Positions 1 through 64,000 of a stretch of DNA of 64,000 nt are shown one piece after another. The notes beneath the pieces were generated by a model that had not been told where the DNA came from, did no database searches, and was given only the letters and a program-made list of their open reading frames with translations. The stretch comes from Psammoneis japonica (lineage: Eukaryota). The DNA lies in contig QPGO01000021.1 in assembly GCA_008632985.1 (NCBI GenBank), positions 186,001-250,000 on the forward strand, given 5' to 3'. The translations under genes were made by a program, and so were the position numbers. Position 1 is the first letter of the stretch. The number at the start of each line of letters is the position of its first letter.

Positions 1-1100
1 GACAAGAGAGTTTCTCAAAACTGCCTTTCCATTTTCCTTGCACTCATGTCAGGCCAAAACATTTGCTGCAGTCCTTTGGGATTGAACACACACAGCATGG
101 CAGATGACACTGATGACAAAGTGGAGGCCTTGGAGGGTTGAGCACTGTTCTTTCAATGCCTTGGTCATCATGCATTTAAACTCTTCATCAGAGTCTGGCA
201 GATGAGCAATTGAAGCCTTGGCAGAGTCCTCAGGATTGTGAGACCTGTGGAAGTGTCTCACAGCAGCAAAGCACATGGAGAGGAAAGATGGCTGTCTGTG
301 GGAAAGGGGCATCAGAAATGACATCTTGTTTGTCACAACATTGAAAAACAGGGCAAAAATGGAGACAGAAGGTCTGAACATGCATTGTCATGGCAACCTG
401 ATCCTGTGGCACAACTTGCATCACAGCATTGCAAAGATTGGCATGGTTCAAACAAATCAAAGAGTTTTGAGGGGAACTCTCACATTCAGGAGCTTCATCC
501 ATGATTGGTCCAACCTGCACAAGGTCATCAGCAAGCATTGCTCAAGGGACAAGGAGATCCTGCTGAATGACCTCATGATGGATGCATGCAACAGCTTCAC
601 TCTTGAGATCTGGGGGCACAAATTCATTGACAAAGATCTTGGGAGCAGGCACCTCATCCAGACATGGGACATTCAGGTGACAGTGGGCATTGGGCAAGTG
701 ACCATGCTGGTTGAATTAACCAGAGTCAACTTGATCTTGGTCGACCTGGTTGCGTGGGAAAAAAATCAATTTCCTGCGCAGAGCTCTGACATGCATCATA
801 GAGTGCGATGGTCGTGCTGATCACAAATCAAGTGAGAAAAACAGCTGTGACATTGACGACGATTCATCAGAGAATCGCAGCCAACACACTCAAAAGACAT
901 CGAAATGTGCTTGTCAAGAGGAAAGGTGACAGCACACTGCTGCTCATGACCCAACGAACTGCTGGCATCGGGACGATCTAACAACCTCAATTGGGACAAT
1001 GGTGCTCGTGCACTGGATCTGAGAGAAAGCAAGACAGAGAGATCATCGGATCTCTCCAACCCATCTACGCTGGTGTGTCTGTCAAGAGAGAGTGCACTCT
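1..1100. other. TpA- and CpG-depleted degenerate repeat remnant, family not identifiable
   Basis: Almost no TA dinucleotides; short overlapping Cys/His-rich ORFs in many frames; same composition as the transposon blocks elsewhere in the window. Confidence 0.45.
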
Positions 1101-1153
1101 CCAAGTCGGATGTCTGCCAGGATGAGATGGACATGGACAGGATTTCCCAAGGT

Positions 1154-3052
1154 TCACTCTTGGAGCACTTCTTGTGACTGCTTCAACCTTTTCTCAGGAG
1201 GCAAGAAAGGACTCTCGTCTTGGGCTGTAGTTGGAAGCGTCGAAGTTTCTGAAACTGATGATGACCAATTGATGGGATTCTGTCGGAGCAGCTCGTACGT
1301 AACACGAAGGATGTCCCGCTCCTCCACACGGGATGCGCCATTGCAGTCCTCCGTGACAAATTCATCTTCCAAAATTTCATCACCGTGTCTCTCGAAGACT
1401 GAATCGATGCACGTCAAGCAAAACTTGCGGTTCTCCCTGCACACATCAGGAGCCTTGGAAATCGCATCCACCAAGTTCATCATGTGGCTTCTCGTGTCCA
1501 CGCATCCAAACAATTTGCCACGGCCGGCTCGGTTGAGAAGGAGAGCCAACTCAATGTCGGGAACGAAGGTGCCAGTGCAGCAGTCTTGGCTTCCAAATGA
1601 CGCGTGGGAGCCATCATGTTCCAAGTGAACGTCACTGCAGAAATCTTGCATTTCAAGATGAAGTGGTGAAAAGTTCGACTTGACTGTAGAGTCGGATTTG
1701 AGCACAGCGCGAAAGGCGTTCTTTCCCTCAAATGCATTTCTGTTGCCACGAAGATCAAGAGTCTCCAAATTGTCGTTCCTCTTGAGTGATTCTGCAAGCT
1801 GACGGCAGGCTGTCTCACCCAAGCGATTGTGTGAAAGGTCAAGGACCTTGAGGGGAGAGTTTAGCTTCAATGCCTTCGTAACGGGCTTCATGGCGGCACC
1901 TTCTTCATCACAGAGCTTGAGACCGGGCAAGCGAAGCTCGACCAAAGTGCTGTTGACAGACAACATGGTGTCCAACGAATGAAGGAATCTGGCTTTCTGC
2001 GTTGTTTCGAATTGCTCGATGCGGACACTCGTGATGGTCTTGTTTGTCTTCAGACCGTTCAATGTGTCAACCCCAATTGGCTCATCTGCCCCTGCATCCT
2101 TGTCACTGTGCCTGTAAGAGAAACTGGTCAGGCTTGAACTGGCAACAGCCGACGAGAGCTTCTGTCCGTTTCCACCATGCAGACGACAGCTTGACAAGAA
2201 ACGTTCACAATCCCAAGAAACGAAAGCCCTGAAATCCACAGCAAGTTCACGAAGACTTGGATTGCAACAGAGCTTGGCCAAGGCCAAGGTTGAAAGTTTA
2301 AATTCGACTCTTCCAGAGGAGCTGAGCTCATCGGGACGGGGATGCAAATGAAGGACTCTTGGGTTTGGCGTTTCGCCCAATGACTCGACAAGCGAATTCA
2401 TGCTGAAATTCATCGTGTCACCCGAGCATTCAAACCCCATCATGTCATGTCCCCCAGATTCTATTTTTATTGTTGGTCCAAACTTGACAGCATGGAGAGA
2501 AGGATGTCGCCTCAACGTGTCACTGAAGGAAAACATGGAGTGCTTGCTGAAGCTTCGTCCCAAACTTGAGCCTTTGCGCATCTCAAATGACTCTAGTTGC
2601 ACAGCAATCCGAAGAACTTCGGCAAGGACTTCAATCGGGATCGTCGTAGATGTGACGAGGGTGTTGAGGTTTGGAAACAAAGACAGAGTCTTGCCAAAGT
2701 CCCACATCTTCTTCGCAGACGACACTTTACTGCAGAGAAACACTGCTCCGATTTGCTGTCGCCTCTCGCTCAGCTGCTTCAAGAACAGCTCAAAGTTTTC
2801 ATCATGCCCAGGAAGCACTGTCTTCTCCATGCTGCTGAAGAGATCTTTCTTTGTAAACTCTGTGTGGTTGTGAAACAACACCTGCGAAAGGGGAGCGACT
2901 GGGCGCGATGCTGCAAGCACTGCACTCGTGGCTTTCGAAACCGACACCGTCGTTTCGAGAGGTTCTGCTGGAGCTTCCATGATGTGGCTGGTCACAAGAG
3001 TTGTGGGTGCAACAAGAAGTTTGATCAATGACAGTGAACGCTTGCTGCTCAT
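1154..3052 (-). CDS. Leucine-rich repeat (RNI-like) protein, TpA-depleted, possibly decaying
   Basis: 632-aa ORF with LRR motifs (LKVLDLSHNRLG, LETLDLRGN, LVELRL); I count only 2 Tyr. Confidence 0.7.
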   Translation of the reverse strand: MSSKRSLSLIKLLVAPTTLVTSHIMEAPAEPLETTVSVSKATSAVLAASRPVAPLSQVLFHNHTEFTKKDLFSSMEKTVLPGHDENFELFLKQLSERRQQIGAVFLCSKVSSAKKMWDFGKTLSLFPNLNTLVTSTTIPIEVLAEVLRIAVQLESFEMRKGSSLGRSFSKHSMFSFSDTLRRHPSLHAVKFGPTIKIESGGHDMMGFECSGDTMNFSMNSLVESLGETPNPRVLHLHPRPDELSSSGRVEFKLSTLALAKLCCNPSLRELAVDFRAFVSWDCERFLSSCRLHGGNGQKLSSAVASSSLTSFSYRHSDKDAGADEPIGVDTLNGLKTNKTITSVRIEQFETTQKARFLHSLDTMLSVNSTLVELRLPGLKLCDEEGAAMKPVTKALKLNSPLKVLDLSHNRLGETACRQLAESLKRNDNLETLDLRGNRNAFEGKNAFRAVLKSDSTVKSNFSPLHLEMQDFCSDVHLEHDGSHASFGSQDCCTGTFVPDIELALLLNRAGRGKLFGCVDTRSHMMNLVDAISKAPDVCRENRKFCLTCIDSVFERHGDEILEDEFVTEDCNGASRVEERDILRVTYELLRQNPINWSSSVSETSTLPTTAQDESPFLPPEKRLKQSQEVLQE

Positions 3053-3111
3053 CGCTCATCGATTTATTCAAGAGAGCGAAGGGAAAACAATGATGTGATG
3101 ATGTGATTGCT

Positions 3112-3286
3112 TGAACAAATTACCCTGCAGTTGTTTGCTAGAGAGCAAAGTTATAGAAAACATTGCAACATCGTGCTGCCATTTCCAAGATTGTGACTAG
3201 ATCTCGGATGGAGTCTTCCCGTTCCGAATCGCCAAATGTGCAGTTCTAAATGCTAGTTCCGATGAGACCACATGGCAAATTCTTCA
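3112..3286 (-). repeat. 3' LTR (TpA-mutated copy)
   Basis: Aligns without gaps to 9858-10032 with 16 substitutions. Confidence 0.95.
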
Positions 3287-3297
3287 GTCCCCTCAAG
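3287..3297 (-). promoter_or_regulatory. Polypurine tract
   Basis: Minus strand TTGAGGGGAC directly precedes the 3' LTR. Confidence 0.65.
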
Positions 3298-3551
3298 TCG
3301 TTGAAGCAGACACTGAATCGGCTTGATCCAATTTACACTCCGACAGTTTTAGCCACAACTGTGTGACAAGGAAACCCTGACAACCTGCTGAAACCCAAAT
3401 TGGGAAAGGGTGCCGGTGTGACTGTGCCCCTCCAAGAAGCGCATGGAAGGAATGTGAGCCAACATGCCCGCTGGTGCGAGCTCCCATGCTCGCTGGATGT
3501 AAGGAGAAACAGAAAAAGGAGCAGTCGAAGGAGCGACTGTTCATTCTTCTT

Positions 3552-6500
3552 TCATCCTTTATCATCAAACATGTCGTGTAGTGTCACACCAATGAGGCCA
3601 TCTCGTTTGACACCACCGCACATGATCTTGGTCGCAAGATCAGCTGGATTGCATTCCGATCTAATGTGTCCGGCAAGGGACTCACCCACAGCTGCCGACT
3701 CCCTGACGGCATGGCAGCACACAGAGTTAGACTTCTTCTTCAAAGTCGACTCTGGGCTTTGGGTGTTGTGGACAACTGCCATGTTGTCCCCATGAATGCA
3801 TGATGGTCCGCTGAGCGGGACTCCCATCATCCTGAGTTTGTGCCTTGGGCCTCGCAAAGCTTCCATGCCTTGCTTCACAGCCACAAACTCAGCACCAAAG
3901 ACTGAAGTCTCAATGGTGCTCTGGCGCTTGGAGAACCAGGCGACTGGTGCCATGTTCAAATGGACAAAATGACCAGTGCGGGAGCGTCTCGTCACTTTGT
4001 CATTCGCATGATCTGAATCTACGAATGGGCGTGGATCAATGTCCTTGCCCAGAGCTTCTGGTGCATTCGGTGGAATCGCCTCCTCTACGTTCCCGTAAAA
4101 TGCCTGCCAATCGCATTCCTTAAAGTCAGACATGTGACATCCGGGCACGTCGGATCGAATGCTGACGTTGCGCCATGTCTGTTCTTGAGGCATCCACGCA
4201 CATGCAGGACAGCGTCGAGATGACCTTCTCCAGGCATGGCGAGGAATGAGGCGAGTTCGGATGTCTCCACTGTGAGGTCGACTCGTCCAAGTTCCACTGT
4301 CCAGCGCAGGACTCCCACCTGCGACTGGTAAAATCAAGCCTGCTCTGCATCGAGCTTTGGCGCAATGTCGAGTTCCGGTCGACAGTCGCACGGAAACGGG
4401 GCCGTTGCCTTGCGTGGCAACGTCCATCCAGGAGCAGTCTCATCTGGACACCCCTCGACATTCTTGATGGCCTGTTGGATGTGCTTGCTGGAGCTCATGC
4501 TCCATGCGCAGACACCATTCAGCATTTGCACTTCACGGATTTTCGCCCCGAGGTGCATTTCAGGGTCACCGATGGATCCGGGTTTCATCTTGAAGCACCG
4601 GTCCAATTCCTTGAGCGCTGACGTAGCGTCGTGGTGTGCCATGAGCACGTCGTCTGCACACAACAGTGCATGGGCACAGCATCAGAATGCATCATCCGGT
4701 CGGACCTGTGCCTTCATCCACACATCTGGATCAGCCAGACACGGTTCCCACCCACGTGCAAGATGCCAAGTGGTTCCTGAAGGATGCACCTGCACTCTTC
4801 AATCCGTACAATGCGCGCTTGACTGTGGCACGCTTCCCAGCATTGGGTCCAAACTCAGGTCCTAGAGTTGCAGTGATCTTCTTGCTGTTAGGTGCGGTCA
4901 CACAGGCATTCTCAATGTCCGCAGCCTTAACCTCCAAGTCATTTAGAGCCGCCAGAGCAAAGGCAATCCTTGCACTTTCGCGGGAGATGACGCTTGCATG
5001 CGTCAGAGTCGCTGGAGGTTCAGCGGTGTGTCCCCCTGCAACATGACGAGCCTTCCGCTTGAAGTCTTGTAGTTTGACATCGAAGACCAAGTGGCAGCGA
5101 ACATGCTGGTAACCCACGAGCTCCTCGTCATCGTCGACAATCTCAAAGGCTTTTGAAACAACATCGATCTCCTTGTCTGTGGCATCCTGCCACAAGCGGT
5201 TGCCGTCAGCCTTGTCGATCTCGACTGCCTCTTCATGGGTCTTGGGAATGCGCACCCCGCACTTATGAGTGCGCTTGTGATGTCACTTGTTCACAGCGGC
5301 TACAATCTGCTGACGTTTCTTGAAGGTAAAGGGAACCCACCAGGCAAAAGCTGGCTCGTCCTCTGTGGATCTGGCCCTGGCACACTCTGCCATTTCCACT
5401 GGGTTGGATTCCTTCAAGTCAGACAGTCGTTCCCAAGATGTGGATCCGTCTTTCCATTGTGCGCAAAGATGCCAGCCTTTGGCAGTCTTGCGCATGGATC
5501 GACGTCCCCTGCTGTCTTGGATGAAGGCATCCTCCTTCTTGATTGTATGTCCGTCAGTCTTGTGATCAACGATTGCATCTAGTGACAAGCACTGGTTGCC
5601 TTCATTGTCGCACTGCGCAAACATGTTCTCAGCGATGACATTCGCCGCGAATTCTGCTTCCTGTCCATCAGGAAACTCGACCTCACACACACGAGTGTCA
5701 AGTGTCGGGTTTGGGTTGGCCCGTCCGGCAGGTGTGCCATCCGGATTGAGCTTGCGTCGCTTCACTGCCCCAGTCTGTTCCATGTCCCCGTGGGGCAGCA
5801 GCACTTCTGCATTGACACATTGATCGTAGGCTTCGTCTGGGGTGTCACCCTCATCGGAGGCACTGGACGGAACATCCTGTTCCTCGTCATCCTCGTGCAG
5901 TTCGAAGGTGGGAGCAATTGCGTCAGGGTCATCAAAGTCCCCGACGGTCACACCCGGGCCCAGCTTGACCTCTGTCAACCTGTCAAACTTTTCACGCAAT
6001 GCAAGGTGCGTCTTGTGTTCCTGCTCCTCGGGCGTTAGTGCCCTGCAAGACGAGCGATGGACGACCTGTCTGTTCTCCTTGAGCATCTTGGCCATCACAG
6101 CTGGGCCTGCATCCCTGCTCGGGCCCGGATGTCGCCCCAGGACTTCCTTGTCCTCGGGAAATGAGACTGCCGTGTCTCGAAACATGATCCAGTCGTGCCG
6201 GCCGAGTTCACATGTGTGCGAGATGTCAGCCGTCTGACCGGACACTGCGGTTTCTGGGACTTCACCGTCAAGCTCATGGATGTTTCGAGCGGTGTTAGAC
6301 CCAATGAGGCCTTCCAGTTCCAGGCAATCATCCCACAAGCATTTTGGGGCCTGTGACTTAACCATCTTACGCCCAACGCCTCGCTTGAGTTCGCGAATTG
6401 CGCCCTCTGCGGTGTTAGACCAAGGGGCATGTGGTTCAGTTTGTCTTGCATGGCAATCGGCCTCCCTGGCTTTCTTGCTAAATTGCCCCATTGTCTCTTC

Positions 6501-7676
6501 TCTCACCCCGTCTGCTGGCATGGTGTGGGGCACGCCTTCTTGCGCGAAGAGCAACGACAACGCCTCGTGCGCTGGACGTTTTGACTTCAATGGACAAGCG
6601 CGCACCCATCCATTGGACATTGCGAACACTTGCGTGCACACATTCCCTCGCCTGGACTTGACAGAGGAGAACATGGTGTTGGAGCACATCTCCTTTGAGA
6701 CACGCCTGCATCGCAGTTGTCGGTCATTGGTGCGGAAACGTCGTGACAGCGTAGGATGTAGAACTGTCCTGGCTCCACGCTGTGTCGCAACCTTGAGAGT
6801 GTTCTGAGCATCCTTGAGGCTGATGGACCAGTTCTCGGCCAAACGTTCAGCGTCAACCTTGAAGCTGCGCTTTGTCGTCTTGAGCGAAGACAGTTTCATG
6901 GATGCCAGCAGCAAACGGTCATTGCATGCATTGGAAACATCACGCAACGGCTGATTCCGCAGAGCGTCTGAGGTCTCTTGAGCTGCAGTGCGTGAGAGCT
7001 TCGTGCTCATAATGTGCACATGAGGACGCGCATCATCCCCGGTCTCATGCACTCTGCCAAGAGCATCTGTCATGGCTTCTTCCCCAGCGTGGAAGTCGGA
7101 GGAGGCGGGGTCCCATTCAGGGGACTCATGCGTGAGTTCGCACACGCTCCCGTCTTGGGCCGCATCCTCATGTTGAGCTAAAGTCGGGACACTGGAGGGG
7201 AAGCAGCTCGAGACTCCCTCCAGGTCTAAAGGTGCAGTTAATGAAGTGCCATTGGCGTCCTTGGCGACGATCGCATGTTCCTTGTCGTTGGGCTTTGTCA
7301 GCAGAAACTTCGGTTTTAATGAAAGTTCCACGTCATTCAGCCACAACTGCATTGGACACAGCAAGTTGTGCTCAAGGTGTGGCACATGGACTGCTTGGTG
7401 GACAACCAAGACGTGTGGGTGGCCCGTCTGAGGATCTGTGTCAGTGGCAGCTCCACTGACTGTACGCAGGCGCTTGCTGGCACCCAAAGTTGGGTCGCAC
7501 CCTTCCATGTCTGCTGGCCTGTCATGGTCAAGCAAAATTAAAGCGTGCTTGCCTGGTGCGCTCATGTCTGCATGACTGTCAACATCCGTGCGAGACTCTT
7601 CTTGCGACGGTCCTCCAACCTTTGTCTGGGTCAAGCATGAGGTCTGCAACGGACTGAGCCGCATGATGGCCACCAT
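3552..7676 (-). pseudogene. pol: Copia pol (protease, integrase, RT, RNase H), frameshifted
   Basis: DSHAD protease motif; TEPHAPWSNTAEGAIRELK integrase; KARHVAGGH, ADIENAC, KRALYGLKSAG and LLCADD (YVDD) RT; FVDSDHANDKVTRRSRTG and NPADLATK RNase H; spread over ORFs 5283-7676, 4731-5255, 4334-4663, 4085-4318 and 3552-4427. Confidence 0.92.
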
Positions 7677-7682
7677 TGGCTG

Positions 7683-9172
7683 TCACTTCCTGTGGCATCC
7701 AGCCTTGGGGACATGCTTGCGAGCAGCCTCGCGAATCAACGCCTTGTTGTTTCGGTTCCATTCCTGCTTGGCAGCCGGAGGCTTCATTGGCTCTTCAGTC
7801 TCAGATTCACCACCACCTTCATCGGATGAATCGTCCATTTGAGCTGAGATGGCCGCGACCGTCTTGGTCAGAGCTTTGATCTGCTTGGCGTTGCCGGCCG
7901 TCGTGGCCTTGCCACTCTTTGTGTTGTCACGTGTGTCGCGCAGCGACTTGAGCTTCTTCCCAGCCTGGGGAGAAAGCTTGCTGCACTCTTTGGGAGGGTG
8001 GCACTCATCCTCCACGTCATCGGCATGAATGATGGTTTCTCGTTTGCACTTCCCAGCCTTGAGAGCCGCAACACGAAGACGTTTCGCGTCGTTGTCCGGC
8101 TTGGACTGCTTGATAAAATCCTTAAATGGGACAATGCAAGCATCAAAATCGTTGCGCAACGTTGTGCTGGCCACAATCTGCGTCTTGACTGAGTCAAGCG
8201 ACGAGTCCTTGACACTTGCAAGGAGGTGGCGGACCTTGGATCGTGCATCGATCCCTGCATAACCACACTCGGTAAGCCGTCCAGAATCGCGTGTTGTTCG
8301 ACATGAACTCGCACGCAGCGCTCGAAATTCCAGTTGCGCTTTTCCCCGTGGCAGGACAGACTGGCGAGCTTCCTTTCGGCAGCGTTCGCCAGGTCATCTG
8401 CATTGTTGGGGCCCAAGAAATGATTGCAGAGGTTCAGGCAGGCCGTCCTGCCGTCCTGGCGCCTCTGGGCTGGCTTGACATAAGCCCAACTAGCATGTTC
8501 ACGCGTGATGCCGGCTGTGATCTCCCACACTTTGATGTTGTCGGCCGTGAACGTCTCGGCAGGTTGAGGGTTGTTCCCAGCAGTGAGATGGGGAGCCCTC
8601 GCGATCATCTCCTCGATCGGGTCGTTGTAGTTGGTGGCCGGGTCGTCGGCCTCGGCGGTTGCTTCCTGGTTCTCGCGGATGACGTGCGACAGTGGCATCT
8701 TCGTTTCGCCTCGGCATGCCCGCAGATGCTCCTGAATCGACTCGATCGTCTTCGGCCAGTCCTTCTTGATGATCGTCGGCAGTGTTTCGGGCAGTTCGTA
8801 GGTCTCTTCCGTGGGACAGAAGTGGCGGTGGCCTTGCACTCGTGCAAGGTTGATGTCAACAGCTCGCAACGTTCGCGACATGCGCTCGCAGTGACGAGCC
8901 GCATGCGCGGTGAGCTTGAGATTCATCTCGGTGCGCAAAGGAACTGACGTCCCTAGGTTGGGTTGGACGTTCCCACCTGCCGGCGGATTGCCTGCCGCAG
9001 CCCCTCCTGGGCGACGAATGTCCTCACATGAGGTCTCGACCTCGTGGTCGTCGAGGTGATGCAGTTCATCGACTGAGTCGATTCCCTGCTCATCGGTTAA
9101 AGCCGCGGCTGCCTGCGCGGTAAACCCCAGTCAGGTGCAGGCAGCACGCATCGCTGCTGCGACTGCTGCCAT
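7683..9172 (-). pseudogene. gag: Copia gag, frameshifted
   Basis: ORFs 7868-8938 and 7683-8174 with CoDi gag-like segments (LSHVIRE, LSCHGEKRNWNFE); lies upstream of pol; probable ATG at 9172. Confidence 0.75.
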
Positions 9173-9840
9173 GGTTGATGGTTACAAACGGTGTGTTTTA
9201 CGTGTCTCGCAAACTTTTGTGTGGTTGTGCACGAAAAGTGAGTGAGGTGCGCGAACTTCGTATCGCTTTTTCGCCGTTGGATAAAAGTAATCGTTATAAC
9301 TACGATCAACGTGTCTAGAGATAGCGGTTTATATTTAATCCTCCTGGATTAATATCTCTGATGGGATTCACATATAACGGCTACTCTTACAATCTACGTG
9401 ATCGTATAATGCATGTGCCGATCATCGGCGACGTGCTCGTTCCCTGGTCTACATTGACCAATAGTGAGGTTAAATATATAATTTATTAATTATATCGCGT
9501 TTACATATTCAACTTGGATATGTATATATGCTCACTCGGCGATTTCAAATCGCCACGCAGTTGCCTCCGAGATAACTTCGGTATGGAAATGGCGTCCCAG
9601 ATCCAATTTTGCGCTCTGTGTCCGCGTATTTACGCTCATAAAACACATCAGGACAGTCGATACTTTTGTTATCCATAAGTATTACGGCCGAACTAGCCCT
9701 GGGAGTTACATACTCGTCAAGCACGAACGTCGTCTCACGTTCGTCGATGTTTTCATGTCATCTCTGACAAGTTGGAACGAATGGTCGTATTGCGAGTCGT
9801 TCGCAAGCGTTGCAATCATTACCACTGTCGTTACGTACGG

Positions 9841-9857
9841 CGATGGCTCTGATAAAG
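9841..9857 (-). promoter_or_regulatory. Primer-binding site, tRNA-iMet-like
   Basis: Minus strand CTTTATCAGAGCCATCG follows the 5' LTR; shares TATCAGAGCC with canonical TGGTATCAGAGCC. Confidence 0.65.
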
Positions 9858-10032
9858 TGAATAAATTACCCTGTAGTCGCTTGCTAGAGAGTAAAGTTAT
9901 AGAAAACGTTGTAACATCGTGCTACTATTTCTAAGATTGTGACTAGATCTCGGATGGAGTCTTCCCGTTCCGAATCGCCAAATATACAGTTCTAAATACT
10001 AATTCCGATAAGACCACATGGTAAATTCTTCA
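9858..10032 (-). repeat. 5' LTR (TpA-retaining copy)
   Basis: TGAATAAATT...TTCTTCA, direct repeat of 3112-3286. Confidence 0.95.
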
Positions 10033-10394
10033 TGCTGTCGATCGCGGCGCAAGATAGAAAAGCATCGACAAGTAAGTACAGTACTTGGATGGCGTAGAAT
10101 TCTACGGAGCTCTTATGCTTTTCTTTTTTAGCTTGCTGTGCTAAGTGTGCGGTCCGATCCGCCCGCCCGCCCGCCTCGCCTAATCCGTCCCGCATTTCAA
10201 ATTGCTACTGTACACTTTAGGAAGTTCTAAGTAGTTTACGACAACTTAGTCAACAGCTCAGGTCTAAAACAAGTTACTTGTTCCATAATATAGCTGGAGT
10301 CATGACTTCTTATGCGCCCCTGTGGTCCCCAGAGAGAGAGAACCGACAACGAGTGAATCCTAGCCCAGAGTAGTTCCAAACCACGCTGGCATGC

Positions 10395-13300
10395 TCATTC
10401 ATCAAACTCGAATTCGCTGTCGCTGGGTTCATCCAAAGTAGCTCGACGTGGATGAGGAGGCGCCTTTGCCACCGAACTTCTGCGGCGGGGGCGCCTGGCA
10501 ATACTTGGTAGTGCCGAATCGCTCTCGTCGCTGGACGACAATTCAATAATTTCTGTATTCTTGGGCGGCTGCTTCCTTTCTGGAGCCTTCTTTGTAGGTG
10601 CGCTCTTCCTTTTCGTCGCCTTTTTCTTCCTGCCGTCCTTGGATGCAGCACGTTTGCGCTTTGTGGTCGTCGCCGCCTTTGGCTTTTTGGATGACGAGAT
10701 CCAGCCCGTCGACTCGGGAGTCCTTTGCTTGGTTGTAGACTTGGGTGTAGCCTTTGCCTTCTTCTTTCGAAAGGGGAGCCGAACAAAGACTTTAGGATCA
10801 GGAGATGACAGCAATCGATAAGCTGCGGGGCCGAGTTGCAGATACATTGTTGCGAAGCTGCAGAGGGCAACAGGGAAAGTGTGAGACGCATTGAATCATA
10901 TCGAGTATCGAAATCGGGAAGTTGAGACCAAGCGTACCCTTTGCCATTGTAGACAACGTTGGGATGAAAAATATCTTCCAGCATGAGGGCGACAATGATT
11001 CGACTGCATTCTTCGCCGTTGACATCTTGTCCAGGTGGATTCCGTTGAACGCTAAGACAGAGAGTTCGACAGTATAAGAGTTAGAATTCTGACATACCAG
11101 TACCGCACGACAGGCAGCGACCACGCAAGGTTCTTACCATTCTACAGCATTTTCTGGTTTGGTCCTCCACTCCTTGACAAGCATGGGTATGGTTTGGTTT
11201 TCGCCAATGCCAATTTTGTATTGCAGCAACTGCGTCACAGTCTTGGCATGAGCGCCGACATCCCGATTCTCCGTCGTGAGCTCCAATAAGGAATCAAAGT
11301 CTTCACTATCCGGTTCACCCAACGTCTTGAGAATGATCGCTCGACAGACAGCATCGTTCCCCGACGCCTGTGAGTAGCGCACCATGGACCAAAAGGATAG
11401 TTCGCTATTGTCACCGTGAATCATTTCCAACATTCGAGTCACGTCCTTTGTTGAATAGTAAAGAATACAATCGGCGGGTTTGCCATCCCGACCGGCTCTT
11501 CCACTTTCCTGATAGTAGGCTTCCAGCGTCTTGCTAAGACTAAGAAGCAAGTAGAGAACGAAAAAGTGCCACACGTCAGAGTTACATCACGCAGAACAAA
11601 CGTAAAAACACTATCAACAAGACCACAAGCATACCTATGATGCAAGACAAACCGCACATCGGGCTTGTTGATTCCCAATCCAAACGCAATCGTAGCCACA
11701 ACGACTTGAGTCTCGTTGCGCATCCACGAATGATGAATCATCTCCTTGACGCTGTCCTGGACCGAGCTGTGATAGGCCCGGGCGACAATGCCACGGTCAC
11801 ACAGCTTGTCCGCCACCGCGTCAGCCTCTTTGCGTGAAAACGTATAGATAATACCGGCATTGGTGGGATGCTTCTCCTTGATGAATGACGCCATTTCATC
11901 AACAACCTTGTCCTTACCGTCCACCTTGGGAACGACCGAGTAGTGAAGGTTGGGGCGGTTGGCTGATGTTTGAAAACGCAACAAGAAGGATCGTGTAAGT
12001 GACAAGAATGAATCTCAGAAAAATCAACAAGACCTTTTGACTTGACTTACCCGTGCTTCGAAAGAATTGATAGTTGCGTCCAAGCTTCAAAATGTTGCAC
12101 ACATCGTGTCGGACTCGATCCGACGCGGTGGCCGTGACGGCAATGAGGGGAATGCTGGGAAACATGCTCTTGAGAATGCCGAGACGAGTATAGTCTGGCC
12201 TAAAGTCATGACCATCCTGAGAGGCACAATGGCACTCGTCAATGACGAGCCTTCCGAGTCGATTGTCATTGTACAGTTTTTGCAATTCACTCTTGAGTCG
12301 TCCGCTCTTGTACACTTTTTCGGGAGTGACAAAGACGAGACAAATCCCCGAATGACGATCCCGTACCAAATTCCATCGCCTTGCGTGTTCGGAATTGCCT
12401 AGTTTGGACGTAAACTCAACGGCTGATCCGGGTGAAAAGCCATTCATTTGATCGACTTGATCTTGAATGAGCGAAAGGAGTGGCGACACGACCAGCGTCA
12501 CTTTGCGTTCGGGTCCACAGCCTTCCAAGAGTGCCGGCAATTGATAACAGAGCGACTTCCCTCCTCCAGTGCGCATAATGACAAAGGCGTCTCTACCGCT
12601 CATGGTGCAATTGATAATGTCCCGTTGTTGGCCACGAAACGATTGGATGCGAAAAACATTTTGAAGGACTTCCTGAACTTGACCCGACCAGGGATAGTTA
12701 TCTTGAGGTGGCAATGAATGCTGTGTTTCGTCTTGGTGGTCTTGTGGAATCCGAGCGACTGTACAAGCAGTACGGTCATGTCGTTGCTGTTGTTGTGGAG
12801 GTGGAAGAGAATGCAACGAGTCCATGGTAGCAAAACTGCTGCTTCTGGGAGTCGTAGAATCGCTGTTGCTAGGAGTCACGTCGGATTTTGCAGCAGATGA
12901 AGTAAAGTACTGATCCAGCGTTGCGTTCTTTCTACTGCTTTGTCTCTTGTTGGAAGAGCCATGCGTAATTTCCAGTTGACCCATCATTCCGGGTGCGCCG
13001 ATTGATGGAGGCCGGAGGGGTGATGGAACCACGTCTTCGTCATAAAAAGCTTCGATATCCCGTGCTTCATCATCATGTTGTTGTTGCTGCTGTGTTGCTA
13101 CGGGATCCGTCAGGTGTTCATCATCGTTACACGTCATGGCTGGGTCTGTCAAGAACTCGTCTGTATGACTCGTCATGGCCAATCGAGTCGACGGACTGCT
13201 GCTCATGACGACGGGGGATGTTGCTTCGTGCTCGTCCGAACTTACAGCCGCACCAACTTCATCCTCTGGCTGCTGCTGCTGTACAAGAACGTTTTGTTGT

Positions 13301-13479
13301 TCCTTTTGTGCTTCATCAATTTGAGCATCTAGTAATTCCAAATCTCGTTCAATACCCTTGATTTGTCGTTGAATTCCTATTGCTTCTCTCTCCAGAGCAG
13401 CCACCTGTTCAAGTTTTGCGTTGCGGCGTGCAACAAGTGCCGAGACAATGTCGTCGTTGCTGTTGCTCTTTTCGCTCAT
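10395..13479 (-). CDS. recQ: RecQ-family ATP-dependent DNA helicase (RECQL1-like), about 5 exons
   Basis: MRTGGGKSLCYQLP, IDECHC, GHDFRPDY, TATA, ATIAFGLGINKPDVRFV, YYQESGRAGRDG; GT-AG introns near 12050-11963, 11634-11540 and below 11137; basic C-terminal tail. Confidence 0.93.
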
Positions 13480-13664
13480 TCTGCTGCAACTAACAGATCT
13501 TATGGCCTCTATAGAATACGACTCAGTCTATGATGTGACGTGAAGGCAAGTCTACGAATACAAACGAGAGCAACAGCAACCGCAAGGCCGATGATGTGTC
13601 ATTTCCAGTTTTTCTTTCTGCCGGCGACGCACTCCTGAGCGATTTGAATTCCACGCGCGCTTCA

Positions 13665-14767
13665 GGCATTTTTTTACCTGGTGTGGGCAGCAGGTTTTGA
13701 TTAACTCGACTCAAGCGAAGCGAGAGTCAACTCGCAAAAGTAACCCGGATGTTAAAGTGGGGAGAACAAACAACTCTGCACAAGCACCCATCACCAAAGG
13801 CATCTCCTCTCAAAAGGACAAGGAACAACATTTGAAGCAAAGTGCAACATGCAGACAAGGAGCTTGTGCCAAAACAGAGTGTCTGGCCACAGCACCAGTG
13901 GCTGCAACAAAAGGCAAAGCAGCAAGAAGCAAAAAAGATGCACAGAGAGCCAGAGGAAGAGGGGCAAGAGCCGGGGTGCAGAGAGGAGAGTGGTGTGTGC
14001 TGTGCACTGAAGAACTGGGTGGAAGGGGTGAATAAAATGCCAAAAAGGGAAAATTGTGAGACTGTTTTGGGCACCAAAAGCAAGCAGCAGTTGAGAGATG
14101 CTCTGCAGCGTGTTGTGCTGTGACCCAGCAGCAAGAGAGCTGGCTCCTGCCCCCCAGCTGGCCCCAGCCAAGAAGGCCGAAGGTTGTCCGCAGCCAAGCA
14201 GCACCCCACAAAGTGTTTTCAATGCCATTTTGGGGTGTGTGACAGCTGCGCCAGTTGAGATTTGCCTCGCAATTTGGTGCAAAACAAAGTGTGGCGTGCA
14301 GACAAGGAGAGTTTGTGCAGAACCAGTGTGCCCAGCTGCAGCTCTGATGGCTGCAAGAGGCAAAGCAAAAGAAGCCAGGATGGCACCACATGCCAGCTCT
14401 CATAGAGAGCCCTGCTGCATGCTGCATCTTGAAGAAACAGGTGGAAGGGATGAACAAGATGCCAAAGAGAAACTTGTGAGACGGCTTTGGGTGCCAAAAG
14501 CACAAGCAGCTGAGATGCTCTACACAGCACAACCCAGCAAGAGCTCATTGCCACCACAGCAAGCCAGCTGAGAAACTCTGCATGTTGTCCATGACCAAGC
14601 AACACCTTGCAAACTGCAAAGTGTTCTCAGCACCACTTTGGGGTTTGGCCCAGTTGTTGTTGAGAGCTGCCTCACAAAGAACTGCTGCTTGGATGCTTGT
14701 TGCAGATCTGGAAAATCATCTCTTTGCAGCTTTGGCAAGGAGCTCCCCAGCATGATGATCATGAACA

Positions 14768-14801
<34 letters not shown>

Positions 14802-15452
14802 AAAAGCAGTGCTCTGTGTGTTGGAGCAGCAAGAAGCCAGAGCAACAACAAAAAGAAAAGACAAAAAGCACAGACAAGTTCACAGGCATGCAGCATCTGA
14901 GGTGGCCAGAAATGATCTCCGGCACATGCCAAAGCCCAAGGTGAGCAGCAGCAGAAAGCAGAAGCAGGGCAAGGAAACAAAGGCTTGCTTTTGTGAGGAT
15001 GGCATGAGCAAAGTCAAGAAGCCACAGTGCCAAGCTTTTCGGATGAATTGCACAATTTTTGTCAAGAAATCAAAAACAAACAGGAAAATCGGCGAAAGCG
15101 TCATTGAGACATCATGCCGTAAAGTGAGACACCGGCGGCACGCGTCATTGTGGTGCTGCAGTTTGTTGCGTGGTGCCTGCGAAGCACACATGTCCATCGA
15201 TGCATGTCGGCAATCCAAACTGAAAATTGACCCATCACCTTTCTGTCTTTCTTCACAATTGTGGATGTCACTTTGTGGCGTGCATGGGGGAGATTTGCAG
15301 CACACATAGAAGCAGAATGACCCCACAACATCAGCAGCTCTTTATGTGCACTACAAACTTTATAGCGCACATGGGGCTGCTTGCTTAAAGGATGACCGTC
15401 TGCGTCAGCAACGTCGTCATGTACGCTGACCCACACCATTTGACGACCTGCC
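13665..15452. mobile_element. Non-autonomous TIR element, copy 1 of tandem dimer (Merlin-like)
   Basis: Ends GGCA-N10-TGGTGTGGG and CCCACACCA-N10-TGCC; dimer flanked by 8-bp TSD GCGCTTCA (13657-13664, 17252-17259); superfamily inferred from termini only. Confidence 0.8.
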
Positions 15453-15459
15453 TTCGCTG

Positions 15460-17251
15460 GGCATTTTTTCACCTGGTGTGGGCAGCAGGTTTTGATTAAC
15501 TCGACTCGAGCGAAGCGAGAGTCAACTTGCAAAAGCAACCCGGATGTCAAAGTGGGGAGAACAAACAACTCTGCACAAGCACCCATCACCAAAGGCATCT
15601 CCTCTCAAAAGGACAAGGAACAACATTTGAAGCAAAGTGCAACATGCAGACAAGGAGCTTGTGCCAAAACAGAGTGTCTGGCCACAGCACCAGTGGCTGC
15701 AACAAAAGGCAAAGCAGCAAGAAGCAAAAAAGATGCACAGAGAGCCAGAAGAGAAGAGGGGCAAGAGCCGGGGTGCAGAGAGGAGAGTGGTGTGTGCTGT
15801 GCACTGAAGAACTGGGTGGAAGCGGTGAATGAAATGCCAAAAAGGGAAAATTGTGAGACTGTTTTGGGCACCAAAAGCAAGCAGCAGTTGAGAGATGCTC
15901 TGCAGCGTGTTGTGCTGTGACCCAGCAGCAAGAGAGCTGGCTGCTGCCCCCCAGCTGGCCCCAGCCAAGAAGGCCGAAGGTTGTCCGCAGCCAAGCAGCC
16001 CCCCCCCAAAGTGTTTTCAATGCCATTTTGGGGTGTGTGACAGCTGCGCCAGTTGAGATTTGCCTCGCAATTTGGTGCAAAACAAAGTGTGGCGTGCAGA
16101 CAAGGAGAGTTTGTGCAGAACCAGTGTGTCCAGCTACAGCTCTGATGGCTGCAAGAGGCAAAGCAAAAGAAGCCAGGATGGCACCACATGCCAGCTCTCA
16201 CAGAGAGCCCTGCTGCATGCTGCATCTTGAAGAAACAGGTGGAAGGGATGAACAAGATGCCAAAAGAGAAACTTGTGAGACGGCTTTGGGTGCCAAAAGC
16301 ACAAGCAGCTGAGATGCTCTACACAGCACAACCCAGCAAGAGCTCATTGCCACCACAGCAAGCCAGCTGAGAAACTCTGCATGTTGTCCATGACCAAGCA
16401 ACACCTTGCAAGCTGCAAAGTGTTCTCAGCACCACTTTGGGGTTTGGCCCAGTTGTTGTTGAGAGCTGCCTCACAAAGAACTGCTGCTTTGATGCTTGTT
16501 GCAGATCTGGAAAATCATCTCTTTGCAGCTTTGGCAAGGAGCTCCCCAGCATGATGATCATGAACAAAAGCAGCAGCAGCAGCAGCAGCAGCAGCAAAAA
16601 AGCAGTGCTCTGTGTGTTGGAGCAGCAAGAAGCCAGAGCAACAACAAAAAGAAAAGACAAAAAGCACAGACAAGTTCACAGGCATGCAGCATCTGAGGTG
16701 GCCAGAAATGATCTCCAGCACGTGCCAAAGCCCAAGGTGAGCAGCAGCAGAAAGCAGAAGCAGGGCAAGGAAACAAAGGCTTGCTTTTGTGAGGATGGCA
16801 TGAGCAAAGTCAAGAAGCCACAGCGCCAAGCTTTTCGGATGAATTGCACAATTTTTGTTAAGAAATCAAAAACAAACAGGAAAATCGGCGAAAGCGTCAT
16901 TGAGACATCATGCCGTAAAGTGAGACACCGGCGGCACGCATCATTGTGGTGCTGCAGTTTGTTGCGTGGTGCCTGCGAAGCATACATATCCATCGATGTA
17001 TGTCGGTAATCCAAACTGAAAATTGACCCATTACCTTTCTGTCTTTCTTCATAATTGTGGATGTCACTTTATAGCGTACATAGGGGAGATTTGTAGCGTA
17101 CATAGAAGCAGAATGACCCTATAACGTCAGCAGCTCTTTATGTACGCTATAAACTTTATAGCGTACATAGGGCTACTTACTTAAAGGATGACCGTCTGCG
17201 TCAGCAACGTCGTTATGTTGTACGCTAACCCACACCATTTGACGACCTGCC
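15460..17251. mobile_element. Non-autonomous TIR element, copy 2 of tandem dimer (Merlin-like)
   Basis: About 1.79-kb direct repeat of 13665-15452, separated by a 7-nt spacer TTCGCTG. Confidence 0.8.
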
Positions 17252-17482
17252 GCGCTTCACGCGAATTGGAAGGCCGTGTATACTGCGCGCGTAACGCGCG
17301 ATAGCCGTTGACGGTTCCACGTCAGCAGAAATTTGGAATTTCCTACCAACAGAAACAGAAAGCGTATCTTTCGAATTTTTCTGCTGTCTCCTCTATGTTG
17401 GTTGCATCATTCATTCATTTGTATTCTTCTTTTTGGAGAGTTCACGTGTCGAATCTTTCATGGTTCTGACCTTGTACGAACC

Positions 17483-20400
17483 ATGACGAAAATGAATCCC
17501 CTTTCCAAGATTATCAAGCATGATAAGGATGCTGACAGCGATGAATCATCGGATGACAAGGAAAAGCGTTCGATGAATCCCTTTACAAAGCTCATCAAGA
17601 AGGAGAAGGATGAGGACGACTCGGGTGATGATGATGACGAAAAGGAAAAGAATCTTTTTCAAACCATGAATCCCTTTACCAAGCTCAAGAAGCATGAGGA
17701 CGATGACGACGACTCGAATGATGATGACAAGAAGGAGGGAAAAAGTCTCATGAAGAATCCCCTTTCGAAACTAAGTATAAAAAAGGATGCAAAGGATGAG
17801 GACGACTCGGGTGATGACGAAGACGAAAAGGACAAGAATCTTTTTCAAACCATGAATCCATTTACCAAGCTCAAGAAGCATGAAGACGACGACTCCGACT
17901 CGAATGATGGTGACAAGAAGGAGGAAAAACGTCTCATGAAGAATCCTATTTCGAAGTTAAATATCAAAAAGGATGATGAATCCACACCGCTCATCGGCAG
18001 AATGCTGCCCCACCGCAAACCTCGCCACTCGGTTCTAGCCACCATGGAACACAAGGAGGGCAACAAGGCGTGGCGGTCATGGGATGTCAAGATGCCCCCG
18101 GCAAAGAAGACCATGGTGGGTGGCAAGCTCGTTCCCAATCCCGGAGAAGCTCTGACAGGCTTTATGCGTCAGAAACCGAGTCGTGTTGTGATTGAAGTCG
18201 TACAGCTTGAAGGCAGTGATAGCGATTCGGACAATGAAGAAAAGGTGTTGCAAGAGGGTCTTTTGCGAGGCAAGAGCACCACGCATGTCAAGGACGAGGC
18301 CATTGATGAAGATGTCGTCATGACCATGCGTATTCTCAGGCCCTCGGATGAAGTGGAGGAGGACGAAAAAGAGAAGGGAGCCTCCATTGCACTGGACCCA
18401 AAAGACAAAGCACTCAAGCCCGTGACCTTTCCCGGTTGGTGCGATGTGTATCATTTTGATCCCGACGATGTTGAACTCCTCAGTTACTCTGGTATGCACG
18501 CCGTCTTGAAGCTGGGTCGCGGTGCCGAGACCATGGTGCGGCAGCTCAATTTTGCCAGCAAGGAAGAGTGCGATTCCTTTTGTCAAGTTGTTGAGTCGCT
18601 TGGCAAACTCGAGGATGATCGGATGCAACGCAAGATTGAATATTTCTTGGAACAAAACGACGGAACCTACAAGGCGGGAGAAGCTATTAACATTTTGGTG
18701 GAGATTGTTTCCGGAGTGCGATTGCCCATTGCGGACATTACCAGTACGGACGCGTACTGTGTCGTGTATTTGGGACGAAAGGAAATTCACCGGACAAAGT
18801 ATATTTCCAGCACGTGAGTAGCGTTGTTGTTGTGCAGTGAACTGAGAAACTACTAGGACTAGCCTGTGCTGACACGCGTTCTGAATCGCTTTCTGTCTAG
18901 AATCAATCCCATTTGGACCATTGACAACGGCTCGTTGTTTTTGATCCAGACGACTCCCGAAGATTTCTTTGGCAGCAGCAGTGGTCTTACGATATCGGTG
19001 CGTGACTATGATGCCATGGGTAAGAACGATGTTTTGGGTAAAGTTATTGTCGACCAGGACGATTTGATTGAAGGCACGGGAGAGCGCATCGAGCACAAGC
19101 TCATGTTGGATCAAGAGTTCAAGGACGCCAAGGACGCACGTCTGGTGTTGCGCTATCGTCGAGCGACGCCCGATGACATGGACTTTATGGAGCGCTATGC
19201 TGAACTAAAGATGAAGAAGAAGGGCATTGTCATGGGTGCCGTTGGTGCCGTGGCTGCCGTGGCGGAGGACAAACCAATTGTCGGAGCCTACGCGGACGAA
19301 GCCTATGTGGCGCCCAGAGCCTTTCGCGTCAAGCTGCTGCAGCGTGAAACGAAAAAGGACAAGGAAGGGAATAGACTGGTAAGTGCTCTTTACGCTTTGT
19401 ACCGAATGCGCTGTTTCTTGAACATGCATTGATTCTTGTAATGTTGATGCTGGTATTCGCAGTTCCGTGTAAAACCAGAACCCGATCCTAGTAGGCCGGA
19501 AGAAACCAAGTGGTTAACCAACGCTGAAATCGACAAGGAGGCCCAGAAGCCATCTACGAATTGGATGGAGGTTGGTTCCGGAGGCCTTGGAAAGCTTTTC
19601 TTTGAGGTGATTAGCTGTGACGGGCTACCCAACTTGGACGACGGGGTTACCAGCGGAAAGACGGATGCTTTTGTCAGCCTGATTTTTGAAGACGCAATCG
19701 TTAATACAGACGTCATCAATGATACGTTGAAACCCCGTTGGCCTCCTTGGACGCAGCGTGCATTCATCTTTAACGTGCTTCACCCATCGTCTCAGGTGCT
19801 GCTCGGTGTTTTTGATTTTGACGACACGTCCTCGTTGGATGGTCATGATCCCGTTGGAAGGGTTTCCATTGACGTGACCAACCTGCGGCCGTCTACAGAA
19901 TATGTCATGGAATATGACCTTTACACGAGCGCTCTCGTCTCCAAGCGTGAGTCATTCGGCTCTGTAAAGGTTCGCATGCGTGTCGAATGGGAGGATCAGA
20001 GGAAGGCGCTCATGGCGGCGTTCAAGCTTCCTCCAGACATTTATGTCAATGTGCCCACGCATCGAGACTTTCAGTGTGCTCGCTACACTTCTTTTGGAGA
20101 GGTAAGTGAATTCTTCCGTGTCGGCGTTAATTCAGCTTGAGTCAGTATTACCTGATTGTTACTTCCCTTCCCATCTTTAGTGTAACGTGGAGGAGTACGA
20201 CACGGAGGTACTGACGTCGTACATTGAAGAGATTCGACAGTATGAGGCTCTTCAATACATGGTCAGGGACGCGTTGTTCACTGTGCTGTTGTGGCGTGGG
20301 CACTTACCAGTCACATTCTGGGTACCTACTCTCCCTCTTCTTCCGGCCGATCCCGAGAATCCAAAGAGTTTTCTTCGTCGACTCTTCAAACCCAAGAAGC

Positions 20401-21464
20401 TGAAGTTGGCCTTGCATTCCTTGGTGGCATTCCTGCTTGGGATCATGCTGGCAGAGGACTACAACTTCTTTCCATCGTACATTTTGTTTATGATCAGTTG
20501 GTTACTACTTGCAAGCATGGAGTACCAGTACCGCAACCCTTCTCCTTGGGAGAAAAAGAGAAGGCTTGGAGAGATGTGGCAAGTACTCTTGTTTAATCGC
20601 AAGTTCACCGAGTCGATCGAGCCCAATGAACGAAAGGAAGAAGTGGAAAAGTTCCTTGCCGAACGGGACGCACTTATGAAGCGTCGCGAGGAAGAAGCGC
20701 AGAAGAAGCGAGAGCGGGCGGAGAAGGAAGCCTCTGCCTTGGCAGAGGAACAGGCAGCAGAGCAGAAGGCTGAGGAGGAAATGGAAAACAAAACAAAGTT
20801 AGCGATTGGTGCCGCAGTGAAGCCATTCAGTGCTGCAGTGCAACCTCTGAAACCTTTTCTCTATCCTGTCCAGTTGAATTTGGGAAAGGCTGTTGTGGTA
20901 GTGCGAGTGATTCGCAGCATCATCACCTGGGAAGAATGCTACTATGCGTTCTGGGCTACCAATGCTTGCCTTATTCTCGGGATTCTGGCGATGGCAGTTC
21001 CGTGGGACTTTTTGATCCATTGGGCATTTAGGATCGCTGTTTGGGTCTTTTTGGGTCCTTGGATGAAGCTCGTCGACATCTATTTCGTCAAAGGACGTTC
21101 GAGAGAGGAGTTAAAGAAAGAGGAGGAGGAAAAGGTACGTATGAAGTACCAGAAGCTCGTTCAAGCAAGGAGGGGGCGCCAGATCGAAAGAGAAGATGCG
21201 CTGAAGTTGAAGTTCATAAAGCGATACATGTATGGACAGTATCTCTTGTCGGTCCCGAAGTTTAAAGAAAGCAGGTGGGTCGACAGACCACTTTATCCCT
21301 CACATGCGTCACCGCATGTCGGAGGATCGAAGAAAGAACACGTTTCCGCCTATTTCTCTGGCCAGCATCTGACTGGTCATATGATCCCCGTAAGAGAGGT
21401 TGGTGGAAATCCAGACGGCAAGGAAAAAGATGGCGCTAAGAGCAAGTATGGAGCGACCGACTAG
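17483..21464 (+). CDS. Multi-C2-domain membrane protein (MCTP-like), 4 exons
   Basis: C2 motifs (VEIVSGVRLPIADITSTDAYC, EVISCDGLPNLD..KTDAFV, VFDFD); C-terminal TM helices; introns near 18814-18901, 19379-19461 and 20102-20180. Confidence 0.85.
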
Positions 21465-21743
21465 CGTTGCCTCATGTTGTGGAGCTTGGCTCGCACCTGG
21501 CGCGCAGCCGGACTTGGCGTAGTTAGTACTGGCTGAAGGAAGTAGTTGTAGAAATGAAATACCGGTAGGTATCATTGTCCATTAGGATCGATTCGTTGGT
21601 GACTTCTTGGTCCATCCAGATTCACCACGTCTCTCGATCAGTGCTCAGGTGACGGCTGGAGCCACCCCTGAGCTGGGCACGAGTCCGTCCCTCTCCCGTC
21701 ATTCAGGGTCTCACAACGCGCCATCCATGGATATCCCTGCTTA

Positions 21744-21815
21744 TGCAGTGACCCCCCAAAACGAGGGTCACTGCCACCGCGCGTGCAGTGACCCCCCAAA
21801 ACGAGGGTCACTGCA
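21744..21815. repeat. Two tandem copies (40-bp period) of a stem-loop
   Basis: GCAGTGACCC-CCCAAAACGA-GGGTCACTGC occurs twice. Confidence 0.85.
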
Positions 21816-22095
21816 GCTGCGTTAAATTCTACGTGTTTGTACCAGGAAAATGTACCTCCAACCTATCCGGCAGGCGTGAGTAATATTTTATGTACGAGAA
21901 AGAGTTCGTTGGGGCAGGCGAACAACATCACTCTACGATGCGACTGGTACAAAATCTACGTAAATGCACAGACACGCTCTGGAGCATGTCTGTGCAAATT
22001 CGAGCTCGTAAATAATAAGCAGGGATATATAATTAAAAACAACAGGATAGGTAGGGCTACGTAGACTCCGCCGTAGGCTTCAATAATTCGTCCTC

Positions 22096-23667
22096 GTTCA
22101 ATCAGCGTCGGATTAGTTGCCGGCCGGCCCCCCATTTCCAGTATGATTGTACATCGGCTACGGGGACTTCCAGTTTTTGTATGCTAAATTTTACGGGGCG
22201 CAGCTTTTCGAAATTTTTGATATTTCTGAACACGGAACAGCGCAAACCGTAATGACACTCGAGAGTCTAGAGTAGCTACTCCTACTTTCTAGAGTACTAC
22301 TTCTAGAGTGGCTACTACGAGTAGAGAGGAGAGCCATCATACTACTTCTACCGTATTTGTGCCAAGCTATGCCCTCTCACCCGATATGTAGGAACAGTAG
22401 AGAGAGCACAGCACTGCACCGGCAGCAGCTGCCCCACCGCGCAAGACTCTTCGGGCTCTCTACTCTACTGGTAAACTTAGGGACTCTACACAATAGAGAA
22501 AGCCCTCTCTACTGCGGCTAGAGAGTAGCTCTATGTTGTGCATAGAGTAGCTACTACCGGCACCGGTTCATGCAGCAGGTCTCTAGTAGAGTAGAGAGGC
22601 ACGGTGCTCTCTCTCCAGTGGTAGAGACTACTGGCAGGAGATAGAGTAGCGTATGGTAGGAGAACCACAAGAACAAATAATGAGTTGATAAAAAGTCATC
22701 ATCTTAATCTTATTTGGTTTTTTGAGCGCACAGAAGAGAGCGGCAGATCAAGCCAAAATTGACAAGAATAAGAGGAGCAAGACAAAGCAGACATACACCA
22801 TTATGACATGCCTTACGAAGCATTGGCAGCACCGATAACTCTGATAGATGTTGATTTTGAAAGAGTCAACACGGTGCATGGTGCTGTTTTTTTGGACAAC
22901 GATTACATGAGTAACTGACATTCGCGGGGAGAACAGAGTCGCAACATTGGATGGCTTGCCTTGGTTTCCAAGCCTTGTTTTACAATTGTAAAGACACTGC
23001 TGTATCAGATACAGGGATGATGTGATGCACAAGCTTTTGAACGTCGTGGTAATGACTTTCTTGACTTCTGCATGGAGAATCTAATGGGAGACGAGGCGTT
23101 GCGACGCTCCTTGAAAACAGCCCAAGAGAATGGCAGCAAACGGATGACCATTGCGTCACTGAAGTACAAGTGGAAGAACATTGTAAAAAAATTCGTCCAT
23201 GCAAGAGCGAAAGCCTAATACCAAAAATACAGAATGCGAACTGCAGATCGTAGAGCGAAGGGGGGTGCAAAAGCAGCGTTCAGAACGGAACTCATGGTAA
23301 AATCTGAAAAAGCGACAAAAGAGCACGCATCAAAGAAGAGAACGGCAGATCAAGCCAACATTGACAATAACAAGAGGAGCAAGAAAAAGCAGGCATACAC
23401 CATTACGACATACCTTACAACGTATAGGTATGGATAGCATCGATAACACCGATAGATGTTGATTGTTGATTTTTGAAAAGATGCAGTAGGGGTTCCTACT
23501 GTACCTACTGTAACACGGTGCATGGTGCAGATTTGGATCCATGCGTTGAAAAAGCTCCGCCCCGTAAAATTTAGCATACAATAATTCGAAGTCTCCGTAG
23601 AGGCTGTAGGAATATACTGGAAGTGGGAGGCCGGCCGGCAACTACAGTAATCCGACGCTGATTGAAC
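22096..23667. mobile_element. Degenerate non-autonomous TIR element
   Basis: About 110-bp imperfect inverted repeats (GTTCAATCAGCGTCGGATTA..., TGTATGCTAAATTTTACGGGGCG); internal direct repeat about 22735-22880 versus 23335-23530; no clear TSD. Confidence 0.65.
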
Positions 23668-23685
23668 ACGGCCTAGGCCCTATCT

Positions 23686-25930
23686 CACCCCTGTGGTAGG
23701 GGAGAATATGGTGATGTCATGGTTACGTGGCAGATTTATACCTTATCCATTATATTTTTATATAAATGTACTCACATTAATTTATGCATTTGTACACAAA
23801 TGCTAATAGTAACAGGAAAAATCCTGAACCATATTCTCCCCTATCATAAAACTCTGACCTCCAAACTCCGAGGGTACGGAAACGCACTTTTGGCAGCTCT
23901 TTTCTTCGCACAAAAAACACGCGTTTTGACGACTCGACCATGATGATGCCTCGTGGTGCTTCCCCATCGCCTTCCCAGGATGCCGGTCCTACTGACACTG
24001 TTGCCAATGATGCTGATACAACAGGCAATGCCATTGTTCCGGTTCTCGTGGGTGTGACACATGCAAAATGAGATGCTACAAACTCACACTGTTGTTTGCA
24101 CGCCGCACTGCCTCCCACAGATGCTGTCACGAATTCCAATGCCGCACTTGCGTTTCGGGCCCCTAGCATGCCCGATGCTGTTACTCCTGCCCTCATTGCC
24201 ACAGGCACTGTTGACACTGTTGTTGTCTTTTGCCAATGACGTCCACAATTAAATGCCAACATCTCACACTTTTTTTTTCTCGCCGCGCCGCATCCCAAAG
24301 ACACTGTAACGAATGCAGACTCCGCACCTGCGTTTTGGTCCACTGGCATGCCCGAGACTGTTGCTCCTGCCATTGCTGCCGCAGGTGCTGTTGATGCTGT
24401 CATTGTCTTTTGCCAATGACGTCCACAATGAAATGCCAACAACTCACACTTTTTTCATTCTCGCCCCACCGCCTCCCAAAGACACTGTCACGAATTAAAA
24501 CACCGCACCTGCGTTTCGGTCCACTGGCATGCCCGAGACTGTTGCTTTTGCCCTTGATGACATGGGTGCTGTTGACACTGTTGTTGTTTTTGCTTTGGAA
24601 GGAGGATGATGGATGACGGCGGACCAGGAAACCCTCACTGCGGCCTGCTGATGGACGAGTGTTGGTGTTGTGGCTCTTGTGCTTTCTATGTTTGTTCATG
24701 GTTTTCCTCTTTGTTAGCTCTCGATTGTAGTCTGACCTTTAAAATGTACAGACATGTGATGCAGCTCTCTGTAAATTGGAAACCTGATGACACTCTGATG
24801 GCAGGCATGCTTTCACAGTTTTTTAGTTGGACAGGTTGGCGAACTAGTCTTTGTTTGCAGGCGACTTGGCAAGGTTTCAAGTGAGTGGTGCATGTGACTT
24901 GGACACTGCTCCATTTGCCAGGACCAGGTCATTGTCTGCAATTCCATGAGACGCCACTCTCGCGGTTTGAAATCCACACATGATGTGCAACATGCTTTTT
25001 TGTAAGTTGCTAAAAAAGAGGCCGGTGGCAACGTGCTTTTGGCAAACACTCACTGTGTTCATCACTGTCAGACCTTCTGAGCTGGTGCCACATTGATGGC
25101 CATGCTGCTGCTTTGCATGCCGGCACCTTCTCTGCCCGCACTCCAATGGCTACGTCCACCTTCATGTTGCTGCGGTTCATCTTGACACCTGTTGTTGGCT
25201 CCGATTGGTTCCGCTGGGCTGTGGGTGAGTCTCAATCACCTCCAGATGGAGGAGCTTCTTCTTGGGAATCATCCTGAGAAACTCTGTTGCCGTGCCTCCT
25301 AGATGCTCCTCTGCCATGCCCACGCCCATGCAAGGAGCATCGACCAGTTCATTGGTGCTCGTTGATCCCATGCCTTCGTTGTCCCAACCAGCATCGCCTC
25401 TGCCGCCTCCAGGCCTGCTTGCATCCACAGCAGTCAGATCACGAGTGGGATTGTTTCTTGTTGTTGTTTTGTTGTGCTGGATTGTAGTGCTCAATGACAA
25501 ATGGCGGCAATGTCGTCCACCGTCAATTTTGGATCCGGTGAAAATGGGCCCAAACTTCAGGATCGCAAATCTGCTGTGTTTGGGTTACGACAGCAGGTGT
25601 GATGGCACCGGCCAACACAGGAGGGACTGTCGCATCAGATGTGGCAGGCGTAGATATGTCAGGTGGTGCAGGGGATGAAGAACGGGAGGTCGTCATGGTC
25701 GAGTCGTCAAAACGCGTGATGTTTTGGTGTGTGCGCAGTCTTCCAAAAAGTGCGTTTCTTTTCCGTACCCCCGGATTTTGGAGGTCAGAGTTTTAGGGGA
25801 GCTGTGGAATAAGGATTTTTACTTAAGGAATATACACATTCATGTGCATATTAACATTGAAACTCAACGGACGGCGAAGCCGTGCGCGCGCAACCACGAA
25901 CACACGCACAGCTCCCCTACCACAGGGGTG
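23686..25930. mobile_element. Non-autonomous TIR element, Mutator-like
   Basis: Perfect 19-bp TIR CACCCCTGTGGTAGGGGAG; long imperfect subterminal inverted repeats (about 23850-23950 versus 25685-25795); 9-bp flanks GCCCTATCT and GGCCTATCT differ by one base. Confidence 0.75.
24060..24595. repeat. About 180-bp tandem repeat, about 3 copies
   Basis: TTGTCTTTTGCCAATGACGTCCACAAT recurs at a 180-bp offset; GCATGCCCGA occurs three times. Confidence 0.8.
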
Positions 25931-26138
25931 GGCCTATCTATCCTGTTGTTTTTAATATATATGCATGGCGCCATCGACAACCGCACAAAAAAAGAAAAGC
26001 GAGCGATAAAGCAAAACTGCCGCGCCCCGCCGCCGCGCCGCATCAGAAATCATAAATCATTATCTTTTCTGCATTGAGTTGTCGAAACGACACAAAGGAG
26101 GAGAGCATCCAAGCAAACTCCTTTATTTTAAAAAAGCC

Positions 26139-26783
26139 ATGTTCTCTCGACCGACATTTTCGCTTCTTTTTCTGATTTTACTTGTCGCATCAGCGACAGT
26201 CTACGCTTTTTCTCCGGTACAACACATTGGCGCACCCTCTCGTGGTGGAGAGATGCGAGAAAACACGTCTCCATCAACCTTCTTGAAGGTTTTATGGGAT
26301 CCCAAAAATACGGACTCTGATCTTGTTGATTTCCCTACACCCGCACAATCCACGGCTCTACGAAAAGAATCCAAGAAACGTCAAGCTCGAAGACAATTAG
26401 CAACCTACTTTATTCCCCAAGAAGAAACGTTGGGTCCACTTTCCGAACAAACACTCCAAGAAATTTGGGATTTGCTCAATCAACACGAATTGATTCAAAT
26501 TCGAGGAATTTGCAGGGATGAGCGAAGGTTTGTGCACAACACGGCACTACGGATCTGTTTGGATTTGGAAATGATGCAAAGCGATCAAGACACGGTCCTT
26601 CCCGTGGCCATGCTTTCGACCAAGGGACACTCTGCAATCTTGTACAGTCCGACATTGGATTTGGATCATCCCGACAAGTTTCCCTTGAGAACCAGTGTTG
26701 GTCAAAAGAATACGTGGACAGCGCGAATCAAACCACCCAGAGATCATCGAGGACAAATCATTCGAGAAGAACCAAAAGAGTAG
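26139..26783 (+). CDS. CRM (CRS1/YhbY) domain RNA-binding protein, probably plastid-targeted
   Basis: Signal peptide ending VYA-FSP (ASAFAP-like); EIWDLLNQHELIQIR and KGHSAILY resemble YhbY. Confidence 0.7.
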   Translation: MFSRPTFSLLFLILLVASATVYAFSPVQHIGAPSRGGEMRENTSPSTFLKVLWDPKNTDSDLVDFPTPAQSTALRKESKKRQARRQLATYFIPQEETLGPLSEQTLQEIWDLLNQHELIQIRGICRDERRFVHNTALRICLDLEMMQSDQDTVLPVAMLSTKGHSAILYSPTLDLDHPDKFPLRTSVGQKNTWTARIKPPRDHRGQIIREEPKE

Positions 26784-26925
26784 AGAGTTAATGAGTAAAG
26801 AGTACTGTTTGTTAAGGTGGTGTTATGCGGCCATAAAATAGCGTAAGGCGTAAGACGAACCTCAACTTTCAATGTGCAGTCATTGTAAGGCATCGTATTG
26901 GCATATACGGATCAAATAATGTGGT

Positions 26926-27429
26926 TCACTCTGCCAGGGGCGAATCAGGATAGTCCATCAGATGTTGCTCCAATTGTTGTTCTGTTTTCTGTAACGCAGC
27001 TTCCGCCAATTCTTCCAATCGATCCGCTTCATCCGACGCTGCCAAGGCCTTGGTGACGACAGATCCCGCGTCAAGGTTGGATCTTGCCGCTTCATCGGCA
27101 CGCGTCAGCTGCTCCATGCTAATGGGTTGATCACGTTTCTTGAATTCCTCGTCTATTTCCTTGGCACTGTTTGCGGCTGCTTGGGCTTCTTTTTCGGCCT
27201 TTTCACTCAGTTCATTGGCAGCTTTGCGAGCTTCCAGCGCTTGGGCCCACAAGTCCTCGGCCTTTTCGACTGCCTCCAACACATCCTCCTCGGAAACCAG
27301 AAAACACCGTGTTGGGTGCAGTGATGAGTGTCGTGCGTTAGCGACATTTATTCCAAAGCCACCGACCAATTGAAAATTACAAACGACGATGAAGACAAGC
27401 GTCCAACAATAATAAGTTTGTCTCGACAT
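26926..27429 (-). CDS. Hypothetical coiled-coil protein with signal/transit peptide
   Basis: 167-aa ATG ORF; hydrophobic N-terminus; Ala/Glu-rich helix; normal composition. Confidence 0.7.
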   Translation of the reverse strand: MSRQTYYCWTLVFIVVCNFQLVGGFGINVANARHSSLHPTRCFLVSEEDVLEAVEKAEDLWAQALEARKAANELSEKAEKEAQAAANSAKEIDEEFKKRDQPISMEQLTRADEAARSNLDAGSVVTKALAASDEADRLEELAEAALQKTEQQLEQHLMDYPDSPLAE

Positions 27430-27527
27430 GCTGGTAATCGGGATGACAGCAATAATCTAAGTGACTATCGTGAAAATATGGCGTATTTTCCCGCCGCTGT
27501 GCGGTCTCAATTCCAAATTCCAGCCTC

Positions 27528-30500
27528 CCGTAGAATTCTACGTGTTTTGAGTACTGGTAAGCGTACCTCCGACAGAAATCTGAATCGGCACAAAGATGAC
27601 ATCATGAGCCTTTCACCTGTTGTTTCAGCAGCAGGTAAAGGAGCATCGAGAATCTGTAACAAACCATCAGAAGAAGCACAGCATCAGCAAACGACAATGC
27701 CAGAGACCAGAAGCGCCACCAAGTGTTGGCGCATTGCTGAAGGGCCAATCATTCCTCCGCTCCATTTGCCGTCGAGTGTCGTTGGTGAAATCCAGGACAC
27801 TTGGATCTGGCATCGCTTGTTTGCATCGGTGCGCCTGCAACAGTCAATTGAAAAAAGCAAGCACACAAACATCATCACTGGCTTTGGAGCACCATTGATT
27901 TTTGCACTGCAGGCGGATCCGTTGCGTCAAGAATCACAGACTGTCAACTTGAAGCATTGCTCCGCAAAAGTCATGCTGTTCAACGCTGTCGCTTTCTCAA
28001 CCTCATCGGCTGCACGCAAACAACAGGGAACAGATTCAAAGCGCTTTGTGGTTCTTTGTTGCTGCCAGAGATTGGCATTTGAAGGAGAATCAAAATGTCC
28101 TGATGAGAAAGAAACCAAGTGGCCATGCATTGAGCAAACTGAATCTCGACTTTGTTTTGCCCTTGCTCTCGTCCATGCCACAGATTGCGCCAATGCCACT
28201 GCTGCAAGACAACTCACTCAGACTCTCCCTCATCAAGATCTGGAAGCAACAGCACAATTTTGCCTGTTGTTGTCGGAACTGCACAAACCTGCCGTGGACA
28301 TTGCGATTGCATCATTGCGAGTGTGCCACCCAAAGACGACTTGTTGTGGGCAATGAGCTTTTCTCATTGCAAGAAATGCAAGAAATGCACCTGTTGTGGC
28401 TTCAAGGATGGACATCCTGTTAAGGAAGACTGCACTCATTGCATGGTTCAATGTTGCCAACCGTGTGATGGACATGAGGACAAATGTCCCAACCTCATCA
28501 TGTGATGTGCTTGTGCATGTCCTGTGGCTTGTCAGAATGTGGAAAATTGTCACCAAGGAATGTTTTGTGATGGTTGCTGTGATCATTGTTGTCAAATCAA
28601 TGAAGGCTGTGATGACAGCAGCAGCACATGCAAAAGTTGTGGGGGCACCTTCTGCATGAAATGCCGTGAATCCAATCAGCATGTTTGTTCGCCTTTGAGC
28701 GAGGCCGAGCAAAATGATTGAGTCTTGCGTTCTTTGATGCACCAACTCTGAAGTGAATCCATTTCTGAACTGCATTCTCCAGTGGCAGGATCTGCAAACT
28801 CTCTAGATTGCAGGGCACTCAAGTGGCAGTGTGTGTGGCTGTCTCTTAGTCGCATCTGCTGTGCCACAGCCTTTTGCTCTGCCTGGCATTGAGCCAGACA
28901 CAGAAAATCATCTTGAAAGAGCGTGAGCTTGAACAGCACCTGCTGTGCTCTCAACAGCCACCAATGGGTTGTGATGGGCTTCAGTGGCCCACAAATCTCT
29001 GGCTGGAGTTGAGCCAGCAACTGCCACCGGCCAGATCCAGAGCAGCCATTGAAAGAAAATGACCATGTTCTGTGGCACTTGCAAGCACTCTGGCAAAAGA
29101 AAAAGATCAAGTGGCCAGGGGGCAAAGCAAAAAGAGCATCATGCTCTGGCAGAGGTTTGAAAATCTCATCCGGGCCACCCCCTTCCTGTGGTGCATGAGC
29201 ACAATTGAATGTCTTTGAGCTGGAAAGACTGAAATCAGCTCACTTGTTTGAGAATGAATTCTGCCAAAAGGACTTGATGTGTGAATGACGCAGATCTGTC
29301 TGCCGCAATCTGTTCCCATGGGTGGTCAGGGGATGGCAGCAATCAACACAAATCATCAAGCCAGCTGGAGCTGCAATGGTTGTTGCAATGTGCATTGGCA
29401 ACAGGTGTGCAACAGCAATTGGCAACTGCTGCAGTCTGCTCAAGTGGGGACATCACGTGGTGCTTCATCATGTGCATGGCTCTGCTTGCTGTGGCAGTGT
29501 GCCTTGAAGCAACCTGCTGCACAATCACTCCATGATTGGGGTGGTGGAAGAAGTGGCATGTGAGAATGCCCAGGCTCATGCCAATGAGTCATGGGAAGAG
29601 CTTGCGAGTCAGATGTGCTGCTGGTGGTTGACTTGAGTTCAAAAGCAGCAACATGAGCCAGATGAAGTGGGGTCAAGTTCAGCACAAAGTGTGTGGTGCA
29701 AGAGCATTGCACACAAGTGCCACTCATTGCAACTCTGCAAAAACTGTCAGCTGCAATCAAGTTGCATGTGCTGCACATTGCTGGGTTGGCCACAATTTGC
29801 AGTTGAAGCGGATTTGTCAGCACCTGCAATTGCATGCAGCCACATTGTCAACCGCAACCTGTGATGCAATTTCTGGCAACTTTGGTTCTTGTGCCAACCC
29901 CTGTGAGAGTGGTGGCTTTCAGAGGCATGATGACAATGTGTCAAAAACACACCAAAGTCCTCACACAACAATGGCCAATTTTCTATGATGATTGCTTCAC
30001 AACCCCACAACTGCGGACAATTGATTTGTTTTTTGTCTCATTTGAAAAGGCAAGCTTTTGCCCCTCTCTCGCAACTCAATCTGGGCATCCTCACTTGAGC
30101 TGTGGGAAAGAAGACAACAGATGCAAAACTCCCTTTTAAAGCACTGCACAAGAACTGCTTCACACAGCATTCAACAGCAAGACAGTGCCAGAGACCAGAA
30201 GTGCTGCCAAGTGTTGGCTTTTTGTTGATGCTGATGGGCCAATCAATTCTTCAAAAAAAGTGTGCTGCTGTGGCGTGGTGTTTGTGTTTGGTGCAAGATT
30301 GGTGAAGCCCCGCTGAACTTCTGTTTGAACTGCCTTCTTGACATTGTCTGGAAGCTTGGTCACTTGTGAATGTGAGTGTCAAGGATGATCCTGCAGTCCT
30401 TTGACAGCTGGGCTTTTTGCAGCATCTAGACACACAAGGGGGCTTGCTCCAGCACTCTGCTTTGCCGCCTGCCATGCCAGCTCAAGCTTGCTCTGCAGAG

Positions 30501-31400
30501 GGGAGAGGGGGCAGTGCACCAGCCAAGCTCCCTGGAGCAACATCTTTTGCATCTGATGGTTTTGAGAAGACTTTTTGCATTGGAAATAAATTGTGAACAT
30601 TGTCAGCTGTTGCTGCTTCCTGGGCAACAAATGTGTCAACAATCCTGATGGTCTTCACGAGAGGCAGAGAGTGAGCTGGATGACAAACCCAGCAGAAACT
30701 TAAAAAAGGTGAGAGCTGCTGCACACACCTGTGACAGCTCTTGTCTCAAGAAAGAGTTGGGAGAAATTGTGGTTGCACACTTGCACAACAATCTCTTGTG
30801 TCATCATTTCATGGACAGCGCAACAAAAGTTGAGCAGTTCTTGGTCGAGGGGTGCTCGCATGGCTCCTTTTTAAGGGAGACAAAGAGCCCAGCAGACAAG
30901 AGCATGAGGGACAGCAGAAGAAGGCTGGAAAGAGGCTGTTAAAGCAGACAAGCAGAAGGGGTGCACAATGCAGTGCACAGGGCATTTCAAGGAGGGGGCG
31001 CATCTGTGAACGAAGTTGTGGGGATGAGTGGAGAGGGTGTGACATGTGCATTGTTGCACCGGAGAGTCTGGTGAGTCATCCACTGAAAATGAGAGGAGGA
31101 GTGATGCATGCTGCCAAAGTGATTGTTGGTGAGTTGGCTCCAGGCAAAGTCAGCAGAGGGAAGGAGAAAGGGAGGAGAGGTGGTCGTCGAGAGGAAAAGG
31201 CGCGCAGAGCATGGAGCTCCACACCAGAGTCTTGCAAAAGGCGGGGGTGGGTGAGGGCCAGGGAGTTTTGGGTTGGGAGCAGGCGGTAGAAAGCAAAGAA
31301 CTAAAGAGGAAGCGGTGAAAGAAGCCAAGACCGCCCAAATCTTCCAGTTCCAAAAGGAATGCGACAGCTCCTGAGAACAGCTTGGAACACAACATGACAC
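27528..31400. mobile_element. Heavily mutated transposon-derived block
   Basis: TA nearly absent; internal dispersed repeat GCCAGAGACCAGAAG near 27700 and 30187; left end CCCGTAGAATTCTACGTGTTTT resembles the reverse complement of 55970-55995; boundaries approximate. Confidence 0.55.
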
Positions 31401-31555
31401 GGGTATCAACAGCATCGGACCATGAGGATATTTTATGTTAGCTTATGGATCTTGGATGCTCGCGCGATCTCGATCAAAATCAGACGAACAAAACTGTGTT
31501 CTTTGACGCATCTTCGCGTTGCTGTTATCGACAGTCCACAAAATGCATTAACAAA

Positions 31556-32254
31556 ATGGCGACATCAATCACGGTTCACCACTTGGAATATTCCCAATCG
31601 TTTCGCATTGTTTGGTTATTGGAGGAGCTGGAAGCAGATTATGAGCTAAAAATCTACAAACGAACCGAGGACCATCTCGCCCCTGCGGAGTACAAGGATA
31701 TGTCACCACTTGGTACATCTCCCACGGTGGAATTCAAAGAAGAAGGCAGCGACAGTGTCTTTTTGTGTGAAACGAACGCCATTATCGATGCCATTATTGA
31801 CATGCACCCTAAATCCACTCTTCGACCGCCCATCAAACATCGACAATCATATTTGTTCTGGTTTCACGCCTCACAGGGATCGTTTCAGCCACTCATGTCT
31901 TGGGACTCACTCTTGTCAATCATTCCTAAAAAGCTTCCTTTTCCACTTTCCTCTCTACTCCGAAAGATTTTTGCCAAGGTTCATAAGAACTACACATATC
32001 CTCGTCTCGAAAAAATTCTGGGCTTGGCTGAGGAACAGCTGACGAAGACACCCTACTTTAATGGGGACGAGTTGACGGCCGCCGATGTGTCCATGATTTA
32101 TCCAATGGAGTCATGCTTGACTCGCCACGGTGACGAGTTTAACGACATTGCTCATTGCGAGGCATGGATGAAGCGGTGCCGTGATAGGCCCGCCTTCAAG
32201 AGGGCACAGGAAAAGGTTCATCAAGATCACGTTGTTTTTTCGCCTCCAAAGTAG
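31556..32254 (+). CDS. Glutathione S-transferase (GTT1-like)
   Basis: HHLEYSQSFRIVWLLEEL, SPLGTSP, ETNAI, YFNGDELTAAD. Confidence 0.92.
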   Translation: MATSITVHHLEYSQSFRIVWLLEELEADYELKIYKRTEDHLAPAEYKDMSPLGTSPTVEFKEEGSDSVFLCETNAIIDAIIDMHPKSTLRPPIKHRQSYLFWFHASQGSFQPLMSWDSLLSIIPKKLPFPLSSLLRKIFAKVHKNYTYPRLEKILGLAEEQLTKTPYFNGDELTAADVSMIYPMESCLTRHGDEFNDIAHCEAWMKRCRDRPAFKRAQEKVHQDHVVFSPPK

Positions 32255-32367
32255 CCGTCTTCTGTCCGTGACATTGGCTTTACTACTCATTGTGCATAGG
32301 GCACGTTTAGCGGGTCAAGATAGTTGACACCAATGTCAGTGGTAGGCATACCGTCACTACTATAAAT

Positions 32368-33240
32368 TCATTTACTATGTTTCACGTCCATTGTGTTTGG
32401 TGGAAACACCGCGGGAGTCATACCAAATTCGGAAGATAGTGTTTCAAGAACTTGCGCATCTGATCCCGTGTGGATTCGAATGCGTTCCTTGAGATCTTTT
32501 CCCATGAAGAGACGACTGACAATGGGAAATACAATGCTAAAGAACGAAGCGGGCTGGCAGAAATGAATTGCAACCACACGAACAGGAAGAATGCTGCTTA
32601 GGCTCTTCCAAATTTTCCGAGAGAGTGGTGCGTCCCATTGAGAGAGTTTGGCATTTTTGGGATAACCCAGAAACACAATTCCATTTCTTTGTGTTTCTTC
32701 GTCGTCCAGCAGCGTCTCATGGATTTGACACCAAATGGCTCGGAGCATGCTCTTACGCGAATACTTGGACCGATCCTGTTTTGACGGGTCCACAAACAAA
32801 ATGGCTCGACCCTCGGGGTCCTTCACTCCCTGAATGATTTGAAAGAAACCCATACTCAAGGCTACTGCATCTTCATCGTTCAAGGCATGCGTGCGAGTCA
32901 AGGATCCGAAAGCCTTGTCTTGTCCAAACAGATCAACGCGCATGTCCCAATACCGAACAAGTCGGCTTGCCGCAAGCTACGCGTTGGTAAAATATATTGC
33001 ATCATTTGAGTACAAGTTGCACCTCATTGAACTTACATAGCATCGTCTGCAAACGTACATTTACATCAAACTGTTCGGATCGTAGAAACAGGAGCTTGTG
33101 GTCGTCATCGACTAGACTCGGGCAGTTTGCCACTGCCATGCTCCAATTTTCTTTCTGCTCGGCTGATAACTTGTCGAGTTCCTCTCTCAGTTCTTGAATT
33201 TTTGTAGACACGAGTTGCTTCGTTTCGACGGGAAGGATCT
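32368..33240 (-). CDS. CRAL-TRIO (Sec14) lipid-binding protein; 5' end uncertain
   Basis: LLFLRSEQFDV, intron about 33058-32977, AASRLVRYW, DPEGRAILF, LPVRVVAIH, KERIRIH. Confidence 0.8.
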
Positions 33241-34033
33241 GCCCATAGATAACATCTTTTTTTCTCTGCAGAGGAAATTTCGCCTACGTTGCTGTCGTGA
33301 TCTCGGTCGTGCGCTTTTAAGTTGTTGTAGTTGCTCGAAATCAAGGGTAGAAATGTGACATGAAAGGTATCTGACCGATCTGACAGACTGAAGGGTCTCG
33401 GTATCTTCTGTCGAGGCGTGTTGAAAGAGGATACGAATCTCGACGCTGATCTGTTACAACAAAACAGAACCGCAAAAAGCTGAACAGTCAATTGAAAGGC
33501 CACCATGTTGGAAGTCTCACGTTACATTCCTTAGAGAGAAAACTATAGATCTACTTTCTTTCGTTGAGCTCCTCCCTCGGGTTTCCCCTGTTAAACTCGC
33601 CTCCGTGTCGGGGAATGGGTGTTTGACATGATGTTGAACAACCTCAATTTGCGATGCCGCTGTTCCTACAGTATCGCTGTTCGCTGTGTCATCTACAGTA
33701 CAGTGCCACTGTCGTGTCATCCAACGAGTTTTTGGATCTTGCAAAAAGATCCATTTTATCTATGTTTGGCTAATGTGCTTCATCAATGTCTGGCGCCGTT
33801 TTATTTAATTTATTTCGAGTGTGGGACATTATCACTTTGGAACTTGTTGGGTCGTGTGCCTCGGAAGGAGGAAACGGGCGACCCCCGAGCGATAGATAGA
33901 TAGATCGTGACGAGTAGAATTGACTCTCTCAAGTAGAGAGAGAGAGAGAGAGTAGCTGGTAGCTAGCTAGTAGACAAGAAAAGTACGATTCCATTCCATG
34001 CAATCTTTGTTATATTTGTTGAGAATCTTCTAA

Positions 34034-36175
34034 TCAACTACAGTGACTCATAAAGGGACTGTTCTCTGGTGCAGATTGGCAACGCTCCCTCAGGTCTCGA
34101 GGCAGTGTGGCCATTTGGGAGAGGTCCCAGGCAACACCAGGATTCCACTCAGTCCATCGCGAATCACCCATGACATTCACCTGGGTTTCAAGGTATTCTG
34201 CTACCAACTGCTCTACAGATTGCGATGCCTTGGGATGGCCACCAGGCATGCGCAGTGCCCAGGAACGCCATGATTCTGCCGCTGCTTTCATTGCTCTGTC
34301 GGCCTTTGCGGATTGTGGGTCCTCGTCTTTTTGATTGGCCAAAGCTTCCAACACTAAACCAGTCTCATTTCCAAACAGTTGCACTACAGCACTTTCTAAC
34401 TGATCGTACAAAGCGTGTTCACGAATGCGTAAGTCTCGCAGGCTAGCCTTCGGGGCCCTATCGCGGTCTCGAGACCACAGATTCAGAGCAGCTGTATCCT
34501 CAAATGGCTGTTCAAACTGGTGCCACCACCAGCTGGGCAAGTAAAGAACATCACCCGGACCCACAATTACTTCCAGGATATTGGCCTGACGAAAACGGGG
34601 AAAACGTTCAAGATTTGGTGCTGAAATGTTGACTTGGGAGGACCCAACAAGCGGGTGCCCATGATTGGGATAGCGATAAAAGGCGTCCAACTGTCCCGGC
34701 GGTCCAATTATTGCGCGTTTCCGTCCCCAAGCCATGACATATAAATTATCCGTTGCATCATAATGTATCGGCATAATGATTCCTCTCTGTCCCAGCCAGA
34801 TCTTGGCATTGGCAAAGCCGCCAAAGAAGGGCTGATCCGAAGCAATCTTCTCGAGCGTGGAAGTGACGGCGCTGAGATCTGCTACTAATGGTGCCGGTGC
34901 TGGACCACCGGCAACCACTGCTTCACCTTGAGCATTCATAACAATCTCATGCAGGTAATGCAACACTTTGGGCTGCTTTGGATAGGATCGCGCTGCCTTC
35001 CGAACAGTTTTGACGAATCCATCAAACGTGTCACGGTAGAGATGAGTGGAAGGCTGAAAGGGGTATGGATAACCCTTCCTTTTAGCTTCTGCTTGTGGCT
35101 CATAATAGCGACAGCAGCGTCCTTTTTCATCTGCAGCAACGTTGAATTTTGGCTTTTGATCTGCATCACCGCCAGAAAGTATTCGTTTGTTTAGATACTC
35201 CAACGTCCACTTGTGCGCCACTGGACTCGTGTCGGCATTTGCGCCAGTAAATGCATCCGTAATGACCACTGGCTTTCCTTGTGATATATAGTCTCGGGCT
35301 TCGGCCATTGTCCTCCGATCTACCATTGGTATTTCAGGGTGTACCCTTGCGAGAGCTTCATGGCGGCTATTCACGATGAGTTCCTCAGCATCCTGTTCAT
35401 CAAACACAGCTTCTAGTTTGGCAGATAGTTCTGCTAGTGCCACTTTGACCTTTTTCTGACTAAGAGCATCAGCTTCTTGGGCTCGCTCGGTGGCCTTTTG
35501 AAGGACTCGATAGGCCTTTCGAAACCCATACGGTAGGCTTTCGGTTTCCCCCAACACGAGAGCATTAGCTTGGTTGAGCCAGGCATCTACTGATTTGGAA
35601 CTAGAATCTGGCAGATCATTGAGATCAGAACACTCGCTTTTGCTCCCTGTGGTAGCAATGGGATGTGCTCGGAAGCAGCTGTTTCTAACCGGCGACCAGC
35701 CACACCTAGCAATGTCCATGCATTCTTCACAGCTACTACTAGCTGAGCGACATATCTTCTCCTTTTCTAAACCATCAACGGAAACAGGAGGTATCTTTTT
35801 TCTTGCAGCTTCCACATCCTCATTCGTCAAGGTGAACAACTGCTGCTGTTCACTTTCGGAAATGATATACTCGGCCAATCGCTCCAACGTCCCCGCCTCG
35901 ACCAAGCTGAACACTTGCCCGGGGAATCCCTCGATCTCTCGAGATCCGCCCTTTGGGGCTAATGGCCCATAGAACAAAAGTGGCCCACTACCGAGCTCGT
36001 TATTACCAGACCAGTAAAGTCCACATTCTCCGTCTAGGCGCTGATTGACGAACGTAACTTTGCGCGAGTCTTGTTGGCTGCTGCCGTCCGAGTTAATTTC
36101 TACGCTTCGTGCAGAAGATACTCCTCTCATTCCGACAAGTGCAAGAAGGAGAAATTGAGCCATTGATGCAATCAT
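34034..36175 (-). CDS. Secreted JmjC/cupin-8 2OG-Fe(II) oxygenase
   Basis: 713 aa; signal peptide; IWLG..PIHYDATDN and PGDVLYLPSWWWHQ. Confidence 0.88.
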   Translation of the reverse strand: MIASMAQFLLLALVGMRGVSSARSVEINSDGSSQQDSRKVTFVNQRLDGECGLYWSGNNELGSGPLLFYGPLAPKGGSREIEGFPGQVFSLVEAGTLERLAEYIISESEQQQLFTLTNEDVEAARKKIPPVSVDGLEKEKICRSASSSCEECMDIARCGWSPVRNSCFRAHPIATTGSKSECSDLNDLPDSSSKSVDAWLNQANALVLGETESLPYGFRKAYRVLQKATERAQEADALSQKKVKVALAELSAKLEAVFDEQDAEELIVNSRHEALARVHPEIPMVDRRTMAEARDYISQGKPVVITDAFTGANADTSPVAHKWTLEYLNKRILSGGDADQKPKFNVAADEKGRCCRYYEPQAEAKRKGYPYPFQPSTHLYRDTFDGFVKTVRKAARSYPKQPKVLHYLHEIVMNAQGEAVVAGGPAPAPLVADLSAVTSTLEKIASDQPFFGGFANAKIWLGQRGIIMPIHYDATDNLYVMAWGRKRAIIGPPGQLDAFYRYPNHGHPLVGSSQVNISAPNLERFPRFRQANILEVIVGPGDVLYLPSWWWHQFEQPFEDTAALNLWSRDRDRAPKASLRDLRIREHALYDQLESAVVQLFGNETGLVLEALANQKDEDPQSAKADRAMKAAAESWRSWALRMPGGHPKASQSVEQLVAEYLETQVNVMGDSRWTEWNPGVAWDLSQMATLPRDLRERCQSAPENSPFMSHCS

Positions 36176-36581
36176 CTTGACTAAGCCGATACCGTCCTGA
36201 ACTGATCATCCAACAGATGATTTCGGTTTCTTCTCTAGAAACAAAAACATTGAATGAACATCAACGACATTCAAAACATCAACGACGCATTCAAACATCA
36301 CACGCCCGCAACCAACGCGACGGATCACGGGCAGATGCAAAAACGTCATGGAAATCAGGGATCGCGCATCGCTTTCCCGCCATTTTCCCGCGCGCACTAC
36401 GGGTCGCGCGCTCGTGGAGCAGAAGCAGGACCCGCACGATTTTCGAAATTTTCGACGATGACAGATTGAAGATATGGGATACGTAGGTTATTGATTTGAT
36501 ATTTGATGCCCACCTACCAGTCTCGTCAAATCGCCCCATACCGGCAGTGTAATTCGTTCTGTCACCACAATAACCCACACA

Positions 36582-37805
36582 ATGAGGAGATCGGCTCTGG
36601 CAGAATGCTCGTTATGGGTGTGGATGTTGTTAGTTCAGCCGTTTGGCTACGCACACGGTTTCCACTCGAGCTGTGCCATGTTCCCTATTTTTCGTGGGAC
36701 ACAACCAGCAATAACAGTGGCACCTATCCATGAGAAAAGTCAAGAACACCGTCAGCCTTTGGATACCAGCAAGGACATTGTCAAACTTGAACGAAAGAAA
36801 TGGCTCAGGGATCGGCTCCAATTGAACGATGTGGATCTGGAACGAGTTCTTCGAATGAATCCAGATGTTTTAAAGAGAAAATCTGAAACGCTCGAGGAGA
36901 TTGTCAGTTGGTACGAACAAAATCTTGGTTTTAATACAACCCAGATCGTTCAAGCTGCGACGATAGGATCTCGTGGTTTTTTGTCGTCAACAGACAACAA
37001 GAAACAAAAGCGTCAATGGCTGCAGGAATCGTTGAATCTGTCTGACGCTGAACTCTCAACTATTGTACGAACTTGCCCACAGGTTCTTGGATACAGCGAT
37101 GAACGGAAGTTTGAAAATCTCGTATGGCTCAAGAAGCGTTTTAATCTTTCATCAAATGCAACGGACACAGCACTGCTGAGAAAACTAGTGCTGAAAGCAC
37201 CAAATGTCTTGGGTTCTCTTACGTTGGACAAGCTTGCTACCAAGATTGATTGGCTTCAAGAGCACCTTGGTGTGAATGATGAAAGACTGCTGTTAAAGAA
37301 AATTACCACAAACGGAGCCTTGCTGAGAGCAAGCGTGGAAGATAATCTGGAACCCACATTTGTTTGGTTGCAGCAGAGGTTGTGCTACACTGATGATCAG
37401 GCGAAACAACTCTTCTGCCAATTTCCAATGATCTTGACACGGAGCATCGATGAAACCATCGAACCAAAGATGATGTATTTGCAGGAACGCTTTCACTTGG
37501 ACAGCAACGGTCTCTCTTTGATGGTGCGGACTCTGCCAGCATTGCTCAGCTATAGCGTCGAGGCGAATATCGAACCCACACTTGAATTTTTTTCTCACCT
37601 TATTGGTGAAGAAGCTGCAATTGACATGATCTCCAAGGACCCAAGGTTTCTATCCTACAGCCTCAGGAATCGGTTGCAGCCACGTCTTGCTGAGATTGAG
37701 GAGCTTGGTCTCGTGGGTCAGGTTCCATTGAGTACTTTTACAAAGTATCCAGATTCCAGATGGAAGGCATATCTGAACAGAAAGCAATTGGCAGATGAAT
37801 TATAG
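36582..37805 (+). CDS. mTERF family protein, probably plastid-targeted
   Basis: About 37-aa repeats (PQVLGYS, PALLSYSVEANIEP, PRFLSYSLRNRLQPR); signal peptide. Confidence 0.9.
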   Translation: MRRSALAECSLWVWMLLVQPFGYAHGFHSSCAMFPIFRGTQPAITVAPIHEKSQEHRQPLDTSKDIVKLERKKWLRDRLQLNDVDLERVLRMNPDVLKRKSETLEEIVSWYEQNLGFNTTQIVQAATIGSRGFLSSTDNKKQKRQWLQESLNLSDAELSTIVRTCPQVLGYSDERKFENLVWLKKRFNLSSNATDTALLRKLVLKAPNVLGSLTLDKLATKIDWLQEHLGVNDERLLLKKITTNGALLRASVEDNLEPTFVWLQQRLCYTDDQAKQLFCQFPMILTRSIDETIEPKMMYLQERFHLDSNGLSLMVRTLPALLSYSVEANIEPTLEFFSHLIGEEAAIDMISKDPRFLSYSLRNRLQPRLAEIEELGLVGQVPLSTFTKYPDSRWKAYLNRKQLADEL

Positions 37806-38650
37806 CCCTATTAGGTGACTACTTACAAGTCGCGGTGGCCGGACCTTCTGTATGACCTTGCCGGCCAGACGCCCCGACCAAGAAACTCGCTACCGTTTTC
37901 TTCTTATCACCCCAGATAGCGATACTAGCAGAGCCACCCGTGCCACCAATAAACCTTGAATATGTCCCCAATGACATTTGTGCGTTCTTTCTCCAGTTAG
38001 GCTAGGGCAGCGTCGTTCTTGGCCACGGCGGTGGTTGCTGTGTGCCTGTGCGCTCGAACGCGTTCTTCAGATGCAATGGAGCAAATTACGAAAATCGCTT
38101 TTCCAGATGCCGAGGGATAGATGTCGACAGCCGTCACTATGAGGTTGTGTGATGATCCGGTCGTAGAATATATCGTAAGACCATAAAAACCAAGCATCGC
38201 CCAATCGATGAGGTGATGGAGACGGAAACCGAGAGCATTTCCAAGGGATCGGTCATGGAAAGAATCTCACCCGTGGCGACAATGTTTTACTACAGTCACC
38301 ATGAACTTGAGATTCACACAAAGAATACATTACAATGATACGTGTGAGTCTTTTATCTCGCAGTTTTTGATTTTGATCATGAGAAAAATAGTAAGTTTTA
38401 TTCAGCATGCACGGAGTTTGGTCCGCAACGAAAAAATCGAAGGACTCGTCTTTATCAATTGTTGGACTTTGTGCTTCTCGTCAACATCGAGAAAACTGAA
38501 AAGAAAAATCTCTTGACCAAGTCTTGCCCCCTGCCCCCATTGAATGCGACTAAATAACGAAGAATCAACAATCTCTCGTCCCATTGAATCCATCAAACAC
38601 ATCAGTATCAAACACAGTAACCGAGTTTTTATAGCTTACATTTGCCAAGA

Positions 38651-39319
38651 ATGTCAGACACAGGAAGAGAGGAAGAAGAAACAGTCATATTTGCAGTTTT
38701 CGATGGCACGAAGACGGTCGATGCTTCCTTGGTTGGAACACCGGACATGTTAACTTCGCCCAACGTGTCTGAAGCGCCACCTCATGTTAATCGGCCGGTT
38801 CCAGTACCATCGGTTTACAAGGATGAACGAGGAGAAATCCACAATTTGGCTCTGGGACAAGACGTTCCAAAGCGCATCAATATTTTGTATACACGACGGG
38901 GCGTGATGCGTTCTGGTGACATTCATGCCAACACACAGCACGATTTTATATTTTCAGGCAAGGTTGAATTGTGGATGCTTACGAGTGATACTGATGAGGA
39001 CGGCAATGCAGTAACAAAGATTACAACTCATGGACCTGGGGATTACATTCAGATACCGCCGTATGTGCCTCATGTATTTCATTTTAAAACAGATACAGTC
39101 ATGGCAGAATGGTGGGAACCTGGATCGTTCAAGGCGTGGTTTTATCAGCCATTTCGTCACCGGGTCGATCAGTCATTCAAGCGCACCAGACCAGGAAAGA
39201 TGGAGCCACTGGTTCCTAAACAAAGTTGCAAGAATAGAGTAGTGCTAGCAGGGTTCGCTGGAGCGGTGCTCGGATTAGGAGCAGGACTGCTCCTGTCGGC
39301 AGCTAGACTAAGGAAATAA
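38651..39319 (+). CDS. RmlC-like cupin protein with C-terminal membrane anchor
   Basis: YKDERGEI, RSGDIH..QHDFIFSG, IPPYVPHVF; hydrophobic tail. Confidence 0.75.
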   Translation: MSDTGREEEETVIFAVFDGTKTVDASLVGTPDMLTSPNVSEAPPHVNRPVPVPSVYKDERGEIHNLALGQDVPKRINILYTRRGVMRSGDIHANTQHDFIFSGKVELWMLTSDTDEDGNAVTKITTHGPGDYIQIPPYVPHVFHFKTDTVMAEWWEPGSFKAWFYQPFRHRVDQSFKRTRPGKMEPLVPKQSCKNRVVLAGFAGAVLGLGAGLLLSAARLRK

Positions 39320-39354
39320 GAAAGGGAGTACTCAAACTCGTATGCAACAAGATT

Positions 39355-41331
39355 TTACCGGGTTTTCCGTCGTCTTTGTCTTCTCTTTGTGAACTTTTCT
39401 CCGGTTGCCTTCAAATGTTTAATCAGTCGCTTCTGCCGCGCCTCCTTTCCTCCAATTCCAATCCCTCCTTTGTTTGGCAACTTTGTTCCCGGTCTTTCTT
39501 CGAAGGGGTTCTTTTTGGCGCTCTTTTTGACAGCAATGCGAACTTCCATCCCGTACATTTCAAACGAGTCTTGAAAATTTCTGGTCAAGAAGCGCATATA
39601 GCTTATGGGTAGTGTATTGACATTGCAAAACAACAAAAAGGTGGGAGGTCTCGCTTTTGTTTGCATAATGTACTTGATTCGAGTTGGTCTTCCATTGGGC
39701 TGCATAGGAGGTGCATGAGAAAAGAGAACTTCCTCTAGCCAGCGATTCAAGAGACCTGTAGGCATGACTCTCTCCCATCGATCCCGAGCGTCAAACACCA
39801 CCGGCATGAGGTCGTCGACACGCTGCCCTTTGAGGGAACTCATCGCCACCACAGGTGTTTGGCGCAACATTGGCAAACGGGCCTCAACATGCTCTCGAAC
39901 ATCATTGGCATATGCTTCACTTGAATACTCATGGTCGACAAGTAAATCCATCTTGTTGGCAGCAATCACCAAGGAACGCCCCTCCTTAACAATAGCATCA
40001 GCAATTGCCAGTTCTTGTCTTTGAAGCTTTCTTGCAGACGCATCCAATACCAACACAGCCACGTCTGCCACCTTGAGAGCACGCATGGCATCTTGCACTG
40101 CCAAATCCTCGATTGGGTCGGTGTAGTCGCGTTGAGTCACCTTTCGAATACCGGCAGTGTCAACCAATTTGACTGGCCGACCTTTCCACGACCATTCCAC
40201 AGCGATAGCATCCCTCGTAAGTCCAGGCTGAGAACCGTGTAAAACTCGATCTTCTTGAAGCAATGCATTCACAAGTGTCGACTTTCCCACATTTTGCCTT
40301 CCCAATATAGCCAACTGCAATGGCTTTTCATCAACGGCGTCTTTCATAGCGGTATCTTCCAGTAATCCCTGCGCTATTCGTTTTTCCGCTTTCTCTCGCG
40401 CAACTTCTTCAATAACAAGAGCAATATCAGCCATTCCTTCCCCATGTTGTGCTGATATTGGAATTGGCTCACCAAATCCGACTCGTGACGCTTCGGCTAA
40501 ATGATCCATCACGGGCGAGTTGGGGTATGACCAAGCATCGCCTTCAAGCTTGTTTGCTAGTAGTACAACTCGTTGTTTGCTCTTGAGTTTTCTTAACCAC
40601 TTTGCTGTCTCCATCAAGTCATATGTAACACCCACCTTTGCATCCAACAATAACAAAATCAAGTCTGCTTGTTCGGCAGCCTCCATGGTTTGTGCCATCA
40701 TTTGCTTCTTGAGTGATGCTTGTTTTCCAAATAATGATGCGGCAATCCGCTCCCCATCAATCCCTGCGGTATCGACAAGAGAAAATAATGTACCGCCAAT
40801 CCGTCCGATGCATTCTCGTCGATCTCGAGTAGTACCTGGAACAGACGATACAATGGCACCGCCAATCACGGCCGCACCCTCTTCTGCGCTTTTAGCTCGA
40901 GCTTTTCCAGCTCGATCGGTTCCCAGTCGGCCCTTTGTGCAGAACAAAAGCAAAATTAGGTATCGTTGAGAAAATCATCATGCAAATATCGATACAAGAC
41001 TAGGACGAAGCAACAAACTTACTTTGGATCGAGCTTTGCGACGCTTTTGTTTTTCGCTTGATAACTTGTACGTCTTGTTTGCTTGCTTGCACATGAGCCG
41101 ATTAAACAGAGTCGACTTTCCAGCATTTGGCGGCCCAAGAATGGAAACAACCACTCTGTCGTCATCGGTATCATTATGTGTGGCCATTGTAGAAAAGAAA
41201 CATGCTCGGATCGGATAGATATGTGATGTTGTTGTTGTAAAGCAGACTTGCTGGGTATTTTGCAAACGCATCGCGAGACCACGAAACTGAAACAGTCGCG
41301 AAGCTACCGGCATGACCTTTTCACCAATCAT
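39355..41331 (-). CDS. der: Ribosome biogenesis GTPase Der/EngA, organellar, 2 exons
   Basis: Two G domains (GPPNAGKSTLFN, PGTTRD, DTAG, NKLE; GRQNVGKSTL, PGLTRD, DTAG, NKMD) and KH-like tail with PPTF; intron about 41022-40955. Confidence 0.93.
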
Positions 41332-41770
41332 GTTTCTTCTTCAAAATATCGCCATTGCATACTCGATTCTTATGAACGTACTGTCTTTGGTTGTAATTTT
41401 GTCCAGCAGAAGTAAGGACGTTTCCCACACGCTACGCCATTGCCTGCCGCCAACAAAACCGCAAAAAAAATGTGGCGCAGAGATTGGTGCGCGCGCGACG
41501 CGCGGAAAGCGGAGTGGTCGGAGTTGACGCGCGCGACGAAGAAGGCGCAGTCATTTCTCGCCCATCGGGTTGCGTTTTCACGTTTATTTCTACGCCCCAC
41601 CGGTACTGACAAAAATCGCGGCATTTTTTGGGCTCTCTGCTTTTGCACTCCTCCTCGTTGGATGCATGGCCGCCACGAGACGAAGGAAAGGAGGAAAAGC
41701 AACAGAGTCTCCAACACGATTCGTAGCAACCAATAAATACCTCCATCGGCTTGAGCGGGTAGAACCGAAA

Positions 41771-43161
41771 ATGGACGCATCTTCGGTTGCTACCTCTCAC
41801 AAGGCGAAGCCACTTCCGGCCTTGGCTCTGTCTGGTAAGATTCGAAATTTAATATTCAGATCTTTATATAACTTTATGTTCTTGTCTTCTTCATAACCGT
41901 AAATAACCCTCATTTTTCGATTTTTCGCTCACATTTTTTTCGTCTGCCGTCTCTTTTAGAATTATCAATTGGCAGAGTTGTAGGCCAGGGTGGTTTCAGT
42001 TTAGTGAGTGAAATCCGAAGGGTAACGCTCGATGATTTGTACGATACGGGAGAAACAGAATCCAGATTGCGCCAGGAGTTCTTTTCGAGATGCACCGATA
42101 CCGAGCATCGACACGTCATTAAGATTTTGCGGACCGACTTGCCCGAAGACGAGCATGCCAAGGGTGTCGTCGACCTGGCAATCGAAGCCAAATTCTTGGC
42201 AACTCTGTCTCATCCCAATATTATAGCCATGAGAGCAACTGCCAATTCGGATCCGTTGGAATCTAATTTCTTTGTCATTTTGGACCGGCTTGAAACAACG
42301 TTGGATCGAAAAATGAATTATTGGCGTAAGCGTGTTGGCGAAAACATGGGTTATTGGTTGGGCCCATGTTTGGGATACTGCTGTGCGAATACCCGTGCTC
42401 TTCAAGAGTTGTGGTTAGAACGACTCTTGGTTTCTCGTGACATTGCGGCGGCCATCAAGTATCTTCATAGTCAAGACGTGGTGTATCGTGATTTGGTACG
42501 TAGAGAGTTTGCATTTTCCATTGCCTTTTGTATACCTGAATTGTTCTTACTGATGATCTCTTTCTTAATCATTGTTTCTGGGTAGAAACCTGACAATGTG
42601 GGATTTGACGCCAACAACGTGGTCAAGATTTTTGATTTTGGTTTGGCTAAGCGTTTAGATCCCGAGGACAAGACTGACGATGAACTCTACGTGCTGACGG
42701 GCAACACGGGTTCACTCCGGTATATGGCACCCGAGGTTGCCATGTGTTGTCCCTATGACGAACGTGTTGACGCGTACTCTTTTGGTATTTTGTTCTGGCA
42801 AATTTGTGCCTTGACGACCCCGTACGCCGGATATTCGATACGAATGCACGAAGAACGCGTTGTGCGACAGGGATACCGTCCCAAACCTGACATTAGTTGG
42901 CCTAGCAATTGGGTTCGTCTCATGAAAGAATGCTGGTCTGCCGAAGTTAACGATCGTCCGAGCTTTGAGGGCATTGTTGGTGCGCTTGATGCCGAAGTTG
43001 CAGACATGATGAGAGAAGATGGCGTCGATCCGTCGAGGGTGCACGCTAAGCAACGAAAGAATAGAATGGAAGACGAACGATTGGATGCTGACACCCGAAT
43101 AGTCGCTGATCAAGGACTAGAGAATTCGCAGACGCATCTCCACAATGGAGATATTGTATGA
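41771..43161 (+). CDS. Protein kinase (TKL-like), 3 exons
   Basis: GQGGFS, YRDL/KPDN, DFG, GSLRYMAPE, RPSF; GT-AG introns near 41835-41959 and 42497-42585. Confidence 0.9.
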
Positions 43162-44422
43162 GCCAAGAAAGAGCTCCATACAAAGTAAATATACAGGACT
43201 TCTTTTGCAGTAAGAAAACAAATGAGAACTGTACAGGTATTTTCAAAATCATTGATGCTCTGTAGAAACACTCTAGCAATCGGTCAATGCGTCCGCTCAC
43301 TGTCACCTGGCTTGACCGGTGGCGTTCTGCGGTTTGCTTTTGGCTGCGGGGTCGTAGTTTGTCGCTTCTCTACTCGCTATAGCCTCTTGCTCTCGCTAGT
43401 GCCCTAACATATTCTCCACTCCTTAGAGTCAATCACTGCACCCCATCTTTCCGACATGCCTTTCATCCACTACTGTACGAGTTGCTCCCTCTCTCACTCG
43501 CTCTCTAGAGTGCTCTACTAGTAGTGGTACTGTAGGTAGCTTTAGGGCCCTACTCTCTAGCTAGAGAGTAGAGAGTACTGGTAGCTACTTCTACTCTCTA
43601 CTCTACTGTACTCTGAGTAGAGAGTAGTAGCTACAGCATACGGTAGCTCTTGGCTCTCTAGCTAGTAGAGAGTAGAGTCGTCTAGCTAGAGAGAGGGATA
43701 GCTAAGGTAGTAGAGTAAGTACTGTACCGAAGAGCTGGTAGCAGGGATTGACACGGCCGTTATAATGGGGGGCACGTCTTGATGTCCCGGTGTCATTCGA
43801 AGATACGACGTGTCGAGTCAGCCATTCTGCTTCCGCTTTCGCAAGCTTTCGTATCTTTTCACGAGAGCAACTTGAAGCAGAAGAAAATCTCTGCCCCCCA
43901 CAGTGACGTCGAGTAAACGTCATCATGTCACACACCTTAAATAAAAAATGCCTTGTAAACTAACGCAATAACAGGCCACGTCAGAAATCTGCAGATGTTC
44001 CCTCACTTTTTTTTCACCACGGAGGAGAAAGAATATCGGAAGGAACTTGTACTGCGAGAAGGAACCGAAGAACGAAGAACACGCACAAAGTCACATAGAG
44101 AGCGGAGAAGTGAGAAGCATAGCAAGTGCGTAAACGGTAATAACAAGGCGGATCGAACTAGCCAACCCACCTTCCACGTGAACAACATAAAGAAAACGGA
44201 TCATACTCTAGGAACCAAAGAACGAAGAACACAACAAGTCGTAACAACAAGCGGAGAAGTGAGAAGTAGCTGGATCGCAATAGCCAAATAAATGTTAATG
44301 TCCTCGTCCACGTGAATTAAAGAAAAAAAACGGATCACAGATTTCAACTCTTACAACAATTCCCAGTCCTCAACTCTTACAACAATTCCCAGTCCTTTGT
44401 GCTGCTGACCGACTTGGAGAAT

Positions 44423-45662
44423 ATGGACGCACGGAATTTTGGACAAAGAACAGGCAACGCGGGAAGTGCAAACGGGGTGCTTGGCAGCAATCCAGAGCCT
44501 CTTATTGACACGCTCTTACGCAGCAATGCTGTGTCTTCTTCCGATCATGCAAGTGTTAAACCTCACTCAGTCGACTCAATGTGGTCATTTTCAGACAGAA
44601 GCGCGAAAGCGTTGGTTGGAGGCACATCTGTAGCCGGCAAATTCCTACTGGGCAACCTGTATCTTAGTGACAAATCACTAGAAACGGCTGACCTGCCGCA
44701 GTTCGCGAAAGATCACAATTCTTCCTTGTCATTTCCGCAAAAGGTAGGTAGTGCACGCATTGTTCTACCAAATCTAGTTTTGCACTCTGAAAAAGTCACT
44801 CATCCTCATTTTCTGCGTGCACTCACCGTATTTATCGAGTCAACAGTTGATGGTCATGCTGATGCATGTGGAGAAAACGTCAACATCTACAACGCCCTGT
44901 GTTGCTTGGGTGCTGGATGGACGCGCATTCGTTATTCACGACAGAGATGCCCTAGTGAAGGAGGTTCTACCACTATTCTTTCAAGGGCAGCTCAAGTACA
45001 CGAGCTTCACGCGTAAGCTCTATAGATGGGGGTTCAAGCAGGTAAAAGACGTAACCGTGGTGAATAGCAGGGAAGGCGCACATATTCTACAGGCACGCGA
45101 AATGATCTTTGGACACGAACACTTTCAGCGCGATAACAAACACTTAGTGACCGAAATGAGAAGCGTTACTTCTGCAGGTAAAAAGCGAGCCGCAGCTGCG
45201 GCACAGAAGCGCAAACAGCAAAAAGAAGAAGAATGTAGAGTCTCCAAAGATACAGGAAGAGAAACGAAGAAGCCAAGAACCGAAGAAAATCTCAGGACTC
45301 CACTAGTAGCACATACAACATCGCTCGAGCGCCCAAACACTCTGTCTAACCAATTTGCTCAAACGGAACAGCTTGTAAATCCAAGCAATGCTCTTCTTCA
45401 GCTAGGTGCTCCTGGGCGAGTCCAACATGGATTTGAATTGTTGCAGGAGCAACAGAGACTGCTATTACAGACTACACAAGCAAACTTACTAGCAGGACAG
45501 TACCTTGCTGCAATGAATGCAGGTAGCATCCCTTTGATGATGATGAATGGGCAGAGGAAGCTACAGGTAGTATCGACTCCAATGCCAGCGAGCAACCAGC
45601 AAGTTCCTTCAGCGGCCGAACTACTGCTTCGGTTATCTTCCAACTCCTCGGTTGATCGATAG
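44423..45662 (+). CDS. HSF-type DNA-binding transcription factor, 2 exons
   Basis: FPQK/LMVML, VAWVLDGRAFVI, KYTSFTRKLYRWGF, HEHFQRD; intron 44744-44846. Confidence 0.88.
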
Positions 45663-45869
45663 ATGTCAGCCATGCTACTACTACTACAGCTCATGATGTC
45701 GTGTCATCGCACAATATGAGTTCGTTCGTTTCAAATATTCACGTTATGCACAAAAAAGTGGTTCAAATTAAGTAACTATATACATATACACATTGAAAGT
45801 TGTTACATGAAGTTGGTAAGAGCGTAGTAACAAAGAAGTATGAATAGCAATGACAAATCCGGTGGAAGC

Positions 45870-47435
45870 CAAGGATTTATAAGTCTGTCAGGATGTACAA
45901 GCTGCGTATTCATAGAACGCGTGTTGCCATGCGTGGTCAACAGCCTCTAAGAAGTAATCTTGACGGTGCGAACTCCGCCGTTAAAGTATATCAATTTATG
46001 TATATTTTGTATATCCTCATTTTTTCAAGGGATCGCGCATCATTCATCAAAGCACCACACACCATGATAATCGGAGCGCCGCTTATTAGACTATTGACGA
46101 TCCTTTCAACAGTACCAACGCTATCTACTAGTCTTTACCTCCATATAGAAACAGCTTATGTTGCTTTTTCGAAGGTAAGCGGCCAATTGTAAGGTGAAAA
46201 AAGGATTTTGTATTGACACCACGGTTCGAGACTCATTATCGCTCTCTGTCGCAATCGAATTAAATTGTGCTTTTGTTTCGGCATCTCACTCATTTTCTTT
46301 GACATGTTCGTCTTTATAACTCATATAGAGAAGCTGTTGAGCAACGTATCACCCCTACGGACGAACAATATCTCATAGTTTCGTGTCGGTGTCGACACCA
46401 TTTCTTTTCAACTCATGTTCTTCCTTATATCGGAACGGGGCTGTGGTGTGTCCTACGCTCTCTTTTGGACTGAACCAAGCAAGCTACAGTTGATACTTTC
46501 ACGAATAATGACAATTATAATGTGCAATGGGTTGGATATTGACGTCCATGACCTTGCCGAGTGCCGGTTAGTAGTACTCCCTCGTTCGGGGTTCGGGGAC
46601 CGAAAACTGGGGTAAATCTTGGTGGCGTGGAGACTCTGCGATTGGAATGCGAGCGAGTGGGCTGGAATCTCGTGCAGTTTACTTCTGAAGGATGTGTACA
46701 ATAAGGTATGTTTACATTTAAAGCAGTATTGATGCATCATGCATTTACAGTACCGGCATGACAAACAAACTAACAATATCATTCTCCATCTCTATCTTTC
46801 CCATCTAGGTGGTGTCTTATTTTTGATTCTTGGCCAGTGATGAGGGGCAATGCATAAAATTTTAGTGCTTCTCTCGGGCTTCAAGTAATGGACAATGCTT
46901 TGGACGAGACGCTTGCATCGTGTGTTTTGCGTCACGCGTATCCTTGCCAGCGGGCGACCCCAAAGTGGATCATTAGCGTGAATCAGCGCTTGTCGAAACA
47001 CATGACAATTTGGCGAAATACAGCAGCATACATCATCACTCATTGTTACAACAATCAATCAGTCATTGGGTTGATTGGCAATCGGCGGCAGATTTTAGAG
47101 CTATGATTTTTGAAATTCCATTTCGTGTCTCTGTCTTCATCCACGCCACGCACCTACCGTACCATACCATCACATTTCGTGCCGTCTGTTATCCCCCCTC
47201 CATCACGTTTCGTGTGCCGTCTGTTTTCTCCCCTCCATCACGTTTCGTCTTCGAGGTATCTATGATATTTGTGCATGGATATTTATAAATGATAAGTTCG
47301 TCCCGTCAGAAGCCCTACGTAGACTGCCGTAAAACGAAGTACAAATTTTAACGGTGTTCGTACCACGCATGGCAACAGGCTCGTGCGTAGATTTGTACCG
47401 GAGCTTGTACATCCTGACAGACTTATAAATCCTTG
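45870..47435. mobile_element. Non-autonomous TIR element (hAT- or P-like)
   Basis: Perfect 34-bp TIR CAAGGATTTATAAGTCTGTCAGGATGTACAAGCT; 8-bp TSD GTGGAAGC (45862-45869, 47436-47443). Confidence 0.9.
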
Positions 47436-47696
47436 GTGGAAGCTTCCTTCCATCCTGCTCCTACAGTATGATCGATAGTAGCCACCCCTTCTGACGTCAT
47501 GAGTCAGTCATGATGTTGCTGCCACGCACAGTCACGCACAGTGAAATGCGAACTCGACATCCAACATTGCATCTCTCTTTCAAAAAAACCAAAGAAAATG
47601 AAAAAGGCGAGGGTAGTCGAACAGCAATAAAACAAACGACGAAGAGAAAGGTCAATTGCTATTGTTTACCATCATTCGACTGGCGTTGTTTTGCCA

Positions 47697-48524
47697 ATGA
47701 CTATGAGATCACGTCTCGCTTTTGCCAAGGATCGGCGTTTTCCATTCAATGTTCTTCGCATTGTTGTTATCGTCCTGCTGTTGGCGTGCGTCAATCATGT
47801 AGTGCAACAGCAGCAGCCTCTGCAAGGACCGCCGCCCCAACAAAAGCAAGAGCCTTGCAACCCGAATATAATTTATCGACGTCCAGGTCTACCAGCGTTA
47901 CGAAATCGAAGCTTGTTAGGAGAGCTCATGGAATCTCGAGGCTTTACGGACGGTGCCGAGGTCGGGGTCCAAAAAGGCGATAATGCTCACGCAATTTTAA
48001 CAGCATGGAAATCGGCGCAGTCCTTCAGATTGATTGATCCGTGGAGCCATCAACCGAATTACAGGGACGAAGCGAATGTTCCCGACGAGGAACAAGAAAA
48101 AATATTTCAACAAGCAAAGCAAACGCTGTCGGCATGGTCGCCCAAGACGGTATTCATGCGTATGTTGTCCACAGAAGCGGCCAAGAAAATTCCAGACCAA
48201 AGCTTGGACTTTGTTTACATTGATGCTCGCCATGATTATTGTGGTGTCAAGGAAGATATTGAAGCTTTCTACCCAAAGCTTCGACCGGGTGGCATATTGG
48301 CTGGTCATGATTTCTTGGACGCAAAAGAAGTGAAGAAGTTGACGCCTCATCAAGACTGGTCTCTGTGCATGAACGGAACCGTCAACCAAGGGGCCGTCAA
48401 AGGGGCCGTGGAAGACTTTGCCTATCAAAATGGACTGGTAACATCGGTTATGTACGCTGATGATAAATGGCAGAGCTGGATGTTTCAAAAGCCCACGCGG
48501 CCTGAGTGCGTTAGTTACTCCTAG
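47697..48524 (+). CDS. Class I SAM-dependent methyltransferase (Methyltransf_24-like), type II membrane anchor
   Basis: GAEVGVQKG, IDPW, LDFVYIDARHDY, YPKLRPGGILAGHDF. Confidence 0.9.
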   Translation: MTMRSRLAFAKDRRFPFNVLRIVVIVLLLACVNHVVQQQQPLQGPPPQQKQEPCNPNIIYRRPGLPALRNRSLLGELMESRGFTDGAEVGVQKGDNAHAILTAWKSAQSFRLIDPWSHQPNYRDEANVPDEEQEKIFQQAKQTLSAWSPKTVFMRMLSTEAAKKIPDQSLDFVYIDARHDYCGVKEDIEAFYPKLRPGGILAGHDFLDAKEVKKLTPHQDWSLCMNGTVNQGAVKGAVEDFAYQNGLVTSVMYADDKWQSWMFQKPTRPECVSYS

Positions 48525-49399
48525 CTAGATGGGAAGGACAACAACAATGCAGCGGCCGTGCACACGTTGGATCTTTTCGTCGGATCGCAAGTAGGATCGT
48601 TTCGATTTTTTTTCTACTCGGAAGATGGTGCCATTGGCATTGGGCTCGTAGATTTTTGAGACAATGCTGAAAGAATGTTCCAGTGGATGGTGACGAATAC
48701 CTGGTTCCAAAGAAAAGTTGGGCACAAAGAGCACATCGCGACCTCCCTATTAGGGCACGAGTTGGAACCGTACACAACCTACCGCTGATATATTAGAAAG
48801 AACGCTGAAAAGGTCTTGCCTCACCATCATTGTCGCTGCATCCAGAGATCCTGCGACAAACATCAGGTGCACTGTTTCCATTAGCAGGAGGATGCAGGGT
48901 CGTAGCCAGCATTGCATGTTCAATGCAAGCGTTTTAGAAAAGGGCCACTGCTAGAGGATAGTAAGTTGAAACAGTGTAAAAACCACACAGCAGCTAGAGC
49001 ATCTACGCTGTGCTACAATCCCATCGTACAAAAACTTTTCCATTGATAGTTCATTGTTTAGCTTTGCCAGATCCTCGCGGTCCTGTTGCCAGCTGCTGCT
49101 GCACTTTTGCTTACAAAGAGATTGCCAGCCTCTTGACAACAAAATTCACCCTGCAGCTCCACTCCCTGACTGTTTTGTGGATGCATCATCCAACACCAGT
49201 GATGAAGAAATGTGTGTGGGGATGCTTCAGAGTTTGCCATTTCGGGAACACTGGGAAGCTTGAACATTGCCCATCGGCTCATCAATGTGAAGGTTCCCCA
49301 TCTTGTCAACACATGGAAAGTGTGATGCCATGGTGGCCTTGTGGCCTTGTTGCCCCCCTGCTGTTGACATTCGCGACTCAAGCACTGGCAGAGAAGCAT

Positions 49400-50270
49400 C
49401 AAGTGACCAAGAGGTGATGAGAGAATCCTGCTGCTGGTGGCAATGTGAGTGAACTGGACAACAGCCCCATTTTAGCATCACATTTGGTGCAACGCATCAT
49501 TGTTGTTGCCCAACAAAGCTTTTAAAGTGCATTTTGACCCTGCATGACACAGGACAAATCATCCAAGTCCTCTGCTCCCAGCAATGTTGAGGTCAATGGA
49601 TGTGCCTGTTGGCACACATGTCAACAATCACAAGATCATCCACTCTGCTCCCACTCAGAGTTTGTCCCACACTGGTGCTCTCGTGGGTTGCAGTGCCAGC
49701 GGCAACATTGCAGGTGATGATGTTCACGTCATTGCATGCACAGGCTGTCAAATTGACATTCAGACATTGCTTGGCAACTGCCAGAAGGTTGACATCCTGA
49801 TCAAATTGCTGCAGGTGGACGAGTCATCTGCGCGCAGCAAGATCTGACCACTGCCATCTTGTGCCAGTGTGCAAGCACACTGGCAAAACCATTTGCTCCT
49901 CTTGCAGCTGACTTGAGTGACACAAGAATAAAAAGTGACAGGCCCATCAAGTTTTTTCATGGGCTCCAACACACTGGCACCATTCTTAAGAGGTGTGCTG
50001 TTCTTGCTGACATTGAGGGTGGGCTGTCACACATCACCATGTGGCCACACAAGGAAAACAAGCAAGACTCACTTTCCTGCATCATGCTTGCCAGCAACAA
50101 CATGTGGGGCCCATCTGTGCTCAATCACACACTCTCAGATGATGGGCAATGCTGGTTTGGTGCTGTGCCTGGCCTCCAGGCCACCCTTGGCACCAAACTC
50201 TTCATGCCGTGCCATGTGCAACTCCATGTTCTCAGAGTCCTTGCAAGAGAATCACCTCTTCCTGATGTCT
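49400..50270 (+). pseudogene. Very degenerate Copia (CoDi) protease-region remnant
   Basis: GALVGCSASGNIAGDDVHVI resembles ALVDRGANGGIAGxDVRII; GGLSHITMWPH..LASNNMWGPSVLNH resembles GLPYIxMRPY..LTSDxxWDPSVLD (motifs recalled, not searched). Confidence 0.55.
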
Positions 50271-50299
50271 GATTTCTTCTGTGTTTGTCTCACAATGAG

Positions 50300-53200
50300 C
50301 ACATTTCAACTTCCAATTGCCCTGATTGCAAGCTGCTCTAATCTCATTTTGGCTTCCTGCCAACTGAGGCCATGTGTGCCACAAATTGGATGGCACCATG
50401 CAGCATGCTCACATGCCCCCCCCCCCCCCCACACCCATTTGAAGAAAGCCCGCAAACCTCCCAAGCAACCTGGCTCTCAATGTTTGCTGTGACAACAAAC
50501 CTGTGGCTGCCAAAACTGCACAGATGTGGGTGCATCAGCAATCTGCTGTCTGGCTGCACCAGCACCCAACAACTTTTCACACTTGTTCTGAGCCCCTGGT
50601 TTCCAACATCTGTGGTGCAAAAACTTGCAAGGAGCTTGCAAAGCAATGCCACTCTTGGGGACAGCATTCATCATCTGCAACTGCAGTGCTCCCTCCAAGA
50701 TTGTTGTGAGCAATCATGCCCAAACAATCAAGATTGGCAACAAGGTGCTGGGTGTGCCCCCCCCCAGGCCCCCTTTGTTCCCAGTTGGCAGAGCAAGCCT
50801 TGCTGTCCACACCAGAGCTTTGCTGAGCACCACCACCAGACCATCAAAAACATGGCCCACACAATTGTGAGCCATTTTGGCGGCTCTCCTGCCAACACTT
50901 GGTCCCTTGCTCTCATGTGTGCATGGCTGGGTGCTTCATTGTGGTGGGCCACAGTGCAGCCACAGGACTGTGCTGGTGCACCCATCACAAAGTTCTCAGT
51001 GGCTCTGCTGCTGATGCCAGTCCTCTGCTGTGTTTCTTCCATTGGCGGGAATCCATGCGCCACCACCTTGATGGTTCCAGCTGGCCACCTGAATCTTGCA
51101 AGTTGTGTGGATGCTTTGTTGACATTGCCACCCAACATGTTGGCCATTGGCAGATGACCTTCAAGATCCTTTCTGATGACACTTGGAGAAGATCCCATGT
51201 GTGCCCAATGTGTGCCCAGCTGTGCGCAATCCCTTGGCTTGCAAAACTTGTGTCTTGATCCTCCTGAAATGACAGCTCTGCTGACTCATCCAATGAGAGG
51301 ATGAGATGATACCCAAGACCCAAGATGCCAGTCCTCAGTCTTTAAGAAATCTGCACGTGCTGACAAATCAGAGCAGCCAGAGCTTTTGTGGTGGGATTTG
51401 ACACCAGACAAAGCAGAGTCCTCATCTGCCAATCCAGTGCTCTGAATCCTCTGGAAATTGTCAGATGCACACCTTTCTGATGAAGCCACAGGAGGATGGA
51501 CAGCACCATCAAGCTCACACTGTAAAAGCCATTGAGAAAAAGACTGCTTCCATGATGTCAATGGTGTGCTCTGTCTTGCACCTCACAAGCATGCTGAGTG
51601 GTGCATGGTTGATGGCCACGCACATCTCTTTTTGGCAGAAAACCCTGTGCCAACATGTTGTCTCCCTTGTGCAAGGGCGATCATCCTGAGCTTGATGCAC
51701 CTGATTCACTTGACTTGGAAGGCATGCAGCAGCTTCAATTTCTCATTAAATTTGTGCAATGGCTGGGCTGCCTCACTTGGATGTGCCAAGTGCTTTTCCC
51801 ATTTGCAAGTGCTCATCCAAGATGAGGCATGGAGCTTTGCACACCCACTTTGAAGAGCCAGGCTGCCCTGGCTTTCCAAAACCCATGCACAACTGGGCTC
51901 AGACCACCATTTGCAGCAATGCAGGGGAGATCTGCCCACCAGACAATGCACCTGAGCCCCTTGGCAAGTTCATCACATTGACTCGCTGCGCTGATGCCAG
52001 CTTGCTCCATTGCATGCTCTCTGGGTGGCAGGTTTGACATCCTCTGCTTTCTCAACAAGCTCCCTTTGTTGGTTTTCCAAAAGACAAGCTGTCATCAAGA
52101 CCATGGCTTGTGGGTCCAAGTTTGTTGCCATGCAAGGAATTGTGTGGAGCAGATCATCAACCTCCACACCACCTTGCATTGTCTTGGCATTCTGGNNNNN
52201 NNNNNNNNNNNNNNNNNNNNNNNNNNNNNNNNNNNNNNNNNNNNNNNNNNNNNNNNNNNNNNNNNNNNNNNNNNNNNNNNNNNNNNNNNNNNNNNNNNNN
52301 NNNNNNNNNNNNNNNNNNNNNNNNNNNNNNNNNNNNNNNNNNNNNNNNNNNNNNNNNNNNNNNNNNNNNNNNNNNNNNTCAACAAGCTCCTTTTCATTGA
52401 TGGCTCTTGCAATCTCACCAGCATTCTCAGCAAACATTTTTGGGGTTCTTCTCAGATTTAGAACCTCCTCTGGTGTCCTTGCCACATGATCCAGAGCTTT
52501 GGTCCCAAAGCCTTCAGCCAGTCCAGCAATGTTGGTGTGTCTCCTTTGATCAAAATGGGGAGAGCGGCAGTGTTTGAAAAAAAAGGATCTCAGTTGTGTG
52601 TGGTTGTTCTTGCACCCACTGCAGCTTGGTTTTGCTCACAGGTTTGCAGTTTTGCCCTTGAGCCACATGGCTTGATCACATCTCTCAGCAATTGCAATGG
52701 TCTTTGCATGGAGACTGACCTGCCATTTGACAGCAGTGCCAAGGTGGTGTTGTTGTTTCTTCCACCCAGCTCCTCTTTCATTTCTGTCAGCGTCAATGAC
52801 TGCACACACTTTTTGGTGTCTTTGGGCAGCGCACAAAGAAAGATGCTGGAGCAATTGTTTGACCAAGCTTGGGCGAAAGCAGGTGGTTTGCTTTGTGAGT
52901 TGCAAAGGAGCACACTGGTGCAGCCACCAGAGGGGATGATTTGGAAATTGTTGGGGAAGAAGTCACGCAGCAATGTTCAAAAGTTCAAAAGCAGCTGCCA
53001 TTTCAGTGGCTGCAAATTGCTTGTCAGAGTTTCACTTTGTTGCTGCGCCAGTGCTGTGCATCCACAGATTCTGCTGTGTCAAACACCAGATCATGTGTGG
53101 TTCATTGTCATTGTGCCTGGCAAGCTCTGGACACAAAGGACTTCTGCAGCAGCTGCCTTGTGGTCAAGTTTGCTTTCTTGTTCCATCTGTTGTCAACCAG

Positions 53201-53650
53201 TCTGCAGAAAACCAGTGGTGTTTTGAAGACTGGGGGTCATGCTGAAGACCATGAATGAGAGTGGGGCACATTTTCCTTTGTGTGCAACTTCAGTTCAAAA
53301 TTTGTGTGCTGTTTTGTTGCAGCTGTTTTTTGAAGGTTGCATTTGTTTTCACAAGTGCCGCACATTCTGTTTGTCAATGAACACACAACTTGCTTGCCAG
53401 TGCTGCCTTGTTTTGCAGCTTCTTTGTTCCCTTCAGCTTGACCCTTCTGATGACATCCACCAGTGTCTCAAAGATCTCTTGGCAGAGATTTTTCTGAGAG
53501 AGTGCAAAATGAAAGCTCAAATGACAAGAGAGCACAGCAACAAATCCCACAATTGCCTTTCACCCTTTGGCCACCACACCCAATGCCAGCCTGGAAGGCC
53601 ATGAGTTGCTTGACAAAGCAAAAAAATGACTTGACACAAATGACAAGCAA
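50300..53650 (-). pseudogene. Possible decayed non-LTR (LINE) retroelement
   Basis: KTEDWHLGSWV resembles the FKYLGS RT motif; otherwise too mutated to read. Confidence 0.3.
52196..52378. other. Assembly gap
   Basis: Run of N. Confidence 1.
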
Positions 53651-55840
53651 CTGGCCAAAAAGACAAGACACAATGAGCTGGCATGGACTGATGAGAGGTG
53701 CGGCACATTGTCCCTTGTTGTTTTGCTCTGTTTGCTCTGCAGCTCCACTGTGTGCCAGCAGCTTTACATTGTCTCAGGTTTGTTTGCATTTTTCCAAATG
53801 CAATTTAGCCAATGGCTGTCTTTGTGTTAAAAGAAAAACATGCTTTTGTGAATGAGCAAAGCACTGTTTTGGCTCACAAAATCTGCAAATCACTTTTTTT
53901 GTGAACAGCATCTTTTTTGTCCGTGCGCGCATGATGTTGCACAAACTCATTGTTTGATTGTTGGTGCCATCACTCTGGGTGTCAGACAAAGCAACAGTGA
54001 TCTTTCTGTGCTGGAGGGTTGCTTTGAAAAAAAAAACTGCTGCGCTTTGTGTGCAAGCTCCAGGTGTGCTCAGATTTTTGTTGCGGCAACTGCCAGATGG
54101 GGGGGTGGTCATCATGAGCAGCAGGACTGAGCTGTGCCAAATGCACCAAGCAATCCTGTCCAAGATGTTGGTGGATGGGGTTCCATCAAATGATGAGACA
54201 CATGACAGCTTGCAAAAAAGAAACAAGCTTGGTTTTGGACTGCAAAATGGCAAGTTTCAAAGGCACGGAAAAACTCAAGTCAGAAGCATGAAAAACATGC
54301 CAGACCCTGTGCCACCAGCCAGTGGCCACGTAGAATTGTTCAGGGTGCACACAAATTTTGTGCCACAGTGGCGCACATGATTTTCACAAAGTGGCACAGA
54401 CCCAGTGCAAAAGCAATGAATTTTTGAAGTTTTGTGGCACACACTCTCAGCATGTTGTGGCGCAGATTCGACATCAACAAGGCTTCGTGTGCAACATTCG
54501 CAACAACCAAGACAACAGAAGACCATTCACAAAATCTTGCTCCCACTTTGCACGTTGCAGCTGATGTGGTGTTGTTCATTCATCTCACTCATTTTCATCG
54601 TGGAACCTCCTGATGACACAGGGTGTCTTTCAGGAGGCATGTGCATCGGTCTGATCATTGCCCCCCCCCCCTCTTTGGGCAAGAATGGGGTGTGGTTTGC
54701 TTGAAGCAACCAGACCAGCCACAAGGAGCTTGCAGTGGAGAGCTGGCAAGCAAAGCACTGGGCTGCACCACAAGGCACTGGCTGATGGGACAGCATTGGG
54801 CAAGCACAACCACAAGCATTTTCCTGAGGGCACTTTGCACCACAAGTGACAAAGCCAGAAACATGGACTGAGAAACACAGGCAGCCAGGTTTTGTTCAGC
54901 TGGCCACCCAAAATTCAAGCAGGGGTGCAGCCAGAATGAAGAAGGCTGCAGCAGGTCAATTTGGGGTCCCAGCGGGAACTTGCTTTGCATGTTTGTCAAC
55001 AGCCTGAAGCAGAAACACCATGGCTGCACTGGAAATCTAAAGGTGGGGGCGGGTGATGGGGTGGATCTTGCAAGTTCTGTCAAGATTTTGTGATGCACAA
55101 GGCCAAAATTTGGGTGCAGCATCCACAGATGCTTTGGGAGAGATGGTGCAAATTTGTCAAGGCAGGCACTTCTGACAGCATGGGTGGGGAAGGCCAGCGC
55201 TTGTTGCTGAAGATCTTTGCAAAGATCTTTTGAAGAGAGTGACATTGCATTTTCTCGCTTGGAGGCTTCAGAGAATTGTTTGAACACAATGGGGTCAAAC
55301 CTGCCAAAGTGTGCATCGAATTTTGCAGAACAAAGAAGACACAGATCCGCGGCAGTGGCCAAGCTGGCGGGGCAAGGCTTGGAAAGAAACAAGCTGCCCA
55401 AGAAGCCATGATTGGCTGGCGGCAAAACACTCCTCACAAAAGATGCCACTGTCAAGCTGCCACAGACTGACATGACTCCACAGCTGCGTGCTGTGGGAGC
55501 TTTGCTGTCAAGCACAAAATCACAGCACCTCAAGTCACAGACAAGCTGCTTTGCAGGCAGAAGCACAGCCAAGGGCCGCAAGTTGACAGCCCCACAACTT
55601 CTTCTCTTTTTCTCCTTTTTCCTTCTTTTTCCTCTCTCTCTCTTCTCTCCTTTCTCCTTTTCATTTTATTCTTCTGGGCCGCCTCCGGCGGCCACCTCTT
55701 TTATTCTTCCCACATGCCAAAATCTCGCAAAAGAGCAACAGCAATCTTTCGCGCTGTAGAGTCATTTACGTAGAAATGTGTAGAACAGTACCAAGATAAT
55801 TGTTGAAAAGTCTGTTTGTCTGTCCTTAGTGAATTTTAAC

Positions 55841-55947
55841 TTTGCGAAAAATGGACTTGACTGTTTTTCTGATCAGGCGTATTTTTCTTCAATACATTTG
55901 CAAAAATACGCCTGACCCGACAACAGTCAAGTCTATTTTTGCACAAA
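55841..55947. repeat. Long imperfect inverted repeat (hairpin)
   Basis: GACTTGACTGTT..TCAGGCGTATTTTT paired with AAAAATACGCCTGA..AACAGTCAAGTC. Confidence 0.8.
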
Positions 55948-56161
55948 TTGTGTGAACATATCAGTTTCAGTACAAAAACGTGTAGATTCTACAGGCGTCC
56001 ATAATTATTTTATGCTTTTTACGTCACGGGTCATTTTCGAAAGATTCCTATTGGAGAAGCACCAGAGAGAAGGTTGAAGATCTCTCAACGGACGTTCATG
56101 CGTTGGACCGTTAAGCGACCGTTAGACAGAGCAATCTCATTCTGTCAATCTGCATCATCTC

Positions 56162-58773
56162 GGCAATTTTTTCATGTTCGTGGCCGGTTAAAGGAAAAGA
56201 GAAAAAAAGAGGGGAATCAACCGTTGAACACACACACACAATTGACCATGCAACCATGGCCAGAGTTGCACTGGCTTCTTTTGATCCAGGGTGGTTGCTG
56301 CAGGTGCAAAGAGTGGGGCACATTGCAGTTGCAGGAGGGTGACAATGTGGCACTGAGTGTGTGCCACCAGGCTGAGCAGCCCAGCTTGGGTGTCAGCCAA
56401 GCCCTGCCAGGCCAGCTGCCCTGGCTCCAGCTGCTCTTCCCAGTGTGCGTGAGTTGTTGAAGGAGCACCACATTGACTCAAAGGCTGTGTTTTAAGTGGG
56501 GCAGAGAGAAAAAACTGTTGTCTTGGCTGGTGCTTGCTTCAGACCCTGCATCATGAGCACAAGCTCCTCTTGAGAAATGAGCGAGAACAGCCATTTTTGG
56601 CGCCTCTCTTTGGTTGCGCACTTGGCATTGCCAACAAATCTTGAACCAAACTTCACTCACAGTTTCTTCACTCTTCAACCACAAAACCAGGTTCAACTTT
56701 TTGTTGGCTTCTTTGTGGCTGGGGTCGCTGTTGCAGGCACAAATGGTGGGCACATGCCATGTGGCTGCTTGGCAACAAGAATGTGATGCCAAGCATGTGC
56801 TGCACACCAAGGAGCCAAGCAGCCCAGCCCAGCTTTGAATGGAGCCCCAGGACAGCAGCCAACTCTGGGTGATCTCAGCATGGTGTGCTTGTTTGGGCTG
56901 TGCTGCACTCACCCCACAGTGCTCTGTGTTGTGGTGGCTTGTTGTGCAAGCCGTGTGGCTGAAGAGCCAGCAGCCAGCCAGGGCCCATCTTGCAAAGGCC
57001 ACACATGTTGACCCTGTGCAAAGCTGTGTGAGGGGGCAGGCACAGGGATTTGCAATGATGGCTTCACAGCCATTGGCCCCAAGTTGGCATTTGATTGGGA
57101 GCCAGTGCTGAGGGGCTGTGAAGTGTGGGGTTGGGAGCCCAGCCAGCTCGCACTCTCTTTGTTGTCACAAAGTGCTGCCACAGCTGTCTTTGCATTGCAA
57201 CCAGCCAGGTGCGGTTGACCCCAAGTTGGCACTTGATTTGGAGTGACTGCCAAGGAGCTGTGAAGTGTGGGGTTGGGCAGTCCAGCCAGCTCACACTCTT
57301 TGCTGACAGCAGAAAGCGCTGTCGCAGCTGTCCTTGCGCACACATGGCCAGAGCAGCCTTGGCACATCCTGCTGACAAAACTGACAAAGACAGCGACTCT
57401 TGTGGTTGAGCCACTCAGCACGCAGGAGATCTGGGCACACTCCTGGGAAGTCAAACAGGAAGGAGGGCTGAGCATTGCCGCCAGTGCCAGGCACAAATGT
57501 CAGCTTGTCTTGAGAGAGATTCGAGCCCACACAGCCCCGCGTTGGGCATCTTTGCTGGCAAAATGGAAAGCATTCTTGAGCACATTCTGGCATGTGGGCA
57601 GCACTGTCACCAAGAGGGCTGCTCTGCAGAGGAAGAGGGAAACAGGCAACAACATTTTGCAAGAACTGTTTTGTGTCAATGGTCGGGTGGGATGTGGCAG
57701 CATCTGGACTTTGATGGAGCATTTGGCGGACAAAGCTTGAGCACAGAGAGTTGTCCACCCAAGCTCCACAAGTGGCACTTTCCAAAGGTGACACCACACA
57801 TGGGCCATGTGTTCATGCATCAACATGCCTCAAGCTGCAAGTCACACAAAAAAACCACCACCAACCTTTCAGCCAACCACCATCATGGACAGAACAGGTC
57901 AAGAGGTTCAAAACAAGAGCGATTCATTGACTCTCTTCTGGTTCCATGCATTCAAGAGCTTCTTGTCCTTCTCAAATGTTTGTTGTGCATTGTTGTCTCT
58001 TTTAATTCAAGTGCAAAGAGGAGTCACTTTTCTTGTTTCCATCTCTTGAGATGTTGTTGGTTGTTGAGTGATGCAACTTTTGTTGTCACATTTTTGGAAA
58101 TGTTGGCAAACCCGATCACTGCTTGATTGTCAACCCATTTGCTGTTTTAAGTCTCCATGGCATAAAATGCCATAATTCCAGAGCCCTCAATTGTTTCATC
58201 AAACGCAGTGCTTTGAAACACGTCCAACATCAACTCGACTCAGTTGAAATCCCAGTTTGTGGGCGATGAAAAATCACGAATGTCAAACAAATGGCTACTT
58301 TCGACATCAAGATCCCCGAGTTCAATCCAAATGTGACGGTACGCCTCACAGCTTATGGCCATGACACATACAAGCATGCCTCATTGTCATCGCGTCGAGC
58401 ACTCGTATCGAAAATGCCGATAGATCAAAGTTCAGGAAAAGGATGGAATACAAATTCATTTGTGTATTCATTAGTGGCATTGGCGTAATGATATTTACGG
58501 CAGAAGCAATCTAAAATCCTTATTCATCATTGACATTTCTGTATTGCTCAGATTTTGAAATCTGACCACTACCGTTAAGCATTTAGCTGTCTTTGTATGG
58601 AAGTGGAAATGACACTTAACGATTTACACTAACCATTTAGCTTTCTTTGTGTCGAAGTGGAAATGACACTTAACGATTTACACTAACCATTTAGCTTACT
58701 TTGGCTCGAAGTCAGACAAAGAGATTGGGCTATGGGCTTGTCGTTAACCAGCCACGAGCATGAAATCTTTACC
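56162..58773. mobile_element. Merlin-like TIR element, copy 1 of tandem dimer
   Basis: 30-bp imperfect TIR GGYAA..TTTCATGYTCGTGGCYGGTTAA; 8-bp TSD ATCATCTC (56154-56161, 61391-61398); no recognisable transposase. Confidence 0.8.
58580..58712. repeat. 54-bp subterminal tandem repeat, about 2.5 copies (also at about 61197-61329)
   Basis: CATTTAGCT...GAAGTGGAAATGACACTTAACGATTTACACTAAC unit. Confidence 0.85.
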
Positions 58774-58779
58774 ATCATC

Positions 58780-61390
58780 GGCAATTTTTTCATGTTCGTG
58801 GCCGGTTAAAGGAAAAGAGAAAAAAAGAGGGGAATCAACCATTGAACACACACACACAATTGACCATGCAACCATGGCCAGAGTTGCACTGGCTTCTTTT
58901 GATCCAGGGTGGTTGCTGCAGGTGCAAAGAGTGGGGCACATTGCAGTTGCAGGAGGGTGACAATGTGGCACTGAGTGTGTGCCACCAGGCTGAGCAGCCC
59001 AGCTTGGGTGTCAGCCAAGCCCTGCCAGGCCAGCTGCCCTGGCTCCAGCTGCTCTTCCCAGTGTGCGTGAGTTGTTGAAGGAGCACCACATTGACTCAAA
59101 GGCTGTGTTTTAAGTGGGGCAGAGAGAAAAAACTGTTGTCTTGGCTGGTGCTTGCTTCAGACCCTGCATCATGAGCACAAGCTCCTCTTGAGAAATGAGC
59201 GAGAACAGCCATTTTTGGCGCCTCTCTTTGGTTGCGCACTTGGCATTGCCAACAAATCTTGAACCAAACTTCACTCACAGTTTCTTCACTCTTCAACCAC
59301 AAAACCAGGTTCAACTTTTTGTTGGCTTCTTTGTGGCTGGGGTCGCTGTTGCAGGCACAAATGGTGGGCACATGCCATGTGGCTGCTTGGCAACAAGAAT
59401 GTGATGCCAAGCATGTGCTGCACACCAAGGAGCCAAGCAGCCCAGCCCAGCTTTGAATGGAGCCCCAGGACAGCAGCCAACTCTGGGTGATCTCAGCATG
59501 GTGTGCTTGTTTGGGCTGTGCTGCACTCACCCCACAGTGCTCTGTGTTGTGGTGGCTTGTTGTGCAAGCCGTGTGGCTGAAGAGCCAGCAGCCAGCCAGG
59601 GCCCATCTTGCAAAGGCCACACATGTTGACCCTGTGCAAAGCTGTGTGAGGGGGCAGGCACAGGGATTTGCAATGATGGCTTCACAGCCATTGGCCCCAA
59701 GTTGGCATTTGATTGGGAGCCAGTGCTGAGGGGCTGTGAAGTGTGGGGTTGGGAGCCCAGCCAGCTCGCACTCTCTTTGTTGTCACAAAGTGCTGCCACA
59801 GCTGTCTTTGCATTGCAACCAGCCAGGTGCGGTTGACCCCAAGTTGGCACTTGATTTGGAGTGACTGCCAAGGAGCTGTGAAGTGTGGGGTTGGGCAGTC
59901 CAGCCAGCTCACACTCTTTGCTGACAGCAGAAAGCGCTGTCGCAGCTGTCCTTGCGCACACATGGCCAGAGCAGCCTTGGCACATCCTGCTGACAAAACT
60001 GACAAAGACAGCGACTCTTGTGGTTGAGCCACTCAGCACGCAGGAGATCTGGGCACACTCCTGGGAAGTCAAACAGGAAGGAGGGCTGAGCATTGCCGCC
60101 AGTGCCAGGCACAAATGTCAGCTTGTCTTGAGAGAGATTCGAGCCCACACAGCCCCGCGTTGGGCATCTTTGCTGGCAAAATGGAAAGCATTCTTGAGCA
60201 CATTCTGGCATGTGGGCAGCACTGTCACCAAGAGGGCTGCTCTGCAGAGGAAGAGGGAAACAGGCAACAACATTTTGCAAGAACTGTTTTGTGTCAATGG
60301 TCGGGTGGGATGTGGCAGCATCTGGACTTTGATGGAGCATTTGGCGGACAAAGCTTGAGCACAGAGAGTTGTCCACCCAAGCTCCACAAGTGGCACTTTC
60401 CAAAGGTGACACCACACATGGGCCATGTGTTCATGCATCAACATGCCTCAAGCTGCAAGTCACACAAAAAACCACCACCAACCTTTCAGCCAACCACCAT
60501 CATGGACAGAACAGGTCAAGAGGTTCAAAACAAGAGCGATTCATTGACTCTCTTCTGGTTCCATGCATTCAAGAGCTTCTTGTCCTTCTCAAATGTTTGT
60601 TGTGCATTGTTGTCTCTTTTAATTCAAGTGCAAAGAGGAGTCACTTTTCTTGTTTCCATCTCTTGAGATGTTGTTGGTTGTTGAGTGATGCAACTTTTGT
60701 TGTCACATTTTTGGAAATGTTGGCAAACCCGATCACTGCTTGATTGTCAACCCATTTGCTGTTTTGAGTCTCCATGGCATAAAATGCCATAATTCCAGAG
60801 CCCTCAATTGTTTCATCAAACGCAGTGCTTTGAAACACGTCCAACATCAACTCGACTCAGTTGAAATCCCAGTTTGTGGGCGATGAAAAATCACGAATGT
60901 CAAACAAATGGCTACTTTCGACATCAAGATCCCCGAGTTCAATCCAAATGTGACGGTACGCCTCACAGCTTATGGCCATGACACATACAAGCATGCCTCA
61001 TTGTCATCGCGTCGAGCACTCGTATCGAAAATGCCGATAGATCAAAGTTCAGGAAAAGGATGGAATACAAATTCATTTGTGTATTCATTAGTGGCATTGG
61101 CGTAATGATATTTACGGCAGAAGCAATCTAAAATCCTTATTCATCATTGACATTTCTGTATTGCTCAGATTTTGAAATCTGACCACTACCGTTAAGCATT
61201 TAGCTGTCTTTGTATGGAAGTGGAAATGACACTTAACGATTTACACTAACCATTTAGCTTTCTTTGTGTCGAAGTGGAAATGACACTTAACGATTTACAC
61301 TAACCATTTAGCTTACTTTGGCTCGAAGTCAGACAAAGAGATTGGGCTATGGGCTTGTCGTTAACCAGCCACGAGCATGAAATCTTTACC
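58780..61390. mobile_element. Merlin-like TIR element, copy 2 of tandem dimer
   Basis: Near-identical repeat at offset 2618; spacer ATCATC. Confidence 0.8.
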
Positions 61391-61512
61391 ATCATCTCCC
61401 ACTCTTTTCGAAGAAAGCAAAAAAGCACCTAAAAAAAAAAACACAAACAGCAAGGTCGCCTCAGGTCAGCTTGTTACTTATTCAATCAACTGCCTTTTTC
61501 TTACAAACAACT

Positions 61513-62340
61513 ATGAGATCACGTCTCTCTTTCGCCAAGGATCGGCATCCTCCATTCAATGTCTTCGTAGTGGTTGTCACCATGTCGCTGTTTGCGTGCA
61601 CGTATTATGTTGTGCAGCTGCAGCAGCAACAACATTCGCTTCAAGGATCGTCCTCACAACGAAAGCAAGAGCATTGTAACCCGGATATCATTTATAGAGG
61701 ACCAGCTGGCTTGCCAGCGTTACGAAATCGAAACTTGTTGGGAGTGCTCATGGAATCACGAGGATTTACAGACGGTGCCGAGGTGGGGGTGAAAAAAGCT
61801 GTAAATGCTCAAACGATTTTGAAAGCCTGGAAATCTGTGCAATCCTTCAAATTGATTGATCTGTGGGGTCATCAACCGAACTACAAGGATATAGCAAATG
61901 TTCCAGATGAACAACAAGAACAAGTCTTTCAACAAGCAAAGCAAACCCTGTCGGCATGGTCGTCCAAGACGGAATTTATGCGTATGTTGTCCACGGAAGC
62001 GGCAAAGAAGATTCCTGACCAAAGCTTGGATTTTGTATACATTGATGCTCGCCATGATTATTGCGGCGTCAAGGAAGACATTGAAGCTTTCTATCCAAAG
62101 CTTCGACCAGGTGGTATATTGGCAGGTCACGATTTCTTGGACGCAGATGAAGTCAAGAAGATAACTCCGCAACAAGATTGGTCACTTTGTATGAACGGAA
62201 CTGTCAACCAATTAGCCGTCAAGGGGGCCGTGGAGGAATTTGCCTATCAAAATGGACTGGTTACGTCGGTCATGTACGATGATGGTAACTGGCCGAGCTG
62301 GATGCTTCAAAAGCCCACGCGGCCCGAGTGCGTTAAATAG
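61513..62340 (+). CDS. Class I SAM-dependent methyltransferase, paralog of 47697-48524
   Basis: Same motifs; long identical peptide MRMLSTEAAKKIPDQSLDFVYIDARHDY...AGHDFLDA. Confidence 0.9.
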   Translation: MRSRLSFAKDRHPPFNVFVVVVTMSLFACTYYVVQLQQQQHSLQGSSSQRKQEHCNPDIIYRGPAGLPALRNRNLLGVLMESRGFTDGAEVGVKKAVNAQTILKAWKSVQSFKLIDLWGHQPNYKDIANVPDEQQEQVFQQAKQTLSAWSSKTEFMRMLSTEAAKKIPDQSLDFVYIDARHDYCGVKEDIEAFYPKLRPGGILAGHDFLDADEVKKITPQQDWSLCMNGTVNQLAVKGAVEEFAYQNGLVTSVMYDDGNWPSWMLQKPTRPECVK

Positions 62341-62639
62341 ATGCACGGGAAAAAGGTGGAACTTCCCTTTTTTTTCAGGATGCAGTTCAATTGGTACTAT
62401 TGTTCTGCTAGCTAGAGAAGCCTGCAGATTCTTGAGCCCCGCGCCCAATCATTCTATCGCGAGGCGAACAAGGAATATCTGGAATGATGGAGTTGGGTAC
62501 TACACGTAGCTTACGAACGGTCGACTAATTTTCTATTTACAGTAGCAACACCAGCACTATACAAGGTCTCGTGATTGTCGTTGCTACTTTCAGAGTTGTT
62601 GGCAATACCAGCAGGTGGCTCCATTTGGAAAAAAGTTTA

Positions 62640-63240
62640 GGGAGGGGACTCTTTAGCCAGCAAAGGCAAAAGCAGCTCTGCTCGTTCTCATTGTCTGCTT
62701 ACCTCTATGTAGGGAGTGTCCACCAAGATTGATTTGATAGAGATGGGACTGTTGGAATTCCTCGGACTTAGTTTGATGGTATCTTGCCGAATTGACCTTT
62801 CTCTTCATTTCGCGCTGATGCCTCCGCGAGCCAACAGCATTTTTCAGCTAGCAAAGGCAAAAGCCGCTCTGCTCGTTCTCCATGTCTTCATGCCTTTAGG
62901 GAGCATTCATCAAGATAGATTTGATAGAGAAGGCAAATGCTGGAACTCCTCCGACTTAGTACGATGGTATCTTGCCGAATTGACCTTTTTCTTCATTTTA
63001 CACTGAAGCCACCGCGACCAACAACATTTGAAAGGTTTCGGGAGGGGCATCTTTAGCTAGCAAACGCAGAAGCTGCGCTGCTCGATATCCATGGCTTCTT
63101 GCCTTTAGAGAGTATTCGTCGAGATAGATTTGATAGAGAAGGAAACTGTTGGAAACCGGAGCTTATGATGGTATCTGACCGACTTTTTTCTCATATTTTG
63201 CTTGCTCTGTTTTCTGTTTGCCTCGCGAGCCGACACCAAA
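62640..63240. repeat. Diverged tandem repeat of about 190-210 bp, 3 copies
   Basis: AGCAAA.GCA.AAGC..CTGCTCG, GATTTGATAGAGA and GATGGTATCT each recur three times. Confidence 0.8.
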
Positions 63241-63395
63241 TTTTTTCAAAATATATTTTTAGCCTACTTTACAAAACAGTGACGTCATGAAAACATCTTT
63301 GGACGGATCGATAGATCAGATCTTTTTTCGTTTTGTGCTGCGAGCCCATTCAACTCTCACACACTCCCGCTTTTCTTGTTATCCATAATATCACC

Positions 63396-64000
63396 ATGGC
63401 CCCGTCACTTGTCACTACGGTTGCTGGCATTCGTCTCGAAACTTGTGTTTACAATGCATCGGGACCGCGCACGGGTTCGTCGGCTGCCTTGGCGAAAATT
63501 GCAGCCTCTCGAGCCGGTGGTGTGCTAGCCAAGAGCGCAACTCTAAAAGCACAAACTGGAAATCCTCAACCACGGTGCGTATGTGAAGAGCAATGCTTTC
63601 GATATCTTTCGTCCGGCTCTTGTCTACTGACATGCCCTACCGTACATTTTGTTTATTGTTTTTGTTACTATTTTTTTGTTCAGAACTTGGCATGACACAG
63701 ACACCAACGGCGCATCGCTCAATTCAGAAGGATTACCAAATGCAGGTGTCGATTATTATATTAGCAAAGAAACGATTGAACAATCCATGGCGGATCATAC
63801 CGACAAGCCGTACATGGTGAGTATATCCGGTGCTACACTCCAAGACAATTTAGAAATGCTCGACAAGATTCTCCATGCTCGTTCCAAAGATGGCGCTCCG
63901 ATTGCCGCTGTGGAATTGAATCTCGCCTGTCCGAACGTCATTGAAAAGCCAATCATAGCTTATGATTTTGAACAAATGGATTCTGTATTGACCCAAGTGT
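63396..64000 (+). CDS. Dihydroorotate dehydrogenase class 1A (fumarate type), 3' partial
   Basis: YNASGP, KSAT, GNPQPR, intron 63575-63683, NSEGLPN, VSISG, ELNLACPN. Confidence 0.88.

Follow-up and report, generated by a model that had tools for sequence, protein, structure and literature searches.

The closest described system is the TpA hypermutation of the chlorarachniophyte Bigelowiella natans, studied by mutation accumulation (Mettrop et al., bioRxiv 10.64898/2026.01.13.699255). Two regions of its genome yielded 231 de novo mutations, of which 230 were A>G or T>C changes, all of them on TpA. One of these regions, an integrated giant-virus region, is single copy and has a Rho_TpA of 0.45, and TpA-poor coding sequences are enriched for reverse-transcriptase and DDE domains, some Pfams being 'of likely host origin'. 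The authors suggest adenine deamination in DNA and hypothesise an ADAT2-like DNA adenine deaminase (10.64898/2026.01.13.699255). In the literature searched, which covered few subscription journals, no report of TpA hypermutation in diatoms was found, and the word 'diatom' occurs 0 times in the preprint text. Nothing relevant on an A-to-G genome defence was found in literature of the same coverage.

Fungal RIP changes C to T, mainly at CpA, creating TpA and premature stop codons. 'RIP leakage' into single-copy effector genes located in repeat-rich AT-blocks was described by Rouxel et al. 2011 (PMC3105345), and it has been proposed to speed the diversification of genes for interaction with other organisms. 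Finally, ADAR hyper-editing prefers U before the edited A (10.64898/2026.01.13.699255, Discussion).

The window considered here, i.e. the whole stretch of 64 kb that was analysed, lies for about half of its length in TA-poor tracts, according to a crude segmentation. One of these tracts contains an LRR gene and most of a Copia element. The LRR gene, present in single copy, probably is a nuclear gene that was recoded as collateral of a regional TpA-specific mutator, being enclosed in the targeted domain; it would have lost TA and Tyr because it lies inside a tract rewritten by a TA-specific process. The features of the locus are the following.

1..9230, no strand: TA-depleted tract, TA o/e about 0.16 overall (250-base profile, TA positions, segmentation)
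1..740, no strand: left repeat depleted of both TA and CG (first CG at 742; summed depth 85-199 in bins 1-800)
809..1150, no strand: repeated segment directly 3' of the LRR ORF, TA-poor with CG kept (four contigs with loose ends at 809; depth 299 in bin 801-1200)
1154..3052, minus strand: LRR gene, ribonuclease-inhibitor-type, 632 aa, single copy, 14 TA, 2 Tyr
3053..3111, no strand: 59-base spacer from the LRR ATG to the Copia 3' LTR, ending at 3108-3111 in a first TGCT copy of the 4-base target-site duplication
3112..3286, minus strand: Copia 3' LTR (TG...CA), 12 lost of the 19 TA found in the 5' LTR
3287..9857, minus strand: Copia internal region (tblastn and pairwise alignment to the 1881-aa P0284)
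adjoining 3287, minus strand: Copia purine-rich tract (sequence inspection)
3552-9173, minus strand: Copia pol and gag ORF pieces, gag ATG at 9173
about 9260-9845, minus strand: TA-rich Copia leader, spared
9846-9857, minus strand: primer-binding-site-like word (sequence inspection)
9858..10032, minus strand: Copia 5' LTR, unmutated, 19 TA
10033..10036, no strand: second TGCT copy of this duplication, from which on the host DNA has normal TA

The left repeat, whose ORFs have no Pfam match, probably represents a portion of the tract that is older or methylated. The segment 809-1150 was considered as a diverged LTR and rejected, since it has no similarity to the Copia LTR or leader.

Composition and family of the LRR gene

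The original prediction described a 632-aa ORF with few Tyr and few TA in which CpG is retained, and this composition is confirmed. The ORF, closed by a TGA stop, has 2 Tyr in 632 residues (0.3%), together with 20 His and 16 Cys; TA occurs 14 times where base composition predicts 119 (o/e 0.12), CG occurs 91 times (o/e 0.77), and on the sense strand both TG (1.33) and CA (1.38) are raised. The host comparison set consists of eight window ORFs with clear Pfam domains (DEAD, GST, JmjC/Cupin_8, mTERF, EngA/Der, HSF and two Methyltransf_24 ORFs); their TA o/e is 0.39-0.74 (mean 0.51, sd 0.12), CG 0.76-1.05 and Tyr 1.4-3.7%, in agreement with the earlier statement that other host genes of the window have normal Tyr and TA. 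TA of the LRR ORF thus lies 3.4 sd under the host mean, with CG inside the host range. The excess of TG plus CA over the host mean is about 30 and makes up only some two-thirds of the TA deficit, which is about 47; this counts against the collateral recoding. In the LRR gene TpA>TpG/CpA is read from composition only, and the direct differences come from the Copia element. A chance ORF was ruled out, since each of the five remaining frames over these 1.9 kb contains 7-32 stops (P about 2e-10 for 632 open codons).

TA depletion is equal across codon positions 1, 2 and 3 and continues in the non-coding flanks and in the neighbouring LTR. Among the TA classes, Tyr codons show the deepest depletion (3.2 vs 28.1 per 1000 codons), as they do in the dead Copia. 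In a comparison of synonymous with non-synonymous TG/CA gains, made to look for purifying selection, the gene also resembles the dead Copia, host-gene baselines being highly variable. The TA sites that survive are seldom in an ATA/TAT context, both in the gene (2/14) and in the rest of the tract (11/67), compared with 161/335 in host ORFs (Fisher p = 0.014 and 8e-7). An intrinsic composition, in which selection or codon usage keeps the gene TA- and Tyr-poor, would fit the under-representation of TA in all host ORFs here (o/e about 0.5); however, the equal depletion at the three codon positions and beyond the coding region, the context bias shared with the transposon and the normal Tyr content of the relatives described below make this explanation hardly credible.

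The product is a ribonuclease-inhibitor-type LRR protein of a small family. A phmmer search gave 6312 matches at E <= 0.001, mostly over residues 330-460, with 863 at E <= 1e-10, to LRR proteins; in 1.84 billion cluster representatives it met no relative above 37% identity. None of the Pfam LRR models reaches its cut-off (LRR_1, E = 0.0017, 18.5 bits vs 20.6), and the three full-length relatives (P0015, P0018 and P0055) have no Pfam match either. The nearest Atlas clusters are eukaryotic LRR_6 families, several of them commonest in Bacillariophyta; LRR_TMOD-LMOD clusters occur as well, and the Atlas recognition score is 2096, compared with the 2300 reached by most real families. The exact protein is absent from a collection of 15 billion protein sequences, where exact look-up retrieved 0/6 window ORFs. 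In the structure model, built from 4 sequences only (mean pLDDT 56.6), about 12 alternating strand-helix units are predicted at residues 84-433, with block-mean pLDDT of 56-93 over the repeats (about residues 90-440) except for dips at 200-212 and 277-289. The best Foldseek matches are ribonuclease inhibitor (2bex, 1dfj, 1a4y), NLRP-type LRRs, RanGAP and CARMIL, with E values of 5e-9 and weaker, so that the predicted solenoid would have the strand-helix repeat fold common to these LRR domains. Differently from ribonuclease-inhibitor-type LRR proteins, a conserved C-terminal part (from ..LLLNRAGR.. to ..ERD...Y..), modelled with low confidence, matches no known family.

The ORF is full length and collinear with its relatives to the C-terminus, with no frameshift. 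The relatives were compared by protein Tyr content only, which is 2.3-3.0% in P0015, P0018 and P0055 (28-33% identity to the LRR protein); for their DNA, two metagenome scans (alignment A3; P0160) gave pattern matches and no confirmed relative. On these protein comparisons the Tyr poverty of the gene is derived, because the family has normal Tyr; indeed, relative to the mean of the relatives, the shifts in points (Y -2.4, I -1.4, H +1.4, M +1.1, T +1.1, S +2.6) have the directions predicted for TAY, ATA and TTA codons. Both remaining Tyr occupy family-invariant positions. Conversely, in the 30 columns with Tyr in at least one of the three relatives, the LRR protein has Tyr in 2, Cys in 2, His in 1, Phe in 6 and some other residue in 19; at 28-33% identity no clear Tyr>His/Cys pattern is apparent, and this counts against the collateral recoding proposed here. 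The word LDLSHN, noted earlier as sitting where LDLSYN is common, is not diagnostic, since His is about as common as Tyr at that position: the 150 best LRR matches contain 341 'LDLSxN' words, in which x is Asn 44 times, Gly 42, Tyr 41, His 37 and Ser 33 times, and P0055, the only close relative in which this repeat is present, has Ser instead of the His.

Copy number of the gene and the neighbouring Copia element

Among the X1 contigs, bins of 400 bases take in most of the ORF from 1201 to 2800 and carry a summed depth of 64.3, which comes from one contig spanning 823-3216, the only one that covers this interval at a likeness of at least 80%; the unique flanks have depths of 60.1-64.1, therefore the LRR gene is single copy in this run. 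The estimate rests on X1, perhaps the sample behind the assembly of the window, as runs X2 and X3 contain next to none of the stretch. Summed depth rises to 85-299 in bins 1-1200, on the left, and to 411-1431 in bins 3201-10000, on the right; the ORF was thus rightly placed between two repeats. Over 823-3216 the X1 contig departs from the window at 6 listed positions, all of them CpG transitions and none at TpA. Inside the ORF 5 are listed, of which 3 are synonymous; for the unique flanks 1-847 and 9967-12000 no difference is listed. Methylated CpG decays by CpG transitions, and the CpG-only differences suggest CpG methylation of the gene region.

LRR genes are often multicopy and this one lies between repeats, as could be expected if a RIP-like, homology-dependent process had mutated it as member of a multicopy family. 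This possibility, whose targeting of multicopy families was also advanced in the original prediction, is contradicted by the single-copy depth and by the lack of any relative above 37% identity among the cluster representatives. Moreover, a Methyltransf_24 paralog pair, 85% identical and 14 kb apart, is unaffected and has an ordinary spectrum (14/127 differences of TA type, 58 transversions), the most repeated part of the Copia element, 5' LTR and leader, is spared, and the giant-virus target region of B. natans is single copy; a homology-dependent process is very improbable.

The element at 3112-10032 is a Ty1/copia LTR retrotransposon with direct LTRs, target duplication and polyprotein, inserted 59 bp upstream of the LRR ATG in the same orientation as the gene. 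Its LTRs are 175 bases long, 91% identical, delimited by TG..CA and flanked by the 4-base TGCT duplication. In tblastn it is collinear with P0284, a relative of 1881 aa, over residues 52-1881. The relatives carry PF07727, and the RT piece of the window itself scores 29.1 bits, under the cut-off of 31.6; the polyprotein of such elements is of the type gag-protease-integrase-RT-RNase H, and an integrase placed before the RT is a hallmark of Copia. As for the primer, the tRNA scan shows no tRNA gene in the window.

The repeated segments tight on both sides of the ORF (809-1150 and 3112 onwards) raise the question of whether the gene is cargo of a mobile element or of an integrated virus, targeted as foreign DNA. 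The B. natans mutator targets integrated viruses, and the absence of the exact protein from the large collection would suit such an origin. However, the gene is single copy, its nearest Atlas clusters are eukaryotic and partly diatom-centred, and the family alignment, scanned as a pattern against viral contigs, gave matches but no confirmed relative (weak evidence); in addition, the target duplication of the Copia shows that the 59-base spacer was once contiguous with the ordinary host DNA that begins at 10033. Foreign cargo is therefore improbable.

The two LTRs give the direction of the change. They differ at 16/175 positions, and 12 of these 16 are TA in the 5' LTR versus TG or CA in the 3' LTR (5 TG, 7 CA), with 0 in the reverse direction (P = 8e-6 vs random placement); since the two LTRs of one insertion differ, the change acted on DNA after insertion. 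The coding region is similarly altered: at the 53 Tyr positions of P0284, the closest intact relative, the Copia has Cys 20, His 15 and Tyr 4, with Trp kept at 19/22 positions, and the RT motif, YVDD in its normal form, reads CADD. Cys and His outcomes are interleaved (19 runs vs 18.2 expected), with no strand clustering by the runs test. Together with the joint rise of TG and CA and the LTR outcomes, this interleaving indicates that both DNA strands are affected. When this Copia is set against other copies in run X1, the 34 listed differences with the best support include 6 adjacent doubles with TG vs CA and 4 changes of TA vs TG/CA, which points to independent mutations in different copies. 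TA o/e of the Copia ORFs is 0.17-0.26, and part of this depletion may have been inherited from the parent copy and not acquired in place.

Editing at the level of RNA or cDNA, by an ADAR-like enzyme or by a deaminase acting on single-stranded cDNA, followed by reverse transcription, would make the LRR ORF an edited retrocopy. The preference of ADAR for U before the edited A, the lack of introns in the ORF and its position next to a retroelement are in line with this origin. Editing gradients run along retroviral cDNA, and the spared leader and 5' LTR are reminiscent of them. On the other side, the two strands are about equally affected, in the gene as in the Copia, the LTR differences place the change after integration, TA is depleted also in the flanks of the ORF, and the mutations of B. 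natans arise in chromosomal DNA of clonal lines; an edited retrocopy is thus highly improbable.

The collateral recoding considered probable above would involve a transition process at the DNA level, in which TpA>TpG on one strand equals TpA>CpA on the other. Such a process would have removed about four-fifths of TA across a tract of at least 9.2 kb that takes in the LRR gene and most of the Copia, 3' LTR included, and gene and transposon would have been mutated by one and the same process. An enzyme would stand behind the TpA change; adenine deamination in DNA, as suggested by the B. natans authors, is a candidate reaction.

Tract edges and targeting

The right edge of the tract falls between 9199 and 9261, TA being sparse up to 9199 and dense from 9261, and the left edge is beyond the window start. 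The tract ends 30-90 bp upstream of the Copia gag start, and leader, 5' LTR and the host DNA beyond are spared. Further edges in the window lie at about 13.6/16.9 kb, 27.7/31.3 kb and 49.0/60.9 kb. Tract edges are sharp (at most 300 bases), and TA is normal even in host ORFs that lie only about 0.5 kb away from other tracts. The proposed spread of the mutator into neighbouring genes stands in so far as the gene shares one TA-poor tract and the same fingerprint with the transposon; gradual spread does not agree with the sharp edges and the normal host ORFs nearby. The gene would rather have been mutated by enclosure, because these host genes and the 85% paralog pair are untouched: the mutator would be aimed at the region, and the gene affected neither as a repeat nor by spill-over decaying with distance. 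Enclosure alone does not guarantee mutation, since another tract contains islands of normal TA at 55.5-56.1 kb and 58.2-58.8 kb. An ORF straddling a tract edge (27328-28356) was tried as second host gene and rejected; it has no Pfam or Atlas match and a low recognition score, and is probably no gene.

Targeting may act by domain, through silent or methylated chromatin or through a transcription-polar process. The edge nearly coincides with the Copia coding start, and one and the same LTR sequence is mutated as 3' LTR but spared as 5' LTR, for which a plain 'chromatin domain' does not account. A mutator polar with Copia transcription could have run from just upstream of the gag start through the 3' LTR into the downstream LRR gene, and any host gene behind an insertion on the same strand would be recoded at all its TpA sites yet never truncated; the gene would have stayed under selection meanwhile, because both family-invariant Tyr survived, and the defence of diatoms against transposons would at the same time diversify LRR-type recognition genes without stops. 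This combination is distinctly unlikely. The diversification of LRR proteins that the original prediction considered may have one hint in its favour, the family invariance of both remaining Tyr; per codon position, the loss of TA resembles that in the dead Copia. The absence of new stops follows from the genetic code, as anticipated in the original prediction, which called them rare: TAY becomes CAY or TGY, NTA becomes NTG or NCA, and NNT|A becomes NNC|A or NNT|G, so TA>TG/CA cannot create an in-frame stop.

The same property could keep a dying pseudogene open. The LRR gene might have been the primary target of a mutator that acts on any silent locus, having been silenced and methylated by the Copia 59 bp upstream or by the older left repeats. 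The CpG-only differences listed against X1, with the methylation they suggest, the loss of Tyr codons as deep as in the dead Copia, the Atlas score below 2300 and the transcriptional silence of the hypermutable giant-virus region of B. natans all point in this direction. The intact and collinear frame, the retention of both invariant Tyr and the synonymous majority of the listed ORF differences argue against it, and it departs from collateral recoding in cause only, the mechanism being the same. We regard it as possible, albeit on the unlikely side.

If collateral recoding is correct, TpA-specific hypermutation, so far known from one chlorarachniophyte preprint, also shapes the genome of a diatom-like alga, and its occurrence in both suggests that the process may be widespread among protists. 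Host genes enclosed among transposons would be recoded wholesale, here with a loss of about 47 TA sites and most Tyr while the frame stays open; for this reason an open frame would be no evidence of function in such genomes, and gene finders would call long spurious ORFs in all frames. LTR-divergence dating of insertions would be biased, because the mutator made 12/16 of the LTR differences here. With one LTR mutated, an identical one spared and an edge inside the element, the locus would be a natural test of how the mutator is aimed.

Comparison with known systems

Fungal RIP has the opposite direction: here TA is lost, TG and CA are gained and stops are impossible, and the C>T change at CpA is not what is observed. 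RIP needs duplicated DNA and a sexual cycle, whereas no dependence on duplication is seen here. What the locus has in common with RIP leakage (PMC3105345) is that a transposon-directed genome-defence mutator also mutates single-copy genes among degenerate elements. With ADAR and APOBEC3 it shares deaminase-type transition clusters in selfish elements; those enzymes act on RNA or single-stranded cDNA in a strand-asymmetric manner, while here both strands are changed after integration and a non-mobile host gene is included.

The likeness is closest to B. natans: both have TpA>TpG/CpA transitions on both strands, in discrete, delimited regions that include single-copy DNA, and TpA-poor clusters rich in CpA and TpG. 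The host here is a diatom-like stramenopile and not a chlorarachniophyte, and the mutated sequences comprise an LTR retrotransposon, tandem repeats and a single host gene that can be identified. TA is depleted much more deeply (o/e 0.02-0.17 vs a Rho_TpA of 0.45 in the giant-virus region), and the signature is a fossil one, whereas de novo mutations were recorded in B. natans. With respect to that work, the edge inside an element, the unequal LTRs and the bias against surviving ATA/TAT contexts are new.

The LRR gene and its surroundings

The window consists of nuclear DNA from a diatom-like alga, and its ORFs include HSF, mTERF, EngA/Der, JmjC, GST and DEAD-box proteins. The best named relatives of the EngA ORF are all from diatoms (Ditylum, Thalassiosira, Skeletonema, Chaetoceros and others; 57-63% identity), and relatives beyond these reach up to 69% identity. 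The features of interest are the following:

1154-3052, minus strand: LRR ORF of 632 aa, with 2 Tyr, 20 His and 16 Cys
3112-10032, minus strand: complete Ty1/copia element (Copia), right of the LRR gene and on the same strand
3112-3286 and 9858-10032: Copia LTRs, 175 bases each, 91% identical, TG..CA, with TGCT at both flanks

As the original prediction stated, the ORF lies between two repeats: its 3' side holds an older repeat as well as a repeated segment (809-1150), and its 5' side holds Copia, inserted 59 bases upstream of the ATG. The ORF contains 14 TA versus 119 expected (observed/expected, o/e, 0.12) and 91 CG (o/e 0.77), confirming that it is poor in Tyr and TA and retains CpG; the normal Tyr and TA content claimed for other host genes was also found, in the eight ORFs of the window recognized by Pfam (TA o/e 0.39-0.74; Tyr 1.4-3.7%). 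The remaining five frames contain 7-32 stops each (P ~2e-10), thus a local scarcity of stops does not explain the open LRR frame.

Pfam analysis gave only a sub-threshold LRR_1 match. A scan across the full set of 1.84 billion cluster representatives revealed 6312 matches (E <=0.001), the bulk of which are LRR repeats aligned to residues 330-460. Three near-full-length relatives, P0015, P0018 and P0055, align to residues 208-599, 136-380 and 112-531, respectively; in multiple alignments, which reach the C-terminus, identity is 27-33%. The predicted model, built from a 4-sequence alignment (mean pLDDT 56.6; block means 56-93 across most of the solenoid), is a strand-helix solenoid at residues ~84-433; among solved structures it best resembles ribonuclease inhibitor, NLRP-type LRR domains, RanGAP and CARMIL. 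Atlas look-alikes are eukaryotic LRR_6 clusters, with Bacillariophyta as the commonest group in several. Tyr represents 2.3-3.0% of the relatives, indicating that the family is not inherently Tyr-poor.

A probable shared process in gene and transposon

TA o/e is 0.0-0.38 without break from position 1 to ~9230 (250-base steps) and then rises up to 1.0-1.3; CpG is also gone from 1-740 and is near normal from 742 on. Sequence features appear to tie the depletion of the LRR gene to the process that affected Copia: its depth is rated the same (0.12 in the gene, 0.17-0.26 in Copia ORFs), it is uniform along the ORF and at all three codon positions, and protein composition is shifted relative to the relatives in the directions predicted for TA loss. 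The most specific of these shared features is the context of surviving TA, preceded by A or followed by T in 2/14 cases in the LRR gene, 11/67 in the rest of the tract and 161/335 in host ORFs. Over 1-9230, ATA/TAT contexts account for 13/81 surviving TA, compared with 47-48% in host DNA, and GTAG, GTAA, TTAA, TTAG and CTAG are relatively enriched; the mutator thus seems to read sequence beyond TpA itself.

The direction of change can be read in Copia, whose polyprotein is collinear with that of an intact 1881-aa relative (P0284); a primer-binding-site-like word beside the 5' LTR, like a purine-rich tract beside the 3' LTR, presumably belongs to the usual Copia anatomy. Through the mechanism of reverse transcription, both LTRs of one insertion are identical at integration. 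The pair now shows 16 differences, all transitions; 12 are TA in the 5' LTR and TG (5) or CA (7) in the 3' LTR, with no reverse case. Only 38/175 positions lie within a TA (P = 8e-6). TA count is 7 in the 3' LTR versus 19 in the 5' LTR. TA was therefore lost after insertion, in chromosomal DNA, and only at the Copia end adjoining the LRR gene.

The 53 Tyr positions of P0284 are occupied in Copia by Cys (20), His (15), Phe (6), Tyr (4) and other residues (8), while 19/22 Trp are retained; the catalytic motif, usually YVDD, is CADD. Cys and His outcomes are interleaved (19 runs versus 18.2 expected), showing that both strands were struck many times. Between this Copia and other copies, 34 best-supported differences are listed, among them 6 adjacent TG-versus-CA doubles and 4 TA-versus-TG/CA sites; this is the footprint left when an ancestral TA is converted independently in separate copies.

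Further tracts are found at 13600-16900, 27700-31300 and 49000-60900 (TA o/e 0.0-0.15, CpG 0.0-0.4, TG/CA up to 2.2), with sharp edges, and by crude segmentation about half of the window is TA-poor. Their ORFs contain 0 Tyr and 6.5-7.3% Cys and have no Pfam matches. In these tracts and in 1-9230, the near absence of TAA and TAG lets ORFs of >100 codons overlap in several frames (the first 6 kb contains 19 ORFs of at least 100 aa), and gene callers would over-predict there. The largest tract includes an assembly gap (52196-52378, 183 N). A 2.6-kb tandem duplication lies at 56160-58777 and 58778-61395 (sampled 300-base stretches 100% identical), each unit with ~2 kb of TA/CG-depleted and ~0.6 kb of TA-normal DNA; it is either younger than the depletion or an assembly artefact. 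A TA/CG-depleted 1.8-kb tandem repeat (97-100% identical) occupies 13665-17000, and 186-base and 180-base tandem arrays lie at 17597-17968 and 24059-24599.

How the LRR gene was reached

Copy number was estimated from contigs of X1, the single sequencing run containing the locus, at a likeness of at least 80% (1228 contigs over 1-12000). One contig covers 823-3216 at depth 64.3, close to the unique flanks (60.1-64.1), while summed depth of bins 3201-10000 is 411-1431; the LRR gene is thus single copy and Copia multicopy. X1 may be the source of the window's assembly, so that it does not independently confirm the sequence, though it still informs on copy number. The proposal that the mutator targets multicopy families was rejected on this basis, and also because two Methyltransf_24 paralogs flanking the largest tract (47691-48524 and 61471-62340; 85% identical DNA, 14 kb apart) are not TA-depleted and show an ordinary spectrum (127 differences: 14 TA-type, 22 CpG-type, 33 other transitions, 58 transversions).

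The alternative proposal, a bystander hit by spread into neighbouring genes, is supported once refined: the LRR gene sits inside a tract that would be targeted regionally. Gradual, distance-decaying spill-over finds no support, with tract edges that are all sharp at 300-base resolution and normal host ORFs ~0.5 kb away. The mutator would target a region, and the gene would be struck through its enclosure. However, TA-normal islands at 55.5-56.1 and 58.2-58.8 kb within the largest tract indicate that enclosure is not sufficient, and a domain does not account for a tract whose end falls within Copia, 30-90 bases before gag begins (ATG at 9173), or for one LTR sequence having two fates, 3' copy mutated and 5' copy spared. 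The spared ~770 bases comprise a TA-rich leader of ~600 bases (9260-9857) and the 5' LTR and are repeated to the same degree as other parts of Copia, and on the strand common to Copia and the LRR gene all DNA downstream of the Copia edge is affected. Such polarity would fit either a barrier at the Copia promoter or a transcription- or read-through-coupled process.

Sequence evidence on continued function of the LRR gene points both ways, and diversification of LRR proteins through TA loss, as in the original prediction, is a speculative idea. The ORF is full length, with no frameshift relative to the family, but the suggestion that TA loss seldom creates stops can be made firmer: this mutator never creates in-frame stops, so an open frame is no proof of function. 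Its sole two Tyr, Y313 and Y586, are family-invariant, and 2/3 columns with Tyr in all three relatives are kept, compared with 4/53 in the dead Copia (post-hoc P ~0.02-0.03 for at least 2/3 at Copia's retention rate); nevertheless, among TA classes depletion is deepest for Tyr codons, in the gene as in Copia, which moreover occupies the expected promoter site. The differences listed between the window and the X1 contig over 823-3216 (899, 1337, 2168, 2177, 2394 and 2601) are synonymous in 3/5 cases within the ORF, but 6/6 are CpG transitions (CpG<->CpA); none is listed in the unique flanks 1-847 and 9967-12000. From the general link between such transitions and methylation, they suggest that 823-3216 may be CpG-methylated, with CpG decay possibly under way in a younger, CpG-retaining tract.

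Comparison with known mutators

The TA-loss signature is that of TpA hypermutation in Bigelowiella natans, where, according to the preprint, 230/231 mutations arising de novo in two regions of integrated viral DNA were A>G or T>C changes, every one at TpA, transposon domains are enriched in TpA-poor clusters and coding sequences, and an ADAT2-like deaminase is the proposed agent (bioRxiv 10.64898/2026.01.13.699255). By word search, its main text does not mention diatoms (bioRxiv 10.64898/2026.01.13.699255). A full-text literature search found no report of TpA hypermutation in diatoms. This kind of mutator has been described recently, and we rate the lineage and the anatomical detail as new. 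RIP needs duplications and creates stops, and its chemistry is opposite in direction to the TA loss seen here. Still, the nearest analogue of the collateral strike on the LRR gene is the leakage of RIP, described in Leptosphaeria, into single-copy effector genes that lie among degenerate transposons (PMC3105345).

Follow-up and report, generated by a model that had tools for sequence, protein, structure and literature searches.

The two long terminal repeats (LTRs) of a retrotransposon are copied from one template and are identical at insertion; a pair that differs mainly at one dinucleotide raises the questions of what has changed it, in which direction, and where. Such a pair lies in the 64-kb stretch of DNA analyzed here (the window), whose host genes look like those of diatoms; it also contains long poly-C tracts and one N run. 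A repeat search detected a single direct-repeat pair of this kind, 175 nt each and 91% identical, around a dead element. Since its coding strand is the minus strand, the TA-rich “5′ LTR” of the original prediction is the right-hand copy and its “3′ LTR” the left-hand one:

3108..3111 and 10033-10036: candidate target-site duplication TGCT, a 4-nt match directly outside the element
3112..3286, minus strand: 3′ LTR (element orientation), hypermutated; 7 TA, 6 CG, TpA O/E 0.49
3287..9857, minus strand: internal region of the dead Ty1/copia-type element (alignment to homologues, ORFs)
9858..10032, minus strand: 5′ LTR (element orientation), TA-rich and essentially unmutated; 19 TA, 8 CG, TpA O/E 1.11

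The TGCT at both ends may be a target-site duplication; a 5-nt match is absent from these flanks (3108 and 10033). A purine-rich tract (3287-3296) adjoins the 3′ LTR, and a presumably PBS-like sequence the 5′ LTR. The interior has a TA-rich leader (~9180-9857), a gag-like ORF (9130-7868, minus strand), and a pol-like frame whose alignment with full-length homologues spans 7598-3576. This frame changes twice, near 4760 and near 4120, and is broken by in-frame TGA stops at three places (7685, 5285, and 4733).

Compared site by site, the LTRs differ at 16 positions, all of them transitions: 12 have TA in the 9858 copy and, in the 3112 copy, CA (7) or TG (5); two have CG in the former and TG/CA in the latter; and the remaining two are other transitions. 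These are exactly the counts first reported for the pair. All 7 TA of the 3112 copy are common to both, so that 12 of 19 have been converted. By site class, changes fall on 12 of 38 A/T positions within TA and 1 of 72 outside it, and on 2 of 16 G/C positions within CG and 1 of 49 outside. The binomial probability of at least 12 of 16 differences on the 38 TA positions of 175 is 8e-6, and all 12 have the same direction.

Direction is not given by two sequences alone. The TA-poor state might be original, with RIP-like C>T changes (CpA>TpA, TpG>TpA) in the 5′ LTR, the leader, and the tail of a tandem duplicate (below); the lower G+C of the TA-rich parts (0.44, vs. 0.55-0.61 in adjoining sequence) speaks for this. 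The coding region, however, is TA-poor and is the damaged part. The element protein was aligned with 45 long homologues, from the best 150 of 9611 proteins matched by HMMER at E ≤ 0.001. None of the 14 columns with a Tyr majority retains Tyr in the element (Cys in 7, His in 2, Phe in 3, and other residues in 2), while nine control homologues keep it in 62-93% of such columns and have no Cys. In stricter columns (≥60% Tyr) the element has 0 of 8, with 5 TGY codons and 1 CAC; other conserved residues are retained in strict columns (Trp 8 of 9, Gly 21 of 24, Pro 17 of 19). The reverse transcriptase (RT) motif, YEY..YVDD in homologues, has become CAH..CADD, and Tyr content is 0.1-1.1% in the element ORFs vs. 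1.4-3.7% in eight host ORFs. Polarized in this way, the change runs as originally claimed, with Tyr lost to Cys and His: the comparison supports TA>TG/CA, the opposite of a RIP-like CA/TG>TA.

Composition points the same way. The element interior (3401-9000) has TA O/E 0.18 and CG 0.81, and a metagenome relative with 46% amino acid identity (L001) has 0.54 and 1.06. In the TA-rich parts, TA O/E is about 1.0 and CA/TG about 0.9-1.0, like the L001 leader (0.78-0.86), whereas RIP would be expected to give an excess of TA and a collapse of CA/TG; and sequence at TA O/E 0.01-0.04, as in the most depleted parts of the window, has no match to any functional sequence found here. Contradicted by the protein comparison, the RIP-like reading is very improbable.

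A sequencing or assembly artefact could in principle mimic such a pattern, as could a modified base called as G (or C). The stretch is found in one public run only (59% of sampled words), possibly the assembly's own sample, and the poly-C tracts and N run also lend this some weight. But the Logan contigs, an independent assembly of that run, connect each LTR with its unique flank. One, at depth 64, extends from the left flank into 3112-3216, covers 10 of the 16 LTR sites, and has 1 difference in 615 nt; another, at depth 60, extends from 9967-10032 into the right flank, covers 6 of the sites, and has 0 differences. With a symmetric modified base at TpA, one strand would give TG and the other CA, and contigs would break at each such site; these 615 nt, which run across depleted flank and LTR, are unbroken. 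Base modifications should give no such miscalls if short reads underlie the contigs. Heritable mutations of the same kind are also described in the text of a preprint (Mettrop et al., bioRxiv 2026, 10.64898/2026.01.13.699255). An artefact is thus quite improbable. Read support for the substitutions first proposed extends to the sites these two contigs span, within a run that may share the assembly's sample, and stops short of 3217-3286 and 9858-9966, which none of the Logan contigs listed covers uniquely.

The LTRs are not the only affected sequence. Eight blocks, totaling 28.4 of 64 kb, have TA O/E of 0.01-0.25, CpA/TpG up to 2.0, and CpG often 0.15, with edges sharp to ~50-150 nt. In 500-nt windows (128 in all), TA O/E rises with CG O/E (Spearman 0.72) and falls as CA/TG rises (-0.86). 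The affected regions include:

1..9200: TpA-depleted domain; left flank, 3′ LTR, and most of the element interior
13665..17251: tandem duplication, copies 13665-15452 and 15460-17251, 96.9% identical
24001..25600: TpA-depleted block; TA O/E 0.23, CG 0.57
27001..31400: TpA-depleted block; TA O/E 0.11, CG 0.40
49201..55600: near-saturated block, 15 TA per 6400 nt; TA O/E 0.04, CG 0.15, CA 1.87, TG 1.86
56201..58000: near-saturated block, 1 TA per 1800 nt; TA O/E 0.01, CG 0.17; part of a 2.6-kb tandem duplicate
58801..60800: near-saturated block; TA O/E 0.04, CG 0.16; second copy of the 2.6-kb tandem duplicate

Weak matches to the copia C-terminal part (51849-52144) and the N run (52196-52378) fall within the 49201..55600 block. 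The blocks are somewhat higher in G+C (0.49-0.56) than the remainder (0.43-0.49), as might follow from selection on composition or codon usage, or from GC-biased gene conversion, with no mutator at all. The confinement of LTR change to TA, the sharpness of the block edges (~100 nt), and the dead state of the affected sequences (no Pfam family reached threshold in the 90 of 116 block ORFs scanned) leave this explanation with practically no probability.

In the first domain, TA O/E is 0.10 in the left flank (1-3000), which is at single-copy depth (64-85; the LTR family is at about 8-fold depth), and intermediate, 0.32, at 3001-3400. That the LTRs differ and that this single-copy flank is depleted as well bears out the proposal of action in place, after insertion. 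The target originally proposed, silenced repeats, stands in one part: silenced, methylated chromatin fits the loss of CpG, while the equal depletion of the single-copy flank makes repetition as such a doubtful target. The right edge of the domain lies inside the element (~9100-9260), adjoining the likely gag start (ATG ~9170, read by eye), and is less sharp than it seems, since a change between leader and coding sequence is natural (in L001, TA O/E drops from 0.8 to 0.4). Sharp block ends, one of them within the element, look like targeting of domains rather than of sequence homology; the 5′ end of the element may instead have been replaced by recombination with an unmutated copy.

CpG loss (CG>TG/CA) is coupled to TpA loss in the same blocks, where it accounts for 2 of the 16 LTR differences and 9 tandem-pair differences and takes CG O/E down to 0.15. 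It appears to be the slower of the two (2 of 8 CG vs. 12 of 19 TA in the LTR). Blocks that also lose CpG fit silenced, methylated chromatin.

The tandem duplication at 13665..17251 is a second natural test, and the asymmetry is present there too: copy 2 has TA where copy 1 has CA/TG at 24 sites, with the reverse at 5. All but one of the 24 (23) lie in the tail of copy 2 (16859-17226), outside the depleted block within the duplication (13801-16800; TA O/E 0.08, CG 0.24). The sequence pairs compared are two in number, the LTRs and this duplication, both within a single 64-kb window.

Both strands are affected, as the original prediction had it: CA:TG is 7:5 in the LTR and 13:10 in the tandem tail (counted by hand from the site list). 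This near-equality bears on editing before integration, by ADAR-like A>I on element RNA or by deamination of cDNA during reverse transcription. APOBECs do edit retroelement cDNA, and ADARs are cited as preferring a 5′ U (Mettrop et al., 2026). Against this stand the strand balance, the difference between the two LTRs, and the signature in non-element flank and in a non-LTR tandem duplicate. TAG, moreover, is less affected than TAC. The 3′ context preferred by ADARs is TAG. Both the depleted flank and the tandem pair contradict pre-integration editing, which seems to us extremely improbable.

In the polarized events (34 in all, so the counts are small), the mutated A is found in TAC at 16 of 26 sites, TAT at 8 of 26, TAG at 6 of 21, and TAA at 4 of 25 (TAC vs. 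other contexts, Fisher P=0.0015). Among TA surviving within blocks, TTAA is enriched 4.3x and ATAT depleted to 0.08x. Ranked by tetranucleotide, survivors are fewest in TAT-containing words, while the polarized pairs put TAC first; because the two disagree on the top context, only a preference for Y over R on the 3′ side is solid. Copies of the element family add 40 of 260 difference places, forming 31 events; the 7 that are TG/CA double differences do not polarize, since the ancestral state may be CG as well as TA.

The 5′-TAY preference, especially TAC, would favor an adenine deaminase of the TadA/ADAT type over an ADAR-like one. TadA/ADAT enzymes target an A preceded by U/T (U33-A34), and the native TadA loop is UAC; it is because the target recalls the U33-A34-C35 loop edited by TadA that we suggest an agent of this kind. 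Granting that the phenomenon is real, such a DNA adenine deaminase has, in our estimate, not quite an even chance of being the agent. The chemistry might instead be on thymine, with T at TpA oxidized or otherwise modified (5hmU/base-J-like, by TET/JBP) and mispairing with G, or lie in error-prone repair (Pol eta type, WA>WG) of silenced chromatin. TpA is self-complementary, making A>G on one strand and T>C on the opposite one indistinguishable; in dinoflagellates, 5hmU is concentrated at TpA/TpC; and the 16 LTR differences include one AA>AG, which a WA motif permits. AA is nearly untouched, however: outside TA, 1 of 72 A/T positions has changed. Pol eta also mutates AA and yields transversions, while all 16 LTR differences are transitions; and the TAC preference parallels the TadA tRNA loop, a parallel that we know of for no TET/JBP enzyme. 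In-place mutation by these other routes is unlikely, with perhaps a minor share of the probability.

Overall, the best explanation is probably in-place TA>TG/CA hypermutation of bounded chromosome blocks, the copia element included. A Ty1/copia-type retrotransposon would have inserted on the minus strand of an apparent diatom genome; TpA would then have been changed to TpG/CpA (A>G on either strand) from the window start to ~9200, taking in the 3′ LTR and coding region and sparing the 5′ leader and 5′ LTR. The same process would have driven seven other blocks to near-total TpA loss, with the slower CpG loss expected of cytosine methylation in the same blocks. Of this account, the window itself demonstrates the direction, the involvement of both strands, action in place, the arrangement in blocks, and the coupling to CpG loss; the agent, its recruitment, and its function are proposals. 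A TadA/ADAT-kind deaminase would presumably be recruited to silenced, methylated chromatin, with no dependence on sequence duplication as such. Destruction of Tyr codons and of the RT active site suggests a role in genome defense.

Several known systems offer partial likenesses. RIP in ascomycete fungi also makes dense, dinucleotide-specific transitions on both strands, killing repeated or foreign DNA in place, and duplicated DNA is among the targets here (the ~8-fold LTR family, the tandem duplicates). But here direction and chemistry are opposite, A>G in place of C>T: TpA is destroyed and not created; G+C goes up; TAA/TAG stops are removed where RIP makes them; a flank of single-copy depth is affected; and the organism is non-fungal. 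Decay of methylated CpG in silenced transposons, of which TCG hypermutation in Microbotryum is reportedly a case, likewise gives CG>TG/CA, as in these blocks; 5mC deamination cannot remove TpA. The evidence on direction upholds the earlier argument that neither fungal RIP, which creates TpA, nor 5mC decay, which removes CpG, can explain its loss. TadA, ADAT2-ADAT3, and TadA-derived adenine base editors share the A>I(G) chemistry, and the native loop UAC parallels the TAC preference, but their natural substrates are tRNAs. Natural action of TadA/ADAT on chromosomal double-stranded DNA in vivo is to our knowledge not established, except for reports from amphioxus and trypanosomes. Both are cited in the preprint text (Mettrop et al., 2026). 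ADAR (dsRNA hyper-editing; 5′ U preferred) and APOBEC3 (retroelement cDNA) are deaminase-based innate defenses leaving clustered transitions in retroelements; their substrates are RNA or single-stranded cDNA that has yet to integrate, and the marks fall on one strand, while here both strands carry them, the LTRs are unequal, and non-element DNA is affected.

The closest precedent is Bigelowiella natans, in whose mutation-accumulation lines integrated viral DNA undergoes de novo TpA>TpG/CpA hypermutation; an ADAT2-like adenosine deaminase is proposed as the agent (Mettrop et al., 2026). The original prediction knew of no description of such a process; this preprint, by its text, describes the same signature: almost exclusively A>G/T>C, TpA-only, on both strands, and restricted to regions of foreign origin, with TpA-depleted, CpA+TpG-enriched clusters and RT and DDE domains enriched among depleted CDS. 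The host here is diatom-like (a stramenopile) and not a chlorarachniophyte, and the target is an LTR retrotransposon plus flank, polarized by LTR pair and protein homology, rather than viral DNA. Depletion is deeper (O/E 0.01-0.2, vs. 0.45 for the B. natans NCLDV region and a cluster cut-off of 0.43 or lower). CpG is lost in the same blocks here, while “CpG” occurs 0 times in the preprint's main text, and its text contains no 3′ context for TpA mutation that we could find (Mettrop et al., 2026). De novo events were seen in the B. natans lines; the evidence here comes from standing sequence. What the present locus adds is a second, distant lineage with TpA hypermutation, LTR retrotransposons as targets, a near-saturated signature, its coupling with CpG loss, and an apparent preference for 5′-TAY, especially TAC.

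The retrotransposon is flanked by the one direct-repeat pair in its region, two LTRs of 175 nt that are 91% identical:

3112-10032, minus strand: copia-type LTR retrotransposon
9858-10032, minus strand: its 5′ LTR
3112-3286, minus strand: its 3′ LTR

By alignment and site-by-site comparison, the LTRs have 16 differences, all of them transitions. Twelve are TA in the copy at 9858 and CA (7) or TG (5) in the copy at 3112; two are CG in the 9858 copy and TG or CA in the other; the remaining two are other transitions. These are exactly the counts of the original prediction; as coding is on the minus strand, what it called the 5′ LTR is the copy at 9858-10032. At 13 of the 16 sites the unmutated copy has A/T and the mutated copy G/C. 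There are 19 TA dinucleotides in the 9858 copy and seven in the 3112 copy, all seven common to both. A/T positions have changed at 12 of 38 sites inside TA and 1 of 72 outside it, and G/C positions at 2 of 16 in CG and 1 of 49 outside it; the change ratio between TA and other sites is in the tens of fold (P = 8e-6 for at least 12 of 16 differences landing on TA positions).

By homology and structure, the element appears to be a dead Ty1/copia-type retrotransposon. Over 7598-3576, and with two frame changes, its long frames on the minus strand can be aligned to full-length polyproteins of about 1350 aa; three stops, all TGA, interrupt the polyprotein frame. A HMMER search of its 799-aa ORF against 1.84 billion representatives gives 9611 matches at E<=0.001, the best at 1e-171; looking up the clusters of 10 homologues yielded no names. 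Full-length homologues aligning over 7598-3576 have Pfam RVT_2 scores of 48-57 bits, above threshold; the reverse transcriptase (RT) piece in the window (ORF 4731-5282) reaches 28.9 bits (E=1e-6), below the cut-off of 31.6 bits, a weakness expected after hypermutation. Each LTR has TG at its start and CA at its end, a purine-rich GAGGGGAC adjoins the 3′ LTR, and TGCT is found on both outer sides of the element, a match of 4 nt (copia target-site duplications usually have 5). A putative PBS-like sequence lies next to the 5′ LTR. In the one public run containing the stretch, contig depth rises from about 60-85 on the two flanks to about 210-1290 within the element, which indicates that the family has several copies; these differ from the window element at 225 transition and 35 transversion places. 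Double differences of TG against CA between family copies were considered as proof of a TA ancestor and dropped, since an ancestral CG gives the identical pattern.

The LTR asymmetry is the edge of a far larger pattern. A composition scan (500-nt windows and 200-nt segmentation) finds eight TpA-depleted blocks, together 28.4 of the 64 kb, with TpA observed/expected ratios (O/E) of 0.01-0.25 and CpA and TpG at 1.24-1.99:

TpA-depleted blocks in the window, with TpA O/E
1-3000: 0.10
3401-9000: 0.18
13801-16800: 0.08
18001-18600: 0.25
24001-25600: 0.23
27001-31400: 0.11
49201-55600: 0.04
56201-58000: 0.01
58801-60800: 0.04

The first two entries are counted as one domain, the stretch between them (3001-3400) being intermediate, at 0.32; 48 TA remain in 3401-9000. 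Outside the blocks TpA O/E is about 0.5-0.74, CpG about 1, and CpA/TpG about 1.1-1.2. Across 128 windows, TpA O/E rises with CpG O/E (Spearman 0.72) and falls as CpA/TpG increases (-0.86). Block edges are sharp to roughly 50-150 nt, the edge inside the element being at about 9.1-9.3 kb. The first block takes in the 3′ LTR and the left flank, whose depth is that of single-copy DNA, but neither the 5′ LTR nor the leader (about 9180-9857). Read by eye, an ATG in good context at about 9170-9172 (minus strand) is apparently in frame with the gag-like ORF, from which it is separated by one TGA at 9131-9133 (minus strand). The switch from TA-poor to TA-rich sequence falls within about 100 nt of this ATG, so part of the TA contrast may be a natural difference between coding and leader sequence.

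Stop codons are affected as well: in the blocks 1-3000, 13801-16800, 27001-31400 and 49201-60800, TAA and TAG occur 2.3 and 1.5 times per kb on each strand, compared with 9.7 and 9.9 in normal DNA, while TGA is unchanged. The loss of TAA and TAG accounts for the long open frames in all six reading frames of these blocks, 116 ORFs of at least 90 aa in about 28 kb. Of these 116 ORFs, 90, from depleted blocks other than the element, were searched against Pfam and gave no family above threshold. With tblastn, 31 long copia homologues find only weak matches in the window beyond the element, at 51849-52144 (plus strand; E 2e-6 to 7e-4). These involve the C-terminal portion of four copia polyproteins and lie inside the most saturated block, which by this homology may be an older copia relic. 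The same block contains an assembly gap of 183 N (52196-52378) and long poly-C tracts (50418-50432 and 50756-50764). In the depleted left flank there is a 633-aa open frame (1154-3055, minus strand) with 0.3% Tyr and a sub-threshold LRR match; this frame may be what remains of a hypermutated gene, or may have opened through stop-codon loss.

A second repeat pair straddles a block edge:

13665-15452: tandem duplicate, copy 1
15460-17251: tandem duplicate, copy 2

The copies are 96.9% identical, with 46 substitutions, of which 29 are TA against CA/TG and nine CG against CA/TG. Copy 2 holds the TA at 24 sites and copy 1 at five. Of the 24, 23 fall within the final 370 nt of copy 2 (16859-17226), a tail that protrudes from the depleted block; the corresponding part of copy 1 is inside it. 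Within the window, then, the TpA bias expected of other repeat pairs is found again (24 sites against 5). Farther along is a 2.6-kb tandem duplication (56147-58779 and 58764-61396; 99.7% identity, 5 substitutions); in each copy, an AT-richer spacer with normal TA comes after a block almost devoid of TA (O/E 0.01-0.04). One of two paralogous ORFs with Methyltransf_24 matches (47631-48524 and 61381-62340; E 2e-14 and 8e-13) adjoins these hypermutated repeats; their DNA is 82.6% identical, and the differences have an ordinary mixed spectrum.

Two sequences alone give no polarity, and a RIP-like change of CpA to TpA in the TA-rich copies would leave the same differences; protein homology was therefore used to decide between the two directions. 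In an alignment of 45 long homologues, the element keeps Tyr at none of 14 Tyr-majority columns, having seven Cys, two His, three Phe and two other residues instead. Nine control homologues treated identically keep Tyr at 62-93% of such columns and never have Cys. In columns with at least 60% Tyr the element has Tyr at 0 of 8, with TGC/TGT codons five times and CAC once, whereas other residues are kept (Trp 8/9, Gly 21/24, Pro 17/19). The RT active-site stretch, YEY..YVDD in homologues, reads CAH..CADD in the element, which implies TAY>TGY/CAY and GTA>GCA. Tyr content is 0.1-1.1% in the element ORFs and 0.0-0.9% in ORFs of the other blocks, compared with 1.4-3.7% in eight host ORFs. As a baseline for composition, the sole relative from a single-protein locus search, an element from a metagenome (46% aa identity; too distant to polarize the LTR sites), has a TpA O/E of 0.54 and a CpG O/E of 1.06. 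The lost Tyr columns, the CADD motif, the Tyr content and the composition of this relative together mark the TA-poor state as derived and damaged. The proposed direction, TA to TG/CA, is thus supported, and the RIP-like reading is excluded: fungal RIP changes C to T at CpA and creates TpA, the opposite of what is seen here. Two of the best 150 of the 9611 copia homologues, P0024 and P0127 from public metagenome assemblies, are also almost Tyr-free (0.3% and 0.7%), with no Tyr in any of their five and six Tyr-majority columns, respectively, and Cys/His in three and five. At about 50% identity to the window protein they belong to other families or other organisms, and their sequences hint that hypermutated copies occur elsewhere.

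The contigs speak against a base modification misread in sequencing: reads of a symmetrically modified TpA would give TG on one strand but CA on the opposite one, and contigs across it would break. Instead, one contig at depth 64 runs unbroken from the unique left flank into 3112-3216, differing at 1 position over 615 nt, and another at depth 60 connects the right flank to 9967-10032 without any difference. At 10 of the 16 LTR sites the first bears out the mutated state, and at the other six the second bears out the unmutated one. Both contigs come from a single run that may be the assembly's own sample and so serves as a check on the assembly rather than as an independent replicate. Almost none of the stretch is present in two other public runs. 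Pre-integration editing of the RNA or cDNA, of the APOBEC/ADAR type, does not fit either. It predicts strand-specific changes that are equal in both LTRs or limited to the element; here both strands are mutated, the LTRs are unequal, and the flank and the tandem duplicate carry the signature. With CA:TG near balance (7:5 in the LTR, 13:10 by row count in the tandem tail) and non-element DNA affected, the observations support an in-place A>G change at TpA on both strands.

The suggestion that repeats as such are the target fares less well, since the flank at single-copy depth is mutated too. The pattern looks like the targeting of a domain, and CpG loss shares it. Fungal RIP depends on duplication and mutates both copies of a duplicate. 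Here a flank now at single-copy depth is mutated, though its copy number may have differed in the past, and in both pairs one copy or part of it escaped. Within the blocks CpG O/E is highest in the young element, at 0.81, and falls as low as 0.15, against about 1 outside, and CG>TG/CA makes up 2 of the 16 LTR differences. Decay of methylated CpG, which likewise gives CG>TG/CA and low CpG O/E, would explain only this minority of the changes; the TpA process is coupled with this CpG loss, and thereby probably with cytosine methylation.

The LTR and tandem pairs give 34 polarized events, which can be sorted by the base 3′ to the mutated A:

Mutated sites by 3′ context
TAC: 16 of 26
TAT: 8 of 26
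TAG: 6 of 21
TAA: 4 of 25

TAY differs from TAR at P=0.019 and TAC from the rest at P=0.0015; only the preference for Y over R is firm. The 155 TA dinucleotides that survive in the blocks are enriched 4.3-fold for TTAA and reduced to 0.08-fold for ATAT relative to normal DNA, a ranking that tracks the number of strands offering TAY. A TAY preference also explains why Tyr codons, which are TAY, are almost gone while TA loss in the element is nearer 60%. The tRNA loop recognized by TadA is U-A-C, and ADARs prefer a 3′ G, so the context leans toward a TadA/ADAT-like enzyme. In the mechanism favoured here, such a candidate enzyme would deaminate adenine in DNA and would be recruited to silenced, methylated chromatin. 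Granted that the phenomenon is real, we give this mechanism somewhat less than an even chance; its main alternatives are thymine modification and error-prone repair.

The host appears to be a diatom and is not Bigelowiella. An EngA/Der GTPase ORF (39355-40974) has 53-69% identity to its best 120 listed matches, and those listed with an organism name are all diatoms, including Ditylum, Thalassiosira, Skeletonema, Chaetoceros, Attheya, Mayamaea, Cyclostephanos and Seminavis. Host genes are long uninterrupted ORFs, among them an HSF-type factor, an mTERF and a JmjC protein.

The process had been thought undescribed, but a preprint on the alga Bigelowiella natans reports TpA>TpG/CpA mutation (bioRxiv 2026, 10.64898/2026.01.13.699255). 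According to its main text, 231 of 302 nuclear point mutations in 15 mutation-accumulation lines fell in two integrated viral regions; nearly all of these were A>G/T>C, all were at TpA, and they arose in some of the lines only, at a rate about 1000 times background. The authors propose an ADAT2 homologue as the agent. On this account the two cases agree in type of change (almost only A>G/T>C there; 16 of 16 LTR differences transitions and 29 of 46 tandem substitutions TA against CA/TG here), in restriction to TpA with TpG or CpA by strand (here 12/38 against 1/72, CA:TG 7:5), and in confinement to foreign or mobile regions (here eight sharp-edged blocks in DNA otherwise at about 0.6, one of them the copia element). 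They differ in that the B. natans mutations were seen de novo, at about 1000-fold background, and the window offers only an LTR-pair ratio of tens of fold. CpG, LTRs, diatoms and 3′ context do not figure in the main text of the preprint (10.64898/2026.01.13.699255).

In open PMC papers and bioRxiv, no description of TpA hypermutation in diatoms was found; a SPLASH preprint retrieved with "diatom" and "hypermutation" concerns immunoglobulin hypermutation and is irrelevant. The signature in this apparent diatom belongs to a kind that was first reported only very recently; it occurs in a distant lineage, is close to saturation, and adds to that kind retrotransposon targets, a coupling to CpG loss and a TAY/TAC preference. 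A bolder reading, which we consider rather unlikely, is that diatoms and chlorarachniophytes share a chromatin-directed, TadA/ADAT-derived DNA adenine deaminase with a preference for 5′-TAC. Recruited to silenced domains that are methylated, this enzyme would go on removing TpA from transposons and integrated viruses to the point where no Tyr codons or TAA/TAG remain. If true, this would amount to a widespread eukaryotic genome defence in SAR lineages and a natural adenine editor of double-stranded DNA.

With an LTR pair and a tandem pair that both cross a block edge, the window amounts to a clean set of natural experiments, and the TAY/TAC preference narrows the search for an enzyme. Base-editing research would also take an interest in a natural enzyme acting on adenine in chromosomal DNA. 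Gene predictors would probably call false genes in the stop-poor blocks, and homology searches will fail to find transposons there. Genetic manipulation is possible in some diatoms. A single report of TpA-specific A>G hypermutation of foreign DNA exists to date, the preprint on a rhizarian alga (10.64898/2026.01.13.699255). A near-saturated signature in an apparent diatom, a member of a distant and ecologically dominant group, would mean that it is no one-species curiosity.

Follow-up and report, generated by a model that had tools for sequence, protein, structure and literature searches.

In repeat-induced point mutation (RIP) of ascomycete fungi, a burst of heritable transitions strikes a single dinucleotide at the DNA level, and individual transposon copies become riddled with missense changes; RIP leaves a strong dinucleotide signature and can leak into adjacent single-copy DNA. 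Its chemistry is C:G>T:A, mainly CpA>TpA, and it enriches TA and makes stop codons. It acts before meiosis and requires a DNMT of the RID type. ADAR/APOBEC hyperediting before integration disables retroelement copies by clustered transitions that affect one strand and do not extend beyond the element. In methylated transposons, CpG decay converts CG to TG or CA and depletes CG. In fungi, Tad2-Tad3-Ame1 performs A-to-I mRNA editing; T almost always stands before the edited A (96.7% in N. crassa), the substrates are RNA hairpins, the change is non-heritable and on one strand, and the motif is TTAGGA with G at +1 (PMC13431901). A relative of the fungal RID protein exists in diatoms, namely DNMT4, a protein without known function (PMC9998398).

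At the locus described here, the window (the whole 64-kb stretch of DNA that was analysed) resembles a RIP-affected region in its dinucleotide-targeted DNA transitions, its missense-riddled copies, its dinucleotide signature and the involvement of adjoining, apparently single-copy DNA. In contrast to RIP, the chemistry is the opposite, namely A:T>G:C at TpA, which enriches CA and TG and cannot create stop codons, and the host is a diatom and not a fungus. From this one window and one read set, we consider it probable (roughly 0.7) that the pattern was produced by a post-insertion, DNA-level and domain-bound TpA>TpG/CpA hypermutation acting on both strands in non-genic, repeat-bearing tracts.

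The element in the window was confirmed to be a diatom Ty1/copia-type retrotransposon on the minus strand, with LTRs at 3112-3286 (3' LTR) and 9858-10032 (5' LTR). The LTRs are direct, 175 bp long and 91% identical, with TGAA..TTCA ends (TG..CA type), and the target-site duplication (TSD) TGCT is intact at 3108-3111 on the left and 10033-10036 on the right. Diatom relatives and short LTRs with TG..CA ends are shared with the CoDi elements, which were compared by description only. A 4-bp TSD has likewise been reported for Blackbeard; in the available part of the same source, a search on mutation, transition and dinucleotide found no mutation pattern of the present kind described (PMC2806351). 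In contrast to CoDi, this copy is dead.

The relatives of its pol are 1250-1450 aa long, the named ones being from the diatom Fragilaria crotonensis, and the alignment of the window to them spans 7583-3564 on the minus strand. Along this strand, the unmutated 5' LTR (19 TA, 8 CG) is followed by the 5' internal region (9231-9857), where TA is normal to high, and by gag-like upstream ORFs (7683-9130) without a family match and with 0.4-0.7% Tyr. The 797-aa ORF upstream of the RT (5283-7676), the putative protease/integrase part of pol, aligns with residues 1-800 of the relatives, and no Pfam family was matched in it. The RT N-terminal part (4731-5255) gave an RVT_2-type match with an E-value of 9.2e-7 and 29.1 bits, under the Pfam cut-off of 31.6, and the RT catalytic part (4334-4753) lies in a shifted frame. 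The RNase H end (3552-4145), which includes the strings SCIHGDN and VCCHAVRE, is 63-72% identical to the relatives, and PF07727 was present in 119 of the 120 relatives listed. Frameshifts were located in pol around 4745-4760 and around 4135-4148, sites at which extra bases occur in other read copies, and TGA stops at 5285-5283 (the end of the 797-aa ORF), 4684-4682 and 4336-4334. Beside missense changes, the copy is broken by these two frameshifts and three stops.

The earlier note had proposed that Tyr>Cys/His and Val>Ala changes at conserved pol motifs reveal TA as the ancestral state. We compared the window with 62 full-length relatives, regarding a position as conserved when at least 70% of them had the same residue. 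At the 29 conserved-Tyr positions, the window has Tyr at 3, Cys at 14, His at 11 and Asp at 1; conserved His was intact at 17 of 17 positions and conserved Cys at 8 of 9. Over the 709 conserved positions, changes had occurred at 26 of the 29 Tyr positions compared with 115 of the 680 positions of other residues (Fisher p = 1.7e-16). Tyr accounts for 5 of the 1378 codons of the aligned pol (mean of 3.7% in the relatives), and the 797-aa ORF is indeed almost Tyr-free (0.1%). When the codon changes were tabulated, as the earlier note had suggested, one-step TA>TG/CA changes formed the largest class of the 141 changed conserved positions (52, compared with 18 CG-type changes, 14 other transitions and 37 transversions).

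The individual motifs agreed with the proposal for the most part. The RT string occurs as quoted: positions 4681-4649 of the minus strand read TGC TGT GCC CAT GCA CTG TTG TGT GCA GAC GAC, that is, CCAHALLCADD. The relatives carry, in the same order, Y (61/62), Y (58/62), A, Y (62/62), V/C/I, L, L, Y (62/62), V (58/62), D and D, and the catalytic YVDD reads CADD in the window at 4660-4649. Tyr was also the residue of the relatives in ENAC (59/62), MHLGAK (62/62), SSSKHI (61/62), VCCHAVRE (61/62) and both sites of SCIHGDN (44/62 and 60/62). The reading of RTGHFVH held only in part, the first position being F in 42 relatives and Y in 20 and the second Y in 35 and F in 27, and TEPHAPW was not diagnostic, since the relatives have Y in 32 cases and H in 23. 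Apart from this His, which is present in some relatives, Tyr was found in the 62 relatives at the sites of the window's Cys and His, and the reverse was never seen. Two short Tyr-poor relatives were observed elsewhere (P0143, 0.31% Tyr; P0246, 0.68% Tyr).

A TA>TG/CA change never makes a stop codon and destroys TAA and TAG; it therefore kills by missense and leaves long Tyr-free ORFs. The damage would consist of Tyr>Cys/His, GTA Val>Ala, ATA Ile>Thr/Met and xxT|Axx>xxT|Gxx changes. The sum of TAA and TAG on both strands of the tracts described below was 231 compared with 1219 for TGA. The claim that the element was disabled through missense changes at catalytic residues is supported by the CADD sequence, but needs qualifying because the frameshifts and TGA stops also break the element.

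The loss of TA extends beyond the element and is a domain-level feature, comprising seven sharply bounded tracts with a total of 28 kb. The o/e values in the tracts were 0.10 for TA, 1.68 for CA/TG and 1.26 for GC/GC, compared with 0.62, 1.15 and 1.07 outside, and those of all other dinucleotides agreed between tracts and outside DNA within 0.13. Tract 1 (1-9230) shows a TA o/e of 0.06-0.24 per kb over 1-9000 and a mild reduction in CG except at 1-800, and its right edge is sharp, within ~60 bp at 9200-9261. It includes the 3' LTR, runs ~3.1 kb past it into a flank of which ~2.3 kb is apparently single-copy, and ends inside the element, whose 5' ~800 bp lie beyond. The domain edges are sharp and unrelated to the element ends. 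The missense changes noticed in the earlier note are real, but the process is not a property of the element: the tract takes in flanking DNA and leaves out part of the element. Because the apparently single-copy flank is affected, the term repeat-targeted is not strictly established. The LRR-like ORF at 1154-3052 has only distant RNI-type LRR relatives (9 matches, at most 46% identity and at most 50% of the query).

Tract 2 (13600-16800) lies inside a tandem duplication (13665-15452 and 15460-17251); its core is poor in TA and CG, and 15005-15452 is poor in TA only. Tract 3 (24000-25600) shows TA loss with mild CG loss, and tract 4 (27600-31200) loss of both. TA and CG are almost absent from tract 5 (49200-55600), where a relic of copia RNase H (51855-52135) lies next to an N gap (52195-52377). 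Tracts 6 (56000-58300) and 7 (58800-60800) lie in copies 1 and 2 of a 2.6-kb tandem duplication with 99.7% identity, in which a TA-normal island between the tracts is untouched. This island disfavours a simple duplication trigger. With regard to the rule that RIP is confined to duplicated sequence and hits both copies, the observations are mixed: the family is multi-copy, but the changes also reach the apparently single-copy flank, the tandem pair is affected in its inner paralogue only, and the 99.7% pair retains its untouched island. All 13 ORFs with Pfam domains lie outside the tracts. No Pfam family was matched in a first set of 24 in-tract ORFs, and none of 70 in a larger set scored above the Pfam cut-off, three weak matches being taken as chance. 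In the other tracts, tblastn with 40 copia relatives detected the relic at 51855-52135 only, and five of the seven tracts had no content that Pfam or tblastn identified as transposon.

Paralogue pairs across the tract edges recorded the change itself. In the LTR pair of the single insertion, TA was lost at 12 of 19 sites in the 3' LTR (7 left) and at 0 of 19 in the 5' LTR. Their 16 differences comprise 12 with TA in the 5' LTR and TG/CA in the 3' LTR, 2 of CG type and 2 others, and none had the reverse sense. The tandem segment 15005-15452, within the tract, differs from 16800-17251, outside it, at 28 sites in 448 bp: 23 TA>TG/CA, 5 CG-type and 0 other. TA disappeared at 23 of 31 sites of this segment, and all its other changes are of CpG type. 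In a control pair outside the tracts, TA-type differences accounted for 17 of 135. Three independent lines, namely Tyr in the 62 relatives, the unmutated 5' LTR and the unmutated tandem paralogue, establish TA as ancestral and TG/CA as derived, as the earlier note had claimed. The targeting is nearly exclusive to TpA, and the rate of change at TpA is about two orders of magnitude over background.

CpG>TpG/CpA decay is a separate, slower component. CG o/e was 0.43 in the tracts and 0.98 outside, with 0.04-0.2 in the older tracts. The slower pace is seen in the young parts of the tracts, which have lost TA yet mostly retained CG (21 vs 24 in the tandem segment, 6 vs 8 in the LTR). The TGA stop at 5285-5283 corresponds to Arg in the relatives and to CG in other copies among the reads; since these copies carry CG at two of the three stops, CGA>TGA by CpG decay is indicated there. 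This second process corresponds to the CpG decay of methylated transposons, which cannot account for the TA loss.

The same data bear on the idea that the changes are a by-product of base modification, which appears unlikely. In silent chromatin, a putative modified base at the T or A of TpA (such as oxidised thymine or methylated adenine) would mispair at replication and cause gradual TA>CA/TG change as a side effect of heterochromatin, without a dedicated mutator. Sharp-edged domains that disregard element ends fit this idea, as do a 550-bp island between two tracts that was filled in later and the association of the older tracts with CpG decay, by which silent methylated DNA is usually marked; on palindromic TA, lesions of T and of A would give the same record. 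However, 23 of 31 TA disappeared in 448 bp without another non-CpG change, and 12 of 19 in the LTR with 2 other changes. Given the CG retention in these segments, this requires a rate far over that of methyl-CpG decay and looks more like an enzyme-driven burst. In addition, the TA-normal island of the young tandem repeat remained untouched.

Both strands were used equally. Cys (14) and His (11) outcomes alternated in 14 runs (13.3 expected), and strand runs of TG and CA showed no significant clustering at the Tyr sites, in the LTR pair or in the tandem pair. Survival of NTAN was 0.68 for TTAA, 0.23 for CTAG, 0.06 for GTAC, 0.02 for ATAC and 0 for ATAT, values that agree with an additive per-strand model. 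Where a site was asymmetric, the A that had mutated preceded a pyrimidine in 17 cases and a purine in 9, a weak preference by outcome; the order of the +1 base was T>C>G>A, with TTAA as the most resistant context. The 5' base gave no clear signal on the outcome at Tyr codons (pyrimidine, Cys 4 and His 3; purine, Cys 10 and His 8). Because TA is palindromic, lesions at T and at A leave an identical record, and T>C from a thymine lesion is indistinguishable from A>G on the opposite strand.

For the post-insertion hypermutation that we favour, an A:T>G:C transition would take place at the A of either strand of the palindromic TA after insertion. The lesion may be an enzymatic adenine deamination (A>I, read as G) at 5'-TA, with A before T or C preferred. 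Targeting might depend on silent chromatin or on a repeat-recognition signal able to spread to neighbouring DNA, and the role would presumably be transposon inactivation. As far as the available part of the source goes, the 5'-T rule of Tad2-Tad3-Ame1 is the sole documented deaminase rule that fits TpA targeting (PMC13431901). In contrast to that RNA editing, the changes here are fixed in DNA and occur on both strands, with the +1 order and the TTAA resistance given above.

Editing before integration, in which element RNA or cDNA would be deaminated by an ADAR/ADAT- or APOBEC-like enzyme in retrotransposition and then integrated, is largely refuted and seems highly improbable. Hyperedited retroelement copies are known in animals, and TG/CA outcomes differ between the present copies; both count for it. 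So does a fungal tRNA-type adenosine deaminase that edits mRNA with a strict 5'-T rule, as described in the accessible part of its source (PMC13431901). Against it, the LTRs of one insertion with an intact TSD differ in TA loss (12 vs 0 of 19), the tract reaches into the apparently single-copy flank and stops within the element, sense (Cys) and antisense (His) outcomes are intermixed, and the same change occurs in a tandem repeat that is not a retroelement.

Other copies were examined in contigs from one run of accurate reads (~60x), possibly the assembly's own sample. These contigs contained 56% of the sampled 31-mers of an 83%-tract stretch, the remaining 44% being absent, and the sampled words were nearly absent from two further read runs. 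A match to the stretch was listed for none of the RNA data. At least 99% likeness to the window was found for 219 of 1097 read contigs. Transitions accounted for 458 of the 556 variable places among the contigs, and adjacent TG<->CA swaps made up 4 of the pairs among the 40 places listed, indicating that one ancestral TA was resolved independently in different copies; the outcomes are copy-specific. At the 40 listed variable places, the window's base was carried by no read contig. The contig from 3216 runs 2394 bases into the TA-poor left flank at a single-copy depth of 64, compared with 60 for the unique right flank, and the summed contig depth gave a family size of roughly 6-20 copies. Among metagenome relatives, TA o/e was 0.45-0.97 in 80 of 80 and none was TA-depleted, in a sample that leans to intact copies, one of the two search patterns having contained Tyr. 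The copia family is not TA-poor by nature.

These reads leave very little probability for a sequencing or assembly artefact, that is, systematic miscalls at modified bases or a chimera of copies. Mis-joins are possible in a family of this size, the window includes an N gap, and the absent words could be counted in favour of an artefact. However, the accurate-read contigs contain the majority of the 31-mers, and 219 of them closely match the window. The same type of change, TG<->CA swaps included, is seen in other read copies, the two copies of the 4-bp TSD match, which speaks against a chimeric join between separate insertions, the seven tracts adjoin ordinary genes at sharp edges, and the changes obey codon-level expectations. 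The reverse direction (TA-rich copies mutated by a RIP-like CpA>TpA change) or foreign or selected TA-avoiding DNA is refuted: paralogue comparisons alone are symmetric, and 16800-17251, with 31 TA in 452 bp, is somewhat TA-richer than the neighbouring segments of ~450 bp, which have 13-14, but the protein alignment with 62 relatives from other sources rejects both the reversed and the compositional reading, the tract values (0.10 and 1.68) are outliers compared with ordinary outside DNA and 80 related loci, and the tracts hold paralogues of non-tract DNA.

The TpA hypermutation looks like a hitherto undescribed kind of repeat-silencing mutation process, with a RIP-like role and the opposite chemistry; our literature search, which lay outside subscription journals and supplements, yielded no account of TpA>TpG/CpA hypermutation, whether in diatoms or in other organisms. 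We tentatively suggest that diatoms, or this lineage at least, might possess a genome-defence mutator that deaminates chromosomal adenine at 5'-TA on both strands of silenced domains and erases TAA/TAG and Tyr codons from transposons and co-caught DNA, although we consider this possible rather than probable. If so, this mutator would edit adenine in DNA naturally, as the chemical mirror image of fungal RIP. To engineer adenine base editors, a tRNA deaminase first had to be evolved, and we know of no natural enzyme that acts on DNA adenine or thymine by a TpA rule; such an enzyme would be indicated if the process is real genome-wide. In that case, tracts would lose TAA and TAG and show long Tyr-free ORFs on both strands, transposons would become invisible to profile searches, and the rapid loss of TA, with a slow loss of CpG after it, would provide a built-in clock that could date the silencing of individual loci. 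The process would also mark the first case of A:T>G:C hypermutation directed at repeats or heterochromatin and extend RIP-like systems beyond fungi for the first time, to the diatoms that dominate marine primary production.

The element lies on the minus strand of the window and is an LTR retrotransposon of the Ty1/copia type. Its LTRs are direct repeats of 175 bp each at positions 3112-3286 and 9858-10032 (91% identity, TG..CA ends), and the same four bases, TGCT, abut both of them. Between the LTRs, the alignment with 62 full-length relatives (1250-1450 aa) covers window positions 7583 to 3564 and falls into three frame segments. PF07727 was present in 119 of 120 relatives among the matches listed, the named relatives came from the diatom Fragilaria crotonensis, and the RVT_2 match to the RT piece of the window was weak (E = 9.2e-7, under the cut-off). 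The host itself is a diatom: the best named matches of a neighbouring Der-type GTPase were from Ditylum, Thalassiosira, and Skeletonema (identity up to 69%).

The earlier note held that Tyr>Cys/His and Val>Ala changes at ancestral TA dinucleotides had disabled the element through missense. The codon string at 4681-4649 indeed reads CCAHALLCADD; at its four Cys/His sites, Tyr is present in 61, 58, 62, and 62 of the 62 relatives, and the Ala of CADD is Val in 58. Most other motifs cited carry Tyr in 59-62 relatives, and the first Tyr of YIYGDN is found in 44. Two of the motifs are exceptions: the relatives are mixed F/Y where RTGHFVH had been read as a former GYFVY, and TEPHAPW is not diagnostic of Tyr>His (Y in 32, H in 23). 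When codon changes were tabulated over the 709 conserved positions (the same residue in at least 70% of relatives), 52 of the 141 changed positions were a single TA>TG/CA step, a count that is unambiguous for Tyr and otherwise generous because the ancestral codon was picked in its favour where synonymous codons exist. The remainder comprised one-step CG>TG/CA changes (18), other transitions (14), transversions (37), several steps (18), and two TA/CG steps (2). Conserved Tyr had been replaced at 26 of 29 positions (Cys 14, His 11, Asp 1), compared with 115 of 680 for non-Tyr residues (Fisher p = 1.7e-16), while His was kept at 17/17 and Cys at 8/9. Only 5 of 1378 aligned pol codons of the element encode Tyr, against a mean of 3.7% in the relatives. 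The numbers of Cys and His replacements indicate equal use of both strands, and the two outcomes do not cluster in runs (14 runs observed, 13.3 expected). These results support the earlier observation and its interpretation; TA loss, however, reaches beyond the element.

On top of the missense load, the reading frame of the element shifts twice, near 4745-4760 and near 4135-4148, where other copies in reads have 8 extra bases and 1 extra base, respectively. It also has three in-frame stops, every one TGA, and TA>TG/CA changes are unable to make a stop codon because of the genetic code. The stop at 5285-5283 corresponds to Arg in the relatives and CG in other copies, and that at 4336-4334 to CG in other copies; both therefore point to CGA>TGA, that is, CpG decay.

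TA loss is a regional signal and not a property of the element. The observed/expected (o/e) ratio of TA per kb was 0.06-0.24 over bases 1 to 9000 and 1.01 in 9001-10000. Mapping at 400-bp resolution gave seven TA-poor tracts with edges sharp to about 60 bp, at 1-9230, 13600-16800, 24000-25600, 27600-31200, 49200-55600, 56000-58300, and 58800-60800. In the pooled tracts (28.3 kb), o/e was 0.10 for TA, 1.68 for CA/TG, 1.26 for GC, and 0.43 for CG, compared with 0.62, 1.15, 1.07, and 0.98 outside (35.7 kb); every other dinucleotide differed by at most 0.13. TA o/e was near 1 in 9261-9700, 22001-22400, and 43201-44000, versus 0.62 for the rest outside the tracts, and 9261-9700 lies inside the copia element, directly abutting the tract edge. 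TAA plus TAG numbered 231 versus 1219 TGA in the tracts and 1383 versus 1310 outside, and long ORFs crowd both strands of the tracts because TAA and TAG are scarce there. No Pfam domain was detected in tract ORFs (0/24 in one search, 0/70 above the cut-off in another), whose Tyr content was 0-1.1%. All 13 ORFs with Pfam domains lie outside the tracts (Tyr 1.4-4.4%), their domains including DEAD helicase, C2, GST, CRAL/TRIO, JmjC, mTERF, Der GTPase, kinase, HSF, and methyltransferases. Two Methyltransf_24 ORFs with normal Tyr, 47631-48521 (+) and 61381-62337 (+), both outside the tracts, are on an 855-bp repeat (82.6% identity). A short copia RNase H relic at 51855-52135 (+), adjoined by an assembly N gap (52195-52377), lies in the most TA- and CG-depleted tract.

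The edge of the first tract, at about 9230, is some 60 bp upstream of the ATG at 9172-9170 and may be a chromatin boundary or mark where an unmutated copy later converted the 5' end. Within this tract, bases 1-800 are depleted of both TA and CG (3 of each) and 800-9230 show TA loss alone; the former is probably an older mutated segment adjoining a younger one. An intact 632-aa ORF at 1154-3052 (-) has weak RNI-type leucine-rich repeats, 0.3% Tyr, and only distant relatives found; its contig depth suggests a single copy, and the ORF may represent a host gene trapped in the mutated domain.

Because this tract ends within the element, the two LTRs constitute a natural experiment. Of their 16 differences, 12 were TA in the 5' LTR versus TG (5) or CA (7) in the 3' LTR, 2 were CG>TG/CA, 2 were other, and none had the reverse sense; TA numbered 19 and 7, respectively. 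A 1.8-kb tandem duplication (13665-15452 and 15460-17251, 96.9% identity) gave the same direction. Its inner segment 15005-15452 differed from the outer paralogue 16800-17251 at 28 sites, comprising 23 TA>TG/CA, 5 CG-type, and no other changes (TA 8 versus 31; CG 21 versus 24), whereas a pair taken from outside the tracts as a control gave 17 TA-type differences among 135. Against a background set by paralogue differences that are neither TA- nor CG-type, the per-site TA rate is estimated to be higher by roughly two orders of magnitude. Both cores of the duplication (13761-15004 and 15556-16799) carry identical TG/CA outcomes and are poor in CG as well, and were therefore mutated before duplication. 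The inner island at the tandem junction appears to have been converted afterwards, while the outer ends escaped. There were thus at least two mutation episodes, and duplication in itself mattered less than location between tracts. In a younger 2.6-kb tandem duplication (56147-58779 and 58764-61396, 99.7% identity, 5 differences), one part of each copy is fully depleted of TA and CG, the other, about 780 bp long, has normal TA, and the TA-normal island at 58001-58779 is still intact.

Survival of NTAN, relative to DNA outside the tracts, was 0.68 for TTAA, 0.23 for CTAG and CTAA/TTAG, 0.18 for GTAA/TTAC, 0.12 for ATAA/TTAT and CTAC/GTAG, 0.07 for ATAG/CTAT, 0.06 for GTAC, 0.02 for ATAC/GTAT, and 0 for ATAT. 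Independent hits on the A of each strand, at rates ordered T>C>G>A by 3' neighbour, reproduced the mixed contexts in a hand-fitted model that assumes the former 4-mer make-up of the tracts to be that of the DNA outside. At asymmetric paralogue sites, the changed A was the pyrimidine-followed one in 17 of 26, in weak support of this order.

These results demonstrate a DNA-level, post-insertion, TpA-directed transition process, which is strand-symmetric, copy-specific, and domain-confined, followed by slower CpG decay. It is similar to RIP in effect but opposite in chemistry. Enzymatic adenine deamination at 5'-TA is the inferred cause; a thymine lesion on the opposite strand would leave the same record. 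Among documented deaminases, only the Tad2-Tad3-Ame1 complex of fungi follows such a TpA-type rule, with T preceding 96.7% of the A edited in mRNA (PMC13431901); unlike the process here, it acts on RNA and prefers G at +1.

In one public read run, which is possibly the assembly's own sample and whose contigs drop rare variants, 56% of 783 sampled 31-mers of the stretch were present. Among contigs built from ~60x reads, 219 of 1097 matched the window at 99% or more. Summed contig depth was 349-1202 over the element versus 60-72 in the right flank, indicating roughly 6-20 related copies. A 2394-base contig of depth 64 extends leftwards from 3216, so that the TA-poor left flank with the Tyr-poor leucine-rich-repeat-like ORF looks single-copy. 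Transitions made up 458 of 556 variable places. Among the 40 listed, four adjacent pairs were TG<->CA swaps, the signature expected of one ancestral TA resolved independently in different copies, and ten more had TG/CA in the window and CG in other copies; the base of the window was in none of the contigs at these 40 places.

Full-text literature searches found no description of TpA>TpG/CpA hypermutation; where the CoDi paper deals with mutation, it reports nothing of this kind (PMC2806351), and RIP, hypermutation, and deamination are all absent from the text of a 2025 preprint on diatom transposons. Diatom DNMT4, a relative of fungal RID, has no known function (PMC9998398). Two short integrase-region relatives from ENA assemblies, P0143 and P0246, contain 0.31% and 0.68% Tyr and may be similarly mutated copies, in this or another genome. 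All 80 related metagenome loci had ordinary TA o/e (0.45-0.97), and TA loss is therefore not a trait of the family; the process may be lineage-restricted.

Follow-up and report, generated by a model that had tools for sequence, protein, structure and literature searches.

Introduction

Our search found one prior report of DNA hypermutation specific for TpA, a preprint from 2026 on Bigelowiella natans, which describes A>G and T>C changes at TpA only, at about 1000-fold over background (Mettrop et al., bioRxiv 10.64898/2026.01.13.699255, 2026), and finds an excess of RT and DDE domains in coding sequences that are poor in TpA. In dinoflagellates, according to the account in PMC11572971, 5-hydroxymethyluracil (5hmU) is enriched at repeats and linked to the silencing of transposable elements, and a preference for T in TA and TC as the base to be replaced is cited there. 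No report from a diatom of TA loss or of A>G hypermutation in repeats was found in the literature searched, with subscription journals outside its scope. Context-dependent hypermutation of the deaminase type against selfish nucleic acids is represented by ADAR and APOBEC.

The locus described here, in the diatom Psammoneis japonica, resembles the Bigelowiella case in that the changes are transitions centred on TpA (22 of 25 differences in the right zone of a transposon dimer, 12 of 16 between the LTRs of a copia element), are confined to repeats and occur at an excess rate. The marks of fungal RIP, i.e. C>T changes at CpA and mutation of both duplicates, are both absent.

Results

The window, by which we mean the whole stretch of 64,000 nucleotides that was analysed, is nuclear DNA of the diatom, and mobile-element remnants with the TpA to TpG/CpA signature occupy about 27 of its 64 kb. 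The observed/expected ratio of TA in these blocks is 0.00-0.25 against 0.4-1.4 elsewhere in the window, a sharp contrast confined to repeat DNA, and the longest TA-free gaps in them reach 1510 bp. In the region 800-9000, TA has been lost without loss of CG. Further TA-free, CG-poor blocks lie at 27657-31287 and 49112-55667 (with an N gap at 52196-52378), and TA-free blocks at 56189-58003 and 58807-60620 belong to the first and the second unit of a 2.6-kb tandem duplication. This duplication has 2 non-junction differences and is thus very young; its TA-containing part is almost unmutated, and an 800-bp island of normal TA content between the two blocks (58004-58806) is unmutated.

Because TAA and TAG vanish, long spurious open reading frames (ORFs) appear in all frames, which gene callers will call as genes, and the proteins of the TA-free regions are without tyrosine. 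A Pfam scan of the 81 ORFs of at least 110 aa in the TA-poor blocks gave RVT_2 as the sole relevant match. The remaining long ORFs there are most likely products of the missing TAA and TAG rather than genes. An LRR-like ORF at 1157-3055 is, if single copy, a candidate for single-copy DNA inside a TA-poor domain.

The feature that the original prediction singled out consists of two head-to-tail copies of a non-autonomous 1.79-kb DNA transposon, inserted as one unit. Copy 1 (13665-15452) and copy 2 (15460-17251), both on the plus strand, have the ends GGCA...TGCC and are separated by a 7-bp spacer, TTCGCTG (15453-15459), between the abutted ends. A single perfect 8-bp target duplication, GCGCTTCA, surrounds the whole dimer (13657-13664 and 17252-17259), as in hAT-like DNA transposons; 8-bp duplications are associated with hAT, and duplications of 8-9 bp are made by other superfamilies too. 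The ends share GGCA and a 9-bp TGGTGTGGG block (16 of 23 positions, read by eye). The unit is non-coding: its ORFs of at least 110 aa gave no Pfam family and no transposase ORF. The insertion lies in the approximately 410-bp upstream region between two divergent ORFs, a DEAD-box helicase on the minus strand (11914-13479; Pfam DEAD, E = 2.5e-24), with its ATG 186 bp from the left end of the dimer, and an acidic repeat-containing ORF on the plus strand (17483-18817; no Pfam family), with its ATG 232 bp from the right end.

Depth and variants were read from the Logan contigs of one sample, in which heterozygosity and rare variants are not visible. These read-built contigs cover both outer junctions with 0 differences, and the inner junction as well. 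The contigs of the inner junction and spacer (one of them without one base) have a summed depth of 201 against about 60 in the unique flanks, and the outer right end is also multi-copy, with a 255-bp contig (1 difference) at a depth of 337. Metagenome contigs were scanned for two exact strings of the element, with 0 matches to either.

The copies are 96.9% identical over 1795 columns and differ by 46 substitutions over 1785 aligned positions and by one 3-bp indel. All 25 differences in the right zone (unit positions 1516-1788, 273 bp) carry the signature, 22 being of the TA type and 3 of the CG type, and TA or CG always stands in the outer copy 2 and TG or CA in the inner copy 1, with 0 in reverse and 0 of any other kind (22/22 for the TA type, p = 4.8e-7). 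The outer right end (16983-17227, plus strand), which has repeated subterminal motifs of the AGCGTACAT type, retains TA at 29 of 29 sites, while the inner right end (15187-15428, plus strand) has lost TA at 22 of 29 and CG at 3 of 14, so that 29 TA stand against 7. The original prediction had put these changes at about 20 and about 3, and the strings that it set against each other (17068-17084 and 15272-15288) were correctly quoted and placed.

At the left end the pattern reverses, as had also been claimed with the correct sites: in positions 1-100 of the unit all three TA-type differences are TA in the outer copy 1 (13675, 13741 and 13753, in the outer left end at 13665-13753) and CA in the inner copy 2 (15470, 15536 and 15548, in the inner left end at 15460-15548). 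These are 3 sites only, with p = 0.25 on their own, and the left zone has one CG-type difference in each direction. The interior (1415 bp) has 16 differences, of which 8 are non-signature, 4 TA-type and 4 CG-type, the latter two with 2 each way, and the density is 16/1415 as compared with 25/273 in the right zone (p = 5e-11). In the interior of both copies the observed/expected ratios are 0.04 for TA, 0.16-0.18 for CG and 1.7-2.0 for TG/CA, and in the outer right end the ratio for TA is 1.13; the transposon family is TA-free apart from its last 90 and 270 bp. An origin of the ends from different subfamilies, which the original prediction had named as evidence against itself, is ruled out by 0 non-signature substitutions in either end zone.

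Both strands are affected (19 CA and 15 TG outcomes). Along the inner right end the 22 changes switch strand repeatedly and form 10 runs by hand count, against 11.9 expected at random; this rules out processive strand-wise tracts and points to many independent events. A provisional hand tally of 48 sites gave a 3' C at 16 of 34 edited adenines and at 9 of 62 unedited ones (Fisher, 0.0012).

When sites with TA in at least one copy are scored, 36 of 36 TA have been kept since dimerisation within 600 bp of an outer end, and 29 of 42 have been lost beyond. By distance to the nearer outer end, TA is kept at 14/14 sites (0-100 bp), 19/19 (100-300 bp), 3/3 (300-600 bp), 4/6 (600-1200 bp) and 9/36 (1200-1800 bp), with p = 1e-11. 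The proposal that TA loss should rise with distance from the edge is thus borne out within the dimer. The spared zone had been thought to span 100-300 bp, which is too short: it measures at least about 390 bp and less than 672 bp in the dimer, and about 1 kb in a copia element elsewhere in the window.

This Ty1/copia retrotransposon lies on the minus strand (3112-10032) and has two direct 175-bp LTRs with TG...CA ends around a gag-pol region. The 3' LTR (3112-3286) lies within a TA-poor domain and has 7 TA remaining, and the 5' LTR (9858-10032), at the edge of this domain, has 19; the internal region (3287-9857) is TA-poor from 3287 to about 9000 and has normal TA in the leader (about 9173 to 9857). 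A 799-aa ORF (5286-7682) shows 41-51% identity to 13 diatom-type copia polyproteins and matches 15 polyproteins, all with PF07727; its direct Pfam match to RVT_2 has E = 1.1e-6 and 28.9 bits, under the gathering score of 31.6. Both the LTR pair and the copia-type reverse transcriptase place the element in the Ty1/copia class. A search for the primer-binding site and the polypurine tract gave as candidates TATCAGAGC, 3 nt inside the 5' LTR, and GAGGGGAC, ahead of the 3' LTR, the former being a putative match to the initiator tRNA-Met, with no tRNA gene in the window for comparison. A Ty1/copia retrotransposon is usually flanked by a duplication of 5 bp; the flanks of this one have 4 bases, TGCT, in common.

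The two LTRs of a retroelement are copied from one RNA template, and differences between them have therefore arisen after integration. Here they differ, without indels, at 16 of 175 positions: 12 have TA in the edge LTR and TG or CA in the inner one, 2 are of the CpG type in the same direction and 2 are other transitions, with 0 in reverse (p = 4.9e-4). TA has been lost at 12 of 19 sites in the inner LTR and at 0 of 19 in the edge LTR. In the copia ORF all 8 conserved Tyr columns are changed, to Cys (5), His (2) and Asp (1), as compared with 0-4 of 29 when the same test is made on six homologs, and Tyr makes up 0.1% of its residues, while each of the 15 homologs has 2.75-3.83%. A Tyr to Cys/His pattern is also seen in 2 of 150 copia-like representatives of a public library. 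The spared edge of the element adjoins the 3' side of an ORF and is at the same time the element's own promoter end, and distance to the edge and identity as the 5' LTR are confounded in this case.

As judged from the alignments, the ancestral state is TA, and the change is TA>TG/CA together with CG>TG/CA. Four sites occur in the three states TA, TG and CA (14033-4, 15236-7/17032, 15281-2/17077 and 15285-6/17081), and only TA is one step from both of the others. Other genomic copies have CA where the dimer copy has TG, with at least 6 adjacent double changes between CA and TG among the 40 listed of 83 variant places (there are 333 further contig pieces), and in an internal sub-repeat such changes make up 13 of 38 adjacent double differences as opposed to 0 of 13 in a genic control pair. 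In the dimer, 1.42 losses per TA site compare with 0.0028 non-signature changes per site, an excess of about 500-fold, and the excess in the LTR alignment is about 175-fold, both being indirect values relative to the non-signature differences within the same alignments. TA disappears 3.5-6 times faster than CG, and the CpG losses fall in TA-losing copies in 5 of 5 cases. TA depletion is at saturation (observed/expected 0.00-0.07), while other substitutions amount to about 0.6%.

Discussion

The evidence on position comes from two natural experiments within one window, the dimer and the LTR pair, which also serve as two internal controls for action on integrated DNA. By this comparison the mutation acts at the DNA level, after integration or duplication, and is position dependent: sequence with repeat DNA on either side is seen to be mutated, while identical sequence within about 0.4-1 kb of unique genic DNA is spared. 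For the dimer an RNA stage is excluded by the 8-bp target duplication and the inverted GGCA/TGCC ends, and the original prediction was right to set aside RT error and RNA editing on such grounds, with the LTR pair as independent support. Its claim that the mutation is post-insertion has to be divided. Action after integration is proven for the copia LTR pair alone, and the dimer shows action after dimerisation; a claim for insertion at the present dimer locus goes beyond this. That one target duplication encloses both copies, together with the depth of the inner junction, suggests that the dimer moved as a unit, and the mutations of its inner ends may predate the move and stem from an earlier locus, in which case the local promoters are possibly irrelevant. 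Selection for transposable outer ends would likewise enrich intact outer ends.

We give a probability of about 0.65 to the reading as a whole, that mobile elements undergo post-integration, position-dependent TpA>TpG/CpA hypermutation, accompanied by a slower CpG decay, through an enzyme of the silent-chromatin domain. Guidance by chromatin or by promoters is plausible. For the protection by flanking promoters that the original prediction proposed, the dimer is suitably placed, 186 and 232 bp upstream of two divergent ORFs, but its spared zone exceeds the proposed 100-300 bp, and the stretch of about 1 kb spared in the copia case adjoins the 3' side of an ORF. The sparing of identical sequence within about 0.4-1 kb of genic DNA argues for targeting of chromatin domains rather than of homology. 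A putative enzyme would modify a base of TpA in silenced chromatin, in the first place perhaps by deamination of adenine to hypoxanthine, which would be read as G, and in the second by oxidation of thymine to 5hmU, read as C. Its working domain would be the silent, cytosine-methylated chromatin of the element, to which the CpG losses in the same copies point, and this domain would draw back where an active gene adjoins or at the promoter end of the element itself. The TA-rich termini of the family could persist if only copies with intact ends go on transposing.

The same persistence could be explained without any edge effect, by patchy hypermutation at a former locus from which only dimers with intact outer ends were mobile. 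The single perfect 8-bp target duplication, the inner-junction depth of 201 against about 60 in the flanks, a family that is TA-free save its last 90 and 270 bp, and a right end with repeated subterminal motifs typical of transposase-binding ends all fit with such survivorship. We nevertheless think it unlikely, as the 22 inner changes in 10 strand runs represent many events, none of which touched the identical outer sequence, where 0 of 29 TA were lost, the interior sites show the same trend with distance, and the copia LTR pair is equally asymmetric although selection for mobility cannot act there after integration. Slightly less credit still is due to a homology trigger like that of RIP with the opposite chemistry, in which repeats are recognised by pairing, most strongly in the middle of a tandem. 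It would suit repeats as targets and a dimer that is most mutated at its centre, and the DNMT4 enzymes of diatoms are described as related to fungal RID (PMC9998398). Homology alone is however not the trigger, since the outer right end occurs in multiple near-identical copies (depth 337 against about 60) and yet is untouched; inner and outer ends share their homology partners and yet differ in fate, only one LTR of the pair is mutated, and the young 2.6-kb tandem duplication is almost unmutated in its TA-containing part.

Silent chromatin might also be mutated passively, by TpA lesions or replication errors that go unrepaired where transcription-coupled repair, or access for repair, is missing, with no dedicated enzyme and no role in defence, and that the signature tracks domains and not sequences, with CpG decay, a passive process, in the same copies, speaks for this. 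We hold it improbable in view of the near-absolute specificity (25 of 25 and 14 of 16 differences of the signature type), the 175-500-fold excess in rate and a TA loss that is saturated while other substitutions are at about 0.6%; in Bigelowiella, moreover, the process is reported to be on in some lines only (10.64898/2026.01.13.699255). Two other explanations are very hard to believe. RNA editing or errors of the reverse transcriptase that became fixed through retrotransposition would account for A>G beside a 5' U, the preference of the ADAR type (10.64898/2026.01.13.699255), but this is refuted for both the dimer and the copia case, given the transposon-type ends and target duplication of the former, LTRs made from one RNA template in the latter, and changes on both strands (19 CA, 15 TG). 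An assembly artefact, with haplotypes or family members stitched in tandem, has in its favour that the sole sequencing run with the stretch may be the assembly's own data; against it, read-built contigs span both outer junctions (0 differences) and the inner one, the spacer is not flank sequence and the LTR case is independent of the dimer. The opposite polarity, in which RIP-like C>T changes at CpA/TpG created the TAs of the outer ends and of the edge LTR, can practically be dismissed. TA is indeed at about 1.0-1.1 of expectation in the outer right end and the copia leader, above the genes, but the polarity is refuted by the three-state sites, which need two steps from CA to TG and one each from TA, and by the loss of conserved Tyr in 8 of 8 columns; a TA ratio near 0 over kilobases and a TA-rich right end common to several copies also contradict it.

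With the same signature, saturated, now seen in a diatom, the phenomenon reaches a major group of algae, part of which is open to genetic work, and it may be widespread in SAR lineages; ordinary transposons join viral inserts among its targets. It is not far-fetched, even if we regard it as somewhat less than an even chance, that diatoms have a mutator dedicated to genome defence that is the mirror image of fungal RIP. It would convert TpA enzymatically to TpG/CpA in the chromosomal, double-stranded DNA of silenced mobile elements, have its limits set, on the scale of nucleosomes, where silent chromatin ends, and share its origin with the Bigelowiella system, which would make it old in SAR; the editor of adenine (or thymine) in DNA would then be a natural enzyme that is directed by the state of the chromatin.

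Compared with ADAR and APOBEC, which act before integration and on one strand, on RNA or single-stranded replication intermediates, the process seen here has affected both strands of integrated chromosomal DNA. Fungal RIP is closer, as it also acts on DNA after integration, is dinucleotide-specific, saturating and restricted to transitions, and inactivates repeats. However, RIP makes TpA out of CpA and so enriches TA, the reverse of the erasure of TpA seen here through its conversion to CpA or TpG, and RIP is triggered by homology and mutates both copies, in contrast to the outer end with 0/29 lost and the inner with 22/29, and the edge LTR with 0/19 and the inner with 12/19. CpG methylation and deamination of 5mC in diatom transposable elements, for which DNMT5a in Phaeodactylum is described (PMC9998398), correspond to the CG>TG/CA changes in the same copies and blocks. 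Deamination of 5mC cannot, on the other hand, give rise to TA loss, which here is 3.5-6 times faster and occurs without CG loss in 800-9000. The 5hmU of dinoflagellates is likewise found in the SAR group and at repeats and offers a candidate chemistry for T>C at TpA, but in the source cited (PMC11572971) it is an epigenetic mark, with no demonstration that it mutates DNA or removes TA.

The Bigelowiella preprint (10.64898/2026.01.13.699255) differs from our case in several respects. Bigelowiella natans is a rhizarian and the targets there are two viral insertions (NCLDV and virophage), while here a diatom is concerned, with a DNA transposon, a copia element and other repeats; the mutations there were seen de novo in accumulation lines, and here the evidence is comparative alone. 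Depletion is saturated here, with an observed/expected ratio of about 0, against 0.45 in the NCLDV region, and the sparing of edges, controls such as the LTR pair and the dimer, and a concurrent CpG decay have no counterpart in the Results and Discussion of the preprint. The likeness is in the process itself: as described there, the changes are almost only TpA>TpG and TpA>CpA, are confined to foreign or repeat regions at a rate raised by orders of magnitude, and leave as their long-term footprint a clustered depletion of TpA with enrichment of CpA and TpG.

Structure and setting of the dimer

Self-comparison of the window gave a 1.79-kb unit that occurs twice, head-to-tail, at 13665-17251, with 96.9% identity between the copies; copy 1 (13665-15452) and copy 2 (15460-17251) are separated by a 7-bp spacer, TTCGCTG. 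Both copies start with GGCA and finish with TGCC, a further 9-bp inverted block is common to both unit ends, and the 8-mer GCGCTTCA adjoins the two outer ends of the dimer, which face unique flanks; neither single copy is flanked by it. A Pfam search with the ORFs of at least 110 aa in the unit matched no family. Judged by these ends, the 8-bp target duplication and the Pfam result, the dimer is the composite form of a non-autonomous DNA-transposon-like element, and a DNA transposon is what the original prediction had proposed. Either the composite came in by a single insertion, or it was duplicated at the locus; the one target duplication that encloses the entire dimer, together with a contig depth of about 201 at the inner junction (one public run; one contig there is without a spacer base), suggests that it moved as a unit. 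In the 306 contigs of one public run the depth is about 60 in each unique flank and 120-3300 within the element, which is therefore multi-copy.

The dimer lies upstream of a DEAD-box helicase ORF on the minus strand (Pfam E = 2.5e-24) and of an acidic repeat ORF on the plus strand, with start codons 186 bp and 232 bp away, respectively. Its right end has at least four AGCGTACAT-type motifs at 17068-17172, in both orientations, and its left end none; they look like putative subterminal transposase-binding repeats. A 3-bp TGT duplication at 17216-17218 is private to the outer copy, and is absent from copy 1 and from the single other contig there.

Differences between the copies

The observation is confirmed: alignment of the copies gave the strings, coordinates and approximate counts that had been predicted, and 46 substitutions across 1785 aligned positions. 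All 25 differences in the final 273 bp of the unit belong to the signature, i.e. TpA to TpG or CpA transitions with a slower CpG to TpG or CpA decay, and all have one direction: 22 are TA in the outer copy and TG or CA in the inner, three are CG in the outer and TG or CA in the inner, and none is reversed or of another kind (22/22 for direction, p = 4.8e-7; excess of difference density, p = 5e-11). In the initial 100 bp the outer copy likewise has TA at three of three TA-type differences, and CpG-type differences are one each way. The 1415-bp interior has 16 differences, of which the TA-type and the CG-type are two each way and eight, accumulated in two lineages, are non-signature.

Position dependence, as claimed originally, is clear from the 39 sites (78 observations) where one copy has TA and the other TA, TG or CA. 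TA is kept in 14/14 observations at 0-100 bp from the nearer outer end, in 19/19 at 100-300 bp and in 3/3 at 300-600 bp, that is in all 36 below 600 bp, and beyond that in 4/6 at 600-1200 bp and 9/36 at 1200-1800 bp (p = 1e-11 for the contrast). The outermost loss is at 672 bp, and the nearest retained site outside it at 392 bp. Sites where TA is gone from both copies drop out of the scoring, so that older events are missed, but this is not the source of the asymmetry. Since the copies agree on TG or CA everywhere in the interior, it already lacked TA when the dimer formed, and mutation since then has taken place only in the two former ends that are now internal.

The inner right end has lost 22 of 29 TA, or 1.42 events per site, and the excess of TA loss over non-signature differences is about 500-fold in the dimer and about 175-fold in the LTR pair described below. 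In the same copies CpG is lost 3.5-6 times more slowly than TA, and CpG decay tracks the TA-mutated copies in five of five cases. The 22 inner-end changes (12 CA and 10 TG outcomes) fall in 10 runs by hand count, against 11.9 expected at random, which rejects one processive tract: single sites on both strands were hit in many separate events. In a hand tally of 48 sites, C seems to follow edited adenines more often (16/34) than unedited ones (9/62).

Several lines of evidence bear on the polarity of the change. A 255-bp contig of depth 337 has one difference from the TA-rich outer right end, so this version is common to several copies. The 40 variant places listed, of 83 between contigs and locus, include four that are TA here and TG or CA elsewhere, two that are CG here and CA elsewhere and six adjacent CA/TG double changes, but none that is TA elsewhere where the locus has TG or CA. 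At four sites TA, TG and CA each occur in a different copy, and as only TA is one step from both of the others, TA is ancestral. Double changes of the CA/TG kind make up 13/38 adjacent double differences in an old sub-repeat within the unit (13830-14230 against 14272-14638), and 5/8 and 2/5 in a TA-poor tandem repeat at 24083-24593; in a genic paralogue pair used as control they are 0/13, and the TA-type differences are symmetric, 6 against 7.

The copia element

A 175-bp direct repeat without indels is found at 3112-3286 and 9858-10032; on either strand it starts with TG and ends with CA, and the flanking 4-mer TGCT is common to both. Between the repeats are minus-strand ORFs, one of which matches RVT_2 (E = 1.1e-6; the score falls short of the gathering threshold), and another, of 799 aa, has 41-51% identity to 13 polyproteins (about 1400-1900 aa, PF07727), one of them named Nitzschia. 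By these features it is a minus-strand Ty1/copia element. At integration one template gives rise to both LTRs of a retroelement, and their differences must therefore have arisen afterwards. Twelve of the 16 differing positions are TA in the 5' LTR and TG or CA in the 3' LTR (p = 4.9e-4), two more, of CpG type, run the same way, two are other transitions, and none is the reverse. The 3' LTR, with TA-poor DNA on either side, has 7 of 19 TA left, whereas the 5' LTR, at the edge of the TA-poor domain, keeps 19/19, and the TA-poor state starts about 1 kb into the element from this edge. The leader from the 5' LTR to the first gag ATG (9173-9857, about 680 bp) is unusually long, TA-rich and CpG-rich, and may be either native or a nested insertion. 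In this element the spared end coincides with the edge of the domain and also with the promoter end of the element itself.

The translation bears the same mark. All eight homolog-conserved Tyr columns of the 799-aa ORF are changed (Cys 5, His 2, Asp 1), against 0-4/29 in six homologs, and its Tyr content is 0.1%, against 2.75-3.83% in 15/15 homologs; TAY to TGY and TAY to CAY are exactly the codon changes expected from the signature. Two of the best 150 library representatives of this ORF have less than 1% Tyr. These two, the copia-like ORFs P0163 and P0266 from ENA assemblies (45-50% identity, Tyr 0.3% and 0.7%), have Cys or His in 3/3 and 4/4 conserved Tyr columns; other elements thus bear the signature too, which hints at the same process elsewhere.

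TA depletion across the window

Observed/expected ratios in the dimer interior are 0.04 for TA, 0.16-0.18 for CG and 1.7-2.0 for TG/CA in both copies, and about 27 of the 64 kb have a similar composition, with TA-poor regions at 1-9000, about 24000-25500, 27657-31287, 49112-55667, 56189-58003 and 58807-60620. TA-free gaps reach 1510 bp; ordinary DNA of the window has one TA per 15-30 bp. At 800-9000 the TA ratio is 0.05-0.29 with CG near normal, and TA loss and CpG loss are thus separable, the former being faster. A 2.6-kb tandem duplication (56147-58779 and 58764-61396) has a 1.8-kb TA-free block and a 0.8-kb normal-TA part per unit, and its only two off-junction differences are TA/TG (58149/60766) and CG/CA (56223/58841). 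Because TAA, TAG, TTA and CTA are erased, TA-poor blocks (e.g. 50342-51154, 54658-55665, 13794-14544) have ORFs of 200-800 codons in several frames on both strands, which gene callers would annotate as proteins; Tyr makes up 0-1% of their translations, in which Cys and His are raised.

A 633-codon frame at 1157-3055 (minus strand) with weak similarity to LRR proteins (query cover 12-18%, E = 1.5e-13 to 4e-6) has a TA density of 7.4 per kb, as low as in the repeats, and a Tyr content of 0.3%, with near-normal CpG, and could be either a host-type gene inside the hypermutated domain or mobile-element cargo; if single copy, it would count against a homology trigger. Paralogous Methyltransf_24 ORFs at 47631-48524 and 61381-62340 (both plus strand, 83% DNA identity) each adjoin a TA-free block. 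The window is eukaryotic DNA with long, intron-poor ORFs. We treated it as diatom nuclear DNA; a Der/EngA GTPase ORF (39355-40974, minus strand) has at most 67% identity to any match found, and all its matches with an organism name are diatoms (Ditylum, Thalassiosira, Skeletonema, Chaetoceros and others).

Alternative explanations and mechanism

Comparisons of the dimer copies and of the LTRs show a transition process that, as read from the aligned copies, acts at the DNA level, post-integration, specifically at TpA and in dependence on position; the copia LTRs, an independent case in the same window, support and strengthen this core of the original prediction. RNA editing and reverse transcriptase error, which it had called unlikely, are ruled out by the logic of the LTR pair, the hits on both strands and the transposon-type ends, and a C>T change like the repeat-induced point mutation of fungi by the polarity. 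Derivation of the ends from different subfamilies is excluded because every substitution in the two end zones belongs to the signature. The trigger cannot be homology alone: the outer end was spared although it is multi-copy, and its homology partners are those of the mutated inner end. That the family keeps TA only in the last 90 and 270 bp is probably due to selection for intact termini, but survivorship of transposable outer ends by itself accounts neither for the LTR pair nor for many independent events that all missed the outer copy.

The predicted post-insertion timing holds in the sense of after integration for the LTR pair and after duplication for the dimer, but the inner-end mutations of the dimer may predate its present insertion, in which case the cause would not lie in the promoters at this locus. 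That promoters and chromatin are responsible is a reasonable hypothesis. An enzyme would modify a base at TpA within silent, cytosine-methylated repeat chromatin, in the first place by adenine deamination to hypoxanthine on either strand, or as a second choice by thymine oxidation to 5hmU via a TET/JBP enzyme, and the first 0.4-1 kb would be closed to the enzyme or its guide by active chromatin, either that of neighbouring genes or that of the 5' LTR.

Comparison with known systems

Stramenopile-specific deaminase clades exist (PMC3239186), and 5hmU in dinoflagellates is described as enriched at repeats and silencing transposable elements, with a cited preference for TA and TC (PMC11572971). 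In the literature searched we found no diatom report of TpA hypermutation in repeats. The closest precedent is a 2026 preprint on Bigelowiella natans (10.64898/2026.01.13.699255), according to which 230 of 231 de novo mutations in two viral inserts were A>G or T>C at TpA, at a rate about 1000 times background, with TpA-poor, CpA- and TpG-rich clusters genome-wide, and with adenine deamination by an ADAT2-like candidate as the proposal. Going by that account, TpA hypermutation is a very recently described kind of process, to which this diatom window adds a further case; the two are alike in signature, regional confinement and rate excess, and differ in lineage, targets and degree of depletion, and the window, unlike Bigelowiella natans as presented there, has internal controls for both timing and position.
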